Positions 1 to 64,000 of a stretch of 64,000 nt of DNA are shown here, piece after piece. This DNA is from a virus. Under the pieces are notes generated by a model, which saw nothing but the letters and a program-made list of their open reading frames with translations, made no database searches and had not been told where the DNA came from. Positions within the stretch are counted from its first letter, which is position 1, and each line of letters opens with the position of its first letter. Where the stretch lies: IMG/VR virus record IMGVR_UViG_3300044846_000719, positions 1 to 64,000 of that record. One strand, given 5' to 3'. Made by a program: the position numbers and the translations under genes.

Positions 1-459
1 AAAATGGATGTTGCATATATGGTAGGATACTGCTTAGGTGTAATTAAAATCTGTAGAGATGCAGATCCCTCTAAAAGAGAGATTGCTAAATATTTTAAGG
101 AAGCAGAAAAGCTGTGGGAAAACTATAAAAACAAAGAAAATGACATTTAATGATTTAATTTTTGTACCATCTACATATGCTGATGGTGTACATGCTATGG
201 TAACCTTTGATAATGGTTATGGTGCTAGTATAGTAAAAACTGATAGAAGTTATGGGGGTAAAGAAGGATTATATGAACTGGCTGTATTATTTGACGGTTT
301 AATATCTTATGATACACCTATAACAAATGATGTAATAGGTTTTCTTACAGAAGATGAGGTAACAGAGCTATTACAAAAAATAGAAGCTTTATGAAAATAT
401 TTAAATTCTTGTGGAATATAGATAAGTATATTTACATGACACAAGGTAAACTTTAATTT

Positions 460-1074
460 ATGAGAAGCAAATTTGAAATAAAAGACAATAGACCATTTAG
501 TGTAAAAGCTAAATCATTTGGACATAGTATCTTGTTCTGGAAAGGACGATCTAAGGGTATGATCTACACTCGTAACATTACTTTAGATGATTTCCGCTAT
601 ATTTTCTTTCCTAAAGGATTTGAGAAGTATGGGTATTTAGGAACACATCTATGGAATGAAGAAGGTGATTATTTTAATGCTCTTTATCCTTTAGTATTAG
701 CTATGGACTATGAAGCTAAGCCTAAATTCTGCCCAAGATGGTTTTTACGCTTCTTACATGTGTTTGGTAGTGATAAATCAATTGTAAGAGTTCGTAACTG
801 GACTTTGCATAACTTACTACGTAAACTAACTAAAGGTCTTGCCTTTGTAGATTGGAAGACTAAGTGGGAATCTTATGACCTACGTATCTCTATTCATGGA
901 CCTAAGCACTTACAAAACTTAGCTGATGATATAGAAAGCGGGTTTTACTCTAGAGGTGCACAAGAAGAGTTAGTAGCTAAAATTCTAGCAATAGATCCTA
1001 ATGCGGGTATCATCTGGGGTAGTGTAGATAGATTAGTAAAACAATTAGAGAAATTAGAAAACAAACAACCTTAA
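460..1074 (+). CDS. Hypothetical phage protein (204 aa)
   Basis: Longest ORF of the early cluster; aromatic-rich; no motif recognised. Confidence 0.7.
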   Translation: MRSKFEIKDNRPFSVKAKSFGHSILFWKGRSKGMIYTRNITLDDFRYIFFPKGFEKYGYLGTHLWNEEGDYFNALYPLVLAMDYEAKPKFCPRWFLRFLHVFGSDKSIVRVRNWTLHNLLRKLTKGLAFVDWKTKWESYDLRISIHGPKHLQNLADDIESGFYSRGAQEELVAKILAIDPNAGIIWGSVDRLVKQLEKLENKQP

Positions 1075-1701
1075 CAATGGCAAAACTAAAAAAAGAAGAT
1101 ACAAGTGAGCGTGAGTATACAGTTGGACAAACTGTAAAACACACTAAATTTGGTACAGGACAAGTAATCAACTCTGTTGATGGTGAATCTATAAAAGTAC
1201 AATTTGGTAAACGCCAGGTTATACTTTTATTAAAGTACAATAAAACAACATTACTAGAAGACAAACAATCATGACAAGAAGAAATTTATCAGGCATTTTC
1301 ATCTTTGAACAGTTTGAAGGTGAAGAAAAAAGAGAGCCCACTTGCTTTGAAGACTGCACAGAAGAAACACAGGACAAGTGGTTAGACACATTAGAAACAG
1401 AAGCATTAAAGAACCTCAGTAAACAGTTAGCAGAAACCTTAATTGGGGTTGCTGACTTTGCTGGTATAGCAAGAAATAATAATGAATCAGATGAATAATA
1501 AAGAAATAAAAACGGTAAATATTACTAAAAATACATTAGATATTGTATTTGAAGATTTGGACATGTTGAATAGGTTACTAAATGATATGGTCTCAGATAT
1601 GCACAATGTTAAAGGTGGACAGCAAGTACGCCATGCATATATGCTATATAGAGACTATATATTTAAAATACAACAAGAACTAAAGAAAGGGATACAAGCA
1701 G

Positions 1702-1992
1702 ATGACAAACAATAAACAACAGACGGCAGTCAGACTATACACAGAAGAACAAGTAAGAAAAATGCTTGAAGTTTGTATAGATAGTGATTTATACGAACAC
1801 ATTTTGACATTTGAGGATATATTTAAAACTCAAACCCCCATTGAACTACCAAGTAATGAGGAGATAGAGAAAGAATCTTTTGATTTGTACGCGAATCACA
1901 ACACATACTTACTTAATGTTCGTCAGTACAAAGCATTTAAGAGAGGCGCAAAATGGATGCGTGACAAAATACAAGGAGGAGGTGAGCAATGA
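1702..1992 (+). CDS. Hypothetical protein with MTNNKQ-TAV N-terminal module
   Basis: N-terminus nearly identical to that of ORF 2224..2472. Confidence 0.7.
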   Translation: MTNNKQQTAVRLYTEEQVRKMLEVCIDSDLYEHILTFEDIFKTQTPIELPSNEEIEKESFDLYANHNTYLLNVRQYKAFKRGAKWMRDKIQGGGEQ

Positions 1993-2114
1993 AAAAACTA
2001 TTTATAATATTCCTATTTTCAGGATGCTCTCAAAATAAAACAGAGCATAAGTTAAAAGTTACAGATACAACAATCTACTATGATAGTATGATTTTAATAA
2101 ATGAATCCCCTTAA
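1989..2114 (+). CDS. Small putative lipoprotein (41 aa), not in ORF track
   Basis: Manual translation MKKLFIIFLFSGCSQNKTEHK...; basic N-terminus, short hydrophobic stretch, lipobox-like FSG-C; ATGA overlap with upstream ORF. Confidence 0.6.
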   Translation: MKKLFIIFLFSGCSQNKTEHKLKVTDTTIYYDSMILINESP

Positions 2115-2123
2115 ACTAAAACT

Positions 2124-2222
2124 ATGCAAACATTAGCTACAATACTAATCCTAGTTCTCATTTGGTTATCAGTATTAGCCTATTCTAAGTACCGTAATGA
2201 TAATTTTAACCCATATAAATAA
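2124..2222 (+). CDS. Small single-TM protein (32 aa), not in ORF track
   Basis: MQTLATILILVLIWLSVLAYSKYR...; fills the gap and stops 1 nt before the next ATG. Confidence 0.5.
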   Translation: MQTLATILILVLIWLSVLAYSKYRNDNFNPYK

Positions 2223-2223
2223 T

Positions 2224-2472
2224 ATGACAAACAATAAACAAAAAACAGCAGTAGAATGGTTATGGGAAATTGCATATAATAGAGAATTAACCTCTGAAGC
2301 TTGGAAACAAGCTAAAGAAATGGAAGCGATTGGAAAGGAAATGAGTTATGACGATGGTTATAGGGAAGGTTACAAAAGGGCATATGAATTGATGGAATGG
2401 TGTATGAAAAACTACATTGGTGGAAAGGTACAAGACCATATTGGTGACACCAACAAAAAGGTAGATGAGTAA
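2224..2472 (+). CDS. Hypothetical protein, KQ-TAVEWL type
   Basis: Start reassigned to ATG 2224 (MTNNKQKTAVEWL) from gene packing and similarity to ORF 1702. Confidence 0.7.
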   Translation: MTNNKQKTAVEWLWEIAYNRELTSEAWKQAKEMEAIGKEMSYDDGYREGYKRAYELMEWCMKNYIGGKVQDHIGDTNKKVDE

Positions 2473-3886
2473 TGCTAGAAGATATTATTAACCCAACACC
2501 AGCTAGGCAGCTGATTAATGATTTTTATTATCAGTTGCCTAACAATGGTTCTTTAAAAGAAGGACTACTAAGCTGTGAGAGAAGATATAATGAAGCAATT
2601 ATTTGTGCTTTAATTTGCATAGACAAGATGATAATGATTGCTCCTTGGGGAGGTATTATTGATAATGAAGTTGAAGATGGGTCTAAGGAATATTACATGA
2701 AAGTAAAAGAAGAACTAATACAAATTAAAGATGATCAAATGGAAATACAAACCGGCAGGTAACTGTCCAGTACAAGCAGAAGGCTGGTTCTTAGGACATT
2801 ATTTTTACTTTAGAGCTAGAGGTGAATGGGCTATTATTGAATTTGCTAAGACTGAAGAAGATCAGGAAGCAGATATACTTAGTGCTTTTTATGTCTTAAC
2901 TAAGACAGAAGAGTATATGGCCGGTTGGCTACCTAAATGGAAATCTAGATTGCTAATTTACAAAGGATGTATTAAATTTATACTTAAACATAAACATAAA
3001 TCATATGAGTAAAATAAAACAAACTAAAATACCAATGCTAATGACTACAGATAATGTACTTAAGGTTGCTGTTCAGCAAGGAGTAATTGAGGATGATTAT
3101 AACTGGAAGTTAGTTAGAGAACGTGATGGCTTAGTTAATCAGTCTAAAGAAATTCTTTGGTTAGAGTTTGATGAGAAAGGTAATTTTAAAGAGAAACATG
3201 ATGAGCCTGCTGTAGGACGTGGATTACTTATGTCTCCTTTTAATCCTTACTTTACTTGGCAGACAACTTCTATCACAGAGATCTATGAACAGAAAGAAAA
3301 CTATCTTAAATTTAAAACAGGTAATAGCATTTATGAACTATGGAAACTAAAAAACGATTAACAAGAGAACAAAAGAAAGAACAAGCATTAATTGACTTAG
3401 TCAATCAAATGTTTATTATTGCTGGTCATAATGTAACCTATGATGATATTTTAGATAAAGAGAATTGGTTTCAAGAATATACAATGACCGTTGAACAGGC
3501 AGAAGAATTAAAAGAATGGGGTATTGCTTATTTACGCAAAAACTTAAAATTAAATAAAGTAATGGCAGAGCGTCAAATGACTTGGTTTAATTTTCAATGG
3601 GGTTTAAGGTACAGTAACTGGGAAGAATATAATAAAGATAAAATATGAAAGAACAAGATATAATTAATTTAGGATTTGAGACGGAGTTTGGTGAGAACAA
3701 TAGTTTTTATTACTATACATTAAATATTGGTGATGATTATACACCACTATGTTTAATATCTAATGCAAATGATGATACTGTAGATGAAAACTGGTGGTAT
3801 GTTAGCATACTTAACCATGAGTCTATCAAGTTTAAAGAGCGGGATAAGCTAAGAGATTTTATATATCTTTTACAAAATCTTTAACT

Positions 3887-4045
3887 ATGAAAATCTTTGT
3901 ATTTAAATTAGTTTTAATAGTTACCCTATTCTTTCTTGGATTTGTTGGCCTGATTGTAAATATCATGTACCTCTTTACGGAAGCATTTGATAATATTATA
4001 AATAAGTTATGTACTAAAATAGAAGATAAAGTAGATAGCTTATGA
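3887..4045 (+). CDS. Small membrane protein (52 aa), not in ORF track
   Basis: MKIFVFKLVLIVTLFFLGFVGLIVNIMYLF...; ATGA overlap with ORF 4042. Confidence 0.55.
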   Translation: MKIFVFKLVLIVTLFFLGFVGLIVNIMYLFTEAFDNIINKLCTKIEDKVDSL

Positions 4046-4210
4046 CTGAATTAAAACTAAATCTGCAGGGTTGTACGCCCAGGCAGTATGCTGCACTTAT
4101 TTTAAGGGATGATTTAGGATATACTCACGGTAAAGGTGGTGTAAGAATGGAGATTGATAGATCTGCGTTTGCTAGTTTATATCAGAGAGCAAGAATTAAA
4201 ATTGAGAAGT

Positions 4211-4393
4211 ATGAAAGACCTTTACAAGAAGAACAGATGTAATGTGTGTAGGGTAAGTATACCCGATAAGGATTTATTTTGTGAGAAATGTAACAAATTA
4301 CCTTATTACCCTGATAAATACGTATCATCAGAAGAAAGACTACTTGGTATCACAGAAGATAACAGTGAGTTTTATACTATGGATGATGACTAA
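4211..4393 (+). CDS. Small zinc-ribbon protein
   Basis: CNVC-x9-CEKC after the internal Met at 4211. Confidence 0.5.
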   Translation: MKDLYKKNRCNVCRVSIPDKDLFCEKCNKLPYYPDKYVSSEERLLGITEDNSEFYTMDDD

Positions 4394-4777
4394 AACAACT
4401 AACTATGAAGACAAGAATTATTTTTATTATTTTATCACCCCTAATGTTGTTAGGATTAACACAACTATCTATTAAAGCGTGTAAATTTCAAAGACTGCGT
4501 AAGTTATACGTAAAGAAATACACTCATTACAGAGATAAAGGTTTAGTTAAAGACTCATACTGTGAGTACTATATACAAGCCTTTAGTGAATTTAGAATTT
4601 GGATGTTTAAAGAGTTTATGTTTAAAGGACACTATACTATTAAGCATTTCTTTGAAGATACCTATGTATATAAGAATATGTCTGCTTATTACATAAAAGA
4701 GTCCGGGGATGTGCCATTTATACCAGAATTAAATGATATAATGACCTACTGGAAAACACACAGACAATCAAAAGCTT

Positions 4778-4806
4778 AGGGGGTAGAAATATCCCCTTTA
4801 TTTTTT
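4778..4806 (+). terminator. Intrinsic terminator
   Basis: AGGGGG...TCCCCT stem followed by T-tract after ORF 4405..4779. Confidence 0.7.
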
Positions 4807-4813
4807 ATATTTG
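4806..4813 (+). promoter_or_regulatory. Bacteroidota sigma70 -7 element (TAnnTTTG)
   Basis: TATATTTG directly after the terminator, 6 nt before ATG 4820. Confidence 0.65.
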
Positions 4814-4819
4814 AAGACT

Positions 4820-5086
4820 ATGACAAATACACAATTACTGATTGCAGAAGTATGTGATGAGATTAAAGAGTTGCTAATAGATAAGAATAGAAAGTATGGC
4901 GATTCAGCTATAAATCCTATTAGAATACTATCTAAAAGTAGTAATACAGAACAGATACTTGTTAGGATTGATGACAAACTTAACAGGATTAAAAATATGC
5001 AATCTGATGAAGATGAAGATGTCATTACTGATCTAATTGGATATTTGGTGTTATATAAAGTTGCAAAAAAACTTATTAATAATTAA
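4820..5086 (+). CDS. DUF1599 / nucleotide-modification-associated domain 1-like protein
   Basis: KNRKYGDS...RIDDKLNRI...D..TDLIGYL pattern. Confidence 0.7.
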   Translation: MTNTQLLIAEVCDEIKELLIDKNRKYGDSAINPIRILSKSSNTEQILVRIDDKLNRIKNMQSDEDEDVITDLIGYLVLYKVAKKLINN

Positions 5087-5161
5087 TTTTAAAATATTCT
5101 AGGTAGATTATATATCAATAACTTACAAAGACATGAAGAAAAAAACAAATACATTAATCTT

Positions 5162-5824
5162 ATGAAAATAGTTTGTATATCTGACACACATACCATGCAT
5201 GAAGATGTTAATCTTCCTAATGGTGACATTTTAATACATGCCGGTGACTTTAGTAATAAAGGAGGAAAAAGTGATGTAGAAGATTTCTTTGGATGGTTAA
5301 TGAGGATGAAACCTAAGTATAGGTATATAATATTCATTGCCGGTAACCATGATAAATCTTTTGATGAGAAATACGGTACTATGTCGGATTGGTTAGCAGA
5401 GGGTATAGCAGAGTTAGAACAGAATTATATCTATTACTTAAAAGATGATCTTATTGAGTTAGAAGGTATTAGGTTTTATGGTATGCCTTGGACACCATGG
5501 TTTTATGGAGATACTTGGGCCTTTAATAAAAAATTAGGACCTGATATGCAAGAAGTTATAGATATGATTGAACCATGTGATGTATTAATTACACACGGGC
5601 CGCCATTGTATACCGGAGACTTAGCAGCAAATAATGGACAATTTGTAGGCTGTCCTCACTTAAAAGAGAAGATAGAAGAGATACAACCAAGATTACACAT
5701 TTGTGGACATATACATGAGGGTAGTGGAGTACAGTTAGTAGATAGATGTATACATGTTAATGCCTCACAACTTAATGAGCACTACGAAGTAGTTAATGAA
5801 CCATACATAATTGATTTACCATAA
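5162..5824 (+). CDS. Calcineurin-like metallophosphoesterase
   Basis: ISDTH, HAGD, AGNHD, THGPP and CGHIHE motifs. Confidence 0.95.
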   Translation: MKIVCISDTHTMHEDVNLPNGDILIHAGDFSNKGGKSDVEDFFGWLMRMKPKYRYIIFIAGNHDKSFDEKYGTMSDWLAEGIAELEQNYIYYLKDDLIELEGIRFYGMPWTPWFYGDTWAFNKKLGPDMQEVIDMIEPCDVLITHGPPLYTGDLAANNGQFVGCPHLKEKIEEIQPRLHICGHIHEGSGVQLVDRCIHVNASQLNEHYEVVNEPYIIDLP

Positions 5825-6000
5825 TGAAAATTGAACACACTTATTACAACTTCTTTAGAAAGAAGGTAGGACAAAGAAATTATCCTTACGTATTTTTTTA
5901 TCCATTTCCATTTATTGCAATATCTAGAACTGGTGTAACATACAAGTTTAGTATAACGCTAGGATGGTTATTCTGGACAGCTTATTTAAAATTTAAATGA
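5824..6000 (+). CDS. Small aromatic-rich hypothetical protein (58 aa), not in ORF track
   Basis: TAATG and ATGA overlaps with both neighbours; MKIEHTYYNF...LGWLFWTAYLKFK. Confidence 0.6.
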   Translation: MKIEHTYYNFFRKKVGQRNYPYVFFYPFPFIAISRTGVTYKFSITLGWLFWTAYLKFK

Positions 6001-7100
6001 CAAAAAGAGACCAAGTACAACAAAATGCTTTAATAGAAGTAATTAAATACAAAAGAAGTAGCGCTGTAATGAGCATGGGTTCCGGTAAAACTAAACTGGG
6101 CCTAATGCACATGCAGTACTATTTACATGACCAAAGTAGGTATTTAGTAGTAGCACCAAAGAGATCTATCTTCCAATCTTGGATAGATGATTGTAAGAAA
6201 TTTGAGTGTGAAGAGTTACTAGAACACATTACTTTCACAACATACTTATCTTTAGGTAAGAACAAGATAGATTATGACTGTGTATATCTTGATGAGATGC
6301 ATAGTTTATTAGATAGTCACTTAGAGTGGCTTGATACTTACCGTGGTAGAATACTAGGCTTAACCGGCACACCTCCTAAAAGAGGAGCTAAAGCTGATAT
6401 AGTATACAAGTATTGCCCGGTTAAGTTTACATACACTGTAGATACCGCAATTGATGATAAAATTCTTAATGACTATGAGATACATGTGCATACAATGCCT
6501 TTGGATACTAGAAATACAATTAAGAAAGAATCTAAAAAGACCGGTACATGGTATACATCAGAGTATAAACAGTATAGTTTCTGGAATAATAAGTTACAAA
6601 ATGCTACCAGTGATAAAGAACTACGGTTCTTAAGAATCATGCGCATGAAAACACTTATGAGCTTACCAAGCAAAGAAGCATATACTACTAAACTCATGAA
6701 TAATACTGACAATAAATGTATAGTGTTTGCTAATACAAAAGAACAGGCCGATAAACTTTGCAGGTATAGCTATTATTCCGGGAATAAAAAATCTGAGGAG
6801 AATCTTCAGAAATTTAAAGATGGTACTATAAATAGTCTAAGCTGTGTACTACAACTTAATGAAGGTATTAATATCCCTAATCTTAAAGAAGGTATTATCC
6901 TACATAGTTATAGTAATGAACGCAAGTCTAATCAGCGTATAGGTAGATTATTAAGACTGAATCCGGATGATACATCTATTATCCATGTACTATGCTATAG
7001 TAATACTATAGATGAGACATGGGTGAAAGAAGCACTCTCTGATTTAGATCAAAGTAAAATTACCTGGAAGAACATTAATCAGTTAGAGTTAGAGTTATGA
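5997..7100 (+). CDS. Superfamily 2 (DExH) helicase
   Basis: GSGKT Walker A, DEMH, GLTGT, EGINIP and QRIGR motifs. Confidence 0.92.
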   Translation: MTKRDQVQQNALIEVIKYKRSSAVMSMGSGKTKLGLMHMQYYLHDQSRYLVVAPKRSIFQSWIDDCKKFECEELLEHITFTTYLSLGKNKIDYDCVYLDEMHSLLDSHLEWLDTYRGRILGLTGTPPKRGAKADIVYKYCPVKFTYTVDTAIDDKILNDYEIHVHTMPLDTRNTIKKESKKTGTWYTSEYKQYSFWNNKLQNATSDKELRFLRIMRMKTLMSLPSKEAYTTKLMNNTDNKCIVFANTKEQADKLCRYSYYSGNKKSEENLQKFKDGTINSLSCVLQLNEGINIPNLKEGIILHSYSNERKSNQRIGRLLRLNPDDTSIIHVLCYSNTIDETWVKEALSDLDQSKITWKNINQLELEL

Positions 7101-7486
7101 AAGTATTTACAACAACATTAGTTAAGAAAGATGGCAAGTTAGATTTTAATAATGATGCCGTCAAAAAAGTGTATAACAGTTTTGTTGGAGTAGTACCGGA
7201 TGGTTTTACTGTTAATGTAATCTTTGAATTAAATGGCCCCAAAGCTACACTTGCTCAAATCTCTAAAGTGCATGCTGCATGTAGAGAGATAGCAGTATTT
7301 ACGGGACATAACTTTGAGGATATAAAGTTATTAGTGAAAGAAAAAGCAGGACTTATTATAAAAAATAATAGTGATGGGGACACCACCACTATTATAAAGT
7401 CCTTTGGAGATTGCTCTAAGGAAGAAATGAGCCAGGCAATACAGGTTACCGAAGAATTGTGTGCAGATATGGGTATTGGATGTTAG
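7097..7486 (+). CDS. NinB/Orf-like recombination protein
   Basis: T-LAQ...HA..REIA..TGH..EDIK...S...SKEEMS pattern. Confidence 0.6.
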   Translation: MKVFTTTLVKKDGKLDFNNDAVKKVYNSFVGVVPDGFTVNVIFELNGPKATLAQISKVHAACREIAVFTGHNFEDIKLLVKEKAGLIIKNNSDGDTTTIIKSFGDCSKEEMSQAIQVTEELCADMGIGC

Positions 7487-7827
7487 TCCAAAATATCTGT
7501 AGACTCTAAAGTTTCTCCTTCTTGTGTAGGATTAACCATTTCTTCCGCATCTTTCTGCATTTCTTCAACACTCTTCATTTCGGTAAGGTTGTTTTCTTTA
7601 GCAGTTCTTTCAATATCATTGATAAGAATTGCTAAAGTTTCATAATGAAACTCCCATGCCTCTGAATGAGTTTGGCTTTTAATTTTCTCACTAGCAGCTT
7701 GAATCTCTTCTTTAGAGATGTCTTTCAACATGTGTACTAATAAAGATTGTACACGGGTTAAGAAAGCGCCATTAACTTTGATTTCTACAATGGTAGACAA
7801 CGGTAGTACTTCAACTAATTCTGACAT
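7483..7827 (-). CDS. Hypothetical acidic protein, antisense to its neighbours
   Basis: Start reassigned to MSELVEV; own TATATTTG element 6 nt upstream. Confidence 0.7.
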   Translation of the reverse strand: MSELVEVLPLSTIVEIKVNGAFLTRVQSLLVHMLKDISKEEIQAASEKIKSQTHSEAWEFHYETLAILINDIERTAKENNLTEMKSVEEMQKDAEEMVNPTQEGETLESTDILD

Positions 7828-7833
7828 AACATG

Positions 7834-7841
7834 CAAATATA
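7834..7841 (-). promoter_or_regulatory. TAnnTTTG -7 promoter element
   Basis: Reverse complement reads TATATTTG-CATGTT-ATG. Confidence 0.65.
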
Positions 7842-7846
7842 AGATT

Positions 7847-8569
7847 ATGAACAATGTACAACAAATAAATATACAAGAAATACAAAAAAAATTAGTAGAT
7901 AGTATCAATCATACAGATTGGTATGGTTTGTTAAACCATTTTATTACTAAGAGTGAGTTTCAGGAAATACTTGAAGAGTTATTATTTCAGGTAGAAGAGG
8001 GTAAAAGATTTGTACCAAAGATTAAAAACACACTTAATGCTTTTAAAGAATGTAGTTTTAAAGACTTAAAGGTTGTAGTTATTGGTCAAGATCCTTATCC
8101 ATGGTTATATAAAAATCATCCTGACGGTACTGTAGCAGATGGACTAGCATTTAGTTGTGGTCATAGTATGAAAGTACAACCATCATTGCAGTATATGTTT
8201 GATGCTTTAGGTAAAGCTGAAGAAGATAGAAATCCGGATTTAAAGTATTTAGCACACCAAGGTGTATTGTTATTAAACAGCGCATTTACTGTAGAAGTAA
8301 ATAAGCCGGGCACTCATTATCACATATGGAAACCATTCATGAATATTATTCTTGATGCTATATGTTATAATACATCAGGAATTGTATTTATATTGCTAGG
8401 GAAAGTAGCACAGCAGTTTGAAGATATGATCACTGAAGACAATTTAATACTAAAAGCTAGCCATCCAGCAAGTGCAGGATATAGTAAAGGTGTTTGGGAT
8501 TGCAGTGATGTCTTTAATAAAACTAATGAGTATCTTTTAGAAAGAGGTAAAACTATAATACAATGGTAA
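7847..8569 (+). CDS. ung: Uracil-DNA glycosylase, family 1
   Basis: GQDPYP, GLAFS, QPSL, QGVLLLN and HPAS motifs; start reassigned to ATG 7847. Confidence 0.95.
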   Translation: MNNVQQINIQEIQKKLVDSINHTDWYGLLNHFITKSEFQEILEELLFQVEEGKRFVPKIKNTLNAFKECSFKDLKVVVIGQDPYPWLYKNHPDGTVADGLAFSCGHSMKVQPSLQYMFDALGKAEEDRNPDLKYLAHQGVLLLNSAFTVEVNKPGTHYHIWKPFMNIILDAICYNTSGIVFILLGKVAQQFEDMITEDNLILKASHPASAGYSKGVWDCSDVFNKTNEYLLERGKTIIQW

Positions 8570-8706
8570 GAGATTTTATTGACCTGGTAATCTGTACTTA
8601 TATACATAAGAAGTACAAAGAAAAAAACCCGGCTGTTGTGGCCAGGTTTCTTAAGTTAAAGTATGGTGTATCTTGTTCTATTGATGTAATCAATAATAGA
8701 TACAAT

Positions 8707-9234
8707 TTAGAAAAATGCTTTCTTGAGTCTGAATCCAACGTAAAGAACAATAGCTAATAAAAGACCGTAGAGCTCTGCTTTTAACTTTTTAACATCAGAG
8801 CTCTTATCTTTTATAATAAACTCTTGTTCTTTAATAGTGCTATCCTTAAGACGGATATCATTCTCTAATACAGACTCATAAGATTTATCTCTTAGTTTCT
8901 GTGTAATAGTATTATTTTTTACAATAGTCTGAGTTTTTTCAGGACAAAATGCTGAAACAGCACCATTGTGTATTGTAATTCTTACATCACCAACTGTAGT
9001 ATCTAGATTAACACCTTTTAAACCATCATGAATAACTGTAGTTTGTTTTACGGTATCAATAGTTGTAAGAGTATCAATATTAGTAACAGTGTCAATAATG
9101 GTATCAACAACACATAGCTTTCTTCTGAAGAACTCTTCCTTGGTGTTGCTGATATGTTTTTCCTTAAAGGCAAGTTTAACCGGATTACATGCTAATAATG
9201 TAATTGCTAATAAGATTGATAATTTGTATTTCAT
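8707..9234 (-). CDS. Lipoprotein with C-terminal TM helix; probable unimolecular spanin
   Basis: Lipobox LLA-C, beta-rich middle, coiled coil, C-terminal LYGLLLAIVLYVGF followed by basic tail. Confidence 0.65.
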   Translation of the reverse strand: MKYKLSILLAITLLACNPVKLAFKEKHISNTKEEFFRRKLCVVDTIIDTVTNIDTLTTIDTVKQTTVIHDGLKGVNLDTTVGDVRITIHNGAVSAFCPEKTQTIVKNNTITQKLRDKSYESVLENDIRLKDSTIKEQEFIIKDKSSDVKKLKAELYGLLLAIVLYVGFRLKKAFF

Positions 9235-9242
9235 AAATGGTT

Positions 9243-9557
9243 TTAAATGTTGACAGGACGAAGTTGTGATTTTAGATCACATATTTCTTCGTGTTTAGCA
9301 AAGGGTATAAAGAATGGTAATGTCTTATCCTCTTTGATTGGCTCATTAGAAGCTTTCTTAAAGTATGTACCTTTAATCAAAGCTATATCACGCTCTAATG
9401 ACTCTATTCTTGCTTGTTGTGAACTTGATACCTCTAAAAGGCGCTTAACATCACGCTTCATTTCTTGAAGATCAGTCCATATCATCATACCTAAAACTGA
9501 TAGGATTGCAGGGCTGGCCCAGATCTTAATTTTATCTATGATGTTAATTGTAGGCAT
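9243..9557 (-). CDS. Single-TM coiled-coil membrane protein (lysis-associated?)
   Basis: N-terminal hydrophobic helix then heptad pattern; co-oriented with the putative spanin. Confidence 0.5.
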   Translation of the reverse strand: MPTINIIDKIKIWASPAILSVLGMMIWTDLQEMKRDVKRLLEVSSSQQARIESLERDIALIKGTYFKKASNEPIKEDKTLPFFIPFAKHEEICDLKSQLRPVNI

Positions 9558-9574
9558 AACTTAAAAAAGGTTAG

Positions 9575-9622
9575 CCTCTCCCTGAAGAACCTTATCTACA
9601 TTGATCTGCAGACAGGGAGAGG
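9575..9622 (-). promoter_or_regulatory. 5' UTR stem-loop upstream of ORF 9557
   Basis: Perfect 10-bp inverted repeat CCTCTCCCTG / CAGGGAGAGG around a 28-nt loop. Confidence 0.55.
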
Positions 9623-9726
9623 TATCACCCAAAAAACTTAAACAGTTAACACTATGATAGATAGAAACTTTCAAAATATACGCAGATTTATAGATAAGAT
9701 ATTGTTTATATTCCGGTAGTATGCTT

Positions 9727-9734
9727 TATATTTG
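9727..9734 (+). promoter_or_regulatory. TAnnTTTG -7 element heading the replication operon
   Basis: TATATTTG in the intergenic gap, about 30 nt before ATG 9764. Confidence 0.65.
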
Positions 9735-9763
9735 TACCCCTATTATTAATATACACACCATAC

Positions 9764-10273
9764 ATGAAAGAAACAACAAAAAATAAAGATGTAGAAGAAC
9801 TTATTTCTAAGTTTAAAAAGAAGATTTTTGCTAGTCATGGTATTAAACTAACTATACTAACACCAGCTGATGATATTTATAGATTAACTATACCGGAAAC
9901 AGCTAGCATTGTAAACAAACATTTACTTAAGTACAATTTCAACAACAAGAAGAAGTCTGTTGACTTACAAAATAAAAGCAGGAGAGATGATAGAGTATTA
10001 CATCACCAAGTATTCTGTAAAATTTGTAAGGACATGAACTATACTCTTACAGAGATTGGTAGATACTTAGATAAAGATCACAGTACAATTATTTACTCAA
10101 TAAGACGGGCCACAGATATGATATACATTAATGACAATAGGTTCTTAACTGTATACAATTCTGTAAAAAAACAAGTAATTAATGAACTAGAAAATGGAAG
10201 AGATATTCAATATACTACTGAAGAGGGGAATGACTCCAAATCAGCATTACATGTTACACTGTCTGAAGCATAG
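9764..10273 (+). CDS. DnaA C-terminal (domain IV)-like HTH protein
   Basis: KSR...TLTEIGRYLDKDHSTIIYS resembles the DnaA signature; no AAA+ domain. Confidence 0.75.
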   Translation: MKETTKNKDVEELISKFKKKIFASHGIKLTILTPADDIYRLTIPETASIVNKHLLKYNFNNKKKSVDLQNKSRRDDRVLHHQVFCKICKDMNYTLTEIGRYLDKDHSTIIYSIRRATDMIYINDNRFLTVYNSVKKQVINELENGRDIQYTTEEGNDSKSALHVTLSEA

Positions 10274-10781
10274 TGTAAAAACAACGGGTATTAATCCGTA
10301 TGCTGAAGCAAGAGAGTTAAAGTTCAAAGGCCTAGTTAATGATAAATATGAATTATCTGATACAGCTAATGAAATTCTAGAGGAGATAGAAGAATTCTTT
10401 TCTATACAGAAAGAAAAAGTATTAATTACAGTAGCCGGCAATGATTTTAAAGAGAATATTGTAAAGTATTTAGAATTATTCCCAAAACGTAAATTACCTA
10501 GTGGGAAACTTGCTAGGTCAGACAAGAAAAACATAGAAAGTAATTTTAAATGGTTCTTTAAGACCTTTGAATACACTTGGGAAACTGTTCTTACAGCTAC
10601 TGCACACTATGTGGATGAGTATGAAAAGAAAAATTATCTCTACATGCAAACATCACAGTACTTTATTAGCAAAACACAACCGGATAAATCCAAAATGTCT
10701 GAGTTAGCTAATTATTGTTCTATGATTATTGAAGGTACAGATATGAATGATGATAACCATTTTAAAGAAAGAGTAGTATGA
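10194..10781 (+). CDS. Putative replication initiator / helicase loader
   Basis: Coupled directly upstream of DnaB; HTH-like N-terminus; call is mostly positional. Confidence 0.45.
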   Translation: MEEIFNILLKRGMTPNQHYMLHCLKHSVKTTGINPYAEARELKFKGLVNDKYELSDTANEILEEIEEFFSIQKEKVLITVAGNDFKENIVKYLELFPKRKLPSGKLARSDKKNIESNFKWFFKTFEYTWETVLTATAHYVDEYEKKNYLYMQTSQYFISKTQPDKSKMSELANYCSMIIEGTDMNDDNHFKERVV

Positions 10782-11740
10782 CAAAAGAGTTATGGATTCC
10801 TAGAAAAGAAGGCTTTAAGAAAGCTTTAGAGTACATGCAGGGTAGATCTGATGGGATTATTAAATCCATACAGACACCGTGGGCTAAATTTAATGACGCT
10901 ACTACTAACGGTATAGAGTGGAACACATTAAATGTGATTGGTGGAAGACCTGGTGCTGGTAAAACTTTAATTAAAGATCAGATTATCAGGGAAGCCTTTG
11001 CTCTTAACCCGGATACTCAGTTTAGAGTGTTAGAGTTTAGTTTTGAGATGATCATGCAAACCTCTTGTTTAAGAGATTTCAGTGCAAGCTTAGGTAAGAG
11101 TTATAAGTATCTATGTAGTGCTGAAGGTAACAAGTTAACAAGGGAAGAGATTGTACAGTGTTATGACCTGGCCAAAACTAAAGTTAATTACCCAATAGAT
11201 ACAGTAGAGCAGCCCTGTACTGTAAATGAAATGCGGGATATTATTGATAAGTATATCAATGAGTATCAGACAAAAACAATTATTACATTGGACCACAGTA
11301 TTCTATTAAAGAAAGCACCTTATCACAGAGACAAGTATGAAATGCTCTATGAGTTTGGTGAGATGCTTACTGAGATAAAAAGGATTTACCCAATTACTAT
11401 GATTGTACTAAGTCAGTTAAATAGAAGTGTAGAGTCTCCTGAGAGGAATGAAGATGGTAAGTATGGTAATTACATACTTGACTCTGATATCTTTGGTGGT
11501 GATGCATTGCTACAACATGCTGATTTAGTAGTAGGATTAAACAGACCCGCAAAGCAGAAGATTAAATTTTATGGACCTGATAGATATATCATTGAAGATG
11601 ATAAGACTCTAGTTATGCATTTTCTTAAAGCAAGAAATGGTGATAACCGGATGTCTTTCTTTAAGGCCCAGTTTGAAAAAATGAGTGTGATAGAAATGGA
11701 AACACCCGCAACACAAGAAAGAAGAATAAAAACAACATGA
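10778..11740 (+). CDS. dnaB: Replicative DnaB-like helicase
   Basis: GGRPGAGKT, FSFEM, LDH, LSQLNR, ADLV and KARNG motifs. Confidence 0.92.
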   Translation: MTKELWIPRKEGFKKALEYMQGRSDGIIKSIQTPWAKFNDATTNGIEWNTLNVIGGRPGAGKTLIKDQIIREAFALNPDTQFRVLEFSFEMIMQTSCLRDFSASLGKSYKYLCSAEGNKLTREEIVQCYDLAKTKVNYPIDTVEQPCTVNEMRDIIDKYINEYQTKTIITLDHSILLKKAPYHRDKYEMLYEFGEMLTEIKRIYPITMIVLSQLNRSVESPERNEDGKYGNYILDSDIFGGDALLQHADLVVGLNRPAKQKIKFYGPDRYIIEDDKTLVMHFLKARNGDNRMSFFKAQFEKMSVIEMETPATQERRIKTT

Positions 11741-12285
11741 TAAGCACTAAATCAACACAAAAACTTACATCAGAGGAAAGAAAGAAAAGGATCCAAGACT
11801 TGTATGAATTCCAAATGGAAAAATTCATGCAGGAAGGTGTATCTGAACCTTTATTTATTCCTAAAATGGCCTATAAACCGGCTACAAAAGATGAGAAACA
11901 CATTACATTCTTTGCATCTGAGTTAGAGAGAGCAGAGTATTATGATGTCCCTAAAAATGTATACACTGAATTTATCAGTAGTGAGTACATTCCTGAAGAT
12001 GCTAAACGCACATTATACAAATGGATATTTAATCCACACTGGAGAACAGAGTATGATGTAATTGAGGCCACAGAAAGTATTCAAGAGAGATACATGATTC
12101 CTGTATCAGAACTTAGAATTGTGCAACAGGCTGCTACAGTAAAAGAAATTAAATTGCCAAGTCTAGACTTAGGTCCTACAGATGAGCCCTTTAATATGCT
12201 TACAATTAGGGATCTTGCTGCTATTATGCTTAAGAAACCTGTTAGTAACAAGCAATGGTTAAATGAAATTATAAAACTAAAATAA
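11737..12285 (+). CDS. Hypothetical protein in the replication operon
   Basis: ATGA-coupled ORF; no motif recognised. Confidence 0.7.
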   Translation: MISTKSTQKLTSEERKKRIQDLYEFQMEKFMQEGVSEPLFIPKMAYKPATKDEKHITFFASELERAEYYDVPKNVYTEFISSEYIPEDAKRTLYKWIFNPHWRTEYDVIEATESIQERYMIPVSELRIVQQAATVKEIKLPSLDLGPTDEPFNMLTIRDLAAIMLKKPVSNKQWLNEIIKLK

Positions 12286-12292
12286 AAATAAC

Positions 12293-12982
12293 GTGGCACA
12301 AAGCATCTTAGTAATCGCAGAAAGCGGTGCAGGTAAAAGCACAAGTATTGCAAACCTGGACCCAGCAGAAACATTTATTGTAAATGTAGCAAACAAACCC
12401 CTTCCCTTTAAAGGATGGAAGAACAAGTACAAAATTTGGAGTAGAGAAGATCAGTCTGGTAACATGTACACTAGAGCCGGTGCTAAAGAAATTGAGGCCT
12501 GTCTTAAGTATGTAAGTGAGAAAAGACCTGAGATTAAGAATATCATCATTGATGATTTTCAGTACATGTCAGCATTTGAGTATTTTGATAGAGCAGAAGA
12601 AAAGGGTTTTGAGAAATTCACTAGTATTGCTAAGAGCATTGCAACTATTGCAAAGCTTCCAACTACACTACGTGAAGACTTATATGTATTCTTTTTAACA
12701 CATGCAGAAGAGTCTCAAGACTTAGAAGGCAGAAGAAAGTTTAAGGCCAAGACAATTGGTAAATTGGTAGATAACAGTTTAACTTTGGAGGGATTATACT
12801 CTATAGTTTTATTTGGTAAAGTAAAGAAAGACAAAGACAAAGACGGTGCTATGAAGTATGTATTTGAAACACAGAATAACGGTGAAAATACATGTAAGTC
12901 ACCAGCCGGTATGTTTGAGTCCTTTGAGATTCCTAATGATTTAGAATTTGTAAAACAAGCAATAATTAACTACGAAAATTAA
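12293..12982 (+). CDS. AAA_24 / Sak4-like P-loop ATPase (ssDNA annealing)
   Basis: ESGAGKS Walker A, IIIDD Walker B, CKSP near C-terminus; followed by an SSB-like gene. Confidence 0.8.
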   Translation: MAQSILVIAESGAGKSTSIANLDPAETFIVNVANKPLPFKGWKNKYKIWSREDQSGNMYTRAGAKEIEACLKYVSEKRPEIKNIIIDDFQYMSAFEYFDRAEEKGFEKFTSIAKSIATIAKLPTTLREDLYVFFLTHAEESQDLEGRRKFKAKTIGKLVDNSLTLEGLYSIVLFGKVKKDKDKDGAMKYVFETQNNGENTCKSPAGMFESFEIPNDLEFVKQAIINYEN

Positions 12983-12987
12983 TAACC

Positions 12988-13668
12988 ATGATTAGCACAA
13001 AAGACGTGCAAGCTACGAGTAGCTCGCCAAAGAAAACCCTGAGCCCCGGTGAACACACCGTGAAGATTAACTCTATTTCATTAGAGAGTGTAAGTTACAA
13101 AGCAGGTGCTTATCACCTGATTTTGAATGTAGAAGGACCTGATATGGGTGCTTCATTTGAAGGATTCTTAGTAGACAAAGACAAGCCAAGTGGTGCCCGT
13201 TACAAAGGTCAGATTGGTAAAGTTAAGTTTGGCTTTTATCCTTTCTCTGATGGTGAAACAAAAACAGGTATCAAGATTAGCCGTGACTTGAGTATTTTAC
13301 GTGCAATACAGCAGTTATGTATTGCTGGAAGTAAACTTGAGTGGTTTGAAGAAGCAGATGGTAAGTTTGCAACAATTGAGGATTTTGTTAAAGCAGCTAA
13401 CGTTGTTATTGCAGATGACTCATTGTTTAACATGTGTATCAATGGTAAAGAGTATGAAAAGAATGGTTACATCAACTATGATTTGTTCTTGCCAAAGTCT
13501 AGCAAAGAGGCGTATGCATTGGAATCAGCTACTGCAACTTCAAGCAGATTAATCTCTTACAACCCTGAGTTACATATCAAGAAAGTTAAGGTGGAAAATG
13601 TAGAATCATTTGGTGATTCTAATCCATTCAAGACTGAAACTGATACATCTACAGGATTTGAGTTTTAA
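12988..13668 (+). CDS. Single-stranded DNA-binding protein (putative)
   Basis: LSPGEHTVKI start, beta-rich, acidic tail ending in F; adjacent to Sak4-like gene. Confidence 0.6.
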   Translation: MISTKDVQATSSSPKKTLSPGEHTVKINSISLESVSYKAGAYHLILNVEGPDMGASFEGFLVDKDKPSGARYKGQIGKVKFGFYPFSDGETKTGIKISRDLSILRAIQQLCIAGSKLEWFEEADGKFATIEDFVKAANVVIADDSLFNMCINGKEYEKNGYINYDLFLPKSSKEAYALESATATSSRLISYNPELHIKKVKVENVESFGDSNPFKTETDTSTGFEF

Positions 13669-13688
13669 GTTTTAAAGTTTATTATACT

Positions 13689-13717
13689 AAAGGGGGATTA
13701 TATGGTCCCCCTTTTTT
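13689..13717 (+). terminator. Intrinsic terminator
   Basis: AAAGGGGGA...TCCCCCTTTTTT. Confidence 0.8.
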
Positions 13718-13729
13718 ATTATTGCAGTT

Positions 13730-14719
13730 ATGATTAGTACAAAGATTCTAATTCCGGATATAAAGTCAGTACCTGTAACATGGGTATTTGAGCATTATTG
13801 TAGATTAGATCAGAAGTTAACTGGTCAAGATATTAAAATAAAGTCCGTGTTTAATCCTAGTGAAAGAACTCCTAGTATGTGTATCTACTTTAAACAAGAG
13901 AAGAATAGATATCAGTACAAAGATTTCTCAACAGATAATGGCGGTGATTGTATTGACTTAGTACAAAAGATGCTTGGTATAGATACCCGGTTAAATACTA
14001 TGCACAAACTTGTAAGAGATTACAATGAGTTTGTATTGCATAATAACGGGGGATATGATCTACAGGTGTTTAAACAGTACAATAAATACAAAATTGATAG
14101 ATATGAGGTTAGGCAATGGAATACACTAGATAAAAGCTATTGGGGTAAATATGGTATAGGTTCTAGAATGCTAGAGCACTATAATATAAAACCTCTAAGT
14201 AGTTACACTATGTTTAAAGAAGAGGATGGTATATATAAAGTCTTAAATATTGAGGGCTCTAATATATATGGTTACTTCAAGAAAGATGGTACACTAGTTA
14301 AAATCTATCAGCCTAAAGTTCAGAAAAAGAAATTCTTAAAAGTAAAAGATTACATACAGGGTAGTGAGCAACTATCCGGCAATAACTCATTAGTGATTGT
14401 ATCCTCCCTTAAAGATGGTATGTGTTTAAAGAAGATGTACCCAAATATAGATTTTCTGGCACCAGATTCTGAGAATACAATGATTAAGAAAGAATATCTA
14501 GATAGTATTAGTGGTAACTATAAAAACTGCTTTATACTATTTGATAATGATGATGCCGGTAATAGAGCTGCAGTAAAATATTGTAGTCAATTTAATTATT
14601 TAAAATCTTTATATTTGCCTTTCTCTAAAGACATCTCTGATTCTGTAAAGGATCATGGGTATCAAAAGATAAAAGAATATTTAGATAATAATTATGACAA
14701 CATTTATTATTTCTGGTAA
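13730..14719 (+). CDS. DnaG-like primase (TOPRIM)
   Basis: ERTPSM...YKDFS degenerate Zn-finger region, SLKDG, FDNDDAG and KDISD motifs. Confidence 0.85.
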   Translation: MISTKILIPDIKSVPVTWVFEHYCRLDQKLTGQDIKIKSVFNPSERTPSMCIYFKQEKNRYQYKDFSTDNGGDCIDLVQKMLGIDTRLNTMHKLVRDYNEFVLHNNGGYDLQVFKQYNKYKIDRYEVRQWNTLDKSYWGKYGIGSRMLEHYNIKPLSSYTMFKEEDGIYKVLNIEGSNIYGYFKKDGTLVKIYQPKVQKKKFLKVKDYIQGSEQLSGNNSLVIVSSLKDGMCLKKMYPNIDFLAPDSENTMIKKEYLDSISGNYKNCFILFDNDDAGNRAAVKYCSQFNYLKSLYLPFSKDISDSVKDHGYQKIKEYLDNNYDNIYYFW

Positions 14720-15071
14720 CACACCTTCTAGTAAGAATGGCCGAGTATGGACAGGAAAATACAGTATTGCAAGTGCCGCTACAAGAAAGTGGAAACTTGC
14801 TACTGATGAAGAGTGGAAAGCACAAGCCAAACAGTTTAGAAAAGAATCCAAAGATCTTGGTAAACCATTGTATATAGAGCTTAAGTTCTATAGAAAGAGC
14901 AAACATAAGTTTGACTTGATTAATATAGCACAGGCTGTACAAGATGCAATGGTACATCATGGTTGGATAGATGATGATAATGCTGATGAACTAGTACCGG
15001 TGTTTGGTACCTATGTGTATGATAATAAAAATCCAAGAGTTGAAATTAAAATCCTAAAGAAATGGAAGTAA
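14694..15071 (+). CDS. RusA-like Holliday junction resolvase
   Basis: PSSKN...FDLIN...VQDAM...IDDDN...NPRVEI. Confidence 0.8.
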   Translation: MTTFIISGNTPSSKNGRVWTGKYSIASAATRKWKLATDEEWKAQAKQFRKESKDLGKPLYIELKFYRKSKHKFDLINIAQAVQDAMVHHGWIDDDNADELVPVFGTYVYDNKNPRVEIKILKKWK

Positions 15072-15546
15072 AAAAGAAAGTTAAGGTTATGTATGCCTTT
15101 AGTCAAGCAGCTGCTATTTATGTAGATATCAATGGTTGGGAAGCCTTAATCAAAGATAAACATGAGTCTTTACAAGAAGGTTATGATTATGGTGTTAAAG
15201 AGTTTGATACCAAGAGAGAAGCAGAGGCTTACGTAAGTGGTGTAAACGATGCTAACGGTTGGACTGACCCAATTGCAAATGTTGTGTGAAAGAATCAGAT
15301 TTAAAAGAGATTAGAAAGGCTTATATATTAGCCAAAGCACTTAATGTGCAGTATCAGTTTATTAGAGAACTTGTAAATCCAGAACTTAAAAAATCTGTAA
15401 ACGAGGCAAGAGCTAAGAACTCCCATTTTGTAAAGATTGTAAATGAGTACTTTTCTAAAAGAAGAGTAACAGGATCATTTGTAGATGATGAGGAAGAATT
15501 AGCATTTCAGTTTTTAGAGGAACTGGATAAGATTACAAAACTTTAA
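15062..15546 (+). CDS. Two small hypothetical proteins (15062..15289 and 15286..15546)
   Basis: Coupled ORFs; no motifs. Confidence 0.6.
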
Positions 15547-15557
15547 AACCAAAAACT

Positions 15558-16697
15558 ATGAGAAAAGATGAAGAACTGGCATTAGCCGGGAAAGAACTTA
15601 TGCTTGAACAACCCTTCTATGGCTTGTTCTTGATAGGTCTTAACAAAGAATGGAATAATGCTATTCCAACTGCAGGTGTAAGTAAACACAATATCAATTA
15701 TAAGCTTGTGATTAACTCAGAGTTCTGGGATAATCTACCACATGACCACAAGAAAGGTTTGTTGTGGCATGAGCTTTTACATATCGTATTTGATCACCTG
15801 AATTTAAGAGATGAGTTTGCTGACAAGAAGTTATTTAATATAGCTGCTGACTGTGAACTTAACCAATACATTACTGAAAGCTATCTTCCAAATGGTGCTA
15901 TCTTACCAAAGTCATTCCCTAATCTAAATCTAGATTATAGAGCCGGTACTAACTATTATTATAATATGCTGATGGATAATCAAGATGATCCTGATGTACA
16001 AAATATGATGGGTGAGGCTGGTGATATGCATGGTACATGGGAAGAGTTTGATAACTTAAGTGAATCTGAAAAGAAACTACTTAAGGCTCAAGCTGAGTAT
16101 CAACTTAAAGATGCTGCAGAAGAATGTCTTAAATCACGGGGTACTTTACCTGGTGAAATTTCACAGATTTATCAGCGCATCACTGAGGTTACTCCTAGTA
16201 AGTTTAACTGGCGGGCCTATCTTAGGAGATTTGCCGGTAACTCTTATATTGTTGAAACTAGATTATCTAGAAAGAAGATTAACAAAAGATATCCGGATGC
16301 TCCCGGAATGAAATTTAAACCCAAGAAACATATCTTGGTTGCAATAGATACTTCTGGTAGTGTAAGTAATGATGAGCTCGTAGAGTTCTTTAATGAAATC
16401 AGACACATACACAAAACCGGAACAGAGATTACAGTATTACAGTGTGATACACAGATTAACAGTATTGAAAAGTATAACCCTAAAAAGGATGTAAAAGTCC
16501 AAGGTAGAGGTGGTACAGAATTTAATCCTGTATTAGAATATTATAATAAAAACACCAAAAAGTTTACATGTTTGGTTTATTTAACAGATGGTGAATGTTT
16601 TACTGACATTACACCAAGAGGTAAAATGCTTTGGGTTATTTCTTCAAAAGCCCGCATTAATGAGCAACTACCCGGTCCACAAATCCAATTAAACTAA
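15558..16697 (+). CDS. Metallopeptidase-like plus VWA domain protein (DUF2201 type)
   Basis: HELLH, NIAADCELN, MIDAS DTSGS, GRGGT and TDG motifs. Confidence 0.9.
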   Translation: MRKDEELALAGKELMLEQPFYGLFLIGLNKEWNNAIPTAGVSKHNINYKLVINSEFWDNLPHDHKKGLLWHELLHIVFDHLNLRDEFADKKLFNIAADCELNQYITESYLPNGAILPKSFPNLNLDYRAGTNYYYNMLMDNQDDPDVQNMMGEAGDMHGTWEEFDNLSESEKKLLKAQAEYQLKDAAEECLKSRGTLPGEISQIYQRITEVTPSKFNWRAYLRRFAGNSYIVETRLSRKKINKRYPDAPGMKFKPKKHILVAIDTSGSVSNDELVEFFNEIRHIHKTGTEITVLQCDTQINSIEKYNPKKDVKVQGRGGTEFNPVLEYYNKNTKKFTCLVYLTDGECFTDITPRGKMLWVISSKARINEQLPGPQIQLN

Positions 16698-16717
16698 TTT
16701 AAAAACCCTAAAAAACT

Positions 16718-17899
16718 ATGGCACAAGTAAAATTAAACAGCTGCGAATTAAAAGATTTCATTAAGCACGTAATCAACAACAACAGATTCATTCAAGCACA
16801 AGGTAAAGTACCAACTGCTTTGAATGTAGTAGGTAATGCAGGTCTTGGTAAGACTACTGTAGTCTCTAATCTTGCAAAAGAAGAGGGAATGCAGTTTGTT
16901 AAGATCAACTTAGCAATGATAGAAGAGTTATCAGATCTAATTGGTTTTCCTGTTAAAGAATTCCAGATTGGTAAAGATACTCCTGATGGTCTTAAGACTA
17001 AATGGGTAACTGAGATGGAAGCTGAGTTGGCAGTTAAGGCCGGCTTTAAATTGACCGGTGCAAGACGTACTGCATATTGCGCACCTGAGTGGATTTCTGG
17101 TAAAGGTGAGTCTGGTATCTTATTGTTAGATGACTATACTCGTGCGGATCCAAGAATGATTCAGGCATGTATGGATTTGATTAACACTCAGGAATATATC
17201 TCTTGGAAGTTACCTAAAGACTGGACTATTATCTTAACTACTAATCCAGACGGTGGTGACTATCATGTAAACAGCATGGATATAGCACAAACAACTCGCT
17301 TTATTTCCTGTGAGTTGAAGTTTGATGTAGATTGTTGGGCACAGTGGGCAGAAGAAACACACATGGATGGCAGATGTATTAACTTCATCTTAAAGCATCC
17401 AGAAATTGTAACTGAAGCTACTAACCCACGTGCAATCACTACATTCTTTAATGCTATCTCTAGCTTTGAGAAGTTTGAAGAGCAATTACCTATGATCCAA
17501 ATGATTGGTGAAGGTTCTGTTGGTCCTGATATGACTAGTCTATTTACTTTGTTTATTAATAACAAGTTAGATCAGTTGATGTCTCCAAAAGATATTATTC
17601 TTCATGACAATGAGGATTATATTGTGGGTGCACTTAAGACTACAGTGGGCAGAGGTGATGATTACCGGGCAGATATTGCTAGTATTATGAGTACTAGAAT
17701 TATAAACTTTGCCTTGGCGCACTTTAAATCTAATCCTATGAAAGCTGAAGTAATCAAGCGTCTTGAGAAATTAGTGGTGGATGAAATATTTGCTATTGAC
17801 CTGAAGTATATGATTGTAAGAAATCTTATTAATGGTAACAAGCAAAAGTTTCAGAAACTTATGTTAAACGATAAAGTTATGGAGTACACAATCCGATGA
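16718..17899 (+). CDS. MoxR-like AAA+ ATPase
   Basis: GNAGLGKT, LLLDDYTRA and TTNP motifs; adjacent to the VWA gene. Confidence 0.88.
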   Translation: MAQVKLNSCELKDFIKHVINNNRFIQAQGKVPTALNVVGNAGLGKTTVVSNLAKEEGMQFVKINLAMIEELSDLIGFPVKEFQIGKDTPDGLKTKWVTEMEAELAVKAGFKLTGARRTAYCAPEWISGKGESGILLLDDYTRADPRMIQACMDLINTQEYISWKLPKDWTIILTTNPDGGDYHVNSMDIAQTTRFISCELKFDVDCWAQWAEETHMDGRCINFILKHPEIVTEATNPRAITTFFNAISSFEKFEEQLPMIQMIGEGSVGPDMTSLFTLFINNKLDQLMSPKDIILHDNEDYIVGALKTTVGRGDDYRADIASIMSTRIINFALAHFKSNPMKAEVIKRLEKLVVDEIFAIDLKYMIVRNLINGNKQKFQKLMLNDKVMEYTIR

Positions 17900-18948
17900 A
17901 ATATTTAGAATTATTTTTTGACAGAGGCAATTATGCCAAAATTACTGGTGAGGATTATAGAAGTTATCATAGACATGCCACTGATAATAAAGCTGTACTT
18001 GATTCATTAACTGTTATTGAAAGAGATGTAGTAGATCCAACTATTTTTAATACTATATCTACTACAACATCTAGTTTAGTTACAAAAGACAAAGTATTTA
18101 TAATGCCGGGGGTAACCATCCCTCGGTATAAAATACGGGAGACAGGTAAAGAGATTGGTTTTGATATAGTAAGAAGTTTATCTAAAGCAACAAAAGTTAT
18201 TTACTGTCATAAACAAGTAACAGATGAGATGATTAAAAAGCAAAGTTGTATAGGTATAGAAATTAAACATGTAAAACTATTGTTTGATCAATATAATATG
18301 GATACAACTGAATTAGAGAATAGTACTAATGAAAATATTATCGTTGATTATGAAATATATTATGCTCTTAAAAAATTATATACTAATATATTTGCTTCAG
18401 ATGATATAGATTCAAGTCATTTTTATACATATCTATATACTGATAGTGTCTATGAAACATTGATTAATGAGCTACTAAGTGGTACTAAAGTAATTATCTC
18501 TGATAAAGATGTGATGAAGCAATGTAATGGCTCTAAGCCCTTAGATGCTGAATCATATAAAAGATTGGTATCCATGTTTAAAACTAATCAGAATCAAGAG
18601 ATTGCTATGGAGTTACTCTGTAATTGTGATTATGACCAGTCAATGGTTTACATCTTAAAATTATTATCTCAGTTTAACTTTCGTGCTATGCCCGGTACAA
18701 ATCATATAAATTACAAGTCCTTTAGACAGTATATGACTACGCACTGGGGTATTGATCCTAGTTACTATAGTGGTAATATTATAGATATTATTGGTAAATT
18801 AGCCGATAATGGTAAACTTAAAAGAGAGTATCTAACAGAATTTAAAGATGAGATTTTAGATCATGTACAACGTTATGGTAACAATCATATCTTTACAGTT
18901 GGTTCTATTCAGATGAATGAGACTTATAAAACAAAAATAGTAGAATGA
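17896..18948 (+). CDS. Hypothetical protein (350 aa) coupled to MoxR
   Basis: ATGA overlaps on both sides; no confident motif. Confidence 0.7.
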   Translation: MKYLELFFDRGNYAKITGEDYRSYHRHATDNKAVLDSLTVIERDVVDPTIFNTISTTTSSLVTKDKVFIMPGVTIPRYKIRETGKEIGFDIVRSLSKATKVIYCHKQVTDEMIKKQSCIGIEIKHVKLLFDQYNMDTTELENSTNENIIVDYEIYYALKKLYTNIFASDDIDSSHFYTYLYTDSVYETLINELLSGTKVIISDKDVMKQCNGSKPLDAESYKRLVSMFKTNQNQEIAMELLCNCDYDQSMVYILKLLSQFNFRAMPGTNHINYKSFRQYMTTHWGIDPSYYSGNIIDIIGKLADNGKLKREYLTEFKDEILDHVQRYGNNHIFTVGSIQMNETYKTKIVE

Positions 18949-19916
18949 TAGAACAAGAGTTAATAGAACAGTTTTATAAAACTAAGTATTACATTAGTTA
19001 CTCAGCACTAAGCAAATTAAAGTTTAGTCCAAAGTTGTTCTTCACTCATTATATTCTTCAGCAAAAAGAAGAATCGGTTGGTGCACATTTAGTAGAGGGC
19101 AGATTAATTCACTGCCTTCTACTCCAACCGGAGTTATATGGGGACCAATTTTATGTAGCTAAGAGTAAACTTCCTTCAGATAATCTTAAAGATATAGTAG
19201 ACAAGATATTTAAAGAACATAACTGTGATGATTTGTCTAACTATCAGGATGAAATCTTAAACATTCTAGTAGAAAAGAATCTTTATCAGACTCTAAAAAC
19301 AGATGAACAGAGATTAACTAAAGTAATTACACCAATTACAATAGACTATCTAAGTGATTTAAATAACAGTGTTGGTAAATCTGTAATTGATCAGAGCACA
19401 TTTGACAAGTGTACTAGGATTGTTGCTAAGTTTAAAGCACACCCAGATGTTATACAACACTTAGGTTTAGAACTTACTGAGTTTGATAGCTGTAAAGTAC
19501 ATAGAGAGTTAGAAACATCCTGTGATCTTGCTGATTATAAATTTGGTATCAAGGGTATCTTAGATAGTGTCATTGTAGATGATGCTAATAAAGTAATCCG
19601 GATAGCAGATGTTAAGACTACTAGTAAAACTATACCTGAATTCAAAGAGAGTGTAGAATATTACAATTACTGGATGCAAGCAGCTATGTATGTACTACTA
19701 GCTAAGTGTTACTTTATGAAATTGAATTACACATGTGAGTTCTCATTTGTGGTTGTAGATAAATATGAGCAGATATATTGTTTTCCTGTTTCCCCATTAT
19801 CTTTGGATGATTGGAATAATAGATTCAAGCAAGCATTAACTGAAGCTCATTATCATTATGAAAATCGGGATTATAGTCTCCCTTATGACTTTATAGTAAA
19901 TAAAATTATGTTATGA
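18945..19916 (+). CDS. PD-(D/E)XK exonuclease (RecE/DUF3799-like)
   Basis: SYSAL, GRLIHCLLL, E...KGILD...IADVKT and YWMQAAMY motifs. Confidence 0.88.
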   Translation: MIEQELIEQFYKTKYYISYSALSKLKFSPKLFFTHYILQQKEESVGAHLVEGRLIHCLLLQPELYGDQFYVAKSKLPSDNLKDIVDKIFKEHNCDDLSNYQDEILNILVEKNLYQTLKTDEQRLTKVITPITIDYLSDLNNSVGKSVIDQSTFDKCTRIVAKFKAHPDVIQHLGLELTEFDSCKVHRELETSCDLADYKFGIKGILDSVIVDDANKVIRIADVKTTSKTIPEFKESVEYYNYWMQAAMYVLLAKCYFMKLNYTCEFSFVVVDKYEQIYCFPVSPLSLDDWNNRFKQALTEAHYHYENRDYSLPYDFIVNKIML

Positions 19917-20473
19917 AGAAATTACACGATAAGTACACGCAGAAGTCCAGGATATTTTTATATCCGGCATTGAATATTAGGAGAGGGAGTAAGATAAAAC
20001 CCATACAAACTTATATAGCATGGGAAGAAATTATTACTCCAAATGATAAAAAACTTATCTGTGTATATGACATACTAGATACTGAAGATTTTCAGATATT
20101 TGAGAGAGTTAAATTACTGGGTAATAAACTGTTCTGTGAATTCAGACAGACTAAAAACAATAAGGGTATTTATATTTTTACATTTGATGACCGTGCAAAA
20201 GACTGGGATAAATTTGTTAAAGGTAAATACTCACAACTCTCTGATTTCGCTAAAGGTGAGATAGAAAACTTCTATGGTACAGACTCAAGTACATTTGAAT
20301 ATGTTATGAGTTATTTGCATCCTGAAGACTATTTTGATCTGTATGCAGACTTACTAGGTGTTGACATAAATATATTAAAAGCGGTGGGAGAGTTATGTGC
20401 TCCTTACAGTAAAGAGAAGGAAACTCTTAAAATTCCTGTAGAAGATTTGGAAATGAAAGATTTAATCATTTGA
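19913..20473 (+). CDS. Hypothetical protein
   Basis: Coupled ORF, 186 aa. Confidence 0.7.
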   Translation: MKKLHDKYTQKSRIFLYPALNIRRGSKIKPIQTYIAWEEIITPNDKKLICVYDILDTEDFQIFERVKLLGNKLFCEFRQTKNNKGIYIFTFDDRAKDWDKFVKGKYSQLSDFAKGEIENFYGTDSSTFEYVMSYLHPEDYFDLYADLLGVDINILKAVGELCAPYSKEKETLKIPVEDLEMKDLII

Positions 20474-20476
20474 TTT

Positions 20477-20875
20477 GTGCATATGAAAGATAGTATGATA
20501 TGCATTACGTCTGTTTGGAACGGAAAAGAAAGTTTTAAAGTTATTCCTTTAGTGGAAGAATGCCCTTATGTAGAAATGATATATGATCCTGAAGCAAGTA
20601 TGCTTGTGATTATATCTAAAATTATTAAAGACGCTTACCATATGATTCCTAAAATGGATGATAAAGGTGATGTAGTTCCTGCTAAAAACAGGAAGAGTCC
20701 AGACAAAACATATGCGGAAGAGAGAAGGTTGGTGGAGTCATTTCAAGAATACTACCTTTATAAAAAGGAAGAAATTACAGATATTATTAGCAGATTTGCT
20801 ATTAATAGTGATAATTTTGATTTTAGTATCTTAGACAAAGCATCAACAGTAACAATGGGTCCCGCTCAAGTATAG
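20477..20875 (+). CDS. Hypothetical protein
   Basis: 132-aa ORF followed by a terminator. Confidence 0.7.
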   Translation: MHMKDSMICITSVWNGKESFKVIPLVEECPYVEMIYDPEASMLVIISKIIKDAYHMIPKMDDKGDVVPAKNRKSPDKTYAEERRLVESFQEYYLYKKEEITDIISRFAINSDNFDFSILDKASTVTMGPAQV

Positions 20876-20905
20876 GGTCTTGAGTATTGCCATAAACCAA
20901 CAATC

Positions 20906-20933
20906 AAGGGGGATGTAATAGTCCCCCTTTTTT
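20906..20933 (+). terminator. Intrinsic terminator
   Basis: AAGGGGGA...TCCCCCTTTTTT, same stem as at 13689. Confidence 0.8.
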
Positions 20934-20945
20934 ATCTTAAAAATT

Positions 20946-22928
20946 ATGAAAAGACATTGGGTAATGGATATAGAAACCATAACAGATTTCTTCTGTGCTG
21001 TATTTGAGCACTATAAAGAAGAGGAGGTCACAGAGTTTATTATATCCTTTAATCAGAATGAAATTACAGGCTTAGTAGATTTTATTAATGAGAACATCAA
21101 GAGTGATGAATGGCACATTAGTTTTAATGGTTTAGATTTTGATGCTCAGGTTGTACAGTATATTCTAGATCATTCTAGTGAGTTACTTGCTATGACTGCT
21201 GCAGAAATTACGGCTAAACTATACAAAGTAGCGCAGGATATTATCTACAGAAAGAACAATGGCGAGTTTGCGTTGTATAGTCACAAGCAGTTAAAGATCA
21301 AACAAATAGATTTATTTAAACTTAATCACTGGGATAACCCGGCCAAGAGTTCTAGTCTTAAGTGGTTAGAGTATACTCTAGATTGGCACAATGTAGAAGA
21401 GATGCCTATACATCATAGTGATATAATAGATACCATTGAGAAACAAGAGATGGTAGTAAGCTATTGTAGGAATGATGTTAAGTTCACCAAGAAGATTATG
21501 GATTATAGTAAATCCCAAATTGCTTTACGTGGTGCACTTACTAAAGAGTATGGTATTAACTTGTACAGTGCTAGTGAGCCAAGGATATCTAAAGAATTGT
21601 TTAAGTATTTCTTATCTAAAGCAACCGGTATTAGTAGTTATGAGCTAAATGGTTTACGTACTAACAGAACATCTATTAAGATTAATGATATCATACTAGA
21701 CTATGTAAAGTTTAAAACACCGGAACTACAAGCACTACTAGATAAGTTTAGAACAATTGAGTTAGATCCTAAAGAAACAAAAGGTGGCTTTGCTCATAGT
21801 GTAACTTATAAGGGTATGCAGACTGACTTTGGTCTAGGTGGTTTACATGGCGCACGCTCTGGTATATTTGAGGCTAAGAATGGTATGATTATTATGTCAT
21901 CTGACGTAGTTAGTTATTATCCTAATCTAGCTATCAAAAATAAATGGGCCCCGGCACATCTTCCTAAAGAAGAGTTCTGTGAACAGTATGAGTGGTTCTT
22001 TATAGAGCGTAAGAAGATCCCTAAGAAAGATCCAAAGAACTATGTATACAAGATCATCTTGAACAGTACTTATGGCCTTAGCAACGATAAGAATAGCTTC
22101 CTGTATGATCCTGAGTTTACTATGCGCATTACAGTTAATGGTCAACTGAGTCTATGTATGTTGTATGAGATGATAGCAGAGGGTATTCCCGGTGCTATTC
22201 CTATCATGCAGAATACAGATGGTCTAGAGATGATGATACCTGAAGAACATAAAGGACTGTATCTTAAGATATGTTCTGAATGGGAACAGATTACACAGTT
22301 ATCATTGGAACATGATCAGTATCAAAAGATGATTATAGGTGATGTAAACAACTACATTGGTATAAATACACATAGAGAAACTGATCAAGAGACTTTAGAA
22401 GAACTAAAGAAAGATGAGCCATACTATATTTATACCAACACTGGTTATTCTCCTGTAAAATGTAAAGGTAGATTTGAGTTTCACAACTTAGCATTACATA
22501 AAAATAAATCTTTCCTAATCATCAGGAAAGCTCTTTATAATTACTTTGTATTCAACCAGCCGGTAGATAAAACTATACTAGAGTCTAAGCATATTGTAGA
22601 CTTCTGTGGTGGTATTAAAGCTAAAGGTGAATGGAAACTTACAAGTAACTGTATGATAAAAGGGGTGCTCATAACTGATCCACTACAAAAGATTGTCCGG
22701 TATTATATTTCTAACAAGGGGTGCAAGATATTAAAGCGCCATAAAGATGGAAGAATAATACAGGTGGAATCTGGTAGATGGTTACAAACAACATTAAACA
22801 AACTAGATAAAAAAGATTGGGATGCATATGATATTAACTATGATTATTATATTAATAATGCCATACGTGAAATCATGAATGTATGCCCTGAAAAAATAGC
22901 ATATCAACAATTAGAGTTAAGCTTATGA
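20946..22928 (+). CDS. Family B DNA polymerase with 3'-5' exonuclease
   Basis: Exo motifs DIET, FNGLDFD, YCRND; polymerase motifs DVVSYYPN, KIILNSTYG, NTDG. Confidence 0.95.
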   Translation: MKRHWVMDIETITDFFCAVFEHYKEEEVTEFIISFNQNEITGLVDFINENIKSDEWHISFNGLDFDAQVVQYILDHSSELLAMTAAEITAKLYKVAQDIIYRKNNGEFALYSHKQLKIKQIDLFKLNHWDNPAKSSSLKWLEYTLDWHNVEEMPIHHSDIIDTIEKQEMVVSYCRNDVKFTKKIMDYSKSQIALRGALTKEYGINLYSASEPRISKELFKYFLSKATGISSYELNGLRTNRTSIKINDIILDYVKFKTPELQALLDKFRTIELDPKETKGGFAHSVTYKGMQTDFGLGGLHGARSGIFEAKNGMIIMSSDVVSYYPNLAIKNKWAPAHLPKEEFCEQYEWFFIERKKIPKKDPKNYVYKIILNSTYGLSNDKNSFLYDPEFTMRITVNGQLSLCMLYEMIAEGIPGAIPIMQNTDGLEMMIPEEHKGLYLKICSEWEQITQLSLEHDQYQKMIIGDVNNYIGINTHRETDQETLEELKKDEPYYIYTNTGYSPVKCKGRFEFHNLALHKNKSFLIIRKALYNYFVFNQPVDKTILESKHIVDFCGGIKAKGEWKLTSNCMIKGVLITDPLQKIVRYYISNKGCKILKRHKDGRIIQVESGRWLQTTLNKLDKKDWDAYDINYDYYINNAIREIMNVCPEKIAYQQLELSL

Positions 22929-23170
22929 TAAACATAGAAAAACAACCCGTACACAACACCTCGTTATATATACATAACGGAACATACATTACTAAATATC
23001 AGTGGGAGGATGAGCTGGAATTAACAGCTTATCCTTTTACCGCTACACTTAGAATAGATAAAGTCTTACAAAGCTTAACAGTGACCACGGTATGGTCTAA
23101 ACTAACACCCGTTAGTAGTGCTGAACTAGAGAAAGAGATTGAACATAAAATGATATACATGTATGCTTAA
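22925..23170 (+). CDS. Hypothetical protein
   Basis: Coupled 81-aa ORF. Confidence 0.6.
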   Translation: MINIEKQPVHNTSLYIHNGTYITKYQWEDELELTAYPFTATLRIDKVLQSLTVTTVWSKLTPVSSAELEKEIEHKMIYMYA

Positions 23171-23654
23171 TGTAATAGAAGATACCGAAATATTAAAAAT
23201 GCAGGTACACAATCTAAGCCTTAATTTAAAGAAAAAAGATCAGGAGCTTAGAAGATTAAGAGAGTCCCATAAGATCAACATATCAAATCTAAAAGCTCAC
23301 TATGCCAAACAACTATTAACACTACGTATGAAAAAAAGTAGTGCTAAAGGTTTACAGGAAATTGATGTGTTATATGATGTGATTGTTGGAGTTACTGGAG
23401 TAACTAAAGAAGAGATCCTTGGTCAATCTAGGAAACGTGATATAATGATCAGCAGGCAGATCTTATGTCATATCTTAAGGGAGTCAGGTAAATCACTTAA
23501 AGCAGTGGCAAAGTTAGTAAGAGATTCACATCACAGTACTATTATGCACTCTGTAGAGAAAGTAGAGGACTGGATTACTAATCCAAGTTATTTTAAAAAA
23601 GAATATAGAATATATAATCTTATTAAAAATAATTTTGATGCTATAGAATTATAA
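23163..23654 (+). CDS. Coiled coil plus DnaA domain IV-like HTH protein
   Basis: GVTKEEILGQSRKRDIMISRQI...SLKAVAK...HHSTIMHSVEKVE. Confidence 0.8.
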   Translation: MLNVIEDTEILKMQVHNLSLNLKKKDQELRRLRESHKINISNLKAHYAKQLLTLRMKKSSAKGLQEIDVLYDVIVGVTGVTKEEILGQSRKRDIMISRQILCHILRESGKSLKAVAKLVRDSHHSTIMHSVEKVEDWITNPSYFKKEYRIYNLIKNNFDAIEL

Positions 23655-23655
23655 T

Positions 23656-23663
23656 TATATTTG
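23656..23663 (+). promoter_or_regulatory. TAnnTTTG -7 element upstream of groES
   Basis: TATATTTG in the intergenic region. Confidence 0.65.
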
Positions 23664-23686
23664 CAAGTCTTCTAATTTTCATAGTT

Positions 23687-23739
23687 CTACTCAGATAGTG
23701 TATTAGGATCGGCCTGTTTTCTTAATACACGCTGAGTAG
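23687..23739 (+). promoter_or_regulatory. Long stem-loop in the groES 5' UTR
   Basis: CTACTCAG/CTGAGTAG outer stem plus GTGTATTAGGA/TCTTAATACAC inner stem (one G-U pair). Confidence 0.6.
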
Positions 23740-23755
23740 TTTAATTAAAACCAAC

Positions 23756-24043
23756 ATGAGCAACTTTAAAATAAGGGGTAAGAGAATCCTTCTCAGCAAA
23801 CCCCACAAGGAAAAAAGCAGTATTGAACTTACTGCACCACAACAAGCGGAAATTGACGCTGAATTAATGAAAAAATGGACTACTCTTGAGGTATTTGCTA
23901 TCGGTGAAGAAGTTACCGCTGTAAAACCTGGAGACAAAGTTTACATTCCTACATTTATCTTACAAAGTGCAGAAATCATTGAATTAGATGGTGATGGCAT
24001 TAAGATTATGGTAGGAGAACAAGATGTTGCCATTATCTGGTAA
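23756..24043 (+). CDS. groES: GroES/Cpn10-like co-chaperonin
   Basis: RGKRILL...EVFAIGEEV..VKPGDKV...EQDVAII; 95 aa. Confidence 0.85.
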   Translation: MSNFKIRGKRILLSKPHKEKSSIELTAPQQAEIDAELMKKWTTLEVFAIGEEVTAVKPGDKVYIPTFILQSAEIIELDGDGIKIMVGEQDVAIIW

Positions 24044-24070
24044 TAACAATAAAGAACTTGAACCCCTCTT

Positions 24071-24118
24071 GGGATAGTATCCCTTGACTGACCCTCCCCT
24101 AAAAAGGAGGGTTTCTTT
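24071..24118. terminator. Tandem hairpins at the convergence of the two gene arms
   Basis: GGGATAGTATCCC and ACCCTCC...GGAGGGT followed by T-rich tract. Confidence 0.65.
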
Positions 24119-24119
24119 A

Positions 24120-24788
24120 TTAATCTATGTAATATCTACTTATTTTATAATAAGATAATCCAGTAGATTCAGATGCTTCTTTCAAGCTTTTGTAAGTAAT
24201 ATTATTAATTGATATTTGTCTAGCATTAGAATTATTTGAACCTGTTCTTTTTTCAGACATTTTTAATTTTGTTTCTTGAGAGTGCTTACTTCCTTTTCTA
24301 TTAAAAGCTTTTTTATGTTCCTCAGACATATAATTTGATAATCCTTTATTCCATGCTTTATTTCCTAAGTTTTTTTCACTAATTATTTTTTTGATTTCGT
24401 TTGTATGAGTTTTTCCAAACATGGGATTTTTCTCTTTGGGATGACTTATTTTCTTTAAGTATTCTTGATATTCAGCAGTATCTTTTCTACCTATCCAAAC
24501 ATCTCCTCCAATTGATGTGTTTTTTAAGTTATAACTTAAAGAATCATTAGCAGCATCTGTTTCTATTAATATTGTTTCTTCATATTTTTTAAAATCAGGA
24601 CCTTGGTATAAAATTTCTCTTATAAATAAATTTAAACCATACTTTTTTAAAGCTTTTTTAATAAGAACCCCACTTGCAATATATCCATCGTCTATATCAC
24701 CAGCATGAGAACCTATATACCATTTATTATTTTGAGTATTTATCCATTTATAAACAAAACCAAGCTTATCTATTTCTATATTCATCAT
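24120..24788 (-). mobile_element. Free-standing GIY-YIG homing endonuclease (Seg-like) with NUMOD3 repeats
   Basis: GFVY...WYIGSH, YNLK, NPMFGKTHT and KHSQETKLKMS motifs. Confidence 0.9.
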
Positions 24789-25449
24789 ACTTTTTTAATA
24801 TAAGTTCTACAATAGAATGTCTATGATTTTGTTTTAGAGTTACTTTAGATAATCCCTCAACAGTTATCTCTGTTATAAATTTTAAACCAGATTGTTTCTT
24901 TTTAGGTAAATCTACTTGTGCAAGATCTCCGCACAAGACCATTTTAGAATTCTGTCCTAAACGACCTAGTAAAGCTTCCATTTGAGTATGAGTTAAATTT
25001 TGAACCTCATCTGCTATTACAAAAGTATTAACAAAAGTAATACCTCTAATATAACTCATAGGAAAAATTTCTATATTGCCTTCAGAGATTTCTTTATCTA
25101 TCTTCTCTTTACCGTAAAGAGCATAAAAGTTTTGATAGATGGGTTGAAGCCAAGGATCCATTTTTTGACTTATGTCTCCAGGAAGAAAACCTAAATCTTC
25201 TTCAGTTACTGTAGGTCTAGTTATTACTATTTTATCTACTTCTCTGTTAAAAAATAAATCTAAAGCAATTTGTGTAGCAGTAAGCGTTTTACCTGATCCT
25301 GCACTACCTAAAAGAATAGTAATAGGACTCTTTAAAATTATTCTCTTAGCTTCTTTTTGTTCTTCATTTAAATTAAGTTTAAAAGAGATAGGATTTTTAG
25401 GTTTTCTTTTTGCTTTGAAAACATCATCGTCATGTGAGTTTGCTATCAT
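24766..25449 (-). CDS. phoH: PhoH-like ATPase
   Basis: GSAGSGKT, ITRP, LGFLPG, YIRG, DEVQN and GDLAQ motifs. Confidence 0.95.
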   Translation of the reverse strand: MIANSHDDDVFKAKRKPKNPISFKLNLNEEQKEAKRIILKSPITILLGSAGSGKTLTATQIALDLFFNREVDKIVITRPTVTEEDLGFLPGDISQKMDPWLQPIYQNFYALYGKEKIDKEISEGNIEIFPMSYIRGITFVNTFVIADEVQNLTHTQMEALLGRLGQNSKMVLCGDLAQVDLPKKKQSGLKFITEITVEGLSKVTLKQNHRHSIVELILKKYDEYRNR

Positions 25450-25479
25450 AATAGGTATTACTTACAAAATACACAAAAA

Positions 25480-26013
25480 TCAGAAGTTTTTATGCATAAG
25501 GGATTCTTGGACTCCTGATTGTCCATGATATTTACTTCCTGTTTTTTTATCATAAGTCTCAAGAATTTTACCAGCAACACGCTGAAATTTAATCTGACAG
25601 ATTTTCATATTAGGATAAATACGTAATGGTTTAACCACACGCATCTCTAATACTAATGAGCCTACAAATCCGGAATCAATAAATCCTGCACAGATATGTA
25701 TATCTAATCCTAGTCTACCTAAACTAGACTTACCCATAACTGTAGCACAGATATCTTCCTTTACACCAATTGTTTCATTACAGGAGTAAAGATATAACTC
25801 ACCCGGTTGAAGAACATAACCATCTTCAGGAATCTCAAATTCCTCTACAGGGTTAGGTTTTCTACAATCAAGTGTATCCCCAATGTATACTTTACATGTA
25901 GGGTTTAATGTTAAATCCACAGAGTTTGGATTTAAATACTCACGTTTAAAAGGAGAGATAATGATCATACCTCTCTCGTGTTCTAATAAGATTTCAGAGT
26001 CTGCTAATACCAT
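25480..26013 (-). CDS. dcd: dCTP deaminase
   Basis: NPNSVDL, GKSSLGRLG, AGFIDSGF, LEM and KYHGQ motifs. Confidence 0.95.
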   Translation of the reverse strand: MVLADSEILLEHERGMIIISPFKREYLNPNSVDLTLNPTCKVYIGDTLDCRKPNPVEEFEIPEDGYVLQPGELYLYSCNETIGVKEDICATVMGKSSLGRLGLDIHICAGFIDSGFVGSLVLEMRVVKPLRIYPNMKICQIKFQRVAGKILETYDKKTGSKYHGQSGVQESLMHKNF

Positions 26014-26018
26014 AATGA

Positions 26019-26026
26019 CAAAGATA
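26019..26026 (-). promoter_or_regulatory. TAnnTTTG -7 element 5 nt before the dcd start
   Basis: Reverse complement reads TATCTTTG-TCATT-ATG. Confidence 0.65.
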
Positions 26027-26033
26027 AGAATTA

Positions 26034-26180
26034 TTATCTACCTTGTCCACGATATTTTGATTCAGGAGTAGCTTTTGGTCCAACGGACTTATGTGCTTTA
26101 CCCTTCTTTTTACTTTTACTAGGAGCTAAAGTTTTTGCTGAAACTGAACTACCTTTCTTTGGTTTTGCTGCTGGTGCCAT
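26034..26180 (-). CDS. Small highly basic protein (48 aa), not in ORF track
   Basis: MAPAAKPKKGSSVSAKTLAPSKVKKKGKAHKSVGPKATPESKYRGQGR; fills the gap between the cassette and dcd. Confidence 0.7.
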   Translation of the reverse strand: MAPAAKPKKGSSVSAKTLAPSKSKKKGKAHKSVGPKATPESKYRGQGR

Positions 26181-26622
26181 ATATATAATATACTGCATTT
26201 TTTAAAGAATGCTGCATAGTCTTATAGAAAAGCTTTTTGTTATGTGGTATTAGTCCTACTTCTAAGAACATAGCATTTAAATACATAGTCTTAGAATTTT
26301 CACCAGTGTAAGTTTTTCCATCAATAGTAACTTTAGTAACTATAATATATTTACGTTGTAAGAACTGCATACCTACAATATTTAATACTTGTTCAGGTAT
26401 TGCAATTGATACAATTTCACCGGTAATAATACTACCTGAATCACAGAGAGAGTACTTATCGGCAATAAGTTCCTCTAAAGTTGCTTTAGCTCCAAACTCC
26501 ACAGCTCTATCAGCTATGTATTTTATTGAAGATGAGTTAGTTACAGTGTCAACCTTGTAACATTGAGCGCTTAAATTGGCCATAATAGTAACGCCAAAGA
26601 TTAGTATAAATAGTTTTTTCAT
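26149..26622 (-). CDS. Exported protein of unknown function
   Basis: Sec signal peptide ending LSA|Q; two Cys. Confidence 0.7.
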   Translation of the reverse strand: MKKLFILIFGVTIMANLSAQCYKVDTVTNSSSIKYIADRAVEFGAKATLEELIADKYSLCDSGSIITGEIVSIAIPEQVLNIVGMQFLQRKYIIVTKVTIDGKTYTGENSKTMYLNAMFLEVGLIPHNKKLFYKTMQHSLKNAVYYIYGTSSKTKER

Positions 26623-26624
26623 GA

Positions 26625-27608
26625 TTAATAAGTTACTGCTCCAGCATAACCAGGAGCTATTATATATAGATTTAAAGTTTGTCCGGTAGTTAAGGTACCT
26701 GTTGTGTACGTACTAACACCTGGATAAGTTATACGTACATTAGTGGTTGCTGCTTTGATAGCATTGTATTCTGTTAAAGTAAAGATACGTACATCAGGAG
26801 CTATTCTCCACTTAGAAAACCTTCCGGCTTTTCTTGCAGCTACATAATACTTATCTGCCACAGATATTATTTTGTCATCATTGACATCAAACATATGGAA
26901 AGATAAACCATTTCTATTAGTCTTATTTAAAACTACATTACTTACTGCTTGAATATCTGTATTAGTGTAGGCTTGAATTCTAGTAGGGGCATTTACTTCT
27001 ATATAATATTCTTTAGAAGGATCATAAGCTTCTGATATAGAATAATATCCTGCTGAGTTAGTATAGATTGTTTTGTAGAGAGCCCAAGAAGAAGTTGTAA
27101 CTAAATACTCAAACTCTAGTACGTAAGCTAGATTATTATTATTGTTTAGGTCATTCCATCTACCATTAGATACAAACTGTACATAGTCTTCATTACCTGA
27201 GTTGTTAGGTTCCCCAGAGTTCCAGTTCTTATAAGAATAAGTCTCTCCTGTCACCCATCTCCAAGTTCCTTCTGTTACCTCATCAGTTAAACCAATCCAA
27301 CCAGAAGGCCATAAAGCGTATAGGAAATTTTGTTCACCTGAACTTGTAATGGTTACTAAGTGACCACCCATATTAGAACAGTTAGTTCTAGCTGTAGTCC
27401 AAGTAGCACTACCTGTAGAACGGTAATAAGAGTGTCCTCCATAGTTCTGTTGATTAGTGAATCCTGTAATGGTTTGGTTTGTTCTTCTGTAGAGCTTTAT
27501 AGCAACGTTAGAAGCACCGGAACCATTTGCATTATACATGTATCCAGAATAAGTAAACTGTGCACTTAGACTATTAGTAATAAATAATATAAGGATAAGC
27601 CATCTCAT
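26625..27608 (-). CDS. Exported C-type lectin with dockerin-like module
   Basis: Signal peptide LSA|Q; C..MGGHLVTI, WIGL, EPN and WND lectin motifs; DVNDDKIISVAD Ca-binding loop. Confidence 0.88.
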   Translation of the reverse strand: MRWLILILFITNSLSAQFTYSGYMYNANGSGASNVAIKLYRRTNQTITGFTNQQNYGGHSYYRSTGSATWTTARTNCSNMGGHLVTITSSGEQNFLYALWPSGWIGLTDEVTEGTWRWVTGETYSYKNWNSGEPNNSGNEDYVQFVSNGRWNDLNNNNNLAYVLEFEYLVTTSSWALYKTIYTNSAGYYSISEAYDPSKEYYIEVNAPTRIQAYTNTDIQAVSNVVLNKTNRNGLSFHMFDVNDDKIISVADKYYVAARKAGRFSKWRIAPDVRIFTLTEYNAIKAATTNVRITYPGVSTYTTGTLTTGQTLNLYIIAPGYAGAVTY

Positions 27609-29053
27609 AGTAATAACTTAGCTCCCATCAATATTTGGAAGTTTAATATATCCTGATTAGCAACATAAGTACCACCACCTGTAATTCCTATACCAAATGT
27701 CTTTGTCATTTTGTATGTAAAGTTAAAGAAAGGAATTATAATTGGTTTAGCTTTGAATAAAGATTCTGTATAATATTTAGAATAGGGAGAATAAATACCA
27801 GCTGCAATTATTGTAGCATCTATATGCTTAGTGAGTTTTCCCTTATACATAAAACCACCTATAGCAATTGTAGAGATCATAGTCTCTCCATATAGTTTAC
27901 CATAAGTACCGGCACCCCCATAAAGTGCTGTAAAATTTTTAACTGAGTTTACTCTAACAAATAAAGCTGTGTTAGAGATTGCATTAGGCATCAGACTAAG
28001 ACCATCTGATATAACATTAATATGCTTCACTCCTTTTGAGTTAGTACCAATCCATGACTTTACACAAGATACATTTCCTATCTTAGCATTAATCATATAA
28101 TCTGCTGAAAAACCAATAGATGCGGTACCATCACCCTTTACCCTTGTAAAAGATGCAGTACCTCTAGCATCTTGAGAACCATCTGCTTTTGTTTGAATAC
28201 CAACTATATCCCCTGTAACCAGGATAGCGGGTTTGGCAACCTCAGCTTTTGCTTTGCCGGCTGCCTTTGCAGTACTAGAAGACTGAGTCTTTTGTGTCTC
28301 AGTCTTGGTCTCCTCTACTTGTTTGTCTGAGGGTTTTTCGGTTTGTACTTCCGTTTTTTCTTCGGTTTTACTACCGGAGGAACCACTACTTCCTGAGCCA
28401 CTACTACCACTGGAGCTTCCACTGCTATTGCTTCCTGAACTACTTCCGGAACTTGAGCCACTGGAGCTTCCGCCATCACTTCCTGGGCTGCTCGGATTAT
28501 TTTCTGAGCTTCCTGTTCCCTGAGTTGGTTCTCCTCCTTCCGGAGTTTTAGAATCTGGATTACTATTATTGCTACTAGTGCTACCAGGCCGATTACTACT
28601 ACTTGATCCATTATTTTCTTTATTAGTTGTTCCTACATTAGTACCTGACGAAGTGCTAGATCCAACATTTACTCCAACACTACTTATACTACCAACGTTT
28701 GAGATGGCCCCTAAATTCATAACACTACTTATGATATTTAGAGTTGTATTTGTAGTAGTTGTCGTAGTAGTAGTTGTAACTATACCTTGACAGGGTGATG
28801 TACTTTTGTATTTCAAATATACACTATTTATCCAATTATCAAAAGTTCCATCTTGTAATTCTGTATATGAAAATGTTTTGACTTGACCATAGTAAGCAAT
28901 TACTATAGGACTAGACATATTTGCGTTAATAAATTTTAACTCTTGCGTGCAAGGGTCTTGGTATTGGTATATAAACTGTTGTGCTGCAAGAGATTTGCAA
29001 ACTAAAAAAATTAAAATAAAAATAACTTTTAATGTTTTTGTCCAAGTTTCCAT
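27605..29053 (-). CDS. Exported protein with S/G/T low-complexity stalk and probable C-terminal outer-membrane beta-barrel
   Basis: Signal peptide LAA|Q; poly-Thr and SSGS repeats; about 200 C-terminal aa of alternating amphipathic strands. Confidence 0.65.
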   Translation of the reverse strand: METWTKTLKVIFILIFLVCKSLAAQQFIYQYQDPCTQELKFINANMSSPIVIAYYGQVKTFSYTELQDGTFDNWINSVYLKYKSTSPCQGIVTTTTTTTTTNTTLNIISSVMNLGAISNVGSISSVGVNVGSSTSSGTNVGTTNKENNGSSSSNRPGSTSSNNSNPDSKTPEGGEPTQGTGSSENNPSSPGSDGGSSSGSSSGSSSGSNSSGSSSGSSGSGSSGSSGSKTEEKTEVQTEKPSDKQVEETKTETQKTQSSSTAKAAGKAKAEVAKPAILVTGDIVGIQTKADGSQDARGTASFTRVKGDGTASIGFSADYMINAKIGNVSCVKSWIGTNSKGVKHINVISDGLSLMPNAISNTALFVRVNSVKNFTALYGGAGTYGKLYGETMISTIAIGGFMYKGKLTKHIDATIIAAGIYSPYSKYYTESLFKAKPIIIPFFNFTYKMTKTFGIGITGGGTYVANQDILNFQILMGAKLLL

Positions 29054-29670
29054 CCCTCTTTTAAATATTTTTCTATTTCTTCAGGTATGACTTTCTTTTT
29101 AATACCATCTTTACTTATATACTTTCTACCTAAACATACTGTTCTATTCCTAGTAGCATGTTCTATAGACACAGATTTTCCTTTTAATTTATTTTTTATT
29201 TTATCTTTTACTTCTTCTGATCTTTTTTTCCCATATATTGGATTATTGGAACCTTCCATCTTTTTTTTTAATTCTTCTTTTCTAGCTTTAACTTCTGTTT
29301 CAGAATACCAATTTTCATACTTCTTACCTTTTCTACCACTAGTTCTACCTTTACAAGACATAGATATTTTTTTCTTAGTCTCTTCTGTACGAGTAGAAGT
29401 ATTTCCATCTCCACCTAAAGTTAAATTTACTAATATTCCTCCATCTATCTTTCTTTTATATTGATTGATTAATTCTATTTCTTTCTTACATGCTTCTTCC
29501 CAAGTTAAATCCATATACAATATTTTTACTTGATATTCAGTTTTACTAACAATATGATTCCAATATCTATTCCTAGCATGTTTAGAATATGCTCTTCTTT
29601 CTGTTTTACCTATACCTATGTAAAACAATTCTTCTGTATCAAGTCTAGTATGTGAGTATACAATTGCCAT
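29029..29670 (-). mobile_element. Free-standing GIY-YIG/NUMOD3 homing endonuclease
   Basis: IVYSH...FYIGIG...RAY, EIELI, LVNLTLGGDG and NPIYGKKRSEE motifs. Confidence 0.9.
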
Positions 29671-29687
29671 AAATTTTTAACAGATAA

Positions 29688-29729
29688 AGCTCTGACCTTT
29701 TATGGACAGAGCTAGTATGCACAAAGCTA
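29688..29729 (-). promoter_or_regulatory. Promoter (TAGCTTTG) and 5' hairpin of the endonuclease gene
   Basis: -7 element at 29722..29729; AGCTCTG/CAGAGCT stem at 29688..29713. Confidence 0.6.
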
Positions 29730-29740
29730 ATAAAAATATT

Positions 29741-30430
29741 TTAATTTTTAAACACACTTGCTTTAATGAGATTTTGAATCACATTAGTACAAGCAGTTTC
29801 AAGAGACTTACGGGTAGCTTTTCCAACAGTACTCTGGGAAAATTTCATGTCATCTAAAGATTTTAAGAAGGATTCACCGGTCTTGGTTGACTCACCCTCA
29901 CCAGAACCAATATAAATTTGGCCTGTTTTAGCGTCAACAAACCTAACTTGTAGACGTATGAAAGTAGTGACAACAACTTTTGCTTTAGCACCAGCAACTT
30001 GCTCGTCTTCATCAACAGCAAAATCAGCCACAGTAACATAAACAAAGTAGTGAGCAGGTTTAATCTTACCTTTTCCATCAATGGGTTCATCAAATACACC
30101 TTTTTTAGAGGCTTTAAATTGAGTAACCATTCTCTCTTTAATCTCTGATTTTTCCTCCGTGAATATAAATCTATTAGTTTCATCTAAATAATCCAGTACT
30201 GATTCAGCAAATCCAAGACCTACGTTCTTCTCCTGTAAAGCAGGATACAAACTTAAGACTTTTGTCATGTCTACACTAACTACTTGCACTGTCTTTTTAA
30301 TAGAATCAGTGTAGCCGGAAACTGTGGAGATATCTTTTACCTCTACCGGTTCAGCATCTGTAGTAGTTTTCATACTACCACATGCAAATAATATTGTTGT
30401 CAATAAGAGACTACCAAGGATCTTCTTCAT
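29741..30430 (-). CDS. CsgG/HfaB-family outer-membrane lipoprotein
   Basis: Lipobox LFA-C; GLG...L.ETNRF.FTE, GKIKPAHYFV..TVADF and VRFVDAKTGQI match the CsgG-family pattern. Confidence 0.8.
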   Translation of the reverse strand: MKKILGSLLLTTILFACGSMKTTTDAEPVEVKDISTVSGYTDSIKKTVQVVSVDMTKVLSLYPALQEKNVGLGFAESVLDYLDETNRFIFTEEKSEIKERMVTQFKASKKGVFDEPIDGKGKIKPAHYFVYVTVADFAVDEDEQVAGAKAKVVVTTFIRLQVRFVDAKTGQIYIGSGEGESTKTGESFLKSLDDMKFSQSTVGKATRKSLETACTNVIQNLIKASVFKN

Positions 30431-30725
30431 CTACTTTAGGTTTAGTTGCTGGAGCAGGAGCAGGTGCGGGAGCAGCCTTTTCTTTGATGATAATGGTTTT
30501 ACCCCCACCACCAGTGTTTGCTTGTTGCTTTTGTTCGTTGTTCGTAGTAATGTTAATCACAGGTGCAGGGGCTGCTACAGCAGTTGGAGTTTCTGGCTTT
30601 TCATCTTCACCACCACCTAAGTGAGTAGCAAACCAAGCACCACCGGCTGTAACAGCAGTGGTGATTGCTCCAATAATGGTTTTTTTGATAGCGGACATAC
30701 CGCTCTCTTCTTTTTCTTCTGACAT
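30411..30725 (-). CDS. Single-TM protein with Pro/Ala-rich extended tail
   Basis: IIGAITTAVTAGGAWFA helix and APAPAPA repeats; overlaps the CsgG-like start. Confidence 0.7.
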   Translation of the reverse strand: MSEEKEESGMSAIKKTIIGAITTAVTAGGAWFATHLGGGEDEKPETPTAVAAPAPVINITTNNEQKQQANTGGGGKTIIIKEKAAPAPAPAPATKPKVDEEDPW

Positions 30726-30736
30726 GATATTATATA

Positions 30737-31078
30737 TTAGTTTTCTTCTTGTTTACTATATTTAGCAGCTATAATTTCTGGAGTATCGTCTTCCTCATCG
30801 GTTTTTTTAATTAGCATCTTGTCACGGTCTTCAGAGTTAAACCAATAATCAATAACTTTATTTAAGTTACCAACGAAGGCACCCAATAGAATAAGTAACA
30901 TTTCTTTCCAGTCATCCTCTATTTTTACTCCAACAAATACTGCTGAATTGATTCCTACTATGATTAAAGTAAATAACCCTAAAATTACTAACGTGATTCT
31001 CCACCTATTACTCTGCATTTCCTGCAGCATGTTATAGAATCTATTAGTATCAGGTTTTGTTGTTTCTATATTGCTCAT
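30737..31078 (-). CDS. Two-TM membrane protein (holin-like)
   Basis: Two hydrophobic helices, LLGAFVG...IDYWFNS, charged C-terminal tail. Confidence 0.6.
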   Translation of the reverse strand: MSNIETTKPDTNRFYNMLQEMQSNRWRITLVILGLFTLIIVGINSAVFVGVKIEDDWKEMLLILLGAFVGNLNKVIDYWFNSEDRDKMLIKKTDEEDDTPEIIAAKYSKQEEN

Positions 31079-32970
31079 TTGTTTACAATTATTTTAGAGT
31101 GTAATGATTCTGTTTCAGTAGTTACAGAAAGAATATAAATACCATCTGATAGACAATCTAGGTTTGCACTATACTTGTACTTGCCAGCTGGCATACGTTC
31201 TTTTAAAATAGTCTGTACACGTCTTCCTACTTCATCAGAGATAGACATATCTACATCAGATGCTTCTTTAATCTTAAACTGTATTTGTATATCTCCTTCT
31301 GTAGGATTAGGGAATACTATAATGGAGTTTAAGTCATTAAGAGAGATAGTTCCTTTGTTAATTCTACGTACCTCTACAATACCCATAGCCGGAATAATGT
31401 TCATATCTTTAGAGTTAGCGTCTCCTACATACTTAGCACCTGTCCAGAGAGCTGCAGTAGCCCAACTATCTTGTGGTTTTTTAGCAATAAACTGAAGTGT
31501 AAAAGCTTGCTCTCCATCATTAAGCATATTCTCATTAGTTAAATCAGCACCTCCCCAAGATACTAAACCATTAGAAGGATTAAAGAATGAAGTCCAGTTC
31601 ATTACTTTATCAGTGTTTTGTACTGCTTTAAATTCTAAGTAAGCAGTATCATACTTAAGATCTAATTGTAATGCACCTAACTTTTTACCATTAGTTAAAA
31701 CTTTAACCGGTACATTAACTAGGTTACCTTCTTCTACAGTTACTTTAGGCATATTTACCTCAATAGTTTCTGCAGGGAAATCATAACTTACAGTCTCATC
31801 AATGATGTAACGTTTAGCGTTAGCTGGATTAGTAATTTTAATAGGAGTTAAACGGGCCATTTTAAAGCCTGTAGAGTTTGCATCTCCTTTAACAGCCACG
31901 TAGTAAGTGATAGAATCATTACCATCTACACTGTAAGTAAAGTTATTTATAGTAGAGTAAGTAGAAGTCAAGTTAGAAGTAGCTCCATTAATTGCATTGT
32001 ACTCAGCAACTGTAAAGAACATTACATCTTTCTTAGAGTTAGGCCAAGCAGAGAATCTACCGGCTAATCTACCATATACAGAATATACATCAGCAATAGA
32101 AATATCACCGGCAGTTCCGTTTACATCCATTGTGTAGTAATCAAATCCGGTAGGAGTATATTGACCTAAGATAGATTGGTTAATCTTTTGTGCATCTGCA
32201 GTAGAGAATACATTACCTGGGATCATTGTGTCTCCCTTAACTACAATACGTACATCCCAATAAGTGGTATCTAAGAATTTCTTAAATACAGTAACACCCA
32301 ATGAGTTAGTCTTTTGTGAAGCAATCTGAGACCAAGTAGAAGAACCTTTAGCTCTTTTCTCTAAACTAACTGTTAAATTCTTAGCATCTGTACCGGTAAT
32401 GTTTTTAAACTTAGTAGCAAAGCGCAATACTTTCTGATTGAAGCGTCCACCATAAGAGTAAACTACCAAGGTAGTATCATTACCCCAGTTAGTGGCAGCT
32501 CTGTTAGAAAATGATTTAACACCAGCAACTTTCAAAGTCTTAATAGAATCTAAGTTGTTCCAAACTGTTTCACCTGCGTGAGTAAAAGTTAAATCAAATG
32601 TAGCTCCATTAGAATAGTTAAAAGTAGAACTAGATCCTGTGTAAGCCAAAGTAACTGTCAAGAATCCTTGTAGGTTACTATCTACATACTGAAGGTATTG
32701 ATCAGAAGCAGAAATCTTAAGAGAAGGTACAACTCCTGTAAAAGCAGTCTTATCATAGAATACACGGAATTGTATACCGGTAATCTTTTCTGATGTAGAT
32801 GTATTGTAAAAATGTAAAGGTGCAACAGTTTGTCCTACAGTAGTAGTAGCAACCTGATATCCTGAATCAATAACCACCCAATGACCTGTACCGGGTGATG
32901 TAGCAGAACTTTGTGCAAAGCTTAAAGAAGCTATTAAAGTTCCGAATAGTGTCGTAATCAATTTTTTCAT
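31075..32970 (-). CDS. T9SS type A cargo protein: cohesin / Ig-like / dockerin-like / cohesin / CTD
   Basis: Signal peptide SFA|Q; cohesin-like GIQFRVFYD and NVPV...GALQLDLKYD; DVNG..GDISIAD; CTD VFPNP...GR.V...LSDGIYIL...KIIVNK. Confidence 0.9.
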   Translation of the reverse strand: MKKLITTLFGTLIASLSFAQSSATSPGTGHWVVIDSGYQVATTTVGQTVAPLHFYNTSTSEKITGIQFRVFYDKTAFTGVVPSLKISASDQYLQYVDSNLQGFLTVTLAYTGSSSTFNYSNGATFDLTFTHAGETVWNNLDSIKTLKVAGVKSFSNRAATNWGNDTTLVVYSYGGRFNQKVLRFATKFKNITGTDAKNLTVSLEKRAKGSSTWSQIASQKTNSLGVTVFKKFLDTTYWDVRIVVKGDTMIPGNVFSTADAQKINQSILGQYTPTGFDYYTMDVNGTAGDISIADVYSVYGRLAGRFSAWPNSKKDVMFFTVAEYNAINGATSNLTSTYSTINNFTYSVDGNDSITYYVAVKGDANSTGFKMARLTPIKITNPANAKRYIIDETVSYDFPAETIEVNMPKVTVEEGNLVNVPVKVLTNGKKLGALQLDLKYDTAYLEFKAVQNTDKVMNWTSFFNPSNGLVSWGGADLTNENMLNDGEQAFTLQFIAKKPQDSWATAALWTGAKYVGDANSKDMNIIPAMGIVEVRRINKGTISLNDLNSIIVFPNPTEGDIQIQFKIKEASDVDMSISDEVGRRVQTILKERMPAGKYKYSANLDCLSDGIYILSVTTETESLHSKIIVNK

Positions 32971-33419
32971 TTGTTTATATTATTTAAAGCGTGTTCTATC
33001 AACCAAGGTTCTGGGTTTGTTAATTTTTCTATGAAGTTTAACTCATACATATAACAAAATGTCTCTTCTTTTGCGGGAATAAGTTCTATCCCTTTTTTAG
33101 CTATGTACAAGTGAAGACTTTCATGTACTAGCACTACAGCAATATTATTTATAGAGTTTAATTTAATATCATCTACTGCTATGTAGATATGACCTAAACC
33201 ATCCTCTATTTGACATGAAGAGTAAGGACTAATCATAAAAGATATTTGATAACAATTTGTATCAAGCATCTTATACTTATCTATGTCTACTCTTTTTATT
33301 AGTTGAATTGCTGAATCAACTTTTAAATCCCAACCATCCCCGGCTTTGTCAATTTTTATTTGACTAAAACAAGGGACGGCTAAGATTATTAAGAGGCTAA
33401 ATAATAACCTCTTTAACAT
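32967..33419 (-). CDS. Exported HEXXH zinc metallopeptidase-like protein
   Basis: Start reassigned to MLKRLLFSLL (signal peptide CFS|Q); VLVHESLH with downstream EE..CY. Confidence 0.75.
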   Translation of the reverse strand: MLKRLLFSLLIILAVPCFSQIKIDKAGDGWDLKVDSAIQLIKRVDIDKYKMLDTNCYQISFMISPYSSCQIEDGLGHIYIAVDDIKLNSINNIAVVLVHESLHLYIAKKGIELIPAKEETFCYMYELNFIEKLTNPEPWLIEHALNNINK

Positions 33420-33420
33420 A

Positions 33421-34008
33421 TTACTTAATGTCTTTAGACTCAATAAGAGTGTATGTAAAAGAATTACCACCCAATGCAGCAGCCTTCTTACAGATAGCCA
33501 AGAATGCATCAAAGTCAGCAGACTTCTTAAACACTTGACAACCTTCTGACCAGTTCTCAACATAAGTAGAGTCTGCACCAGCTTTATGAATGTTAATACC
33601 GAAGATCCCTTCTTGTATCTTGGACTCATCATAGTTCATGTCTTTATTAGCATCACGGTAAACTTTAACGTTAGCCTTTTGTTTAAGGGCCTCGTATTTG
33701 CCTTGGTGTAATGCAATGTGATGTGAACCTGAGTATTGACCAGGTACTAAACGTGCAACACCTGCAGCGTTATGGAATTCTTTAACTCCTTTAGTTCCTG
33801 GATCTGTAGTAGCAGGCCAGATTTTAAATTTCCACTCTCCACCTTCTTTGTAAGAAAGAGTCAAGTTGTCATCAAATACGTTAGTTACTTTAGTACCAGT
33901 GGCAGAGTTTCTAACACCAATAATGTTGATGTTAAAGTCTCCGTTTTCAAAGTACTTGTAACCTTTGGCTTTCATAGCCGCTTCAATTTGTTCTCTAGTA
34001 TAGCTCAT
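33421..34008 (-). CDS. Endolysin, probably YkuD/L,D-peptidase-like
   Basis: GINIH-x10-WSEGCQV His/Cys motif; downstream of a holin-like gene. Confidence 0.7.
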   Translation of the reverse strand: MSYTREQIEAAMKAKGYKYFENGDFNINIIGVRNSATGTKVTNVFDDNLTLSYKEGGEWKFKIWPATTDPGTKGVKEFHNAAGVARLVPGQYSGSHHIALHQGKYEALKQKANVKVYRDANKDMNYDESKIQEGIFGINIHKAGADSTYVENWSEGCQVFKKSADFDAFLAICKKAAALGGNSFTYTLIESKDIK

Positions 34009-34014
34009 ATTAGT

Positions 34015-34737
34015 TTATAGTTTATAGTTTATAGTAAACAGTAAATAATTCCAGTTAGTCTTGCTTTTAACTTTTCCTTGGCAGTAAGATCTTAACTTGT
34101 TGTAACTTATTTCAGTAATCTCTGAAGCAATTCTGAGATTCTCATAAGTCTCTCCTGTTTCAGTATTGATTACTTGTTTAGACTTAGGATTATCTGCACC
34201 AAGTCTTACTGAATGTTTTCTATTCTTAAAAGCTTCAGAATTCTTTAAAGACTCTTTTATCTTAAGTTTAGTTTCTTCTGTAAGGGTGCTACCTAATCTA
34301 CTCTGTCTAAGTTTTTCTTTTGTTTCCTCAGAATGATTCTTTCCATAAAAGTGGTTCTTTTCGCCCACTCTTAATTTAGCTACTTCAGATAGATTCTTAC
34401 ACATAGATTCTGGTAAAGATTTTCCTGTCCAGTATCCAACTTCATGTCTCCAACCTAAAGTACCTTGACCTCCATCAGTCCAATTAACTAGACTACCTCC
34501 ACAAGTATCTACTCTGCCATACACACTTATCAGTTCTATTTCTTTTACACAAGCCTCCTCAAAAGATAAATCATCTAACATAATCTCTACTCTATACTCT
34601 GAGTTCTTTACAACATTATGCCAGTGTTGATTTCTACTTTTAGTTTGGTGTGCTCTAGAATAATTAGAATCTGTACCTAATCCAATATAGAAAGGTACAT
34701 TCTTATCTAACCTGATATGTCTGTAGACATAAGCCAT
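34015..34737 (-). mobile_element. Free-standing GIY-YIG/NUMOD3 homing endonuclease
   Basis: YVYRH...FYIGLG, EIELI, LVNWTDGGQG and NHFYGKNHSEE motifs; paralogous to 29029..29670. Confidence 0.9.
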
Positions 34738-34739
34738 GT

Positions 34740-34988
34740 TTATTCAGCAGAGTCCCCTTCTTTCTTTTTCATTACCTTTTCGATGCTCGTGAGCCCAAGA
34801 GTGCCAAAAGCTAACAATGCAACTGCATCCACTAAAGGAACAGATGGAGCAAAGTGTGCTTCAGTAAATGAGTTAGCGTACAATGTAGCGCATAGTGTAA
34901 TTGTGCAGACCAAGCCACACAGACGTTTCATGGAAACAGAGCCTTTTTCATCCTTGAACAGGCCGCCAATAAAGTTTAATAGTTTCAT
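34740..34988 (-). CDS. Putative holin (2 TM)
   Basis: 82 aa, S-x-K-R before TM1, second TM, charged tail; upstream of the endolysin. Confidence 0.6.
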   Translation of the reverse strand: MKLLNFIGGLFKDEKGSVSMKRLCGLVCTITLCATLYANSFTEAHFAPSVPLVDAVALLAFGTLGLTSIEKVMKKKEGDSAE

Positions 34989-35076
34989 ACGGTATAATTT
35001 TTTTACCGCAGTTAATTCAGGATGCAGCCCTAGATGGTTTTTAGGGTACTACATATATAATATAATGAAAATTAAT

Positions 35077-35084
35077 TAACTTTG
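35077..35084 (+). promoter_or_regulatory. TAnnTTTG -7 element
   Basis: TAACTTTG 12 nt before ATG 35097. Confidence 0.6.
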
Positions 35085-35096
35085 AACAACACACAT

Positions 35097-35252
35097 ATGA
35101 TAGGTATAACTTTTCTCCCAAAACAAGATGTACTCTTAGGAGTAAATGTAGATGTCCTCAATTATGAGGATAACGGTAAAATAATTGAAGCAACAAGAAT
35201 ATCCTTTGGGATAATTTTTATTACTCTCTCTATTTTATTAAAAAACAAGTAA
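35097..35252 (+). CDS. Small stand-alone protein (51 aa), not in ORF track
   Basis: MIGITFLPKQDVLLGVNVDV...ISFGIIFITLSILLKNK; own promoter and downstream hairpin. Confidence 0.65.
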   Translation: MIGITFLPKQDVLLGVNVDVLNYEDNGKIIEATRISFGIIFITLSILLKNK

Positions 35253-35259
35253 AATGTAG

Positions 35260-35274
35260 GGGGAGAAATCCCCC
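35260..35274. terminator. Hairpin between convergent genes
   Basis: GGGGA-GAAA-TCCCC. Confidence 0.65.
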
Positions 35275-35275
35275 A

Positions 35276-38200
35276 TTATTTTACATAGAAATCTGTTACA
35301 TTATCATAAGACTGCCACCTGTTTATTGTATACAGTACCGGCAATGCATCTGACCATTGTTTATTAAGTTTTAACTCACCTTTTCTAGAACCTTGTTTAT
35401 AATACAAACTTTCTTCATCAAATGCATAGTTGTAAGGAAAAGCAAATGTATCACTAACAGCCTCTCCTAACTCACCAAGTAACTTAGATGAAGCAATAGG
35501 ACTCTTCATTAACATGTAAGCATTAGCAGGACTAATGAAACTTGTTAATTCTGATGTTTGTCTATCTGCTTGATAAGCCAATCCATTTAGTAATCTTTTA
35601 AGTTGTTTGTCATCATCATCTAAATCCATACCCGCAATTAATGAAGATATAATATGAGCAATAGCAAATGAAGATAATATAAATGTAAGTTCTATAGCTA
35701 CTCGGTTTAAGTTTTTAATTTGATCCTCTCTTAAACTTTCTTTAGCATCTCTTATCTTAGTAAAGATATCTCCTCTGGCAGATTTAATATGAGAGATAAA
35801 GCTTGCAAATGTCCGGTATCTACCCTCAATCCAACCAAGGTTTTCATCATAGTACTCTCTTTTAAATCTTGCTTTAAATGCTGGATATACCCACTTGTGA
35901 AACTGGAATACTAATTTACCAATACTATAATCTTGTAAAGCTGCTCTATCTTCAGGAGAATAGTTACCGTGTATTTGTTTGTTTACTTCACGGATATTAT
36001 TCCTAATATCATAACGTTCATTATCTGATAAATCAAATCCTGTTTTTAAAGATAACTCCCCGGTGTTAGGATCAAAGTCATAAGCATCATAAAGAGAGAG
36101 TGTCTCACCTTTATCATTTTCAATCTGCTTAGACATTAAGATTGCCATACCTACTTTACTCTGTACATTTGTTTCCGCAGCATCTTGTAAAACATAACCC
36201 CACTCCATTAAACCACCCTTCTCTTTTACCTCACGTTGAGCTACACTATCTACCATTCTATACTGATATAGTAAGGCCTCATACTTTGATTGTGGTTTTT
36301 TCTCACCATAGTATCCTTCACTAGTAGCTAATCCTTTAAATACACCAGGTAAATATTCACTGTTGTAAATACCTGTTGCTCTAAGCATAGCTTTTCTATC
36401 ATAGAATAACTGACCACCAGTCTCAATGCCGTTGTTGATTCTACCCATAGCATAGTTATTGATATTACCAAAGATGTTAAATCCTACATATGATAAAGAT
36501 GTGGCATTAAGTACTTTACTTATAACGTTATCTAATGTGCTTTTATCAAACTCGGACTCTTCATAGTAAACCATCTTTAACCATTTCTTCAAACGGGTAG
36601 CTGTTCTACTCTCTGAGCCAGGAATTGTTTTAGCTTTAGTTCCGCCAGTTGCTGTACGTACAAGTACATTTTGAGATTGTACATACTCTCTATTTTCAAC
36701 AACTCTTTTTAGTGCATAGATAGTATCTTCTGCATTAGTTAAGTGCTGATAGTTAGAAGCCATTGCTCTAAACTTAATTAAGCTATCTACTAGATCAGTA
36801 TTAAGTTCATCCTTAGTAAGCATAGATTCATTTCTCTTAAGTTGTTTTTCTAACTCCTTTAGCTGCTCTCTATACTTAACTGTAGATACTTTACCATCTC
36901 TAAAACTAGTTTGTAACTCTTCTATTTCAGATTTAATCTTATCAATACTAAACTGGCTTTTTAATTTGCCGGTAAAGAAGATTGGTGGTGTTTCAATAAT
37001 ATTACCCTCTTCATCTGTAAGAACTATCTTTTGATAACCCTCATCTGTAAAACTTTTAAACCAACTAGATACTGACTTACTTAGTAAGCTAGTCACACTA
37101 GATGGATTATCTTTTAACTTGTTTAAGAAGTTTTGTTTTTGTCTAGGTAACTTACCTGTCATATCTCTTTTAACAGAGGGAGGTAACATCTTAAGTGCAC
37201 CATTTTCAAACTCCTGGATCCAGAAATCATAGAACTCTTTCTGAGCTCTCTCTAATTCTGTAGTAGGATTCATGATCTTGACATACTTTTCATCAAGCAT
37301 ACTCATACCATTATCAGCTACATCTTTTACCTCTTTAAACTCAGGCTTTACAAACCAAGACTTTCTAACAGCTGTAGCACCTAAATAACTACCGTCTTTC
37401 TCTCTTTGTGCAGTTACGTATTCAGAGTAGTTATAGTATTTATTTCTATAAATAGCATACTCAGCATCTGATATGCCACGTTTCTTTTTCCATCCATAGT
37501 TACGATATTCTTCATACTTATCCCTGATCTTCTTAAAGTCATCAGTGTATTTATGAAACTCACCATCAGTTACTTCACCACCAATTACTCTTTCAGCTTT
37601 AGTAAAATCACTATAAGCTTGTCTATTAGCAAATAATTCTTGATTGAATTTAATATCCTCTACTTTAGCATCATCAAGATTAGGAATGTTGATGTACTCT
37701 AACCAGTTATTATTATTATCTACAAGCTTGTTTCTTAAATCATAAAACATCTTATAGTATTGGTAACCAATCTTTTGTACATACCTACCAGTAAAGTTGC
37801 CATCTTTATCATAAACTAACATATAATCATATGATGGCTTACCTCCTGATAAAGATGCTAATCTATTACCTATAGTAATTGCTTTTTCACTAAACTGTTG
37901 AACATCATCTGCAATCTTTTGCTTCTCCCTCTTAAATACTTTATCAACCAAGGCTAAGATTGTATCTGTACTAGTAGCCAAATCACCAAGTTGTGCATCT
38001 GCTACAGAGATATCATTAGTCTCTTTAATAATTGTCTTTAAATCATCTTCAGTAAAGTTTCTATTAGAGTTAGTTCTAATGAAGTTAATTGTAAAGTTCT
38101 CTATAGCCTGATCAATAGTAGAATCAGCAATATTTAATAGATCTGTTACTGCAATTGCAATATCTCTCTGACCTGGATTAATAACATTACTCAAACTAAG

Positions 38201-40567
38201 ATTACGAATACCTCTATAGGTTTCCATAAATTTACTAAACATAAGTACTACAGAAATATAATCTTCTTTAGCAACTGATTTTGGATTAGAGGCATACTTG
38301 ATAAAGTTCTCTAACTCTTCTTTAGAACTGTTTAAGAATCTACCTAAAGCTATATCAGCCTTACCGGAGTTTATCTCAGTACTAAGTACAGCAATCAAAC
38401 TATTAATTTTATCTATAGTCTGTTTCTTAGGTTTAACTTGTTTAGATGAATCAATAATACTTTGTAAGGCATCATTACGTTTTACTAACTGTGAAACCAC
38501 ATCCTTCATAAACAAAGAAATGTTTGTATATTGCTCATCTGTTAAACCGGCCTCTGGTTTCTCTTGCTCAGGAGTTAAAAAGTCAGGATTATTAGTAACG
38601 TTAAAACCATTTTTAATCTTAAGATCATTAACTACATTCTGAAAAGGAATAGTAGGAATTATTCTATCTACATAAGCTAGATTTTCTGTCTCATTATGTT
38701 GTACTACACCTTCTACTCTAAAACTTTTTACCTTCTGATCTTTACCTTGACCTTCTATATTTAAGTTATAATGATAGGTAGATACACCAGATACCGGGAA
38801 ACCATTGATATTAGCTAACTTGGCATAACCCATTACCTGAATACTTTGCTGTTGCTTAGTAGTTAATTTTTCACCCGGTAATAAAGTACCTTCATTTGTA
38901 GAATAAGGTACATCATAGTATCCAGGATCTTTTATACTTGTCTTAGATACTTTTAAATCTATAATGTACAATGACCCATCTGGCTTAATAATTAATACAT
39001 CTAATGAACCGGCAATTTTAGATTGATCATCAGCAAGAATAACTTGCGGTAAGATTATAGAACCATCTAACGTAAGAGTAGCTACATATGCACTAAGTGA
39101 ATCATATGCATCTTCAGCTAAAGCTGGATCTAATACAGTCACACTTTCTAGGGCCTCATCAAATGTTTTACCATCTATAATATCCTGAAGAATCTTATCA
39201 AAGTCTTTACCAAATAACCTATTCATTTCATATAGATCATTTGGATCATTAAGACCACCTTTAATAGCAGAAGTCATAGATTTATATTCCTCTCCCGTCT
39301 CTAAATTAGTATACGTGTGTGTATCTTCATCTAAGAACATTGGTGTATCATATAGAGTATCTACTATATCTCTCTGTAAATTATTTATAGCTCTATCTTT
39401 AGCTGCTTTCTTACTGGCCTGTTTTCTAATATACTCAGGATCATTCTTATCAATACTTAACTTAACTGAACTTTGTACTTCACTAGTAATAGGTCCTGTT
39501 GTAAAGCGTAACTCTTTAGTATTTAATAACTTAGCAATATCAGTAAGGGTAACATTTTCATTTAAATCTTCAGCAATAATATCTAAACTATTACCTGTAA
39601 TGCTTTTATAGATATCATTTATGATTTCTGCAAACCATTCTATCAACTCTCTAATTGCAGTTTTAAATGAATTACCTGGTTGATTCTCATACTCTTTTTT
39701 AAAGTATCTAGTCAATGCTTGAGTAACTAACTCAAGGTCTCTATACTTTTCAAAAAATCCTTTTTTATTAGCGTAACTATCTTTTATCTGTTGTTCTAAT
39801 ACTGGAAAACTTTTTCTTGCTTCAACAACTAACTTACCAAATATATCAGGCCTACTAACATATAATGCATCTACTACTGGGTGAAGCATTTCTTCAATTG
39901 CTGTCTCAGTAGTAATCCGGCTCTTAATTATATAAGCTTTGTTCTGATAATAAAAACTCTTAACGTTTTTAAAATTTACTATTGGCTTATATGGTAATGA
40001 CTCATATAATTTTTTAGCATCCTCTACAGATACTATCTCATATTCTACATCTGGTAAAATAGTAGATAGATACTCTAGTACATCAATAGCATTATTTGTA
40101 TTCTCTGATTCTCCAATTACATCAACCGGAGTAAACATATTTTCATTAATTGTAAACTCTATACTATTTTGTGTAGGTCTAAAATCATATGTTTCACTAG
40201 ATATCTTATTATAATTCAGATAGTTAATAATTCTATTTTTATTATTTACAAGAATAGCAGGATCTATTTCCTGCATACCTTCTATAGTACCTGTTACAAA
40301 GTATCTGATTTTATCACCAACTGTGACACTAGATATCATGCGCCTCCTTCTGAGATTACTAATTACAGCTTCAGCATATTGTTTCTTTTTAACACTAAAC
40401 TTTACTTTATTAGCCTGTACAATTTCTTGAGCTTCTGCAATACTTGGAAATGTATCTGAATCTCTTGAAGATTGATATTGATCAATGATACCATCTACAA
40501 TTAGATTGTTATTATATATACCCATTAGGGCCTTGTATTCCGGTAAATTTCTATTATGACAAGCCAT
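35276..40567 (-). CDS. Large virion cargo/ejection protein with a PD-(D/E)XK nuclease domain
   Basis: 1763 aa directly downstream of vRNAP; IAGSLDVL...IIDLK...QQQSIQVMGY; degenerate zincin-like EEMLHP. Confidence 0.75.
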   Translation of the reverse strand: MACHNRNLPEYKALMGIYNNNLIVDGIIDQYQSSRDSDTFPSIAEAQEIVQANKVKFSVKKKQYAEAVISNLRRRRMISSVTVGDKIRYFVTGTIEGMQEIDPAILVNNKNRIINYLNYNKISSETYDFRPTQNSIEFTINENMFTPVDVIGESENTNNAIDVLEYLSTILPDVEYEIVSVEDAKKLYESLPYKPIVNFKNVKSFYYQNKAYIIKSRITTETAIEEMLHPVVDALYVSRPDIFGKLVVEARKSFPVLEQQIKDSYANKKGFFEKYRDLELVTQALTRYFKKEYENQPGNSFKTAIRELIEWFAEIINDIYKSITGNSLDIIAEDLNENVTLTDIAKLLNTKELRFTTGPITSEVQSSVKLSIDKNDPEYIRKQASKKAAKDRAINNLQRDIVDTLYDTPMFLDEDTHTYTNLETGEEYKSMTSAIKGGLNDPNDLYEMNRLFGKDFDKILQDIIDGKTFDEALESVTVLDPALAEDAYDSLSAYVATLTLDGSIILPQVILADDQSKIAGSLDVLIIKPDGSLYIIDLKVSKTSIKDPGYYDVPYSTNEGTLLPGEKLTTKQQQSIQVMGYAKLANINGFPVSGVSTYHYNLNIEGQGKDQKVKSFRVEGVVQHNETENLAYVDRIIPTIPFQNVVNDLKIKNGFNVTNNPDFLTPEQEKPEAGLTDEQYTNISLFMKDVVSQLVKRNDALQSIIDSSKQVKPKKQTIDKINSLIAVLSTEINSGKADIALGRFLNSSKEELENFIKYASNPKSVAKEDYISVVLMFSKFMETYRGIRNLSLSNVINPGQRDIAIAVTDLLNIADSTIDQAIENFTINFIRTNSNRNFTEDDLKTIIKETNDISVADAQLGDLATSTDTILALVDKVFKREKQKIADDVQQFSEKAITIGNRLASLSGGKPSYDYMLVYDKDGNFTGRYVQKIGYQYYKMFYDLRNKLVDNNNNWLEYINIPNLDDAKVEDIKFNQELFANRQAYSDFTKAERVIGGEVTDGEFHKYTDDFKKIRDKYEEYRNYGWKKKRGISDAEYAIYRNKYYNYSEYVTAQREKDGSYLGATAVRKSWFVKPEFKEVKDVADNGMSMLDEKYVKIMNPTTELERAQKEFYDFWIQEFENGALKMLPPSVKRDMTGKLPRQKQNFLNKLKDNPSSVTSLLSKSVSSWFKSFTDEGYQKIVLTDEEGNIIETPPIFFTGKLKSQFSIDKIKSEIEELQTSFRDGKVSTVKYREQLKELEKQLKRNESMLTKDELNTDLVDSLIKFRAMASNYQHLTNAEDTIYALKRVVENREYVQSQNVLVRTATGGTKAKTIPGSESRTATRLKKWLKMVYYEESEFDKSTLDNVISKVLNATSLSYVGFNIFGNINNYAMGRINNGIETGGQLFYDRKAMLRATGIYNSEYLPGVFKGLATSEGYYGEKKPQSKYEALLYQYRMVDSVAQREVKEKGGLMEWGYVLQDAAETNVQSKVGMAILMSKQIENDKGETLSLYDAYDFDPNTGELSLKTGFDLSDNERYDIRNNIREVNKQIHGNYSPEDRAALQDYSIGKLVFQFHKWVYPAFKARFKREYYDENLGWIEGRYRTFASFISHIKSARGDIFTKIRDAKESLREDQIKNLNRVAIELTFILSSFAIAHIISSLIAGMDLDDDDKQLKRLLNGLAYQADRQTSELTSFISPANAYMLMKSPIASSKLLGELGEAVSDTFAFPYNYAFDEESLYYKQGSRKGELKLNKQWSDALPVLYTINRWQSYDNVTDFYVK

Positions 40568-40570
40568 CTC

Positions 40571-43500
40571 TTATAAATAACATTTTTTTATTTGTTCTAC
40601 AAAACTATTTTGATCACCACCATTGGTCTTTACATAATCTTTGTACTGATCTACAAAGTTAACCAATGAAGTAATATTTAAATCTTGTTTTATTTTATCT
40701 TTTTGTTCATCTGTAAGTTCCATAAAGAACTCACTAAGAACAGGATAATCAGTCCTTGCTTTAAACATTGCACCTATAGCAGGATTAAATGCCGCAGCTG
40801 GCACATTTGCTAACATAGCTTCTACATCACCAATCTCTGGTTCTTGAGCTTTAGGTGTTAAAGTCTTAGCTAATTCTGCAGGTGATTTTGCATCTGTTTC
40901 ATATGGTTTACCATCTTTTTCATATACAATCTTTTTACCCACTGTTTTAGCTTGAATACCATTAGAAGCTAAAGTACTATTAATATTAGCTGGAGCATTA
41001 CTAAGATCTATATTGCCTAATTGTTTATCTATATTGGCTGCTTGATCATCAATTAATTTATCAATATTAGTATCAGGCATTGCTCCAGGATTATTAAAGA
41101 CATCTTTATTCTTTCTATTAGCAAATAGCTGTGTACTAGTTGGTAAATTACCGGGTATTACAAACCCTGAAGCAAATTGTTTTTTAGAACCAGTTGAAAT
41201 AAATTTTTCATACTCAGCAGACACACCAAAAGCATACACATCACCAGGTTGAATAAGATCAGCTAAATTTTCTTTATTATCTACCCTATCTCTTTTTACA
41301 GTAGTTAGTTTATAATAAGTAATAAGTTTACTCTTATCTGAAAATTCTACTATTTTAATAACTAATGGAAAACCAATCTGTGTTTTTTCATCCTTATTTG
41401 CTAAAATAAAACCTAAAGCCTTTAAATATTTTAAATTGTATCTATATAATTTCTTACCTTCCTCAGTTAATTTAGATGGACCAGGTAGAGAAATCATAGG
41501 TTGTACAATCTGATAATTACCTTTACTATCTACAATCATCTCATCACCTTTGTAATTAGAAACATCACCTAAAGGAATCATTTCTTTTTCAAATTCTGTA
41601 TTTTTAAATACATTAACTTCAAGTTTATCATTAGCAATTACCATTGGGGATTTTAATTCTACACCAGAAGCAATATTTAAATCTTTTTTAAGTTCATTAA
41701 GTTGATCATTCTTACTAATCTTTGACCTTATATTTTTTGTAAAGAATGTTACACTAGAAGACTGTAAGAATCCTCTAACAAATTCATTATACAATTCATT
41801 AAGATTTACACCAAATGTTTTTACTACTAATCTATCATCAGCCTGACCTTTTAATGCGGTAACAGCAGAAGCAGATGAATTAAGAATCATTTCAAACATA
41901 AAGTTTGGCATTATTCTAATAAAAGATCCTGACTTAAACTGACCACCATCTTTAACTAATAAGTAATGGAATAAGTCAATTGCATATGGTCTAGTTAACT
42001 CATTAGTATATAACTCCATAAAGCTATACTGTATCTTATTAACTTGTAATTTACTTAATTTAGTCCAGTTATTAAACTCTACTTTATTTATAGCATCTTT
42101 ATTAGCTCTATTACCTGCAGTGATAGCAAACAAAAACTTGTTTACAAAATAGTTATTAGGGCTTAACTCTCTTAATTTTTTAACAACATCAGTTACATTA
42201 TCCATATTTTCAGGTAATGTACTTGCTGTCTGGTCATAAATCATTCCATTATTTAGAGAAGCAAGTGCTCTATTATAACCACCTTTCTTTAATATATTAA
42301 CATATGCTTTAATTGCAAAGAAAGAAATTAAGTTTTTATCTAAAGTATTTTTAAAATTTTTACGGTCTCTAAAATTAACGTCCGTATTTGCTATTACAAT
42401 ATCACGTAATCTATTAACCACTGGAGTACGGTTAAGCATGACACTACCCATTAAAGATTTAATTTCTCTATACACGGTAAAATTAAATCCAAATGTATTA
42501 TCTGAATTACGTAATAATGCACGTACATCAAATGGTATTGAACTAACTTCAAACTCTTTGTCATTCATTTCTAAACCTAAATCAACAGCTTTATTATAAA
42601 TCTCATCAAACTCTGTTAAATCTTTATTAGGTAGACCTTTGTTAAGTTTTAATATTGAAGATAAACTCATCATAGCATCACTTTGTCCTATAAGTACCTT
42701 AAAGTTATTAAGAACCGCTATTTGTACAGCAGCAATATTTCTTCTAATACCTTCTTCAAGATCTGCTGTTGTAATATTAGAAGGAACTTCAGTTACTTTA
42801 TATTCATCCATTAACTCTTTGATAATAGCTGTTTTACCTTTAATTCTTTCGCTATCTTTTGCATAAGATGATTTATTAGTTCTTAAACGTTTATAAAACT
42901 CATGTATTATAGGTTGATTAATAAATAATATACTATCATCTAATGACACACCCTGAGCAATCATATTTGCTACAATACCAAGAGAATCTATATTCAAACC
43001 TAATTTAGCAGCAAGACGTTCTTTAGCGTTATCTGTCATGGCTGATACTAAAGCTGACAAGATAAACATTATACGTTCACCATCATATTGTCCAGTTTCT
43101 GGATTATATGCTTGAGTCTCACCATAAGTATCAAACTCTTTACCATTAAGTTTAAATCTTAAGTTAGTAAGATCTATTTTCTCACCAGTTTCATCAGTAT
43201 AACTATTTGTTTTTCTAATTTTTATTTTATAAGGATTTACTACTGTATATACCAACAATGCGTTAACTGCAGCCCCAATATTTCTAGAACCTTCCTTATT
43301 ATTTCTAAATCCATAATATTTACCTAATAAAGTATCTACATTATATCTACCTTCTTCTAATTGATCTCTAAGTTCAGGAAATCTTTCAGTAAAGCTTTTA
43401 ACAATATCTTTAAGAGGTTGTACAGTTGCTACCTGGAATGCTTTAGGAATTTTTCCTTCTTCGGCAGTAACCATATCCGTATTGTTTAATAAAGCAATAC

Positions 43501-46500
43501 GTGCATTTACAATTGTATTATTAAGGGCCCCTTGATAAGGTTCATAACCTAACTTCTCTACTTTAGTATTATACTCATCTACATCAGCCGGTAAGTTTAA
43601 AGCTTTTAAAGTTGCTTCAATAATTTCTTTCTTATCAAGATCTAAAGTAGTAGCATTCTCATCAATAATATCTAACTCATCTAGATAATCAACAGCATAG
43701 TCTTTAAACTCATTAGCTTCTTTTTGAAAAGCTTGATAGTAATCATTATAAGTTTTTCTAAACTCTTTGTTTTTACTAAACTGATATTTTACAAACTGAT
43801 TAAACTTCTCTGTCTTAGTAGTTCCACTACCATAAGCTTTAAATTCACCATTCTCTACTAACCATTCTTGAATGGCTATGTAAAGTTTATCAATATCAAA
43901 GTCAGCTCCAGATATCTCAATAAGTTCTTGTGGAAATATTGCAGTAGAACCATAGTATACCGGCATAAAGTCTACAAGTTTAAGAGCAACTGCAGAGTGT
44001 TTATCCTGTGAAGGAGTACGTACTCCAAACATTTTAGCTATAGCATCTGGTATTTTATCACCTGGTTTAATAAAGCTCAACAACTCTTTAAAGTGAGCCG
44101 GCATAATAAACTCAGTAAAATATCCGGTAATCTTACCATTCTCGTCATACTCAGGTACGTTATGTCTAAGATCATCTACATAATAATCACCTACTTGTAA
44201 ATCATTATAGGTTCTATTTTCTAGATCAGCCTGAGTTTTAGGTGTGCCATACTTAGAAGGATTAGTTTTAAATTCTTCAACTCTTACAATCTCCCATCTT
44301 TTTGGCTGACCATTTTCATCTAACTCTAATACCTTTTTAAGTTGCTTCATACCAAAATCTGACATCAAAGCCACGGAATGTCCAGGTATTTTTTCAGACA
44401 ATACTCCTTTAGAGAAATAAGATAAGAACAACTCAACAAACTTATCAATAGTAATAGGTGAGTTAAGATCATACTTAGGTTCTCCTTGCTCATCTAGTTC
44501 AAAGAACTCAATCATCTGAGCATCACCAGCTGAAGACTTTAATGTCTCAATTGCATATCTTTGGAATGCAGCAAGTTTAGGAGTAACAGATCCAGCAGCA
44601 ATAGATTTTCTAACTTCATCAAATCCTGTGTCAAGTGTAAAGATTGCATTTCTTTTTCCAATATAATTAACTTTAACCCTATTAATAGATGCTTTTTTGT
44701 AGATTTCTTTAAGATCACCAACAGTAATCTCAGTACCCATAAAGTCAACTGGTGTATCATCCTTTTGTTCAGTGGTAATAATTGTCTTAATCTGGGTTGT
44801 ATCTGTAATTATAATCTTATTAGAAGGATTCTCTAATTGTAATCTCCAGTATTTAGTATCAGTCTCAATAAAGTTTCTATCAGTAATACTATATACATCA
44901 TTAGCCACATTTACTTTTTTACCTTTAGATGCAGATACTGGAATAGCTAAACTTACAGTTTCTCTATCTTTCTCATAAGCTTCTAATGTATTACGTAAAC
45001 TATGTAACTCTTCTTTACCAGGTAATGCATATTGAAAGTTTTTACCATAAGATGTAAGTTCTTTAGTAAGAACTACACCCGATGTCTTAATATATGTCTG
45101 ACCATCAAAGTATACTAACTTAATAGAGTTAGTAACAGCATTAAATGATATAGCTCCTTTTGTCTTAGCATTGCCAAAAAAGAAATCACCGGTTACTGCC
45201 TCACCTTTTTCAATCTTATTTAATAATTCATTAAGTATAGGAGATAACTTACCAAGACCATGTGATGTATAACGTAAAGCTTTTACAGTCATCCACATCT
45301 GGGCATCCGCTTTATCTTTTTTACCACCAGCAAAGTTAGCTGTAAACTTAGGATCAGCTATAGTAACAACATGAGCAGTTTTGAATGCATGCATAATACC
45401 TAATTTTTCATCTTTAATAGCTGATGAAATATTAGAACCTGTAGCATTTGATCCTCTAGCTCTTTTAATCTCATCTACAGTATCTTTAAATGATAGAGCA
45501 TGATCACCATGCATTAATTGGTTAATAGCAGTTGTATTAATAAAATCATTTAGATAGATCTGAATAAGATTATATCTATAGTCATTATCTTTTATATTAT
45601 AAAGACTATTTTTAACATCATCCTTTACTTTCTTAAGAGTTTTAGATTTTTTTGAGTCCGCCTCTTTTTTAATTATTTTAAATCCTTTAGTCAAGAAACC
45701 AGATATTGCACTATCCGTTATTTTATTTTCGTCATTAACTTTTATAACGTTCTCTAATTTTAATAATTCTATAATAGCATCTACCTCCTTTAATAAAGTA
45801 TTAATAGCTTCTGCTTTAATTTGATTCTTCTGAGAATCTGTTAATGGTAAATTTTTCTTTGCTTGCTCTTCTAAATCATTCTTAAAATCTTCGGTTAATA
45901 ATTTATCAGTCTTAAACAAAGTAAGACCACGCATTTTTCCAGTATTATAATCATAGATTTCTTCATCAGTTTCTTCAGTTGCTACTCTTCTTATACGATT
46001 ATACTCCTGTTCTACAAAACTAAGTATTGCATTTTTAGCTTCATCAGTAATAATATTGTTATCATTAACTTTTTTAACAGCTTTAACTATTGGAAGATTA
46101 ACTATGTTACCAGTATTTGATGCTTCTAGAACACGAATTAAATGAAAACTATCTGCAAATTTCTTTTTATTTACTTCTCTAATTTCTCCAGCACTATACA
46201 AATCAATAAGAGTGGTAATAAATTCTTCAGGAGTATAACTACCATAGGTACTTCCTTCACGTCTATTAACTTCTAACTCTTTGTTTTCAATAATATCTCC
46301 TTCTCCAGTTTCTATAAGACTACTAACTTTTTGACCATCAATTCTTTTAACATTAATTAAATTTAAAATATCTTTAAAATTGGGATTATTTAATAAAAAG
46401 TTATCCCGTAAAAATTGATCCTCTAATAATTTATCAATAGCACCTGCTTTTTTAATCTCATTCATCTTAACTAAATGATAAGATGGTAATTGATGAACAT

Positions 46501-49500
46501 ATACTAGTTTATTTTCAGCATTCTTCCAGCTAGTAGCATATACAGATTCATCAAATACAGTATTAGCTTTTGCAATATTATAAAGACGAGTTGTAGCACC
46601 ACCAGAAAGAATCTCAGTTTCTTTAACTATATCACCAGTTTCAGTATCTACTTCTGTATCATACTCTAAATTAATAAATGGATTTTCTTCAGTCTCAATT
46701 AAGTTTTTAATCTTATCTATATCCTCTCTATCTATCGGTTTTACCCCAGAATAAAGATTAAATAAAGTAAGTTGTTGAGGTGTAAGTTTTGAAGTATCAA
46801 TCATATTTACAATTGAATATGATAAATACATACCACTCAATGAAATACCTAGAACTTCCATTAAATCAACTGATAATTTATTAGTAATATTTACTAACTT
46901 ATCATCAGTATATTTTTTAGTTGGCTCCATTGCATTTCTTAAATTTTTTAATACAGTTGTAGCTTTTTTCTTTAACTCAGGAGTTAATTTACTTTCATAA
47001 ACATTACTATATGCTTGAGACCACTGATCAAACTGTACTTTACCAGAATCTTTTCTATTTGCAGATATAATGTTAGTAATCTGTTTCTTAGTATCTTTAT
47101 TAATAAATAAATAGTCTACAGCATGTTGACCAAAACCTTTTATAAAAGATTGGAATAAATAACTATTTTTAACATTCTCTAAATTTACATTACCGTCTTC
47201 ATCAAATGTTACTCCTGTCTGAATAAAGAATTCCTCAATAACTTTACCAGACTCAAAGTTTCTATCTTTATATAAATTAAGTTTTAAAAGAATCTCTTCC
47301 GTATCCTCTGTTCCAGCAATTGCTTGTAAAATACCATTGTATACAGTAGATCCATCTACAGATTGGACATAAGGCGTACCATCTAAGAACTGTTTATTAC
47401 CAAACTCATCAGCTGCCTGATATGTAATAGTAGATATCCAAGATCTCAAAAACATAGATAAACTACCAAAACCACCTACAGAAGCAGCACCTTCAGTATA
47501 ATTAAAGGCAGCCTTATCTCCTAATAAAAGTTTACGTTCTTCATCTTCATTAGCCTCATTAGTTTCTTTAATACCTAAGATTGCTAAATGCTCTCTTACT
47601 GATTCTTTAAGAATGTTTCTATTTTCAATTTTGCTGAAGATTAATTTATACTCTTTTAATTTATTTAAAGTTGCAGTATCTAAATCAACATACTGATCTA
47701 AATTAGGATTATAAAGCTCCTCATAAATATCTAATACTGAATCTAGTAACTCATCTGTATTAGTTTCTTTAGTGGCGTCCTTAAGTTTGTTATTATAGAT
47801 AGCAGCTACAGTTGCAGATAATCTAGTACCCTCTTGTTCTGGTAAATACTTATCTACTTTTATATAGTTAACCTCGCCTTCAGCAGCAAATGTAGAATCT
47901 TCAATAATATCTGTACCAATCTTAATAGCTTTAAGTACCGGCTCACTTATATCAAATGGAGAGTCTGTAAATCTATTAGTAACTACTTTACTATTTCTAT
48001 ACTTACCGGCATCAATATTATCAAACAAAGAATTTAATTCATTCTTACCAAATCTGCTAAATACTTTCTTGATCCACTCAACTATTCTAGCAAACAAACC
48101 TTTATTTACATAGTTAGTCTCTGTCTTTTTATTAATCTTCCATTCTTCAAACTTATCAGCAAGGTATTCTTCATACATTCTTTCCTCTAATGCTGACTCA
48201 CTCATTGCTGCATAAAGAGGATTTAATAAACGCATCTCTTCTTTAGCTAAAGAAAAAGACTTACCTTCTTTACGCAACTGATCTCTTAACTCTTTTTTAG
48301 CAATTGTTAAGTATCTAGATATCTGAGCATCACTTAGTAACAAACGGAATACTGCGTGGAAAGCTTCATGGTATTTAAAAGGAGAACTAGCAGATGTATA
48401 GATAGTACCATTAACTTCTACATTACCGGCTACATTAGACAATGAAGATACAAATGCACCTACAGTCTTACCACCATTATATAAGTTAGTCTTAAGAGTA
48501 TTTAGATCTTCTACAGTAACAAAGTCAGGAAGATTGTTTTGGGCCCAAGTTAAGAACTCAGTTAAATTAGTTATATCAGATTCAGTGTAACCAGCAGCTA
48601 CTACTTTAAGACCCATGCCTTTAGACAAAACTTCTATTTGTCCTTTAATAGCTAGAACCTCTGGAGAATTTTCCGCTTGTATTCTAATTTCTTTTTTATC
48701 AGCAGTAGTTAACTCACCTTTCTCAGCAAGTTTTTCAGCTCGTAATCTGTCATTTACCTCGTCTGTTTTGGTATCAACTTGAGCTTGCAACTGCTTGATC
48801 TGCTGAGGAATAGATTGTTGAGCAGCTAATACTCTAGTTAAAGCATCTGCAGAACTTACTTGAATAGGTTTAGTAGATAATTGAGTAGTAGCAGCTAGTT
48901 CATTAAGTTTTTTAGTTGCGTTATTTAATCTTTCTATTCTTAAAGCAGCATCTTGATTATTGGCTTTTGCTGTTAACTCTACATTCTTTTCATTCGGGGG
49001 AGTAAATTTACCATCTTTACCAAATGCTTTTTCTGCTATATACTTACCATTTACTTCATAGTTCTTATCTACAACAGCAGCTATCTTATCATTATCAAAT
49101 ACTACAGCAAAAATATTATTTCCTAAATTATAGTATTTTGCATCTTCTCCTGCAATCTCAGATAATGGTCTACTTCCACTTATAGTTCCATATTCTGTTT
49201 TTTCTATATCAGCTCTAGCATCTGTAGGTTGAGCAGAAACAACTGAAGGATTAACTGGTGCAACACCTCTTAATAGATCTGGATTAAACGCAGAACCTGC
49301 TGGTGCATTACTTAAATCAAGATTATTTATATCAACATCAGTAGAACTACGATCTTCATTACTTACTTTTACTAATAGTGGATCTGCCTGGACATCAGAA
49401 GCTGATTCAAGCATAGTTACGTATACAGATACATTTTTAACCACATTGGGCCCAACACTAGCTTCCATATCTAATACTTGTAATGTATTAATAGTTTTTG

Positions 49501-52500
49501 GTAAAGCCGCTTTAAATGATCTACCAGTAAGCACTAGATTCATTTTAGTATTCTCTGCTTTTTGTTCAGCATCATATTCTTTAATACTAGAATTTATTAA
49601 TGTGAGTAACTCTGAAAAAGTATTAAATTCAGGATTATCAATAAACTTCTTTGTGTTAAAGCCATTGTTCTTGTTTATAAAATCTATAACTAAAGATCCA
49701 CTAGGACTAACATAGAGATTTAAAAATTTACCACGTTCTTTTAATGGTAATGCAATGAATAATTTATTATTTATATTTTCTTTATTCCAGATATCATTAT
49801 ATTCTTCTGCCTCTATCTTTTCTTCAGCATTTACATTTTCTTTTTTAGTTAACTCTATTCGGGCTTTAATATCTGAAACAAATGTATTAAGATCTTCATT
49901 AGATAAAACAGGTGTAGTTAATTCTACAAATCTAATTTTACCATTAGGAAGTTTAACTACAGCTACGTATCTACCATACTTTAATAAACCATCAACACCA
50001 GCATCATTATATCTAACCGCATCAATCTCTTTTTCTGTGGACTCTAAAATATCTATATCAATATCACTTATAGGAGAACCCGGAATAGTAATAATAGATC
50101 CTTTGTTGTATTTATTTTCTTTATTAATTACATAAATGGCACCATTAATAGTATTACTACTTAGTTCAGAAAACTTAGGTCTAGCTTCAGTATTATATAA
50201 TAAATCATATGATCCAAAACCAACATTAATCTTTGCTACCTTTTTAAGATCTTCATAAGGAATTTCCACTGAAGTATTTTTACCTAATTTAGATTTTAAA
50301 TAATTTAATAATGCAATTTTATTTCTATAATCACCTTTAATTTTCGTAACTGCTTGAGGGTATTTACCATCCTTTAAATAGAATGCTTGCTTAACTCTAT
50401 CAGCATTTATTCTATCAATAGAAATTGGATTACCCTGAGTATCTAAAAATTGAAAAGATGTAGGATTAGGTAAGTAACCAATTTCTTCACCATTAAGTAC
50501 TAATGCAATAGCATAAGAATCTGTAAAGAATCCAGCTGATTGATTTTCTTTTTGGTCAGGTAATCTAATATAATCATACCTTTGAGGTGATTTATTTAGA
50601 TTAGTAAATCTAATACTTAATCCCTCTTGTAATTGTTCTATAGGAGTATCTCTTAAAAGGTTGCTTAAGCGTGCTGTTGCATCTTTCTGAGACTCATCCC
50701 CTATTCTTTTACCCCAAGCTCTATTTAATGTATTTATGTCATCTAAACGTGAAGTATACTGTTTCTTTTCTATAGGAGCTCTCTCTAATTTAAATCCTGC
50801 AAAAGATGGAATAGGAAGAATAGCACCAGTTTTAACATTTTTAAGTTTAAGGTTAGAGCCAGCAGCAATTTCTGCAGGATAAGAAAGAACTATATACTCA
50901 TTATTTTTATTATCAGATATAATCTGACCATTAACCAATGGAGTATTATCAAATACAAACTGCTTTTTATTTTTAGCTAAATAATCACCAATAGCTTTCT
51001 GAGCTATTTGTGCATCCTCTAAATTAAAAAATGCATCTGCCTCTAATTTTGAAAATTCAATTGGCCTATCAGTATTGTTAATAGCTAACTCACCATCATT
51101 AGTTTTTACAAAGTATACTTCTGTTTTAACACCATTTACTATTCCATTTATTTTTGTGATAAATACACCATTATATCCAGCAGATACAATTGATTCACCC
51201 TCTTGTAGTACATCCTTGTTATATTGATTCTCATCTCTTTGTTGAATAAATATATCTGAGAATGTAACATTGTTTTTATTTAATGTATCATATACCAATG
51301 GAGTTCTAGCATTAGCTCTTAACCATTCTGTAAATTCAGGTTTAGCTTCATCAGTAATAGCATCATATGCTGCCTCTAATGTAGTAATAGCATTTATAAT
51401 ACCGGCACCTTTTTTAGTAACCACAAATTCTTCAAAAGAGATTGGTACTTCTACCTCTCTTAATGATTTTAAATAATCATCATATGCTCTACGTACAACA
51501 GTCTGAGTAAATTCACTTACATCTTCAATATCTTCTGAACCAGGGTCTTCTTCATCTTCTGTAGTATCAGTACCAAAGTCATTAGATTTAGCTGTCTTTT
51601 CAGTTTTAGCACGTTTTTCTTCAGCTTCTTTAATTTGTTTATAAGCTTCAAACACCACCATGATATCTCTATAGATTTCATCTGTTGGTTTAACTGCACC
51701 AATTACAGAATCATGATAGAAAGTTGTTGGAATTTTTCCAGTCTTAGCAAACTCAACACCCTGGTCTGGATCTACTAGTACACCCATGCCTTGTAAAGTT
51801 GCTAATACATTATTCTTCTCAAGCATTTCAATATGCTTTTCATATACATCACTTGATGTAACATCTTTCTTACGTTGCTCAAATGCTTCAGTAAGGACCT
51901 TAGAAGTTCTCTCAGTTAACTCTTTAAAACGTACAGGATCAAGTAAGTAATTAATAGATTGCTCTAATAACTGACTTCTTAAGTCAAGTACTTTATAATC
52001 AAATAACTGATCAAATGTATTCTCTAATACAGTGTCTTGAATATATGCAGGATTACCATCTTTTTCATTTGCAAACTTAATATAGTTTACATACTTCTTA
52101 TAAAGATTAGATACCTTACGTTTATCATAAGTACCATCTTTCTTTAAGTTAAGATCATATTGCTCTTTAAAAGATTTTAATAACTCACGCTTCTTAGCTT
52201 TGTTATCCATATCTTTCTTAAGAGCTAGATCAGTAATTTCTCCAACTTGAGATAATTCAATATCTAAAATATCTAACTCTCTATTTAAAGAGTTATCAGA
52301 GAATAAGATATCAAAATCAGAGGCTGCCATATTTTTTAATGCACCACTTGCTTTAGCAGTCTCTAATAATGTATTCCTTCTTTCTATAGCTCTTGTATTA
52401 GTAAACATATGATACATAACCATACGCTTACTATTTTCCCAAGCTCTAAAGTTTATCTCTTCATTTCTTCTCTCTGTACTTCCAGCTTTATATAACTCTG

Positions 52501-54634
52501 GTTTAAAAGGATTAGCACCATACTTATCATTTAGTATTTCATTACTTTCAGATAATAGATCTATTCTATCAAGAACTTCTTTTATTTTAACTGATTTGCT
52601 TTCTCCAGATAAATTAAAAGCTTGTTTAAATTCTTCATCAGATAACTGACCAAGTTTCTCAACATAATCTCTTACCTCACCAAGTTTACCAGTTTGGGCT
52701 AATGCAATTAGTTTATCACCAGTACTAATATCCTGAGTTACAGCTTCAAACAATGCCTCATCTTTGGCATCTTGATATTCTAACTTCTCACCTCTTTCAG
52801 CAGCTTCTTCCATCTTCTTCTGAATGTTTCTCTGAGATACCATATTGGCATCACTATTAGAGAAATCAGCAAATGGATTTGCTAAAGTTGCATTAAGAGT
52901 ATTTTTTGTTTTAGTAAGTAATTCTTTCTTTTGATTAGCGTATTCAGTATAAGCTGTTTTATCAGTTAAGTATTGGAAAGTCTTTGGTAATGTCTTATAC
53001 ATAAAGTTACCAAATGGACCGGCTACACCACCCATTAAGAAACCAGATAAGAAAGTCTCCATACCTTGAGCAGAGAATACTTGTCTATCCATTGCTTCTT
53101 TCATAGAAGCATTCATATAGTTCTTATGAATTAAAGAAGGATCTCTAAAGGTATCAATGTAATATTTCTTTAAACCATCAGATAATGTTTCCTGTGCTAA
53201 TTCCTGAAAACCTTCTGAGAAGTTTGCAGTAGTGTATCTGATACCTTTACCTAGTACATTCTTTGCAAATTCTTTAGGAGAAACAAATGGTTGAGCTAAT
53301 GTTTTACCAATTGTCTTCTCAGTATATTGCATGGCGCCTTTAAAGCCACCTTTTGCAGAAACTTTAATTAAGTCATCAGCAATTGTACCGGCACCCTCTT
53401 GCATGACATTCTGCAAAGGTTTGTAACCTTTAAAGATATTATCAAAAGTAATTTTGTTAGTAAAGTATAATAATGGTAAATTCTTAAACTCTGCTTCAAA
53501 TCCGGCTTTATTTCCCTGATCTAAAATATCCTGATGCTCTTTACCTTCAGGAAGCATAAAATTATTGTTCATTCTGTAATCATCAATGAGTGTATTATAC
53601 ACTTCATCTCTAACCATAGAACCTTCTAACTTACCCTCTGATAAAGCAGCATTAAGATTACGTACATCTCTATAGAATGCACCAAAGTACTTAGCTGTCT
53701 TAGCTGCATTATCTAATCTATAAATTGCATTAGCTCCAGTATTCAATCCTTTGATTGCAGTGTATGCTTCAAAAGTATTTTCTAATGGATTAATAAACTT
53801 ACCGGCAGAAGTAAAAAATGTTCTAGCTGAACCGGCTTGATCTAAACCTTTTAAAAAGTTTCTAGTAGCTGTAGCCATCTCACCAATTCTAGATACCTTA
53901 CCTAGATTCTGTGCAGTTCTACCAACAGCAAGAGCTGCCGCACCACCACCAGTACCAACTGTAAGAGCACCTAATGCTAATTCTTCTAAAGCAATTTCAG
54001 ATAATAAACCTACTGTATAACCAGAGTTAAGAATTAAGTTGTTTGCAAAACCTAAAGCACCACCCTTACTAGTCATACCAATCTCAGCAGCTTTACTATA
54101 CTCTTCACCAGCACTATCAAATAATTTAGTTGGATCACCACTAATTACATCACCAAGTGATTCAAATGTAGAGGTAAAACCTGTGGTAAATAACTTACCA
54201 AACTGACCAAACATCCTGCTGTATTCATCTCCCCATGAAGCATTTTGATTATACAATCCTTCATTATCTCTAAATGGAGAGAAACCTAAATCTTTAAACT
54301 TAGGGTGATTATAATATCTTTCGTAATTAGTTTGTGATTTACCAAATGCAATTGGATTTCTATAACCTGGAAGTTGTGATTCACTAGCTTTTTGACCAGC
54401 ATCAGTAAGCATACTATTAAAAGAATCCTGATCTGATATTGCTTTATTTACATGAACACCATTATAATAAGATGTTGATGGTCCTCCTATTGAGGATAAA
54501 TCAGCTGGTATTAAATTATTAATTACTGTTCCCGCCATTCCCCAATCTACTGGAGAGCTCATGGCGTCTAAAGGATTAGTTGCACCCATTAGAGAAGAAT
54601 CGTCTCTTCCTAAAAAATCTAAATTTTCAGACAT
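40571..54634 (-). CDS. Giant crAss-like virion RNA polymerase (4687 aa) with zincin-like domain
   Basis: RTPSQ and GADFDIDKLY catalytic motifs as in crAss-like vRNAPs; YHEAFH...EEYLAD zincin motif. Confidence 0.93.
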   Translation of the reverse strand: MSENLDFLGRDDSSLMGATNPLDAMSSPVDWGMAGTVINNLIPADLSSIGGPSTSYYNGVHVNKAISDQDSFNSMLTDAGQKASESQLPGYRNPIAFGKSQTNYERYYNHPKFKDLGFSPFRDNEGLYNQNASWGDEYSRMFGQFGKLFTTGFTSTFESLGDVISGDPTKLFDSAGEEYSKAAEIGMTSKGGALGFANNLILNSGYTVGLLSEIALEELALGALTVGTGGGAAALAVGRTAQNLGKVSRIGEMATATRNFLKGLDQAGSARTFFTSAGKFINPLENTFEAYTAIKGLNTGANAIYRLDNAAKTAKYFGAFYRDVRNLNAALSEGKLEGSMVRDEVYNTLIDDYRMNNNFMLPEGKEHQDILDQGNKAGFEAEFKNLPLLYFTNKITFDNIFKGYKPLQNVMQEGAGTIADDLIKVSAKGGFKGAMQYTEKTIGKTLAQPFVSPKEFAKNVLGKGIRYTTANFSEGFQELAQETLSDGLKKYYIDTFRDPSLIHKNYMNASMKEAMDRQVFSAQGMETFLSGFLMGGVAGPFGNFMYKTLPKTFQYLTDKTAYTEYANQKKELLTKTKNTLNATLANPFADFSNSDANMVSQRNIQKKMEEAAERGEKLEYQDAKDEALFEAVTQDISTGDKLIALAQTGKLGEVRDYVEKLGQLSDEEFKQAFNLSGESKSVKIKEVLDRIDLLSESNEILNDKYGANPFKPELYKAGSTERRNEEINFRAWENSKRMVMYHMFTNTRAIERRNTLLETAKASGALKNMAASDFDILFSDNSLNRELDILDIELSQVGEITDLALKKDMDNKAKKRELLKSFKEQYDLNLKKDGTYDKRKVSNLYKKYVNYIKFANEKDGNPAYIQDTVLENTFDQLFDYKVLDLRSQLLEQSINYLLDPVRFKELTERTSKVLTEAFEQRKKDVTSSDVYEKHIEMLEKNNVLATLQGMGVLVDPDQGVEFAKTGKIPTTFYHDSVIGAVKPTDEIYRDIMVVFEAYKQIKEAEEKRAKTEKTAKSNDFGTDTTEDEEDPGSEDIEDVSEFTQTVVRRAYDDYLKSLREVEVPISFEEFVVTKKGAGIINAITTLEAAYDAITDEAKPEFTEWLRANARTPLVYDTLNKNNVTFSDIFIQQRDENQYNKDVLQEGESIVSAGYNGVFITKINGIVNGVKTEVYFVKTNDGELAINNTDRPIEFSKLEADAFFNLEDAQIAQKAIGDYLAKNKKQFVFDNTPLVNGQIISDNKNNEYIVLSYPAEIAAGSNLKLKNVKTGAILPIPSFAGFKLERAPIEKKQYTSRLDDINTLNRAWGKRIGDESQKDATARLSNLLRDTPIEQLQEGLSIRFTNLNKSPQRYDYIRLPDQKENQSAGFFTDSYAIALVLNGEEIGYLPNPTSFQFLDTQGNPISIDRINADRVKQAFYLKDGKYPQAVTKIKGDYRNKIALLNYLKSKLGKNTSVEIPYEDLKKVAKINVGFGSYDLLYNTEARPKFSELSSNTINGAIYVINKENKYNKGSIITIPGSPISDIDIDILESTEKEIDAVRYNDAGVDGLLKYGRYVAVVKLPNGKIRFVELTTPVLSNEDLNTFVSDIKARIELTKKENVNAEEKIEAEEYNDIWNKENINNKLFIALPLKERGKFLNLYVSPSGSLVIDFINKNNGFNTKKFIDNPEFNTFSELLTLINSSIKEYDAEQKAENTKMNLVLTGRSFKAALPKTINTLQVLDMEASVGPNVVKNVSVYVTMLESASDVQADPLLVKVSNEDRSSTDVDINNLDLSNAPAGSAFNPDLLRGVAPVNPSVVSAQPTDARADIEKTEYGTISGSRPLSEIAGEDAKYYNLGNNIFAVVFDNDKIAAVVDKNYEVNGKYIAEKAFGKDGKFTPPNEKNVELTAKANNQDAALRIERLNNATKKLNELAATTQLSTKPIQVSSADALTRVLAAQQSIPQQIKQLQAQVDTKTDEVNDRLRAEKLAEKGELTTADKKEIRIQAENSPEVLAIKGQIEVLSKGMGLKVVAAGYTESDITNLTEFLTWAQNNLPDFVTVEDLNTLKTNLYNGGKTVGAFVSSLSNVAGNVEVNGTIYTSASSPFKYHEAFHAVFRLLLSDAQISRYLTIAKKELRDQLRKEGKSFSLAKEEMRLLNPLYAAMSESALEERMYEEYLADKFEEWKINKKTETNYVNKGLFARIVEWIKKVFSRFGKNELNSLFDNIDAGKYRNSKVVTNRFTDSPFDISEPVLKAIKIGTDIIEDSTFAAEGEVNYIKVDKYLPEQEGTRLSATVAAIYNNKLKDATKETNTDELLDSVLDIYEELYNPNLDQYVDLDTATLNKLKEYKLIFSKIENRNILKESVREHLAILGIKETNEANEDEERKLLLGDKAAFNYTEGAASVGGFGSLSMFLRSWISTITYQAADEFGNKQFLDGTPYVQSVDGSTVYNGILQAIAGTEDTEEILLKLNLYKDRNFESGKVIEEFFIQTGVTFDEDGNVNLENVKNSYLFQSFIKGFGQHAVDYLFINKDTKKQITNIISANRKDSGKVQFDQWSQAYSNVYESKLTPELKKKATTVLKNLRNAMEPTKKYTDDKLVNITNKLSVDLMEVLGISLSGMYLSYSIVNMIDTSKLTPQQLTLFNLYSGVKPIDREDIDKIKNLIETEENPFINLEYDTEVDTETGDIVKETEILSGGATTRLYNIAKANTVFDESVYATSWKNAENKLVYVHQLPSYHLVKMNEIKKAGAIDKLLEDQFLRDNFLLNNPNFKDILNLINVKRIDGQKVSSLIETGEGDIIENKELEVNRREGSTYGSYTPEEFITTLIDLYSAGEIREVNKKKFADSFHLIRVLEASNTGNIVNLPIVKAVKKVNDNNIITDEAKNAILSFVEQEYNRIRRVATEETDEEIYDYNTGKMRGLTLFKTDKLLTEDFKNDLEEQAKKNLPLTDSQKNQIKAEAINTLLKEVDAIIELLKLENVIKVNDENKITDSAISGFLTKGFKIIKKEADSKKSKTLKKVKDDVKNSLYNIKDNDYRYNLIQIYLNDFINTTAINQLMHGDHALSFKDTVDEIKRARGSNATGSNISSAIKDEKLGIMHAFKTAHVVTIADPKFTANFAGGKKDKADAQMWMTVKALRYTSHGLGKLSPILNELLNKIEKGEAVTGDFFFGNAKTKGAISFNAVTNSIKLVYFDGQTYIKTSGVVLTKELTSYGKNFQYALPGKEELHSLRNTLEAYEKDRETVSLAIPVSASKGKKVNVANDVYSITDRNFIETDTKYWRLQLENPSNKIIITDTTQIKTIITTEQKDDTPVDFMGTEITVGDLKEIYKKASINRVKVNYIGKRNAIFTLDTGFDEVRKSIAAGSVTPKLAAFQRYAIETLKSSAGDAQMIEFFELDEQGEPKYDLNSPITIDKFVELFLSYFSKGVLSEKIPGHSVALMSDFGMKQLKKVLELDENGQPKRWEIVRVEEFKTNPSKYGTPKTQADLENRTYNDLQVGDYYVDDLRHNVPEYDENGKITGYFTEFIMPAHFKELLSFIKPGDKIPDAIAKMFGVRTPSQDKHSAVALKLVDFMPVYYGSTAIFPQELIEISGADFDIDKLYIAIQEWLVENGEFKAYGSGTTKTEKFNQFVKYQFSKNKEFRKTYNDYYQAFQKEANEFKDYAVDYLDELDIIDENATTLDLDKKEIIEATLKALNLPADVDEYNTKVEKLGYEPYQGALNNTIVNARIALLNNTDMVTAEEGKIPKAFQVATVQPLKDIVKSFTERFPELRDQLEEGRYNVDTLLGKYYGFRNNKEGSRNIGAAVNALLVYTVVNPYKIKIRKTNSYTDETGEKIDLTNLRFKLNGKEFDTYGETQAYNPETGQYDGERIMFILSALVSAMTDNAKERLAAKLGLNIDSLGIVANMIAQGVSLDDSILFINQPIIHEFYKRLRTNKSSYAKDSERIKGKTAIIKELMDEYKVTEVPSNITTADLEEGIRRNIAAVQIAVLNNFKVLIGQSDAMMSLSSILKLNKGLPNKDLTEFDEIYNKAVDLGLEMNDKEFEVSSIPFDVRALLRNSDNTFGFNFTVYREIKSLMGSVMLNRTPVVNRLRDIVIANTDVNFRDRKNFKNTLDKNLISFFAIKAYVNILKKGGYNRALASLNNGMIYDQTASTLPENMDNVTDVVKKLRELSPNNYFVNKFLFAITAGNRANKDAINKVEFNNWTKLSKLQVNKIQYSFMELYTNELTRPYAIDLFHYLLVKDGGQFKSGSFIRIMPNFMFEMILNSSASAVTALKGQADDRLVVKTFGVNLNELYNEFVRGFLQSSSVTFFTKNIRSKISKNDQLNELKKDLNIASGVELKSPMVIANDKLEVNVFKNTEFEKEMIPLGDVSNYKGDEMIVDSKGNYQIVQPMISLPGPSKLTEEGKKLYRYNLKYLKALGFILANKDEKTQIGFPLVIKIVEFSDKSKLITYYKLTTVKRDRVDNKENLADLIQPGDVYAFGVSAEYEKFISTGSKKQFASGFVIPGNLPTSTQLFANRKNKDVFNNPGAMPDTNIDKLIDDQAANIDKQLGNIDLSNAPANINSTLASNGIQAKTVGKKIVYEKDGKPYETDAKSPAELAKTLTPKAQEPEIGDVEAMLANVPAAAFNPAIGAMFKARTDYPVLSEFFMELTDEQKDKIKQDLNITSLVNFVDQYKDYVKTNGGDQNSFVEQIKKCYL

Positions 54635-54655
54635 TTGTTAAATAAGTTTTTAAAG

Positions 54656-57394
54656 TTAACGTAATATATTTGGATCTCTTATACCTTTTGCCGCAACAGT
54701 TGCTTTTTTCTGTCTAGCATTCTTCTCCGCATATCCATTTAATATTTTGTTCAAGTTGTTATAATATGTAGTGTATCCACCATCAGCTGCTGGCATAATA
54801 GGATCTTGGTTAACAGAGATACTCTCCGTTAAATTACCTAAATTATCTACACTATATGCAAATCCAGAAGATACTAATGCTCCACCAGGTAATTCAGTAA
54901 GTTTTATATTACCACCGTAAGGAACATTTAAATCAATAGATTTAGTAGGGCTGGCATTAATCCTTACTTTAATAGGATCAATTGATGTAGCCATACCACG
55001 TTGAATATTCATATCATTTTCTGTAGGAATTTGAATAGTAATCTTACCACCGGCAGCCTGAATATTTTTATATTCCTCGCTTTTTTCATCTAATCTCTCT
55101 AAAGCACTCTTAGGTACTGTAATAGTATATGAAGAAATATTAGGATTACCAGCAGTAGCTCTTTGATATTGTACATCAGTTACATAACGATTCTCACCTT
55201 TTCTATCAGTATTAGCACTTAAGAATGTATTTTCAATTAAACCTTTAATTTCTCCAGAAGGACTTTCTCCAATCTCTGTAGCACCTTTACCATAAGATAC
55301 TGTAATACCTGCAGGATTTCTATAATAACTATTAACCAATGATTGTAACTGACCAGTTGCTATTGGATTATTAACCGAAGGATCATATGTAATAGTAGTG
55401 GCTCCAACGTTCATTAATCCGGTACCCATACCAACTTGTCCAGAACCATATAAATCATTGTAGACACTATATACAGATCCTTTTTTGCTACCGTAATATT
55501 GACCTAATTCTTTTTTGATATTAGCATACTCACGTTTAGCATCATTCTCTAATATTTCATTAATGGGTTTAGCATAACTGTCATTATAGGTATTAGTACC
55601 CATACCAAATGAACTTCCACCATATACAATACCTCTATCACTACTATTTAAAGTGGCTTTTCTTTTAGCTACATAGTCAGCAACATATTGATCTTCAGTT
55701 GCAATCTTACCATCCTTAACAAAACCATCAAGATTAACAAAAGATCCTTTAGCACTCTTAAACTGATCAGTACCTTTCCAGTTATTAAATGTATTTAATA
55801 GATCTGAATTAAATTTACTTTCTACTTGATTAATAGCACCAACTGTTTGAGTAATATTCTGCCACTCATTCATAAATCTTGGATCTCTACTTAAAGCACC
55901 AGCTCTAATTTTTTCATCAAACTTGCCATACATGCTTGCAATCTTACTAGCATTTGCAGGATCCTGAGCTTTTGCAGCTAATTCAGCAGGACTAATTTGT
56001 TTACCATCCCACTCAATTGGCATATTACCAGATTTAGCAGAAGCTAACCCAATTAACTGAGCCATGTTTTGAGATACTTGTGTTTTAGCAGTAAGCAAAT
56101 CTTTTTGATTGACATCAATTGCTTCACCTAAATCAATATCACCACCAGCTGCTGTAGGTATAGTAATTAAACCTTCTTGTGACATTGGTGCTTGATCTAA
56201 CTCTTTTTTATATCTCTCTAATTCTTTAGCATGTTCATGTCTGATATTCTCCATAGCAATTGGATTAATTTCATAATCAACATCCATTTTAATTTGAGAA
56301 CCTGTAACTGCAGCATTTCTAAAATCCTTATCCATAAGAATTTTTGTCTTAAGCATTCTAGCTTTAGCTACATAATCACTCTCGGCATTTATTTGCTCAT
56401 TATCAAAATCAACATTTCTTTTTGCTGTATGTAATAATTCTTTCTCTCTAAGATTAGCAATATAACGTTTGTGATCATCAGAACCGGGTACAATACCCTC
56501 ATTCTTAATCATCTCTTCAGTAGACAAAACAACACCGCTTATAGTGCTATAGTCATCATTAAGTTTTTGATTATACTTCTGCCATTCTTTAGGCAATGTT
56601 TTCATTATCTCATCTGCATAAACTGCTGCAGCTTGTTCTTTAGTTCCATAAAGCGGAGTATTCTTTTCTATGAAATTATTATAATCTACATATGCCTCTG
56701 TGTTATATATTTCTTTTATCTGAGGATCATTGCCCATAATAGAAGATAAATACTGATACATAGGAGTTATTGCAGCTGCACCATTTTGATACTTAACTAT
56801 CCAGTTGCCTTCAAAAGAAGTTTTCTTGATATCAAATCCAGCGTCCTTTAAATACTTTTGAGCTACATCATGCACATTAACAAATGGTACATATCTAGCA
56901 GCACCCATATTTAATGCTTGTTCATCTGATGCTTCAGCAAAAGCTTTTCTTTGATACTCTAAAGCTTTAACACCGGTATCCCAATATTTACCACGTAGTT
57001 CTTTATCTTCTGAATCTCTATATGATTGAGCATTACCTAATTGATTATTAAACTGCTTTGTCCAAACCATATCTTTAACCATATTTTTATCTTCATAAAA
57101 TGGTTTAAATACAGCTGCAGCAATATCTACATTCTGTGGTAATGATAAATCTGTAGAGGATATTTTTTTAATATTGTTCTCTGCAGCTTTAAAAAATTCG
57201 GCACGTCTCTCTTCATTAGAACCTCTAGTTAATGGAGAATTCAGAACGCTACTATATATACTATTGATTTGATTAAACGCATTGTCATAAGCATTCTGCT
57301 TATACTGCAATGAGTTCATCAAAAAACTATAATCTGGTTGAAAAGGTGTAATCTCCGGAATCCTATCCGTAACACCTTGTATATAGGTTGCCAT
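54656..57394 (-). CDS. Virion cargo/ejection protein (912 aa)
   Basis: Directly upstream of vRNAP, as in the crAss-like giant-gene triplet; helical composition. Confidence 0.65.
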   Translation of the reverse strand: MATYIQGVTDRIPEITPFQPDYSFLMNSLQYKQNAYDNAFNQINSIYSSVLNSPLTRGSNEERRAEFFKAAENNIKKISSTDLSLPQNVDIAAAVFKPFYEDKNMVKDMVWTKQFNNQLGNAQSYRDSEDKELRGKYWDTGVKALEYQRKAFAEASDEQALNMGAARYVPFVNVHDVAQKYLKDAGFDIKKTSFEGNWIVKYQNGAAAITPMYQYLSSIMGNDPQIKEIYNTEAYVDYNNFIEKNTPLYGTKEQAAAVYADEIMKTLPKEWQKYNQKLNDDYSTISGVVLSTEEMIKNEGIVPGSDDHKRYIANLREKELLHTAKRNVDFDNEQINAESDYVAKARMLKTKILMDKDFRNAAVTGSQIKMDVDYEINPIAMENIRHEHAKELERYKKELDQAPMSQEGLITIPTAAGGDIDLGEAIDVNQKDLLTAKTQVSQNMAQLIGLASAKSGNMPIEWDGKQISPAELAAKAQDPANASKIASMYGKFDEKIRAGALSRDPRFMNEWQNITQTVGAINQVESKFNSDLLNTFNNWKGTDQFKSAKGSFVNLDGFVKDGKIATEDQYVADYVAKRKATLNSSDRGIVYGGSSFGMGTNTYNDSYAKPINEILENDAKREYANIKKELGQYYGSKKGSVYSVYNDLYGSGQVGMGTGLMNVGATTITYDPSVNNPIATGQLQSLVNSYYRNPAGITVSYGKGATEIGESPSGEIKGLIENTFLSANTDRKGENRYVTDVQYQRATAGNPNISSYTITVPKSALERLDEKSEEYKNIQAAGGKITIQIPTENDMNIQRGMATSIDPIKVRINASPTKSIDLNVPYGGNIKLTELPGGALVSSGFAYSVDNLGNLTESISVNQDPIMPAADGGYTTYYNNLNKILNGYAEKNARQKKATVAAKGIRDPNILR

Positions 57395-57415
57395 ACTTTA
57401 CATTACAATATACTA

Positions 57416-57423
57416 CAAATTTA
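57416..57423 (-). promoter_or_regulatory. TAnnTTTG element upstream of the cargo/vRNAP operon
   Basis: Reverse complement TAAATTTG, 21 nt before ATG 57394. Confidence 0.45.
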
Positions 57424-57451
57424 CAGGGTTTATTAAACTTATAAAAGTTAA

Positions 57452-60400
57452 TTAGTTATCATTTAAACCAAAGAATTTAGCTAGTCTATCAGCATCAACC
57501 TCTTTTTTAGATTTGTTACGATTGTTAGCTAATTTCATAGCTACCTCATATTTATCTTTAGGAGATAATGCTTTAAAGTATGGATCTTCTTTTTCTAAGT
57601 CAGAAATAAAACTAGATAATCCAGCTTTACCAGATTGTGTAGATGAACCAGAAAACTGTCTTCCGGCAGGATTAAAGTTTAACATACCACCAGTTCTAGG
57701 ATCAATCATATAATCAGAGACAAGACTATTCATAACTTGTGTTTTAGCTCTATTAGTAAATGCAGGAACTAAACCACTCTGTACAAGATTAGTGTTGGCT
57801 TGATTTACAGAGTTATCATATTGTTGACTAGCAATAGCAAGTCCAGCTAAATAATCCTGAGTACTTTTTTGATTAGCTAATTTACCCTGATTGGTTATTT
57901 GCTTATTAGCTTGTTCAAATTGATTAGCTACACCAACGTTTAAGTTATTATATCTAGCTTCAATGTTAGCAGCATTAGCTAAACCCCTACCTTGTAGATC
58001 TGAGAATCTTGCATTAAATGCTTGTGGTCCAGTAAACTGTGCTAAATTCTGAGCAGCAATGTTAACCATCTCAGCATTATTAGCTAACTCTCTGTTAGGA
58101 TCATAATAAGTAGGCTTCATAAGTTCTGGCTCATACTGACTCATTGTAGGATTGTACTGATTAATATTTAATCTATTAGCTAATCCTAATCCAGTATTCA
58201 TAACATCCTGAATATAAAAATCATTACGTTTATATTTTGGAGTAGTATCTATATCTTCTTGATAATAATTATATCCTCCTTCTTCTGGTTTTGGTTCTGG
58301 TTCTTTTCTTAATTTAGCAATCTGTCTATTAGAAGTATTACCAAAAACAGCATCTTCCTCACTAACATTTAATTTTCCTAAATATGATTTCTCATCTGTA
58401 ACTCCTTCAGGTGTCCATCTAAATCGTTTTAATTTTGTAGAAATTACAGGATCATTACTTATAGAAAGTTTACCAAGAATTTGATATCCTGATTGCCATT
58501 TGGCAATTTCTGGTTTATCTAAAGGATTAAGACCTAACTTTTTAATAGCTGCCTCATATACAACATTTTCTTTACCAAACTTTTTAACTCTATCCCAGTC
58601 TTCACTATTTAAAATATCTTCAGGATAATTTGCTGTAAGAGCATATGCATGACGTTGGTTTTCAAGATAATTTTTAACAAATTCATCAGAGCTTCCTGTA
58701 AATTTATCTTTAGGATGCGCATTGTTATAATCAGTTAGCAATCTTTCTTTAATTACTGGATCTTCTAATGTTGTTTTAAGTTGATCATAGTCAGCTGTAT
58801 AATCACCATATTGTCCTATAAGAAGATCAGCACCAAGAACTGGGTTATAATTTTCAATCTCAGATAGAACAGAATATTCTGTTGCACCTGGTGCAGCAAC
58901 TGGTGCTCTTTGTGCAGGACGAGGTTGATTTATAACAGGAGTTTGTATTCTTTGTTGAACTGGAGGCATAAACTGATTAAATGCTCCTGACACATTACCT
59001 AAGTTAAAACCAGTTTGAGCTTTAGGCATACCACCATACATTGCAGTTTGCATACCTTCTGATGGATTAACCGGCATCATATCTTGAGGATTAACTCCAA
59101 TCTTCTGTAAGTAAGGATGTGCAATACTAGGAATACCTTGTGGGAATCCTTTCATCTCTTCTTGTATAAGAGCTAATTGACCTAACTTAGTTGTATAGTT
59201 ATCAAGCATTCTTTGAGCAGTTACTTTTTCAATAGTATCAGAGTTAGGATCTGCTAATATTTTTCTATATGTAGGATCATTTAAATTAAACTTCTTAGAG
59301 ACATCAGCAATTACATAACCTTTCTTACTAGGATTTAATCCAAGCATGTCTTGATAATCACTATTTTTTATTTTCATGCTCTTTTGTTTTGTAAAAATAA
59401 AAGATCCTTCAGGAGCTTGATTACCATCTAATGGTACACCACCTTCAGCATTTGGATCTTTACTATGATTAGGTCCATTAATTGTATATAATTGTGGAAT
59501 ACCATCATCACCAGGTCTTACAATTGTTTCACCACCTTCAGCCTCTAATACAGCTGTAGATCTAGGTGCAGCAGTCATACTTTGATTTACAACAGTTTCT
59601 GGTTCACCTTTAGTAGCACCACTAAATATGTTCATCATATATGCTGAGTTACCATACAACTGATTAACAGCTTTAGCATTTTGAGTACCACCATATTGAG
59701 CTTGTGGCATACTTGTGATTCTTATTTTTCTTTTCATTTCTCCACCCATTTGGGCCTCTTTAAATTTACTACCAGATACATATTCATTAGGTCTAAAATA
59801 TGGACCTATACCAGGTGTGTTAATTAAATAATCTCCTTTGTTACCAGAATAGTCCTCCGGTCTTGGATTGAATAAGTTATCTGCTAGTAATTGATCTGTA
59901 AGATTTGCTTGAGCATTTCTATCTTGAATCTTTCTAGCAACAGAACTAAATACATCTGTAGTAGCTAGTAAAGCAGGACCAATATAAGGATTACCTTTTT
60001 GTTGTTGAGGTTTTGTTTTATTACCTGGTATCTGATAATCCCAAGATTGTTGTGCTGATTTTTTAAAATCACTTGGCATTTCTAATGGTGTACCCATTGG
60101 TAATCCTGGAGTTAAATTAGCTTGTCCTTGATAAACATCAGCTGGTAAAAAATTAGCAAATGATGTACCTCTTATATTAGAAACATTCTCATTTATTTTA
60201 GTTCCTGTATTAAAAGATCCTGTAGTATTTGGATCACCCTGATATACATCAGCATAAAAAGAAGGATTTGTATTTGTTTCAAAACTTGGCATTCCTACAT
60301 TGAAATTACCAGTAGTGTTTGGATTACCAGCATATACATCTGCAGCAATTGTAGGAGAAAAATATGGAAGGTCTTGAAGTGGATTACCAAACATACCTTG

Positions 60401-60502
60401 ATTCTTATACCATATGGCTTTTTGCTCTGGTGTTAAAACGATAGGAGCTTCTTTACCCGTTTGAGCTTTTGGTAAACTCTTAACCCTTACTTTTCTTTTC
60501 AT
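57452..60502 (-). CDS. Large putative virion protein (1016 aa)
   Basis: EAEGGET...GPNHS...GGVP motif, AQxG(G) repeats, N/Q-rich C-terminus. Confidence 0.65.
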   Translation of the reverse strand: MKRKVRVKSLPKAQTGKEAPIVLTPEQKAIWYKNQGMFGNPLQDLPYFSPTIAADVYAGNPNTTGNFNVGMPSFETNTNPSFYADVYQGDPNTTGSFNTGTKINENVSNIRGTSFANFLPADVYQGQANLTPGLPMGTPLEMPSDFKKSAQQSWDYQIPGNKTKPQQQKGNPYIGPALLATTDVFSSVARKIQDRNAQANLTDQLLADNLFNPRPEDYSGNKGDYLINTPGIGPYFRPNEYVSGSKFKEAQMGGEMKRKIRITSMPQAQYGGTQNAKAVNQLYGNSAYMMNIFSGATKGEPETVVNQSMTAAPRSTAVLEAEGGETIVRPGDDGIPQLYTINGPNHSKDPNAEGGVPLDGNQAPEGSFIFTKQKSMKIKNSDYQDMLGLNPSKKGYVIADVSKKFNLNDPTYRKILADPNSDTIEKVTAQRMLDNYTTKLGQLALIQEEMKGFPQGIPSIAHPYLQKIGVNPQDMMPVNPSEGMQTAMYGGMPKAQTGFNLGNVSGAFNQFMPPVQQRIQTPVINQPRPAQRAPVAAPGATEYSVLSEIENYNPVLGADLLIGQYGDYTADYDQLKTTLEDPVIKERLLTDYNNAHPKDKFTGSSDEFVKNYLENQRHAYALTANYPEDILNSEDWDRVKKFGKENVVYEAAIKKLGLNPLDKPEIAKWQSGYQILGKLSISNDPVISTKLKRFRWTPEGVTDEKSYLGKLNVSEEDAVFGNTSNRQIAKLRKEPEPKPEEGGYNYYQEDIDTTPKYKRNDFYIQDVMNTGLGLANRLNINQYNPTMSQYEPELMKPTYYDPNRELANNAEMVNIAAQNLAQFTGPQAFNARFSDLQGRGLANAANIEARYNNLNVGVANQFEQANKQITNQGKLANQKSTQDYLAGLAIASQQYDNSVNQANTNLVQSGLVPAFTNRAKTQVMNSLVSDYMIDPRTGGMLNFNPAGRQFSGSSTQSGKAGLSSFISDLEKEDPYFKALSPKDKYEVAMKLANNRNKSKKEVDADRLAKFFGLNDN

Positions 60503-60507
60503 GTCAA

Positions 60508-62844
60508 TTAATCTAAATACTCAATACCATAACCCTGACTAATAAGATTCTGAATCTCATTGTCATCTAATTCTAACATTTGTCCTTCAGTCATACCACC
60601 CATTTGTTTTTTCCAACCAGCAGCATTTCTAGCAAAGTTAGCTCTTTTTACTTGTGTAGAACTATAGTCTTCTTTATTTGCAAGTACTTTACTAGCAAAC
60701 TCTTGTACACCCATACCAGCTCTATTAGCTGAAGCAGTAAACTTTCCTTTGTTTGCAGGATTAATATTTATACCACCATAAGCCATTTGAGGAGATTGTC
60801 CTTGTTGAATAGCCTGCATAATTTGCTGAATAGCTTGTTGCTGTTCTTCTGGAGACATTGCCTGAAGTTGCTTAATGATTTGTTGAGGATCTGTCTGTGT
60901 CATTTGAGCATACATCTGTATAGCCTGCATAATCTGATCTTCTACCTGACCTTGACCACCTTGCTGATACATGTTACCACCTTTCATCATGTTGTACATA
61001 GCATCCATATCCATTTGACCACCATACATATCAGTACTACCACCATAATTAAATCTTCCAACTTGTTGATCAAATGCAGTCTTCTCTAAGTTAGTACCTT
61101 GATTTAATACCATACCTGTGTTAGGATCTACGGCTTGACTAAATGTAGTACCTGAAGAAATATTTCCTTTAGGATTACTAAATATCATGCGTCCTGTTTG
61201 ATCAGTGACTGATTGAGGATTAGAAGATTGATAATAAGAATAAATATCGTTACGTGATGGCATATCTTTTACACCTGTTACACCAGAACTCTTAAGATCT
61301 TGAAGTTGTCGATTATAATACTGTTCAAATCTAGGATCACTGCCTACACCTGGAGACATAAATGTATTAATAGGTGCACTACCAATATCACCACCTTCTG
61401 CCATGTTAGATAAAATTTTAGCCTGTACATATTCTGGTAGTGCCTGAAACCCAGGATTATTAGTACCACCATATGCACGTTTACCCATATCCCATTTCTG
61501 CCTCGTTGTCGGATCAGGGGTGTTGTGTTGTGGGTTTTCACTGTAATACCTATTCTTTCCACGGGCTAATCTAGCGTCAGCTGCAATCATACCAATAGTC
61601 CCTGCGATACTAGCAGCAATTTCACCAATGTCTAAAGCTTTTTTATTTCTAGCTTTTTTATCTTCAGCATCAGTAATAGCCTTAAATGGAACTTCTTTTA
61701 CTGGACCACCTTCTTCTGGTTGTCCACCTTGTGCCCATGTACCAAATCTTTTGTGCCAATATAGAGGAGAGAAAGGATCTGTAGCTTTAGCTGAATTCTT
61801 ACCACCCATTCTATTCCAAAAATTATCTTTACGCTTATTTGAACCATGCTGGCTAAAATCTTTCATACCAACATAACCACCGTGTACAATTTTATATTTG
61901 TCACCTTTCTTAGCTAGCACCATCCACTTCTTACCGGCTCTATCTGATTTTCTTTTAGCACCTACTTTAGTAAAACCTCTACTCTTATAGCGCTGAGGAA
62001 TGCCGCCCATTTTCATTTGTTCCATTTCCCCCATATTCATATCAGCATCTTCCTCTTCTTCGATACCTCCTGATTCTTCATTGTACTGCATATAATCAGA
62101 AACACTATTTAAGTAGTCATCTGCCAATGTAATCTTACTAGCTACCCAAGGCTCAATTTCACTATCAGCATTTACAAATTTTTGTAAGTTAGATAGTCTA
62201 TCATGCATTGCCATGATCTGACCAATAGCCATTTCACCACCTTCATCATAATAGTTATCACGCATCATCATCCCGGTACCACCCATTTGCATAGCAGGCA
62301 TACCCACAAGATTCATAGCTAACTTAGCCATTTGCATTTTATCACCACCACCATTATCTGAGCCACCACCCATATTTTGAGCAGCATTATCTACATTTTT
62401 ACCAATAGCCATAGCACCATTATAAAGCATATCACCAATAGCACCCATAGGATTGTTTTGTTCATCCTGTTGAGCTTTCTGCATATATGCCATCATATTC
62501 TGATCATAGTTAGGATATTGGAATATCTGCTGGTCTTGTAAACCACCACCGGTCTGTGCTTTTCTATATCCACCACCACGACTCTTATATGTCTTAACTA
62601 ACCATGCTGAACCATAAGCTGAAGGCCACGTATCAAATTTAGATTTAGCCTCTGATTTAACACGAGAATATAACCCAGGATTAGTTGGAACATTACCACC
62701 GCTTTTCATTTCTACAGCTTGTGGATAGGCTTTAAAAAATGCTTCTTCTGTAGGGAACATATTATAGAATTCCTTCTCAGATTTAACACCAGCCATTTTT
62801 AAAAATTTATCTTTCATTTTAGTTATTTGTATTTGTTTAGCCAA
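60508..62844 (-). CDS. Putative internal head polyprotein with repeated xxxGG motifs (778 aa)
   Basis: About 15 motifs of the type (A/M/Y)(Q/E/K/Y)xGG separating short domains; Met/Gln-rich. Confidence 0.65.
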   Translation of the reverse strand: MAKQIQITKMKDKFLKMAGVKSEKEFYNMFPTEEAFFKAYPQAVEMKSGGNVPTNPGLYSRVKSEAKSKFDTWPSAYGSAWLVKTYKSRGGGYRKAQTGGGLQDQQIFQYPNYDQNMMAYMQKAQQDEQNNPMGAIGDMLYNGAMAIGKNVDNAAQNMGGGSDNGGGDKMQMAKLAMNLVGMPAMQMGGTGMMMRDNYYDEGGEMAIGQIMAMHDRLSNLQKFVNADSEIEPWVASKITLADDYLNSVSDYMQYNEESGGIEEEEDADMNMGEMEQMKMGGIPQRYKSRGFTKVGAKRKSDRAGKKWMVLAKKGDKYKIVHGGYVGMKDFSQHGSNKRKDNFWNRMGGKNSAKATDPFSPLYWHKRFGTWAQGGQPEEGGPVKEVPFKAITDAEDKKARNKKALDIGEIAASIAGTIGMIAADARLARGKNRYYSENPQHNTPDPTTRQKWDMGKRAYGGTNNPGFQALPEYVQAKILSNMAEGGDIGSAPINTFMSPGVGSDPRFEQYYNRQLQDLKSSGVTGVKDMPSRNDIYSYYQSSNPQSVTDQTGRMIFSNPKGNISSGTTFSQAVDPNTGMVLNQGTNLEKTAFDQQVGRFNYGGSTDMYGGQMDMDAMYNMMKGGNMYQQGGQGQVEDQIMQAIQMYAQMTQTDPQQIIKQLQAMSPEEQQQAIQQIMQAIQQGQSPQMAYGGININPANKGKFTASANRAGMGVQEFASKVLANKEDYSSTQVKRANFARNAAGWKKQMGGMTEGQMLELDDNEIQNLISQGYGIEYLD

Positions 62845-63998
62845 CTAGTTTGACCACCTTTTTTTTGTTCTTGTAATTGAGATGCTGCAGCTGCTCCTAC
62901 TGCTAATGGAGCTACTGCCGGAAGTCTATTTAAAACATCTGTAAGTAATTTACTATTTGCTTTAGTAGGCTCCATAAAATCAAAAATTCTAGTATTACTT
63001 GAAAAGTTACCAGTATTTTTATTATAGACACCCATAGGATTCTTTTTAAAGTATTTATAAGCATTCTGTATTTGTTGTTGATTTATAGGAGTATAATAAT
63101 CAGGAATAAATCCTTTTTGAAACATACTCTCTCTTAATTCATTTGCAAATGCTGTAGGCTCACTACCTGAACTTCCTTTCATAAAATATTTATAACCCCT
63201 TTGATCACTAGGTTTTAATTGTTTTTTAGGAACAATATTTTTTAAACCTGTATCTAAAGATAATTTTCTTCCTCTTTGTAAAACATGTCCAATTTCATGC
63301 ATTTCTGTTGGTACGTCACCTACAAAATTATAACCCATACCTATTTCACCAGGAATAGATTTACTATAATTTGGTGTAGGTTTTTTTAAATTAAGAGTTC
63401 CAGAACTTTTTACAAATTGATCATACAAAGAGGCTGGTCGATGATAAGCATTATTATATAAATAACTATCTTCTACAAAAGGATTTGTTAAACCAGTACC
63501 TAAAAAATTAGTATTTGCGTATTCTGTAGCTTCTTTATTTACGTTCTTAACATTTTTTAATTCTTCAATTCTTGCTTTTGCATTAATTTTAGCCACTCTA
63601 TCTATAACACTTAAATCAGTATCTGTATTATCAAATAGATATGCTTTTTCTTGTTCAACAAGTCTTCTAAATCCTTCTTCAGATTCTAAATCAGCAACTC
63701 TTTTACCTACTGAATTATCTAAACTTCCAACTCCTTTTTCTAATTGTCTAAAAAAAGCATGTTCTGATATAGTATTAGGTTTGAGTTTATTAACATTAGC
63801 AACCGAAGATACATCTCCATACTGTATTCCAGAAACTGTATTAACATTATCTAAACTAACTGGTCTACCTTTTTGTAAACTTAAAGCTAATCTAGGATTT
63901 TTCTTTATTTGAGATTCTAATAAGTTACCTGCTTGTTGAGATAAACCTTTTATAAATTTCTGCCCCGTTCTTGTTAAACCGGCACCAACGTATGATAA
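62823..63998 (-). CDS. 5'-truncated protein with HEXXH zincin-like motif
   Basis: Frame stays open from 63596 to the window edge; MHEIGH...EPTAFANELR; C-terminal KKGG. Confidence 0.7.
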   Translation of the reverse strand, partial: LSYVGAGLTRTGQKFIKGLSQQAGNLLESQIKKNPRLALSLQKGRPVSLDNVNTVSGIQYGDVSSVANVNKLKPNTISEHAFFRQLEKGVGSLDNSVGKRVADLESEEGFRRLVEQEKAYLFDNTDTDLSVIDRVAKINAKARIEELKNVKNVNKEATEYANTNFLGTGLTNPFVEDSYLYNNAYHRPASLYDQFVKSSGTLNLKKPTPNYSKSIPGEIGMGYNFVGDVPTEMHEIGHVLQRGRKLSLDTGLKNIVPKKQLKPSDQRGYKYFMKGSSGSEPTAFANELRESMFQKGFIPDYYTPINQQQIQNAYKYFKKNPMGVYNKNTGNFSSNTRIFDFMEPTKANSKLLTDVLNRLPAVAPLAVGAAAASQLQEQKKGGQTSWLNKYK

Positions 63999-64000
63999 AG

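Follow-up and report, generated by a model that had tools for sequence, protein, structure and literature searches.

An eight-gene cassette of Bacteroidota phages probably places an exchangeable, predicted sugar-binding protein in the outer envelope of the infected cell

The window (the whole 64,000-nucleotide stretch analysed) belongs to a phage genome of ~97 kb, with Flavobacterium-type bacteria as hosts. Positions 26149–33419 comprise eight co-oriented minus-strand genes downstream of the endolysin gene, forming a cassette that adjoins the lysis genes (Table 1). In order of transcription, these encode a HEXXH protein, a cohesin scaffold with a C-terminal T9SS sorting domain (CTD), proteins with two (2-TM) and one (1-TM) transmembrane helices, a lipoprotein, a barrel protein, a lectin-bearing head protein, and a 157-aa protein. 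Genes are joined by ATGA overlaps at 32967–32970, 31075–31078, and 27605–27608; the 1-TM and lipoprotein genes overlap by 20 nt, and 1 nt separates the endolysin gene from the HEXXH gene. By sequence inspection, all eight products carry an export signal: a signal peptide, a lipobox, or TM helices. The initial annotation, made from the sequence alone, had reported these coordinates, the co-orientation, the overlaps, and the export signals; all were confirmed on the minus strand, and the observation is real, while the interpretation attached to it is partly supported. The order and coordinates of its eight-gene run were also right, but a GIY-YIG/NUMOD3 ORF that it did not list breaks the run.

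Table 1. Genes of the cassette and of the adjoining lysis region.
Feature	Coordinates	Strand	Length (aa)	Basis
157-aa secreted protein	26149..26622	-	157	signal peptide in sequence
Head protein	26625..27608	-	327	Pfam Lectin_C 68-163, 66.4 bits
Barrel protein	27605..29053	-	482	signal peptide, AF2 model, VIA
GIY-YIG/NUMOD3 homing endonuclease, cytoplasmic	29029..29670	-		phrog_314 E 3.6e-20, NUMOD3
Outer-membrane lipoprotein	29741..30430	-	229	lipobox, fold, profile homology
1-TM protein, single-pass	30411..30725	-	104	N-terminal TM helix; alignment
2-TM inner-membrane protein	30737..31078	-	113	two TM helices
Scaffold	31075..32970	-	631	Pfam, TIGR04183, signal peptide
HEXXH protein, secreted	32967..33419	-	150	signal peptide; invariant HESxH motif
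Endolysin	33421..34008	-	195	phrog_3000 E 2.5e-37; phrog_33083 'endolysin' E 2.5e-13
GIY-YIG homing endonuclease, between holin and endolysin, outside cassette	34015..34737	-		sequence
Putative holin	34740..34988	-	82	two hydrophobic helices, charged C-terminus

The interrupting endonuclease gene is inserted between the lipoprotein and barrel genes. It occupies this site only in L002, L006, L024, and L025, and in other relatives a homing endonuclease sits between the 2-TM and 1-TM genes; it is a mobile insertion, optional among relatives, and no component of the cassette. The second endonuclease, within the lysis region, is 36–38% identical to it (tblastn) and occurs in only some relatives. 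The putative holin had no PHROG match; its homologues lie upstream of the endolysin in most relatives and directly after the 157-aa gene in L064, L067, L069, L070, and L073.

The scaffold comprises a signal peptide, an N-terminal cohesin-like domain, an Ig-like domain with a dockerin-like module, a cohesin, and a T9SS type A CTD. The cohesin (Pfam Cohesin, residues 403–524; 41.3 bits versus a cutoff of 24.1) and the CTD (Por_Secre_tail, residues 552–629, 44.4 bits; TIGR04183, 37.6 bits) score above curated cutoffs, bearing out the earlier description of a cohesin-bearing T9SS cargo protein, and the N-terminal cohesin is a sub-threshold match (E 0.0026). In the cultured Flavobacterium phage immuto, two genes, im14 and im15, together encode the scaffold; one gene here versus two there constitutes a Rosetta-stone link between the dockerin-like part and the cohesin/CTD part.

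The head protein consists of a signal peptide, an Ig-like domain with an inserted C-type lectin, and a constant dockerin-like C-terminal module; it lacks a CTD, which is present only on the scaffold. The Lectin_C match exceeds the curated cutoff, in agreement with the initial annotation, and with its EPN and WND motifs the domain is a canonical Ca-type C-type lectin. In relatives, the lectin insert is replaced on the constant module by PA14, GEVED, or an unassigned domain of ~200 aa. The constant module is paralogous to scaffold residues ~210–340, and both proteins contain a conserved DxNxDGxIxxxD loop flanked by helices. Its earlier designation as a dockerin was not upheld: matches are sub-threshold (E 0.0067 in one homologue; E 0.27–1.4 to PDB dockerins), Pfam gives no support in the window's own proteins, and the module has one canonical Ca loop only.

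The lipoprotein is a divergent CsgG-family homologue with a CsgG fold. Its AF2 model (pLDDT 75.6) best matched CsgG 4uv2 in Foldseek (E 8.9e-8) and CsgG 6lqh_A in VIA (Z 13.7, rmsd 3.1 over 173 aa), and hhalign aligned it with E. coli CsgG (94.6%, E 7e-8); the three methods agree with the CsgG-like assignment made initially. Other VIA matches include PelC and LptE (among Z 8.8–9.6) and, weakly, TraT (Z 7.8). The window's own protein had no Pfam CsgG match, and 20 of its 51 homologues did. In every distinct N-terminus listed for the viral loci, GSMKTTT follows the lipobox Cys, with one GT and one MQ variant. The equivalent of TM1 is short and charged and that of TM2 is not predicted as a hairpin, so the CsgG pore of the initial annotation is unsupported; CsgF, CsgA, CsgB, and CsgE are absent. 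By eye, the sequence of one distant homologue, P0259, seems to bear a C-terminal barrel-like region.

In the barrel protein, a signal peptide and a small conserved N-terminal domain with a Cys pair precede a disordered Ser/Gly/Thr/Asn-rich linker of ~170 aa and a C-terminal barrel. The AF2 model places strands at residues 276–480 (pLDDT ~70–80) and disorder at 87–273, and VIA matched CymA (Z 16.3), OmpG (15.7), PorV (15.1), and NalP (14.9). The model and these matches support the Ser/Gly/Thr-stalk beta-barrel noted at the outset, and the protein ends in a 12-strand outer-membrane beta-barrel. The immuto homologue is im18.

Among the smaller products, the HEXXH protein contains the blocks HES.HL, KAGDGWD, and EE..CY.YE, which 37 homologues conserve. 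HMM searches gave weak or irrelevant matches and no named family, and the label of peptidase, for which the motif alone was seen, received no support from Pfam. The 2-TM protein is the most conserved small cassette protein, with ~60 residues nearly invariant among 43 homologues and 76% identity in L084, versus 47% for the lipoprotein there. The 1-TM protein (im16 in immuto) has a Pro/Ala/Lys/Glu-rich tail and, in the alignment, an invariant C-terminal Trp. The 157-aa protein is a core cassette member with homologues in immuto (im19) and L084; viral members make up at least 92% of each of its nearest Atlas clusters, and its profile aligns weakly but co-linearly with that of the CsgG-like family (probability 12%).

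The cassette order is conserved in 80 IMG/VR loci and in at least four phage lineages, one of which is immuto; a 254-kb phage-like contig shares it, and the genes thus co-occur as a unit in other phage genomes. In a complete 166-kb phage, the cassette is 66–83% identical to that of the window, and the window's DNA polymerase and 1763-aa protein have no match there. For every cassette gene in which dS could be estimated, pairwise dN/dS against five close relatives stays far under 1 (maximum ~0.4), with values of 0.05–0.17 for the genes of the head, barrel, scaffold, and lipoprotein. Because of this shared order and these dN/dS values, the cassette is not attributable to chance. In a sample of 400 bacterial genomes from the phylum of a Bacteroidetes MAG, neither the cassette nor a close homologue was detected; with its presence in 80 viral contigs, this argues against a chimeric host insert. 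A PADLOC search of the cassette gave no match.

The cassette is best read as a late-expressed envelope assembly with a swappable, predicted glycan-binding head; judged from its sequence, it probably puts an exchangeable sugar-binding protein into the outer envelope of the infected cell. The fuller explanation, to which we give about an even chance, is that a phage module that moves horizontally and is passed on whole among unrelated lineages builds a multi-protein outer-envelope assembly of the infected Bacteroidota cell, with the exchangeable putative carbohydrate-binding domain as its business end. The scaffold would be exported by Sec and then moved across the outer membrane by the host T9SS. 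The head would plug into the cohesin through the dockerin-like module common to head and scaffold, and may travel together with the scaffold. The barrel, the CsgG-like lipoprotein, and the two small inner-membrane proteins would anchor or position the assembly, with no curli-type pore. Around lysis, the assembly could alter what the cell surface and debris bind: possibly a glycan receptor is masked, leading to superinfection exclusion or sparing progeny from debris, or infected cells and debris are stuck to new hosts or particles. Head type does not follow the hypervariable upstream gene, one upstream type being found with three head types, and therefore lends no support to receptor masking.

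Adjacency to the endolysin is as compatible with a role in lysis as with late timing. In three of the four lineages the cassette adjoins an endolysin gene, and these endolysins come from two unrelated families, which leaves room for a lysis-linked role. In the window group, the cassette can follow or precede the holin and endolysin genes; the unrelated 166-kb phage has a phrog_199 holin and a phrog_181 endolysin immediately after it, and in the 254-kb contig there is a phrog_181 endolysin ~750 bp upstream. The 1-TM protein and the lipoprotein, perhaps with the barrel, could thus form a periplasm-spanning, spanin-like complex that breaches or detaches the outer membrane, with the cohesin and lectin genes as passengers. 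The 20-nt overlap of the single-pass TM and lipoprotein genes resembles that of overlapped two-component spanins, and no second spanin pair is evident in the region. However, the 1-TM protein has a Pro/Gly-rich, low-complexity periplasmic part in place of a coiled coil, and the mature lipoprotein (~210 aa) has a globular CsgG fold, unlike small o-spanins. In immuto, moreover, the lipoprotein homologue lacks the lipobox Cys and the cassette lies 27 kb from the endolysin, and lectin, cohesin, and barrel genes accompany the 1-TM/lipoprotein pair in every lineage. We regard such a lysis accessory as rather unlikely. Equally relevant to an assembly displayed on the envelope, type A CTD cargo can be released instead of anchored, which counts against display, and Flavobacteria secrete many of their type A CTD proteins as soluble products. 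On this basis, T9SS might secrete a soluble scaffold with docked head that binds polysaccharide or particles in the medium, and Bellas et al. (PMC7468147) suggest that 'Cryophage' T9SS cargo are secreted enzymes or virulence factors. A purely soluble product is nevertheless hard to explain when the membrane-bound 2-TM, 1-TM, lipoprotein, and barrel proteins are the most conserved members and always co-inherited, and we consider it quite unlikely.

There is a slim chance that the genes have no joint function and that the cassette is a collection point of independent exported moron genes, connected by linkage alone. Divergence is mosaic (identity to L003 is 99% for the endolysin, 53% for the HEXXH protein, and 52% for the 157-aa protein), homing endonucleases occur at several insertion points, and in some lineages no homologue of the HEXXH or the 2-TM protein was detected; neither was detected in immuto, nor the former in several other loci. 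Yet six core genes keep their order at 25–50% identity in immuto and L084, otherwise unrelated genomes, the scaffold is fused or split, and head and scaffold have a paralogous module. Cassette gene distances also intercorrelate (Spearman 0.35–0.84), with mostly lower values against the neighbouring endolysin (0.15–0.55). That the proteins belong to or decorate the phage particle would accord with the position of the cassette after structural genes on the same strand and with binding-domain swapping, typical of receptor-binding proteins. This is extremely improbable: a Sec signal, lipobox, or TM helix in every product, and a T9SS CTD in one, route them away from cytoplasmic virion assembly, and the cassette stands among nucleotide-metabolism genes in the myovirus immuto and in genomes with no match to the window's polymerase or large structural protein.

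We found no published description of this cassette in the literature, and several known systems resemble it in part. As in cellulosomal and non-cellulosomal cohesin–dockerin surface assemblies, it combines a cohesin that passes the Pfam threshold with another cohesin-like domain, a scaffold fused or split as anchor and adaptor scaffoldins, an exchangeable cargo domain, and the DxNxDGxIxxxD loop in scaffold and head. Unlike them, it is encoded by lytic Bacteroidota phages, its scaffold uses a T9SS CTD for anchoring or export in place of a sortase or SLH domain, its cargo is a lectin or PA14/GEVED in place of an enzyme, and its putative dockerin, with one canonical Ca loop, is sub-threshold.

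The masking role proposed above recalls the phage and plasmid outer-membrane lipoproteins of the T5 Llp, TraT, and Cor type, single small proteins that mask a receptor by binding a protein receptor. The likeness is confined to that role, with TraT a weak fold match to the lipoprotein; the cassette comprises eight genes, one of them for a lectin head. Variants of 'Cryophage' differ in genes that encode type A T9SS sorting domains, one of them for a PA14 protein (Bellas et al. 2020, PMC7468147); these single cargo genes in flexible islands are presumed to hijack the host T9SS, and the words cohesin, lectin, and CsgG are absent from that text. The cassette likewise has phage-encoded type A T9SS cargo, but only its scaffold bears the CTD and the variable head does not. 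In the pelagimyophage csgG/csgF 'curli' clusters, for which aggregation ('sibling capture') was proposed, CsgG is close to proteobacterial CsgG and accompanied by CsgF (Zaragoza-Solas et al. 2020, PMC7029224). Both there and here, hypothetical exported proteins share an operon with a CsgG-family lipoprotein; the window's lipoprotein, in contrast, misses the Pfam model, its TM hairpins are not conserved, it is accompanied by a barrel, a cohesin scaffold, and a lectin, and Csg partners are lacking. Finally, as in PelC–PelB and LptE–LptD, the gene for a CsgG-superfold lipoprotein adjoins that for an outer-membrane barrel. Unlike PelC and LptE, the lipoprotein matches CsgG itself best, with no polysaccharide or LPS export genes present, and unlike PelB or LptD, the barrel is modelled as 12-stranded with a mucin-like stalk.

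The cassette comprises eight minus-strand genes encoding exported or membrane proteins, situated 3' of the endolysin gene. The open reading frames of the run described in the initial annotation are all present; that description had left unmentioned a GIY-YIG/NUMOD3 homing endonuclease gene lying between the lipoprotein gene and the gene for a 482-aa protein. ATGA overlaps occur at three cassette junctions, the genes for the 1-TM protein and the lipoprotein overlap by 20 nt, and no convincing minus-strand terminator was found within the block. At 35259–35274, at the 3' end of the preceding structural gene, there is a strong hairpin, GC-rich and perfect, with T-runs on either strand, which reads as a bidirectional terminator between the structural genes and the holin region.

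Features of the lysis and cassette region, with coordinates in the window
Feature	Coordinates	Strand	PHROG matches
Putative holin, 82 aa, two helices and a charged tail	34740–34988	minus	
GIY-YIG homing endonuclease	34015–34737	minus	
Endolysin	33421–34008	minus	phrog_3000, phrog_33083
Secreted HEXXH protein	32967–33419	minus	
Scaffold, 631 aa	31075–32970	minus	
2-TM protein	30737–31078	minus	
1-TM protein	30411–30725	minus	
Lipoprotein	29741–30430	minus	
GIY-YIG/NUMOD3 homing endonuclease (second one)	29029–29670	minus	
482-aa protein	27605–29053	minus	
Lectin protein	26625–27608	minus	
Secreted 157-aa protein	26149–26622	minus	

The IMG/VR record is 96.7 kb long, and the window, its first 64 kb, carries replication genes on the plus strand followed by a long minus-strand block with very large structural genes. 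A single ORF of 4687 aa occupies 40571–54634 on the minus strand; its neighbours are also very large (778–1763 aa), and the four that were tested had no PHROG match. The DNA polymerase shares 36% identity with that of the crAss-like Cellulophaga phage phi14:2, one of its best cultured matches, and the label 'crAss-like' is therefore plausible for this phage. Both homing endonuclease genes of the lysis–cassette region, which with a third at 24120–24788 make three same-strand GIY-YIG genes within 11 kb, are found in only some relatives; in others a homing endonuclease gene instead separates the 2-TM gene from the 1-TM gene.

The 631-aa protein carries the domains of a candidate type IX secretion system (T9SS) cohesin scaffold. 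It has a visible signal peptide, a Cohesin domain (PF00963, residues 403–524; 41.3 bits against a cutoff of 24.1) and, alone among the cassette proteins, a T9SS C-terminal sorting domain, matched by both Por_Secre_tail (PF18962, residues 552–629; 44.4 bits against a cutoff of 27) and TIGR04183 (T9SS type A; 37.6 bits against a cutoff of 23). A cohesin-like domain at its N-terminus (residues 42–153) scored below threshold, at 18.4 bits (E = 0.0026). The 327-aa lectin protein, which we term the head, likewise belongs to the family proposed for it: Lectin_C (PF00059) matches residues 68–163 with 66.4 bits against a cutoff of 22.6, and the GEPN and WND motifs, which in C-type lectins mark the Ca/carbohydrate site, are present and kept in all Lectin_C-type homologues of the alignment. 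The lectin is inserted within an Ig-like domain and is followed by a constant module of about 130 aa that is paralogous to residues about 210–340 of the scaffold. This module had been read as a dockerin. Of the two Ca-binding loop-helix repeats typical of dockerins it retains one canonical, conserved loop, D-x-N-x-D-G-x-I-x-x-x-D, the first repeat being degenerate. Dockerin_1 (PF00404) matched none of the window proteins and reached one homologue below cutoff (E = 0.0067), and in a PDB profile search with the module 4 of 16 matches were dockerin sequences, from two molecules (E = 0.27–1.4). The evidence is consistent with a dockerin but not significant.

The 229-aa outer-membrane lipoprotein has the N-terminal lipobox LFAC|GS, and every distinct N-terminus listed from viral loci retains the Cys followed by GSMKTTT, allowing for one GT and one MQ variant; the homologue in Flavobacterium phage vB_FspM_immuto (hereafter immuto) is without the lipobox Cys. 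The window protein had no match in Pfam or NCBIfam even at an E-value of 10, the CsgG gathering score was not reached, and searching the family's sequence profile against PDB sequences gave nothing useful. An exhaustive phmmer search returned only 166 clusters; among the 51 aligned homologues, 20 matched CsgG (PF03783; best E = 1.9e-25) and nine matched LpoB. Comparison of the family profile with E. coli CsgG by hhalign gave a probability of 94.6% (E = 7e-8) over 226 columns. The AF2 model (pLDDT 75.6) found CsgG structures 4uv2 and 4uv3 as its best Foldseek matches (E = 8.9e-8, TM 0.58) and CsgG 6lqh_A as its best match in VIA-align (Z 13.7, rmsd 3.1, 173 aa; runner-up 11.3), above LptE-, PelC- and CT253-type lipoproteins (Z 9–11); in a viral structure library, too, a phage CsgG matched best.

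A CsgG fold, as first proposed for this protein, is accordingly upheld by these matches, whereas the proposed CsgG pore is not supported. With the two transmembrane hairpins of each E. coli CsgG subunit, TM1 and TM2, placed as reported by Goyal et al. 2014, the stretch opposite TM1 in the hhalign alignment is 6 residues shorter and highly charged, and that opposite TM2 is polar and modelled as a loop and a helix. The model contains a single long hairpin (128–166) with a charged tip (DEDE/KAK); the CsgG oligomer is a 36-strand nonamer (PMC4594475). None of the cassette proteins matched a curli family in Pfam or NCBIfam, so that no partner of the csgA, csgB, csgE or csgF type was found. By sequence inspection, distant lipoprotein homologues in the set P0160, P0167, P0231 and P0259 appear to be fused to Peptidase_C14 (caspase-like) domains, and P0259 has an apparent C-terminal barrel-like region ending in Phe. 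A lipoprotein homologue in a bacterial MAG (locus L090:9959–12899) adjoins a caspase-like Peptidase_C14 that was confirmed by Pfam.

The remaining proteins are less readily assigned to families: Pfam and NCBIfam gave nothing useful for the lipoprotein and the 482-aa, 157-aa, 1-TM and 2-TM proteins, and none of nine proteins searched matched PADLOC. The 482-aa protein is modelled with a small N-terminal domain, a disordered stretch (87–273) and 12 strands at 276–480, the latter matching outer-membrane barrels generically (CymA, OmpG, PorV and NalP, Z 15–16 in VIA). An autotransporter-like topology is possible. Type Va autotransporters have a 12-strand barrel at the C-terminus, a linker helix inside its lumen and the passenger on the N-terminal side; in the structural comparison they (NalP, Z 14.9; EspP, Z 14.5) tie with generic 14-strand barrels and PorV, the helices preceding the barrel have a pLDDT of about 30, and the Pfam Autotransporter family did not match. 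In the HEXXH protein, HESxH is invariant in 37/37 homologues; family HMMs gave no named family and one weak match, to phrog_1365 (E = 0.0018). The motif makes it a candidate zincin metallopeptidase, a class that also has a third ligand and a recognisable protease fold or family. The 1-TM protein combines a conserved TM helix with a tail rich in Pro and Ala and ends in an invariant Trp. Conservation of the 2-TM protein is striking, far beyond what is usual for holins, and we dropped this protein as a holin candidate in favour of the 82-aa protein, itself without a PHROG match. For the 157-aa protein, a role as a second CsgG-like protein was set aside (hhalign probability only 12%), and an Atlas lead pointed to Lipoprotein_16, which 23% of one cluster carries.

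Scanning IMG/VR with the lipoprotein yielded 126 confirmed stretches, from which 80 loci were kept; all 80 have the same genes in the same order, as far as the DNA of each extends. When 50,697 GenBank phage records were searched with lipoprotein or scaffold as query, the cassette turned up in only four, representing three isolates of immuto, a 160-kb myovirus that infects Flavobacterium sp. LMO8 and is the sole cultured relative with the cassette. Genes 13–19 of immuto are homologous to seven cassette proteins (25–52% identity); its lectin gene stands at the front, and two genes share out its scaffold, one for an adaptor (im14) and one for a protein with cohesin and CTD (im15). G002, a complete phage of 166 kb, has a cassette 66–83% identical to that of the window; neither the DNA polymerase nor the 1763-aa protein of the window found a match in it. 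The full set is also present on a 254-kb contig from a Bacteroidetes MAG, which appears phage-like because topoisomerase II, PRPP kinase and tail-collar genes lie nearby. On this contig the 1-TM gene precedes the 2-TM gene, and an extra 273-aa ORF without a PHROG match (L084:13513–14334) separates the head gene from the homologue of the 157-aa gene.

The synteny expected in other phage genomes is thus found in the IMG/VR loci, immuto, G002 and the 254-kb contig. Such a block could in principle be a host insert or chimera, an outcome that the initial annotation had named as fatal to its proposal; the 80 viral loci sharing one gene order, and a sample of 400 genomes from the phylum of the Bacteroidetes MAG that gave only distant matches (E = 1e-10 or weaker), led us to reject this. 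Four MAG loci (Rhodothermales, Ignavibacteriales, Bacteroidota and Chitinispirillum) carry a lone CsgG-family gene (32–36% identity; confirmed by Pfam in two of the four) without the cassette. Within the limits of this sampling, the cassette is therefore a module of phages that passes from one phage lineage to another. Related contigs were binned with Flavobacterium and Sediminibacterium MAGs. One 16.5-kb contig with the cassette (RFPL01000028.1), whose lipoprotein gene is 99% identical to the window's, was deposited in a Sphingomonadaceae MAG, probably through a binning error.

Within these loci the membrane parts are the most conserved and the HEXXH and 157-aa proteins the least; lipoprotein identity does not fall below 75% in any of the 80 loci, and a single locus lies under 80%. 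No gene exceeds a pairwise dN/dS of about 0.4, and the values for the barrel, head, scaffold and lipoprotein genes are 0.05–0.17. Neighbouring genes diverge in mosaic fashion. Pairwise distances of the cassette genes correlate with one another, and their correlation with endolysin is mostly lower. The HEXXH and 157-aa genes, first and last in the cassette, do not stand out as a specific co-varying pair, their distance correlation (0.80) equalling that of the HEXXH gene with the adjacent scaffold gene (0.80). The lectin slot carries at least four different domains on the one constant module: among the extracted ORFs, Lectin_C in about 31, PA14 in about 10, GEVED in about 10 and an unknown domain of about 200 aa in about 15.

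The main new fact is the repeated adjacency of the cassette to endolysin genes. In the window's group it lies 3' of holin and endolysin, and in a second arrangement a holin homologue or endolysin lies 3' of the 157-aa gene. In G002, a phrog_199 holin and a phrog_181 endolysin directly follow the cassette; this endolysin belongs to a PHROG family other than the window's, and a search of G002 with the window's endolysin gave no match. The 254-kb contig also encodes a phrog_181 endolysin, on the opposite strand and about 750 bp upstream of the cassette, and immuto is the only lineage with a distant endolysin, 27 kb away. This recurrence argues that the cassette either is expressed when the cell lyses or takes part in lysis. 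The main rival explanation is that the cassette is a spanin-like lysis accessory, which the gene overlap and the endolysin adjacency favour. Two-component spanins consist of an i-spanin (an N-terminal TM helix and a periplasmic coiled coil) and a small o-spanin lipoprotein, usually encoded with the lysis genes; the 1-TM gene and its overlapping lipoprotein gene recall this pairing, and lysis genes adjoin the cassette in 3/4 lineages. However, the periplasmic tail of the 1-TM protein is Pro/Gly-rich and of low complexity rather than a coiled coil, the lipoprotein is a globular CsgG fold of about 210 aa rather than a small o-spanin, and the immuto homologue lacks the Cys. We consider a spanin-like function quite improbable.

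The reading that we favour, with about even confidence, is an assembly in the envelope whose glycan-binding head can be exchanged; every step of this reading beyond export is one that we infer. The scaffold would use the host T9SS, the head would dock onto the scaffold, and the phage barrel, the CsgG-like lipoprotein and the two inner-membrane proteins would anchor or position the complex. Its role may, speculatively, be receptor masking, or adhesion and aggregation. Receptor masking found no support when head type was compared with the gene directly upstream of the holin (35276–40567 in the window). That gene is hypervariable even where relatives are otherwise close, with 17 sequence clusters in 32 loci (L003–L046), and appears to vary as a receptor-binding protein would; the window's 1763-aa copy has no PHROG match. 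The idea that head type tracks it was dropped, as one upstream type occurs with three head types, in a comparison of small sample size confounded by relatedness.

A more elaborate and unlikely form of the envelope assembly is a self-contained, horizontally exchanged 'surface-arming' system of lytic Bacteroidota phages. Here, lectin heads that bear a dockerin but no tag would hitch-hike through the host T9SS on a single T9SS-tagged cohesin scaffold; an anchor supplied by the phage in the outer membrane, made up of the barrel with its stalk and a CsgG-like ring linked to the inner membrane, would hold the complex; and at lysis the cell and its debris would thereby gain or lose the binding of specific glycans. 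The sole report of phage T9SS cargo that we found concerns 'Cryophage' (PMC7468147), and phage csgG/csgF clusters are described, with an aggregation hypothesis, in pelagimyophages (PMC7029224); no paper was found on a combined cassette in the literature on phage cohesin, dockerin, lectin or T9SS cassettes. If true, surface-arming would constitute a new class of phage–host envelope manipulation and the first natural cohesin–dockerin system in a virus.

If the envelope reading holds, phages that lyse abundant aquatic Bacteroidota reshape the surface of a cell shortly before killing it, and they would do so with a modular complex of plug and socket type whose head is interchangeable. This would bear on how, in dilute water, progeny escape debris or reach new hosts, on particle aggregation and carbon flux, and on the ability of the T9SS to carry untagged partners, and would offer a natural cohesin–dockerin display chassis for Bacteroidota. 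The proposal is directly testable because a cultured pair with the cassette exists, immuto and Flavobacterium sp. LMO8. In immuto the cassette is directly preceded by gp12 (L001:8652–9230), annotated as DNA/RNA endonuclease G (NUC1), which has a signal-peptide-like start and may be another exported protein.

Follow-up and report, generated by a model that had tools for sequence, protein, structure and literature searches.

The DNA analysed here, referred to as the window, comprises 64,000 nucleotides (positions 1 to 64,000) of the IMG/VR virus record IMGVR_UViG_3300044846_000719, a 96.6-kb record from lake water that represents a roughly 97-kb phi14:2/crAss-like phage. The hosts are probably Flavobacterium-type bacteria, and a cultured relative infects Flavobacterium. 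A preliminary description of the window had singled out one minus-strand gene as a phage gene, and this origin is borne out by the status of the record as an IMG/VR virus and by the replication module, holin, endolysin and homing endonucleases encoded within it. The gene, termed the scaffold gene in the following, is a member of a conserved block of eight genes encoding exported proteins:

32967..33419, minus strand: exported HExxH (zincin-like) protein of 150 aa, syntenic in about 110 loci
31075..32970, minus strand: scaffold of 631 aa, one uninterrupted ORF with exactly the extent first given for it
30737..31078, minus strand: two-TM protein of 113 aa, 66-80% identical even in a distant clade
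30411..30725, minus strand: protein of 104 aa: N-terminal TM segment, then a periplasmic stretch rich in Pro/Ala, then an acidic tail with W as its last residue
29741..30430, minus strand: exported 229-aa protein, CsgG/LpoB-like by language-model features alone
27605..29053, minus strand: exported protein of 482 aa: a head with a Cys pair, a long stretch rich in Ser/Gly/Thr/Asn, and a C-terminal domain rich in beta structure
26625..27608, minus strand: exported C-type lectin of 327 aa (Lectin_C, 66 bits) with a second Ig-dockerin-like module at about 26628-26969
26149..26622, minus strand: exported 157-aa protein, recognised by cassette synteny

The genes of the block are co-directional and overlapping (the gene of the 104-aa protein, for example, overlaps the next gene by 20 nt), and they lie directly after the holin and endolysin genes. 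The sole convincing terminator is found upstream of the holin, with none between holin/endolysin and the block, and the block is of the late type; a Bacteroidota promoter pattern occurs no more frequently than expected by chance. Each neighbour of the scaffold within the block bears a signal peptide or a TM segment, and the 229-, 482-, 150- and 157-aa proteins have no sequence match in Pfam, NCBIfam or the PDB.

The scaffold gene is closely packed between its neighbours, with an ATGA overlap at either end: its ATG shares bases with the stop codon of the zincin gene upstream, and its own stop codon does so with the ATG of the gene for the 113-aa membrane protein downstream. Among related loci, which were retrieved with a 10-row scaffold alignment, 106 intact homologous ORFs (79 distinct) were found. 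In a run of 28 sequences the gene has a dN/dS of 0.14, with purifying selection acting across all domains (0.07-0.25) and the dockerin-like part being the most conserved. From N- to C-terminus, the protein is composed of the following segments:

32914..32970, minus strand: Sec signal peptide, residues 1-19, cleaved between SFA and Q (inspection and homologue conservation)
32491..32889, minus strand: divergent cohesin-like beta-sandwich, residues 28-160 (sub-cut-off Pfam match, hhalign, language-model neighbours, AF2 strands)
32227..32469, minus strand: Ig-like (CnaB/prealbumin-type) beta-sandwich, residues 168-248 (AF2 model)
32035..32217, minus strand: dockerin-fold module, residues 252-312, three-helical and with a single canonical F-hand calcium loop at D282-D294
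31843..32034, minus strand: conserved beta/alpha extension following the dockerin fold, residues 313-376 (homologue conservation)
31357..31797, minus strand: type-I-like cohesin, residues 392-538 (Pfam, PDB fold match, Foldseek)
31078..31332, minus strand: type A CTD of a type IX secretion system (T9SS), residues 547-631 (PF18962, TIGR04183, PorU CTD fold)

No catalytic or other passenger domain was detected in the 631-aa protein using Pfam, NCBIfam/TIGR, PHROGs or the AF2 model, and the earlier view of the gene product as a mini-scaffoldin without a catalytic passenger, a scaffold only, therefore fits. PHROGs returned nothing useful for the protein, blastn against deposited phages gave no match, and phmmer against PDB sequences gave weak cohesin matches only. 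Of the modules that had been proposed, profile HMMs place the CTD and the C-terminal cohesin above cut-off and return no Dockerin_1 match.

The Sec signal and type A CTD named in the preliminary description are both present. The signal peptide, which was read by eye, consists of a KK n-region and a hydrophobic core followed by a Bacteroidota-type Gln at +1, a residue (Q20) that is nearly invariant among scaffold homologues. At the opposite end of the protein, PNP, GxY and terminal K motifs coincide with matches to PF18962 (residues 552-629, 44.4 bits against a cut-off of 27) and to TIGR04183 (37.6 bits against a cut-off of 23), and the model of residues 548-631 aligns with the PorU CTD 6za2_B (Z 9.5, rmsd 2.5 Å, 84 aligned), a score tied with those of other Ig-like domains. 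The CTD call is firm, and the CTD is the only one in the 96.6-kb record. Flavobacterium is a genus with a T9SS, and from the combination of a bona fide type A CTD and a Sec signal the proposed use of the host T9SS by the phage would follow naturally. Ig-like domains are common on virions, and it could be argued that the scaffold is not exported and belongs instead to the virion or the cytoplasm, its ends only looking like a signal peptide and a CTD. Such a reading is exceedingly improbable in view of two independent curated models scoring above cut-off at the extreme C-terminus, a conserved signal peptide with Gln at +1, export or membrane signals in every block neighbour, and the lack of a match to any PHROG structural family.

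The two domains previously described as cohesin-like differ in the strength with which they can be assigned. The C-terminal domain is matched by Pfam PF00963 (41 bits against a cut-off of 24.1) and has the nine-strand jelly-roll fold of the family. Its AlphaFold model aligns with the type I cohesin 4dh2_A (Z 17.4, rmsd 2.1 Å, 146 aligned) and with 1g1k_A (Z 16.5), Foldseek gives TM values of 0.78-0.83, and the call is firm. The N-terminal domain scores 18.8 bits (E 0.002) with the same Pfam model, which is below the cut-off of 24.1. Support for the assignment is found in an hhalign comparison with the scaffold's own cohesin (P 4.8e-4), in which the FRVFYD/LDLKYD motif is in register, and in the observation that 28 of the 30 named language-model neighbours of this domain carry Cohesin. 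With its profile score below threshold, the N-terminal domain is termed only cohesin-like here.

The Ig-like domain is modelled by AF2 as a seven-strand sandwich, in agreement with its earlier description as Ig/prealbumin-like. Together, the Ig-like and dockerin-like modules form a unit that is paralogous to the C-terminal part of the lectin protein (scaffold residues 198-367 are paralogous to ORF 26625-27608), and a weak SdrD_B match occurs at the equivalent position in the lectin of Flavobacterium phage vB_FspM_immuto (MW353176), hereafter immuto. When the dockerin-like sub-model was compared with 48,161 PDB chains, the best 12 matches were all dockerins (Z 6.1-2.9) and the next, unrelated chain followed at Z 2.4; the absolute Z values are modest because the domain is small. 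The best match, 4fl4_A, aligns over 58 residues (Z 6.1, rmsd 2.0 Å), and the top Foldseek matches are likewise dockerins (TM 0.70). At the level of sequence, Pfam Dockerin_1 (PF00404) finds no match at E<=10 in the scaffold or the whole record, and a profile of the module is not significant against the PDB, where it reaches a solved dockerin at E 0.62. Two duplicated F-hand loops (DxNxDGxxxxxD) were not found in the module: the first segment is degenerate and without such a loop, and the second loop alone is canonical (DVN..I[ST]I[AS]D; DVNDDKIISVAD in the lectin paralogue). Three motifs had been put forward as dockerin-like calcium loops. DVNG..ISIAD is retained as a canonical F-hand loop with one extra residue in the scaffold's lineage, while STADAQ proved to be the first helix of the module and GDAN sits in the beta extension outside the dockerin fold. 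The module is thus predicted to be a dockerin at the fold level only. The extension itself, residues 313-376, ends in an invariant GDANxTG motif, and the immuto adaptor protein, described below, stops at the same point.

If cohesins are regarded as sockets and dockerins as plugs, the 96.6-kb record contains exactly two cohesin(-like) modules, both in the scaffold, and two dockerin-like modules, one in the scaffold and one in the lectin, which has no CTD. The heads occupying the lectin slot vary between phages (Lectin_C; Lectin_C with Laminin_G_3; Lectin_C with Ig_7; GEVED with Big_1) and the dockerin-like tail is kept; paralogous tails of other phages score 16.5-17.7 bits with Dockerin_1 (cut-off 22.9; E 0.004-0.01). 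Judged from these sequences, the paralogous Ig-dockerin module of the lectin is more likely to be the partner of the scaffold than is the scaffold itself. Self-polymerisation, which the preliminary description had suggested, is possible because plug and socket are present in one chain. With one firm and one divergent cohesin, a lectin as the only other dockerin-like protein, and no enzyme found, the protein is not a multi-cohesin, enzyme-assembling scaffoldin; it may work in a scaffoldin-like manner, yet it is not a cellulosome component.

The same modules could instead make up a surface coat or adhesin secreted by the T9SS, with the cohesin and dockerin folds serving purely as structural beta-sandwich and calcium modules that do not pair specifically as plug and socket, and with the lectin working on its own, for instance within the periplasm. 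We judge this unlikely. The fold-level dockerin call with its single canonical calcium loop, the N-terminal domain below the Pfam cut-off and the lectin without a CTD are each consistent with it; the presence of two sockets and two plugs in one record, the swapping of heads on a conserved dockerin-like tail, the position of the dockerin-like part as the most conserved region, and an arrangement in immuto that leaves the adaptor without its own export tag all argue against it.

The eight-gene block occurs in hundreds of IMG/VR contigs and on at least three phage backbones. All eight genes are found together in about 80 close IMG/VR loci, and 34 further loci, on contigs of 100-270 kb, belong to a clade at 41-48% identity in which gene order and strand are shuffled. 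The block adjoins an endolysin in three different arrangements involving two endolysin families. The scaffold family was seen in phage contexts alone, and no real bacterial chromosome carrying the gene was found. Two apparently bacterial matches turned out to be phage DNA, one on a 16.5-kb contig (94% identical) binned with a Sphingomonadaceae MAG and the other on a 254-kb contig with a T4-like topoisomerase II and an endolysin.

Among cultured phages, the same block is found as genes 13-19 of immuto, a 160-kb myovirus of Flavobacterium sp. LMO8, in which six of the eight genes are matched; the zincin and the 113-aa TM protein have no detectable homologues there. The immuto scaffold is split into an adaptor, composed of signal peptide, cohesin-like domain, Ig-like domain and dockerin and lacking a CTD, and an anchor composed of signal peptide, cohesin and CTD. 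Identities amount to 49% for the lectin, 31% for the adaptor half, 25% for the cohesin-CTD half, 52% for the TM protein, 43% for the CsgG/LpoB-like protein and 28% for the barrel. The proteins are annotated only as 'cohesin domain-containing', 'lectin C-type' or hypothetical, and no paper discussing the immuto block was found. The sole real split is that of the immuto type, with a separate signal peptide on each half. A second fission, suggested by representatives starting at Met371, was rejected: in the corresponding IMG/VR locus the ORF is fused and 639 aa long, so that the apparent halves are gene-call fragments. The pattern of fusion and fission predicts that the adaptor and anchor halves bind each other, and the split favours a chain built in tiers over a simple homopolymer.

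Taken together, these data make it modestly probable that the gene encodes a T9SS-exported phage scaffold which, itself without an enzyme, displays a phage lectin on the host envelope. According to its signals, the scaffold would be exported by Sec, fold in the periplasm, be recognised through its type A CTD by the T9SS of the host, pass the outer membrane, and then be surface-attached or released. Outside the cell, the type-I-like cohesin and the divergent cohesin-like domain would serve as sockets and the Ig-dockerin-like unit as plug, such that the anchor cohesin would hold the adaptor dockerin and the adaptor's cohesin-like domain the lectin dockerin. Given that the sole other plug is located on a co-transcribed, exported lectin without a sorting domain, the lectin is what the scaffold most likely carries. 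In immuto, this chain would be formed by three separate proteins; anchor and adaptor being fused in the scaffold, the inner link may there be intramolecular or intermolecular. The net effect would be the presentation of sugar-binding heads on the infected cell or its debris, the likely benefits being adhesion to nearby hosts or particles, or the masking of receptors. Against display stands the fact that no way for the lectin to cross the outer membrane is known, and we know of no precedent for piggy-back export through the T9SS.

The recurrent linkage of block and endolysin may indicate that the block functions in lysis and not in display. Specifically, it may be a device for opening or remodelling the outer envelope at lysis, filling a spanin-like slot, with the TM protein, the barrel and the CsgG/LpoB-like protein as its working parts and with the scaffold and lectin directing these to their target or organising them. 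The position of the block directly after holin and endolysin, with no intervening terminator, the three arrangements next to endolysins of two families, and the absence of a recognisable spanin pair from the record agree with such a device, and phage CsgG/CsgF operons have been proposed as lysis regulators (PMC9004378). In the 18-kb immuto locus examined, however, no endolysin match was found and the block sits among nucleotide-metabolism genes; the lipobox of the CsgG-like protein is not conserved among homologues, its likeness to CsgG coming from language-model features; and rupture of the outer membrane needs neither lectins with swappable heads nor a T9SS tag. We regard a lysis device as unlikely.

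A very unlikely alternative to lectin display is that the scaffold is decoy cargo, which by occupying or modifying the host T9SS/gliding apparatus or surface glycans would cause superinfection exclusion or keep progeny from sticking to debris. Gliding/T9SS mutants of Flavobacterium resist phages, which counts for this idea, as do the nature of the scaffold as true T9SS cargo without an enzyme and its predicted late expression. Superinfection and competition have been raised for phage T9SS cargo (Bellas et al., 2020; PMC7468147). Jamming by itself, however, needs no cohesin, dockerin-like and lectin modules conserved under purifying selection, and six other exported proteins would be superfluous for it.

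Beyond display by a single phage, we tentatively propose, as a reading somewhat short of probable, that Flavobacteriia phages harbour a horizontally mobile kit, complete in itself and 'viral cellulosome-like', that re-dresses the infected cell surface with sugar-binding heads. Its parts would be a T9SS-exported anchor/adaptor scaffold, dockerin-tagged swappable lectins and six further envelope proteins. Assembly through cohesins and dockerins is a bacterial way of building enzyme machines, and the T9SS is the route by which Bacteroidota export the cell's own proteins; here, a virus combines such modules with a T9SS tag, without enzymes and with lectins as predicted cargo, in a block that is plentiful among phages of lakes and brackish water and that passes from one phage backbone to another, unrelated one. 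Should the display reading be correct, the scaffold would offer a compact natural means of T9SS surface display, and infected cells would gain a phage-given sugar-binding surface, which would bear on how phages influence the aggregation of aquatic Bacteroidota, their attachment to particles and their superinfection. The kit would be the first viral system to be assembled through cohesins and dockerins, and would imply phage control of host adhesion or aggregation ('sibling capture') or receptor masking. The cultured pair of immuto and Flavobacterium sp. LMO8 makes the display idea directly testable.

Comparison with known systems reveals both similarities and differences. The adaptor and anchoring scaffoldins of clostridial cellulosomes (for instance CipA, which has an X-dockerin dyad, and OlpA/OlpC in C. 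thermocellum; ScaA/ScaB in A. cellulolyticus) share with the phage scaffold cohesins of the type I kind (Z 15-17 to those of OlpC, OlpA, CipA and ScaB), a dockerin fold of roughly 60 residues, an Ig-like module that immediately precedes the dockerin, an order also found in X-Doc dyads, and, as in adaptor scaffoldins, cohesin and dockerin in one chain; the variable heads on a conserved dockerin-like tail in the phage lectins are likewise cellulosome-like. Unlike cellulosomes, the phage system is virus-encoded, operates in a Gram-negative host, would be anchored or exported through a T9SS CTD where cellulosomes use SLH or sortase, has lectins rather than enzymes as predicted cargo, and offers only one or two sockets; unlike cellulosomal dockerins, its module has one canonical calcium loop and no Pfam Dockerin_1 match. 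Phage T9SS cargo as such is already published: 'Cryophage' genes carry type A T9SS sorting domains, presumably hijacking the host system, on enzymes or PA14-domain proteins (endoglucanase, GH39) encoded in hypervariable islands (Bellas et al., 2020, Nat Commun; PMC7468147), whereas the scaffold is enzyme-free, built of cohesin and dockerin modules, conserved, and part of an eight-gene block. Similarly, CsgG/CsgF ('curli') clusters of pelagimyophages and the Methylophilales phage Melnitz, for which host aggregation ('sibling capture') or lysis control has been proposed, comprise phage-encoded envelope and secretion proteins (PMC7029224, PMC9004378). The CsgG/LpoB-like protein of the scaffold's block, a language-model lead only, recalls these clusters, which differ in using type VIII instead of type IX secretion, in the phylum of their hosts, and in having no cohesin, dockerin or lectin parts. 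Finally, uncultured FCB-group bacteria encode small proteins of about 245 aa (for example P0237, P0244, P0245) which, although only 24-33% identical and without the adaptor half, resemble the immuto anchor and the C-terminal third of the scaffold in that a signal peptide is joined to a single cohesin and a CTD of type A.

The scaffold is encoded by a single uninterrupted ORF of 631 aa (31075-32970, minus strand), whose ATG overlaps the stop codon of the upstream 150-aa HExxH gene and whose own stop in turn overlaps the start codon of the 113-aa membrane-protein gene lying downstream (ATGA at both ends), an arrangement that fits translational coupling inside a tight co-directional block. Sequence inspection predicts a Sec signal peptide at residues 1-19, with cleavage between SFA and Q, and this +1 Gln is nearly invariant in scaffold homologues. 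As the preliminary description had proposed, residues 552-630 match a type A sorting domain (CTD) of the host type IX secretion system (T9SS), both in Pfam (PF18962, 44.4 bits; cut-off 27) and in NCBIfam (TIGR04183, 37.6 bits; cut-off 23). T9SS cargo encoded by a phage has been reported for 'Cryophage' (PMC7468147).

Two cohesin-like domains had also been claimed, and of these the C-terminal one reaches the Pfam cohesin cut-off of 24.1 bits (residues 403-524, 41 bits) while the N-terminal sandwich does not (residues 28-160, 18.8 bits, E 0.002). An AlphaFold2 model built from 30 homologues (pLDDT 80, pTM 0.66) contains five folded units, in which residues 392-538 superpose on type I cohesins of known structure, namely 4dh2_A (Z 17.4, rmsd 2.1 A, 146 residues) and 1g1k_A (Z 16.5), residues 548-631 superpose on the PorU CTD (Z 9.5), and residues 168-248 form a seven-stranded Ig-like sandwich. 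The N-terminal sandwich aligns with the scaffold's own cohesin in hhalign (P 4.8e-4, 70 columns, FRVFYD/LDLKYD motif in register), and Cohesin is annotated on 28 of its 30 named language-model neighbours; it is regarded here as only cohesin-like. Values of dN/dS are 0.07-0.25 across all domains, conservation being highest in the dockerin-like part and lowest in the signal peptide and CTD.

Judged by profile, the dockerin-like module lies outside the Pfam family: Dockerin_1 finds no match in the scaffold or anywhere in the ~96.6-kb record, even at E<=10, and when a profile of the module itself is compared with solved dockerins, E is no better than 0.62. When residues 249-385 were folded separately (pLDDT 80) and aligned to 48,161 representative PDB chains, all 12 best matches were dockerins, led by 4fl4_A (Z 6.1, rmsd 2.0 A, 58 residues), 4dh2_D (Z 6.0) and 2ccl_B (Z 5.9); dockerin matches extend to Z 2.9, the first unrelated chain standing at Z 2.4, and Foldseek concurs. 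The match spans residues 252-312, where the second loop is a canonical F-hand (DVN..I[ST]I[AS]D; DVNDDKIISVAD in the lectin paralogue) and the first is degenerate. From these structural matches and this pair of loops, the segment is assigned a dockerin fold in which a single calcium site is likely. The calcium loops previously assigned to STADA and GDAN were not borne out, since STADA forms helix 1 of the fold and GDAN sits in a conserved beta extension beyond it.

The phage record holds exactly two cohesin or cohesin-like modules, both within the scaffold, exactly two dockerin-like modules, namely the scaffold's and the C-terminus of a 327-aa C-type lectin, and one CTD. The lectin slot of other phages combines varied heads (Lectin_C+Laminin_G_3; Lectin_C+Ig_7; GEVED+Big_1) with the same dockerin-like tail, for which Dockerin_1 scores are sub-threshold (E 0.004-0.01). 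In the cultured Flavobacterium phage vB_FspM_immuto (immuto), the scaffold is two genes, an adaptor (SP-cohesin-like-Ig-dockerin, without CTD) and an anchor (SP-cohesin-CTD), SP being a signal peptide. Since the halves are fused in one phage and split in the other, they are predicted to bind each other, and immuto provides a cultured system in which scaffold function can be tested.

The preliminary observation is confirmed and its interpretation supported in part: modules, signals, co-inheritance and purifying selection are established here, and the scaffold function itself is proposed from sequence and models. The protein would combine two known kinds, cohesin-dockerin scaffolds and T9SS cargo; no publication describing a cohesin-dockerin set in a virus came up in a literature search. 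Following Sec export, the scaffold would pass through the T9SS and be attached to the surface or released. The anchor cohesin would hold the adaptor dockerin, and the adaptor's cohesin-like domain the lectin dockerin; the fused form could either bind itself in cis or form chains. Lacking a CTD, the lectin might cross the outer membrane piggy-back or via other block proteins, or exit only at lysis. A plain adhesin or coat and a T9SS or receptor decoy are rival readings of the scaffold.

Features of the lysis region and block (window coordinates)
Minus strand: giant ORFs, including 1763 aa and 4687 aa
35259-35274: perfect bidirectional GC-rich hairpin, strong terminator
34015-34737, minus: GIY-YIG/NUMOD3 homing endonuclease
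33421-34008, minus: endolysin candidate (phrog_3000, phrog_33083 only)
30737-31078, minus: 113-aa two-TM protein
30411-30725, minus: 104-aa TM protein
29741-30430, minus: 229-aa exported protein, CsgG/LpoB-like by language-model features only
29029-29670, minus: GIY-YIG/NUMOD3 homing endonuclease
27605-29053, minus: 482-aa protein
26625-27608, minus: 327-aa C-type lectin
24120-24788, minus: GIY-YIG/NUMOD3 homing endonuclease

According to tblastn of the neighbours, eight genes travel together (HExxH, scaffold, 113-aa, 104-aa, 229-aa, 482-aa, lectin and a 157-aa gene), and all eight products carry a signal peptide or TM segment. The set co-occurs in about 80 closely related loci; a distant clade also keeps it together, in rearranged gene order and orientation, on contigs 100-270 kb long, and immuto matches six of the eight. 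One 254-kb contig has nothing but the block in common with other loci, and the block is therefore mobile between backbones.

By sequence identity the 113-aa protein is the best conserved block product (66-80% in the clade whose scaffold is at 41-48%), and no homologue of it was detected in immuto. The 104-aa protein, whose gene overlaps the next by 20 nt, starts with a TM segment, continues through a Pro/Ala-rich spacer and closes with an acidic tail whose last residue is Trp; the terminal Trp recurs in all three homologues whose C-terminus was read. This layout resembles a periplasm-spanning tether. Phage CsgG/CsgF clusters, for which roles have been proposed, are described in the literature (PMC7029224, PMC9004378). 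Here, comparison of the CsgG/LpoB-like protein with homologues in four fetched loci (L003, L008, L102, L120) and immuto revealed a lipobox Cys in the window phage, whereas immuto and a number of other phages have an ordinary signal peptidase I site (AQ); lipidation is therefore not conserved, which fits poorly with a CsgG-type outer-membrane pore. Homologues of the 482-aa protein retain a Cys-pair head and C-terminal beta-rich domain around a Ser/Gly/Thr/Asn-rich middle of very variable length (proteins of 353-576 aa).

More than 1300 metagenome proteins match the scaffold; the best are all 630-633 aa with cohesin and CTD, and full-length relatives reach down to 24% identity (50%-identity library). 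IMG/VR yielded 354 confirmed loci and, with a clade-2 query (41-48% identity), 34 more, and the only matches among 50,697 deposited phage records are four immuto records. Just two loci were found among 185,579 species genomes, and a bacterial origin was rejected for both, which are phage DNA: L007 (RFPL01000028.1) is a phage contig binned into a Sphingomonadaceae MAG, and L008 (CAIWBA010000291.1) a 254-kb jumbo-phage-like contig binned into a Bacteroidetes MAG.

On the plus strand at 1-24 kb, the IMG/VR record itself (96.6-96.7 kb, about 81% complete) encodes helicases, a primase, an exonuclease and a clamp-loader-like ATPase, together with a DNA polymerase that shares ~36% identity with the polymerase of Cellulophaga phage phi14:2. 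On the minus strand the order is giant ORFs, terminator, holin, homing endonuclease, endolysin and scaffold-containing block. With the 1763-aa gene on one side and the holin on the other, the hairpin marks the start of a holin-to-cassette transcription unit. The block adjoins endolysins in three arrangements, the basis of the rival view of a lysis-linked envelope device. The endolysin candidate matched no Pfam family; separately, a different endolysin family adjoins the block in related phages (phrog_181 in L008). The three homing endonuclease genes scattered through the block vary in presence and position among otherwise syntenic loci and are therefore recent insertions. Upstream of the lysis block lie the 4687-aa ORF (40571-54634, minus) and several ORFs of 800-1800 aa (35276-40567, 54656-62844), a layout typical of crAss/phi14:2-like phages, which have giant virion proteins; the ORF at 60508-62844 matches DUF5872/DUF5754 and the 'DNA pilot' phrog_220.
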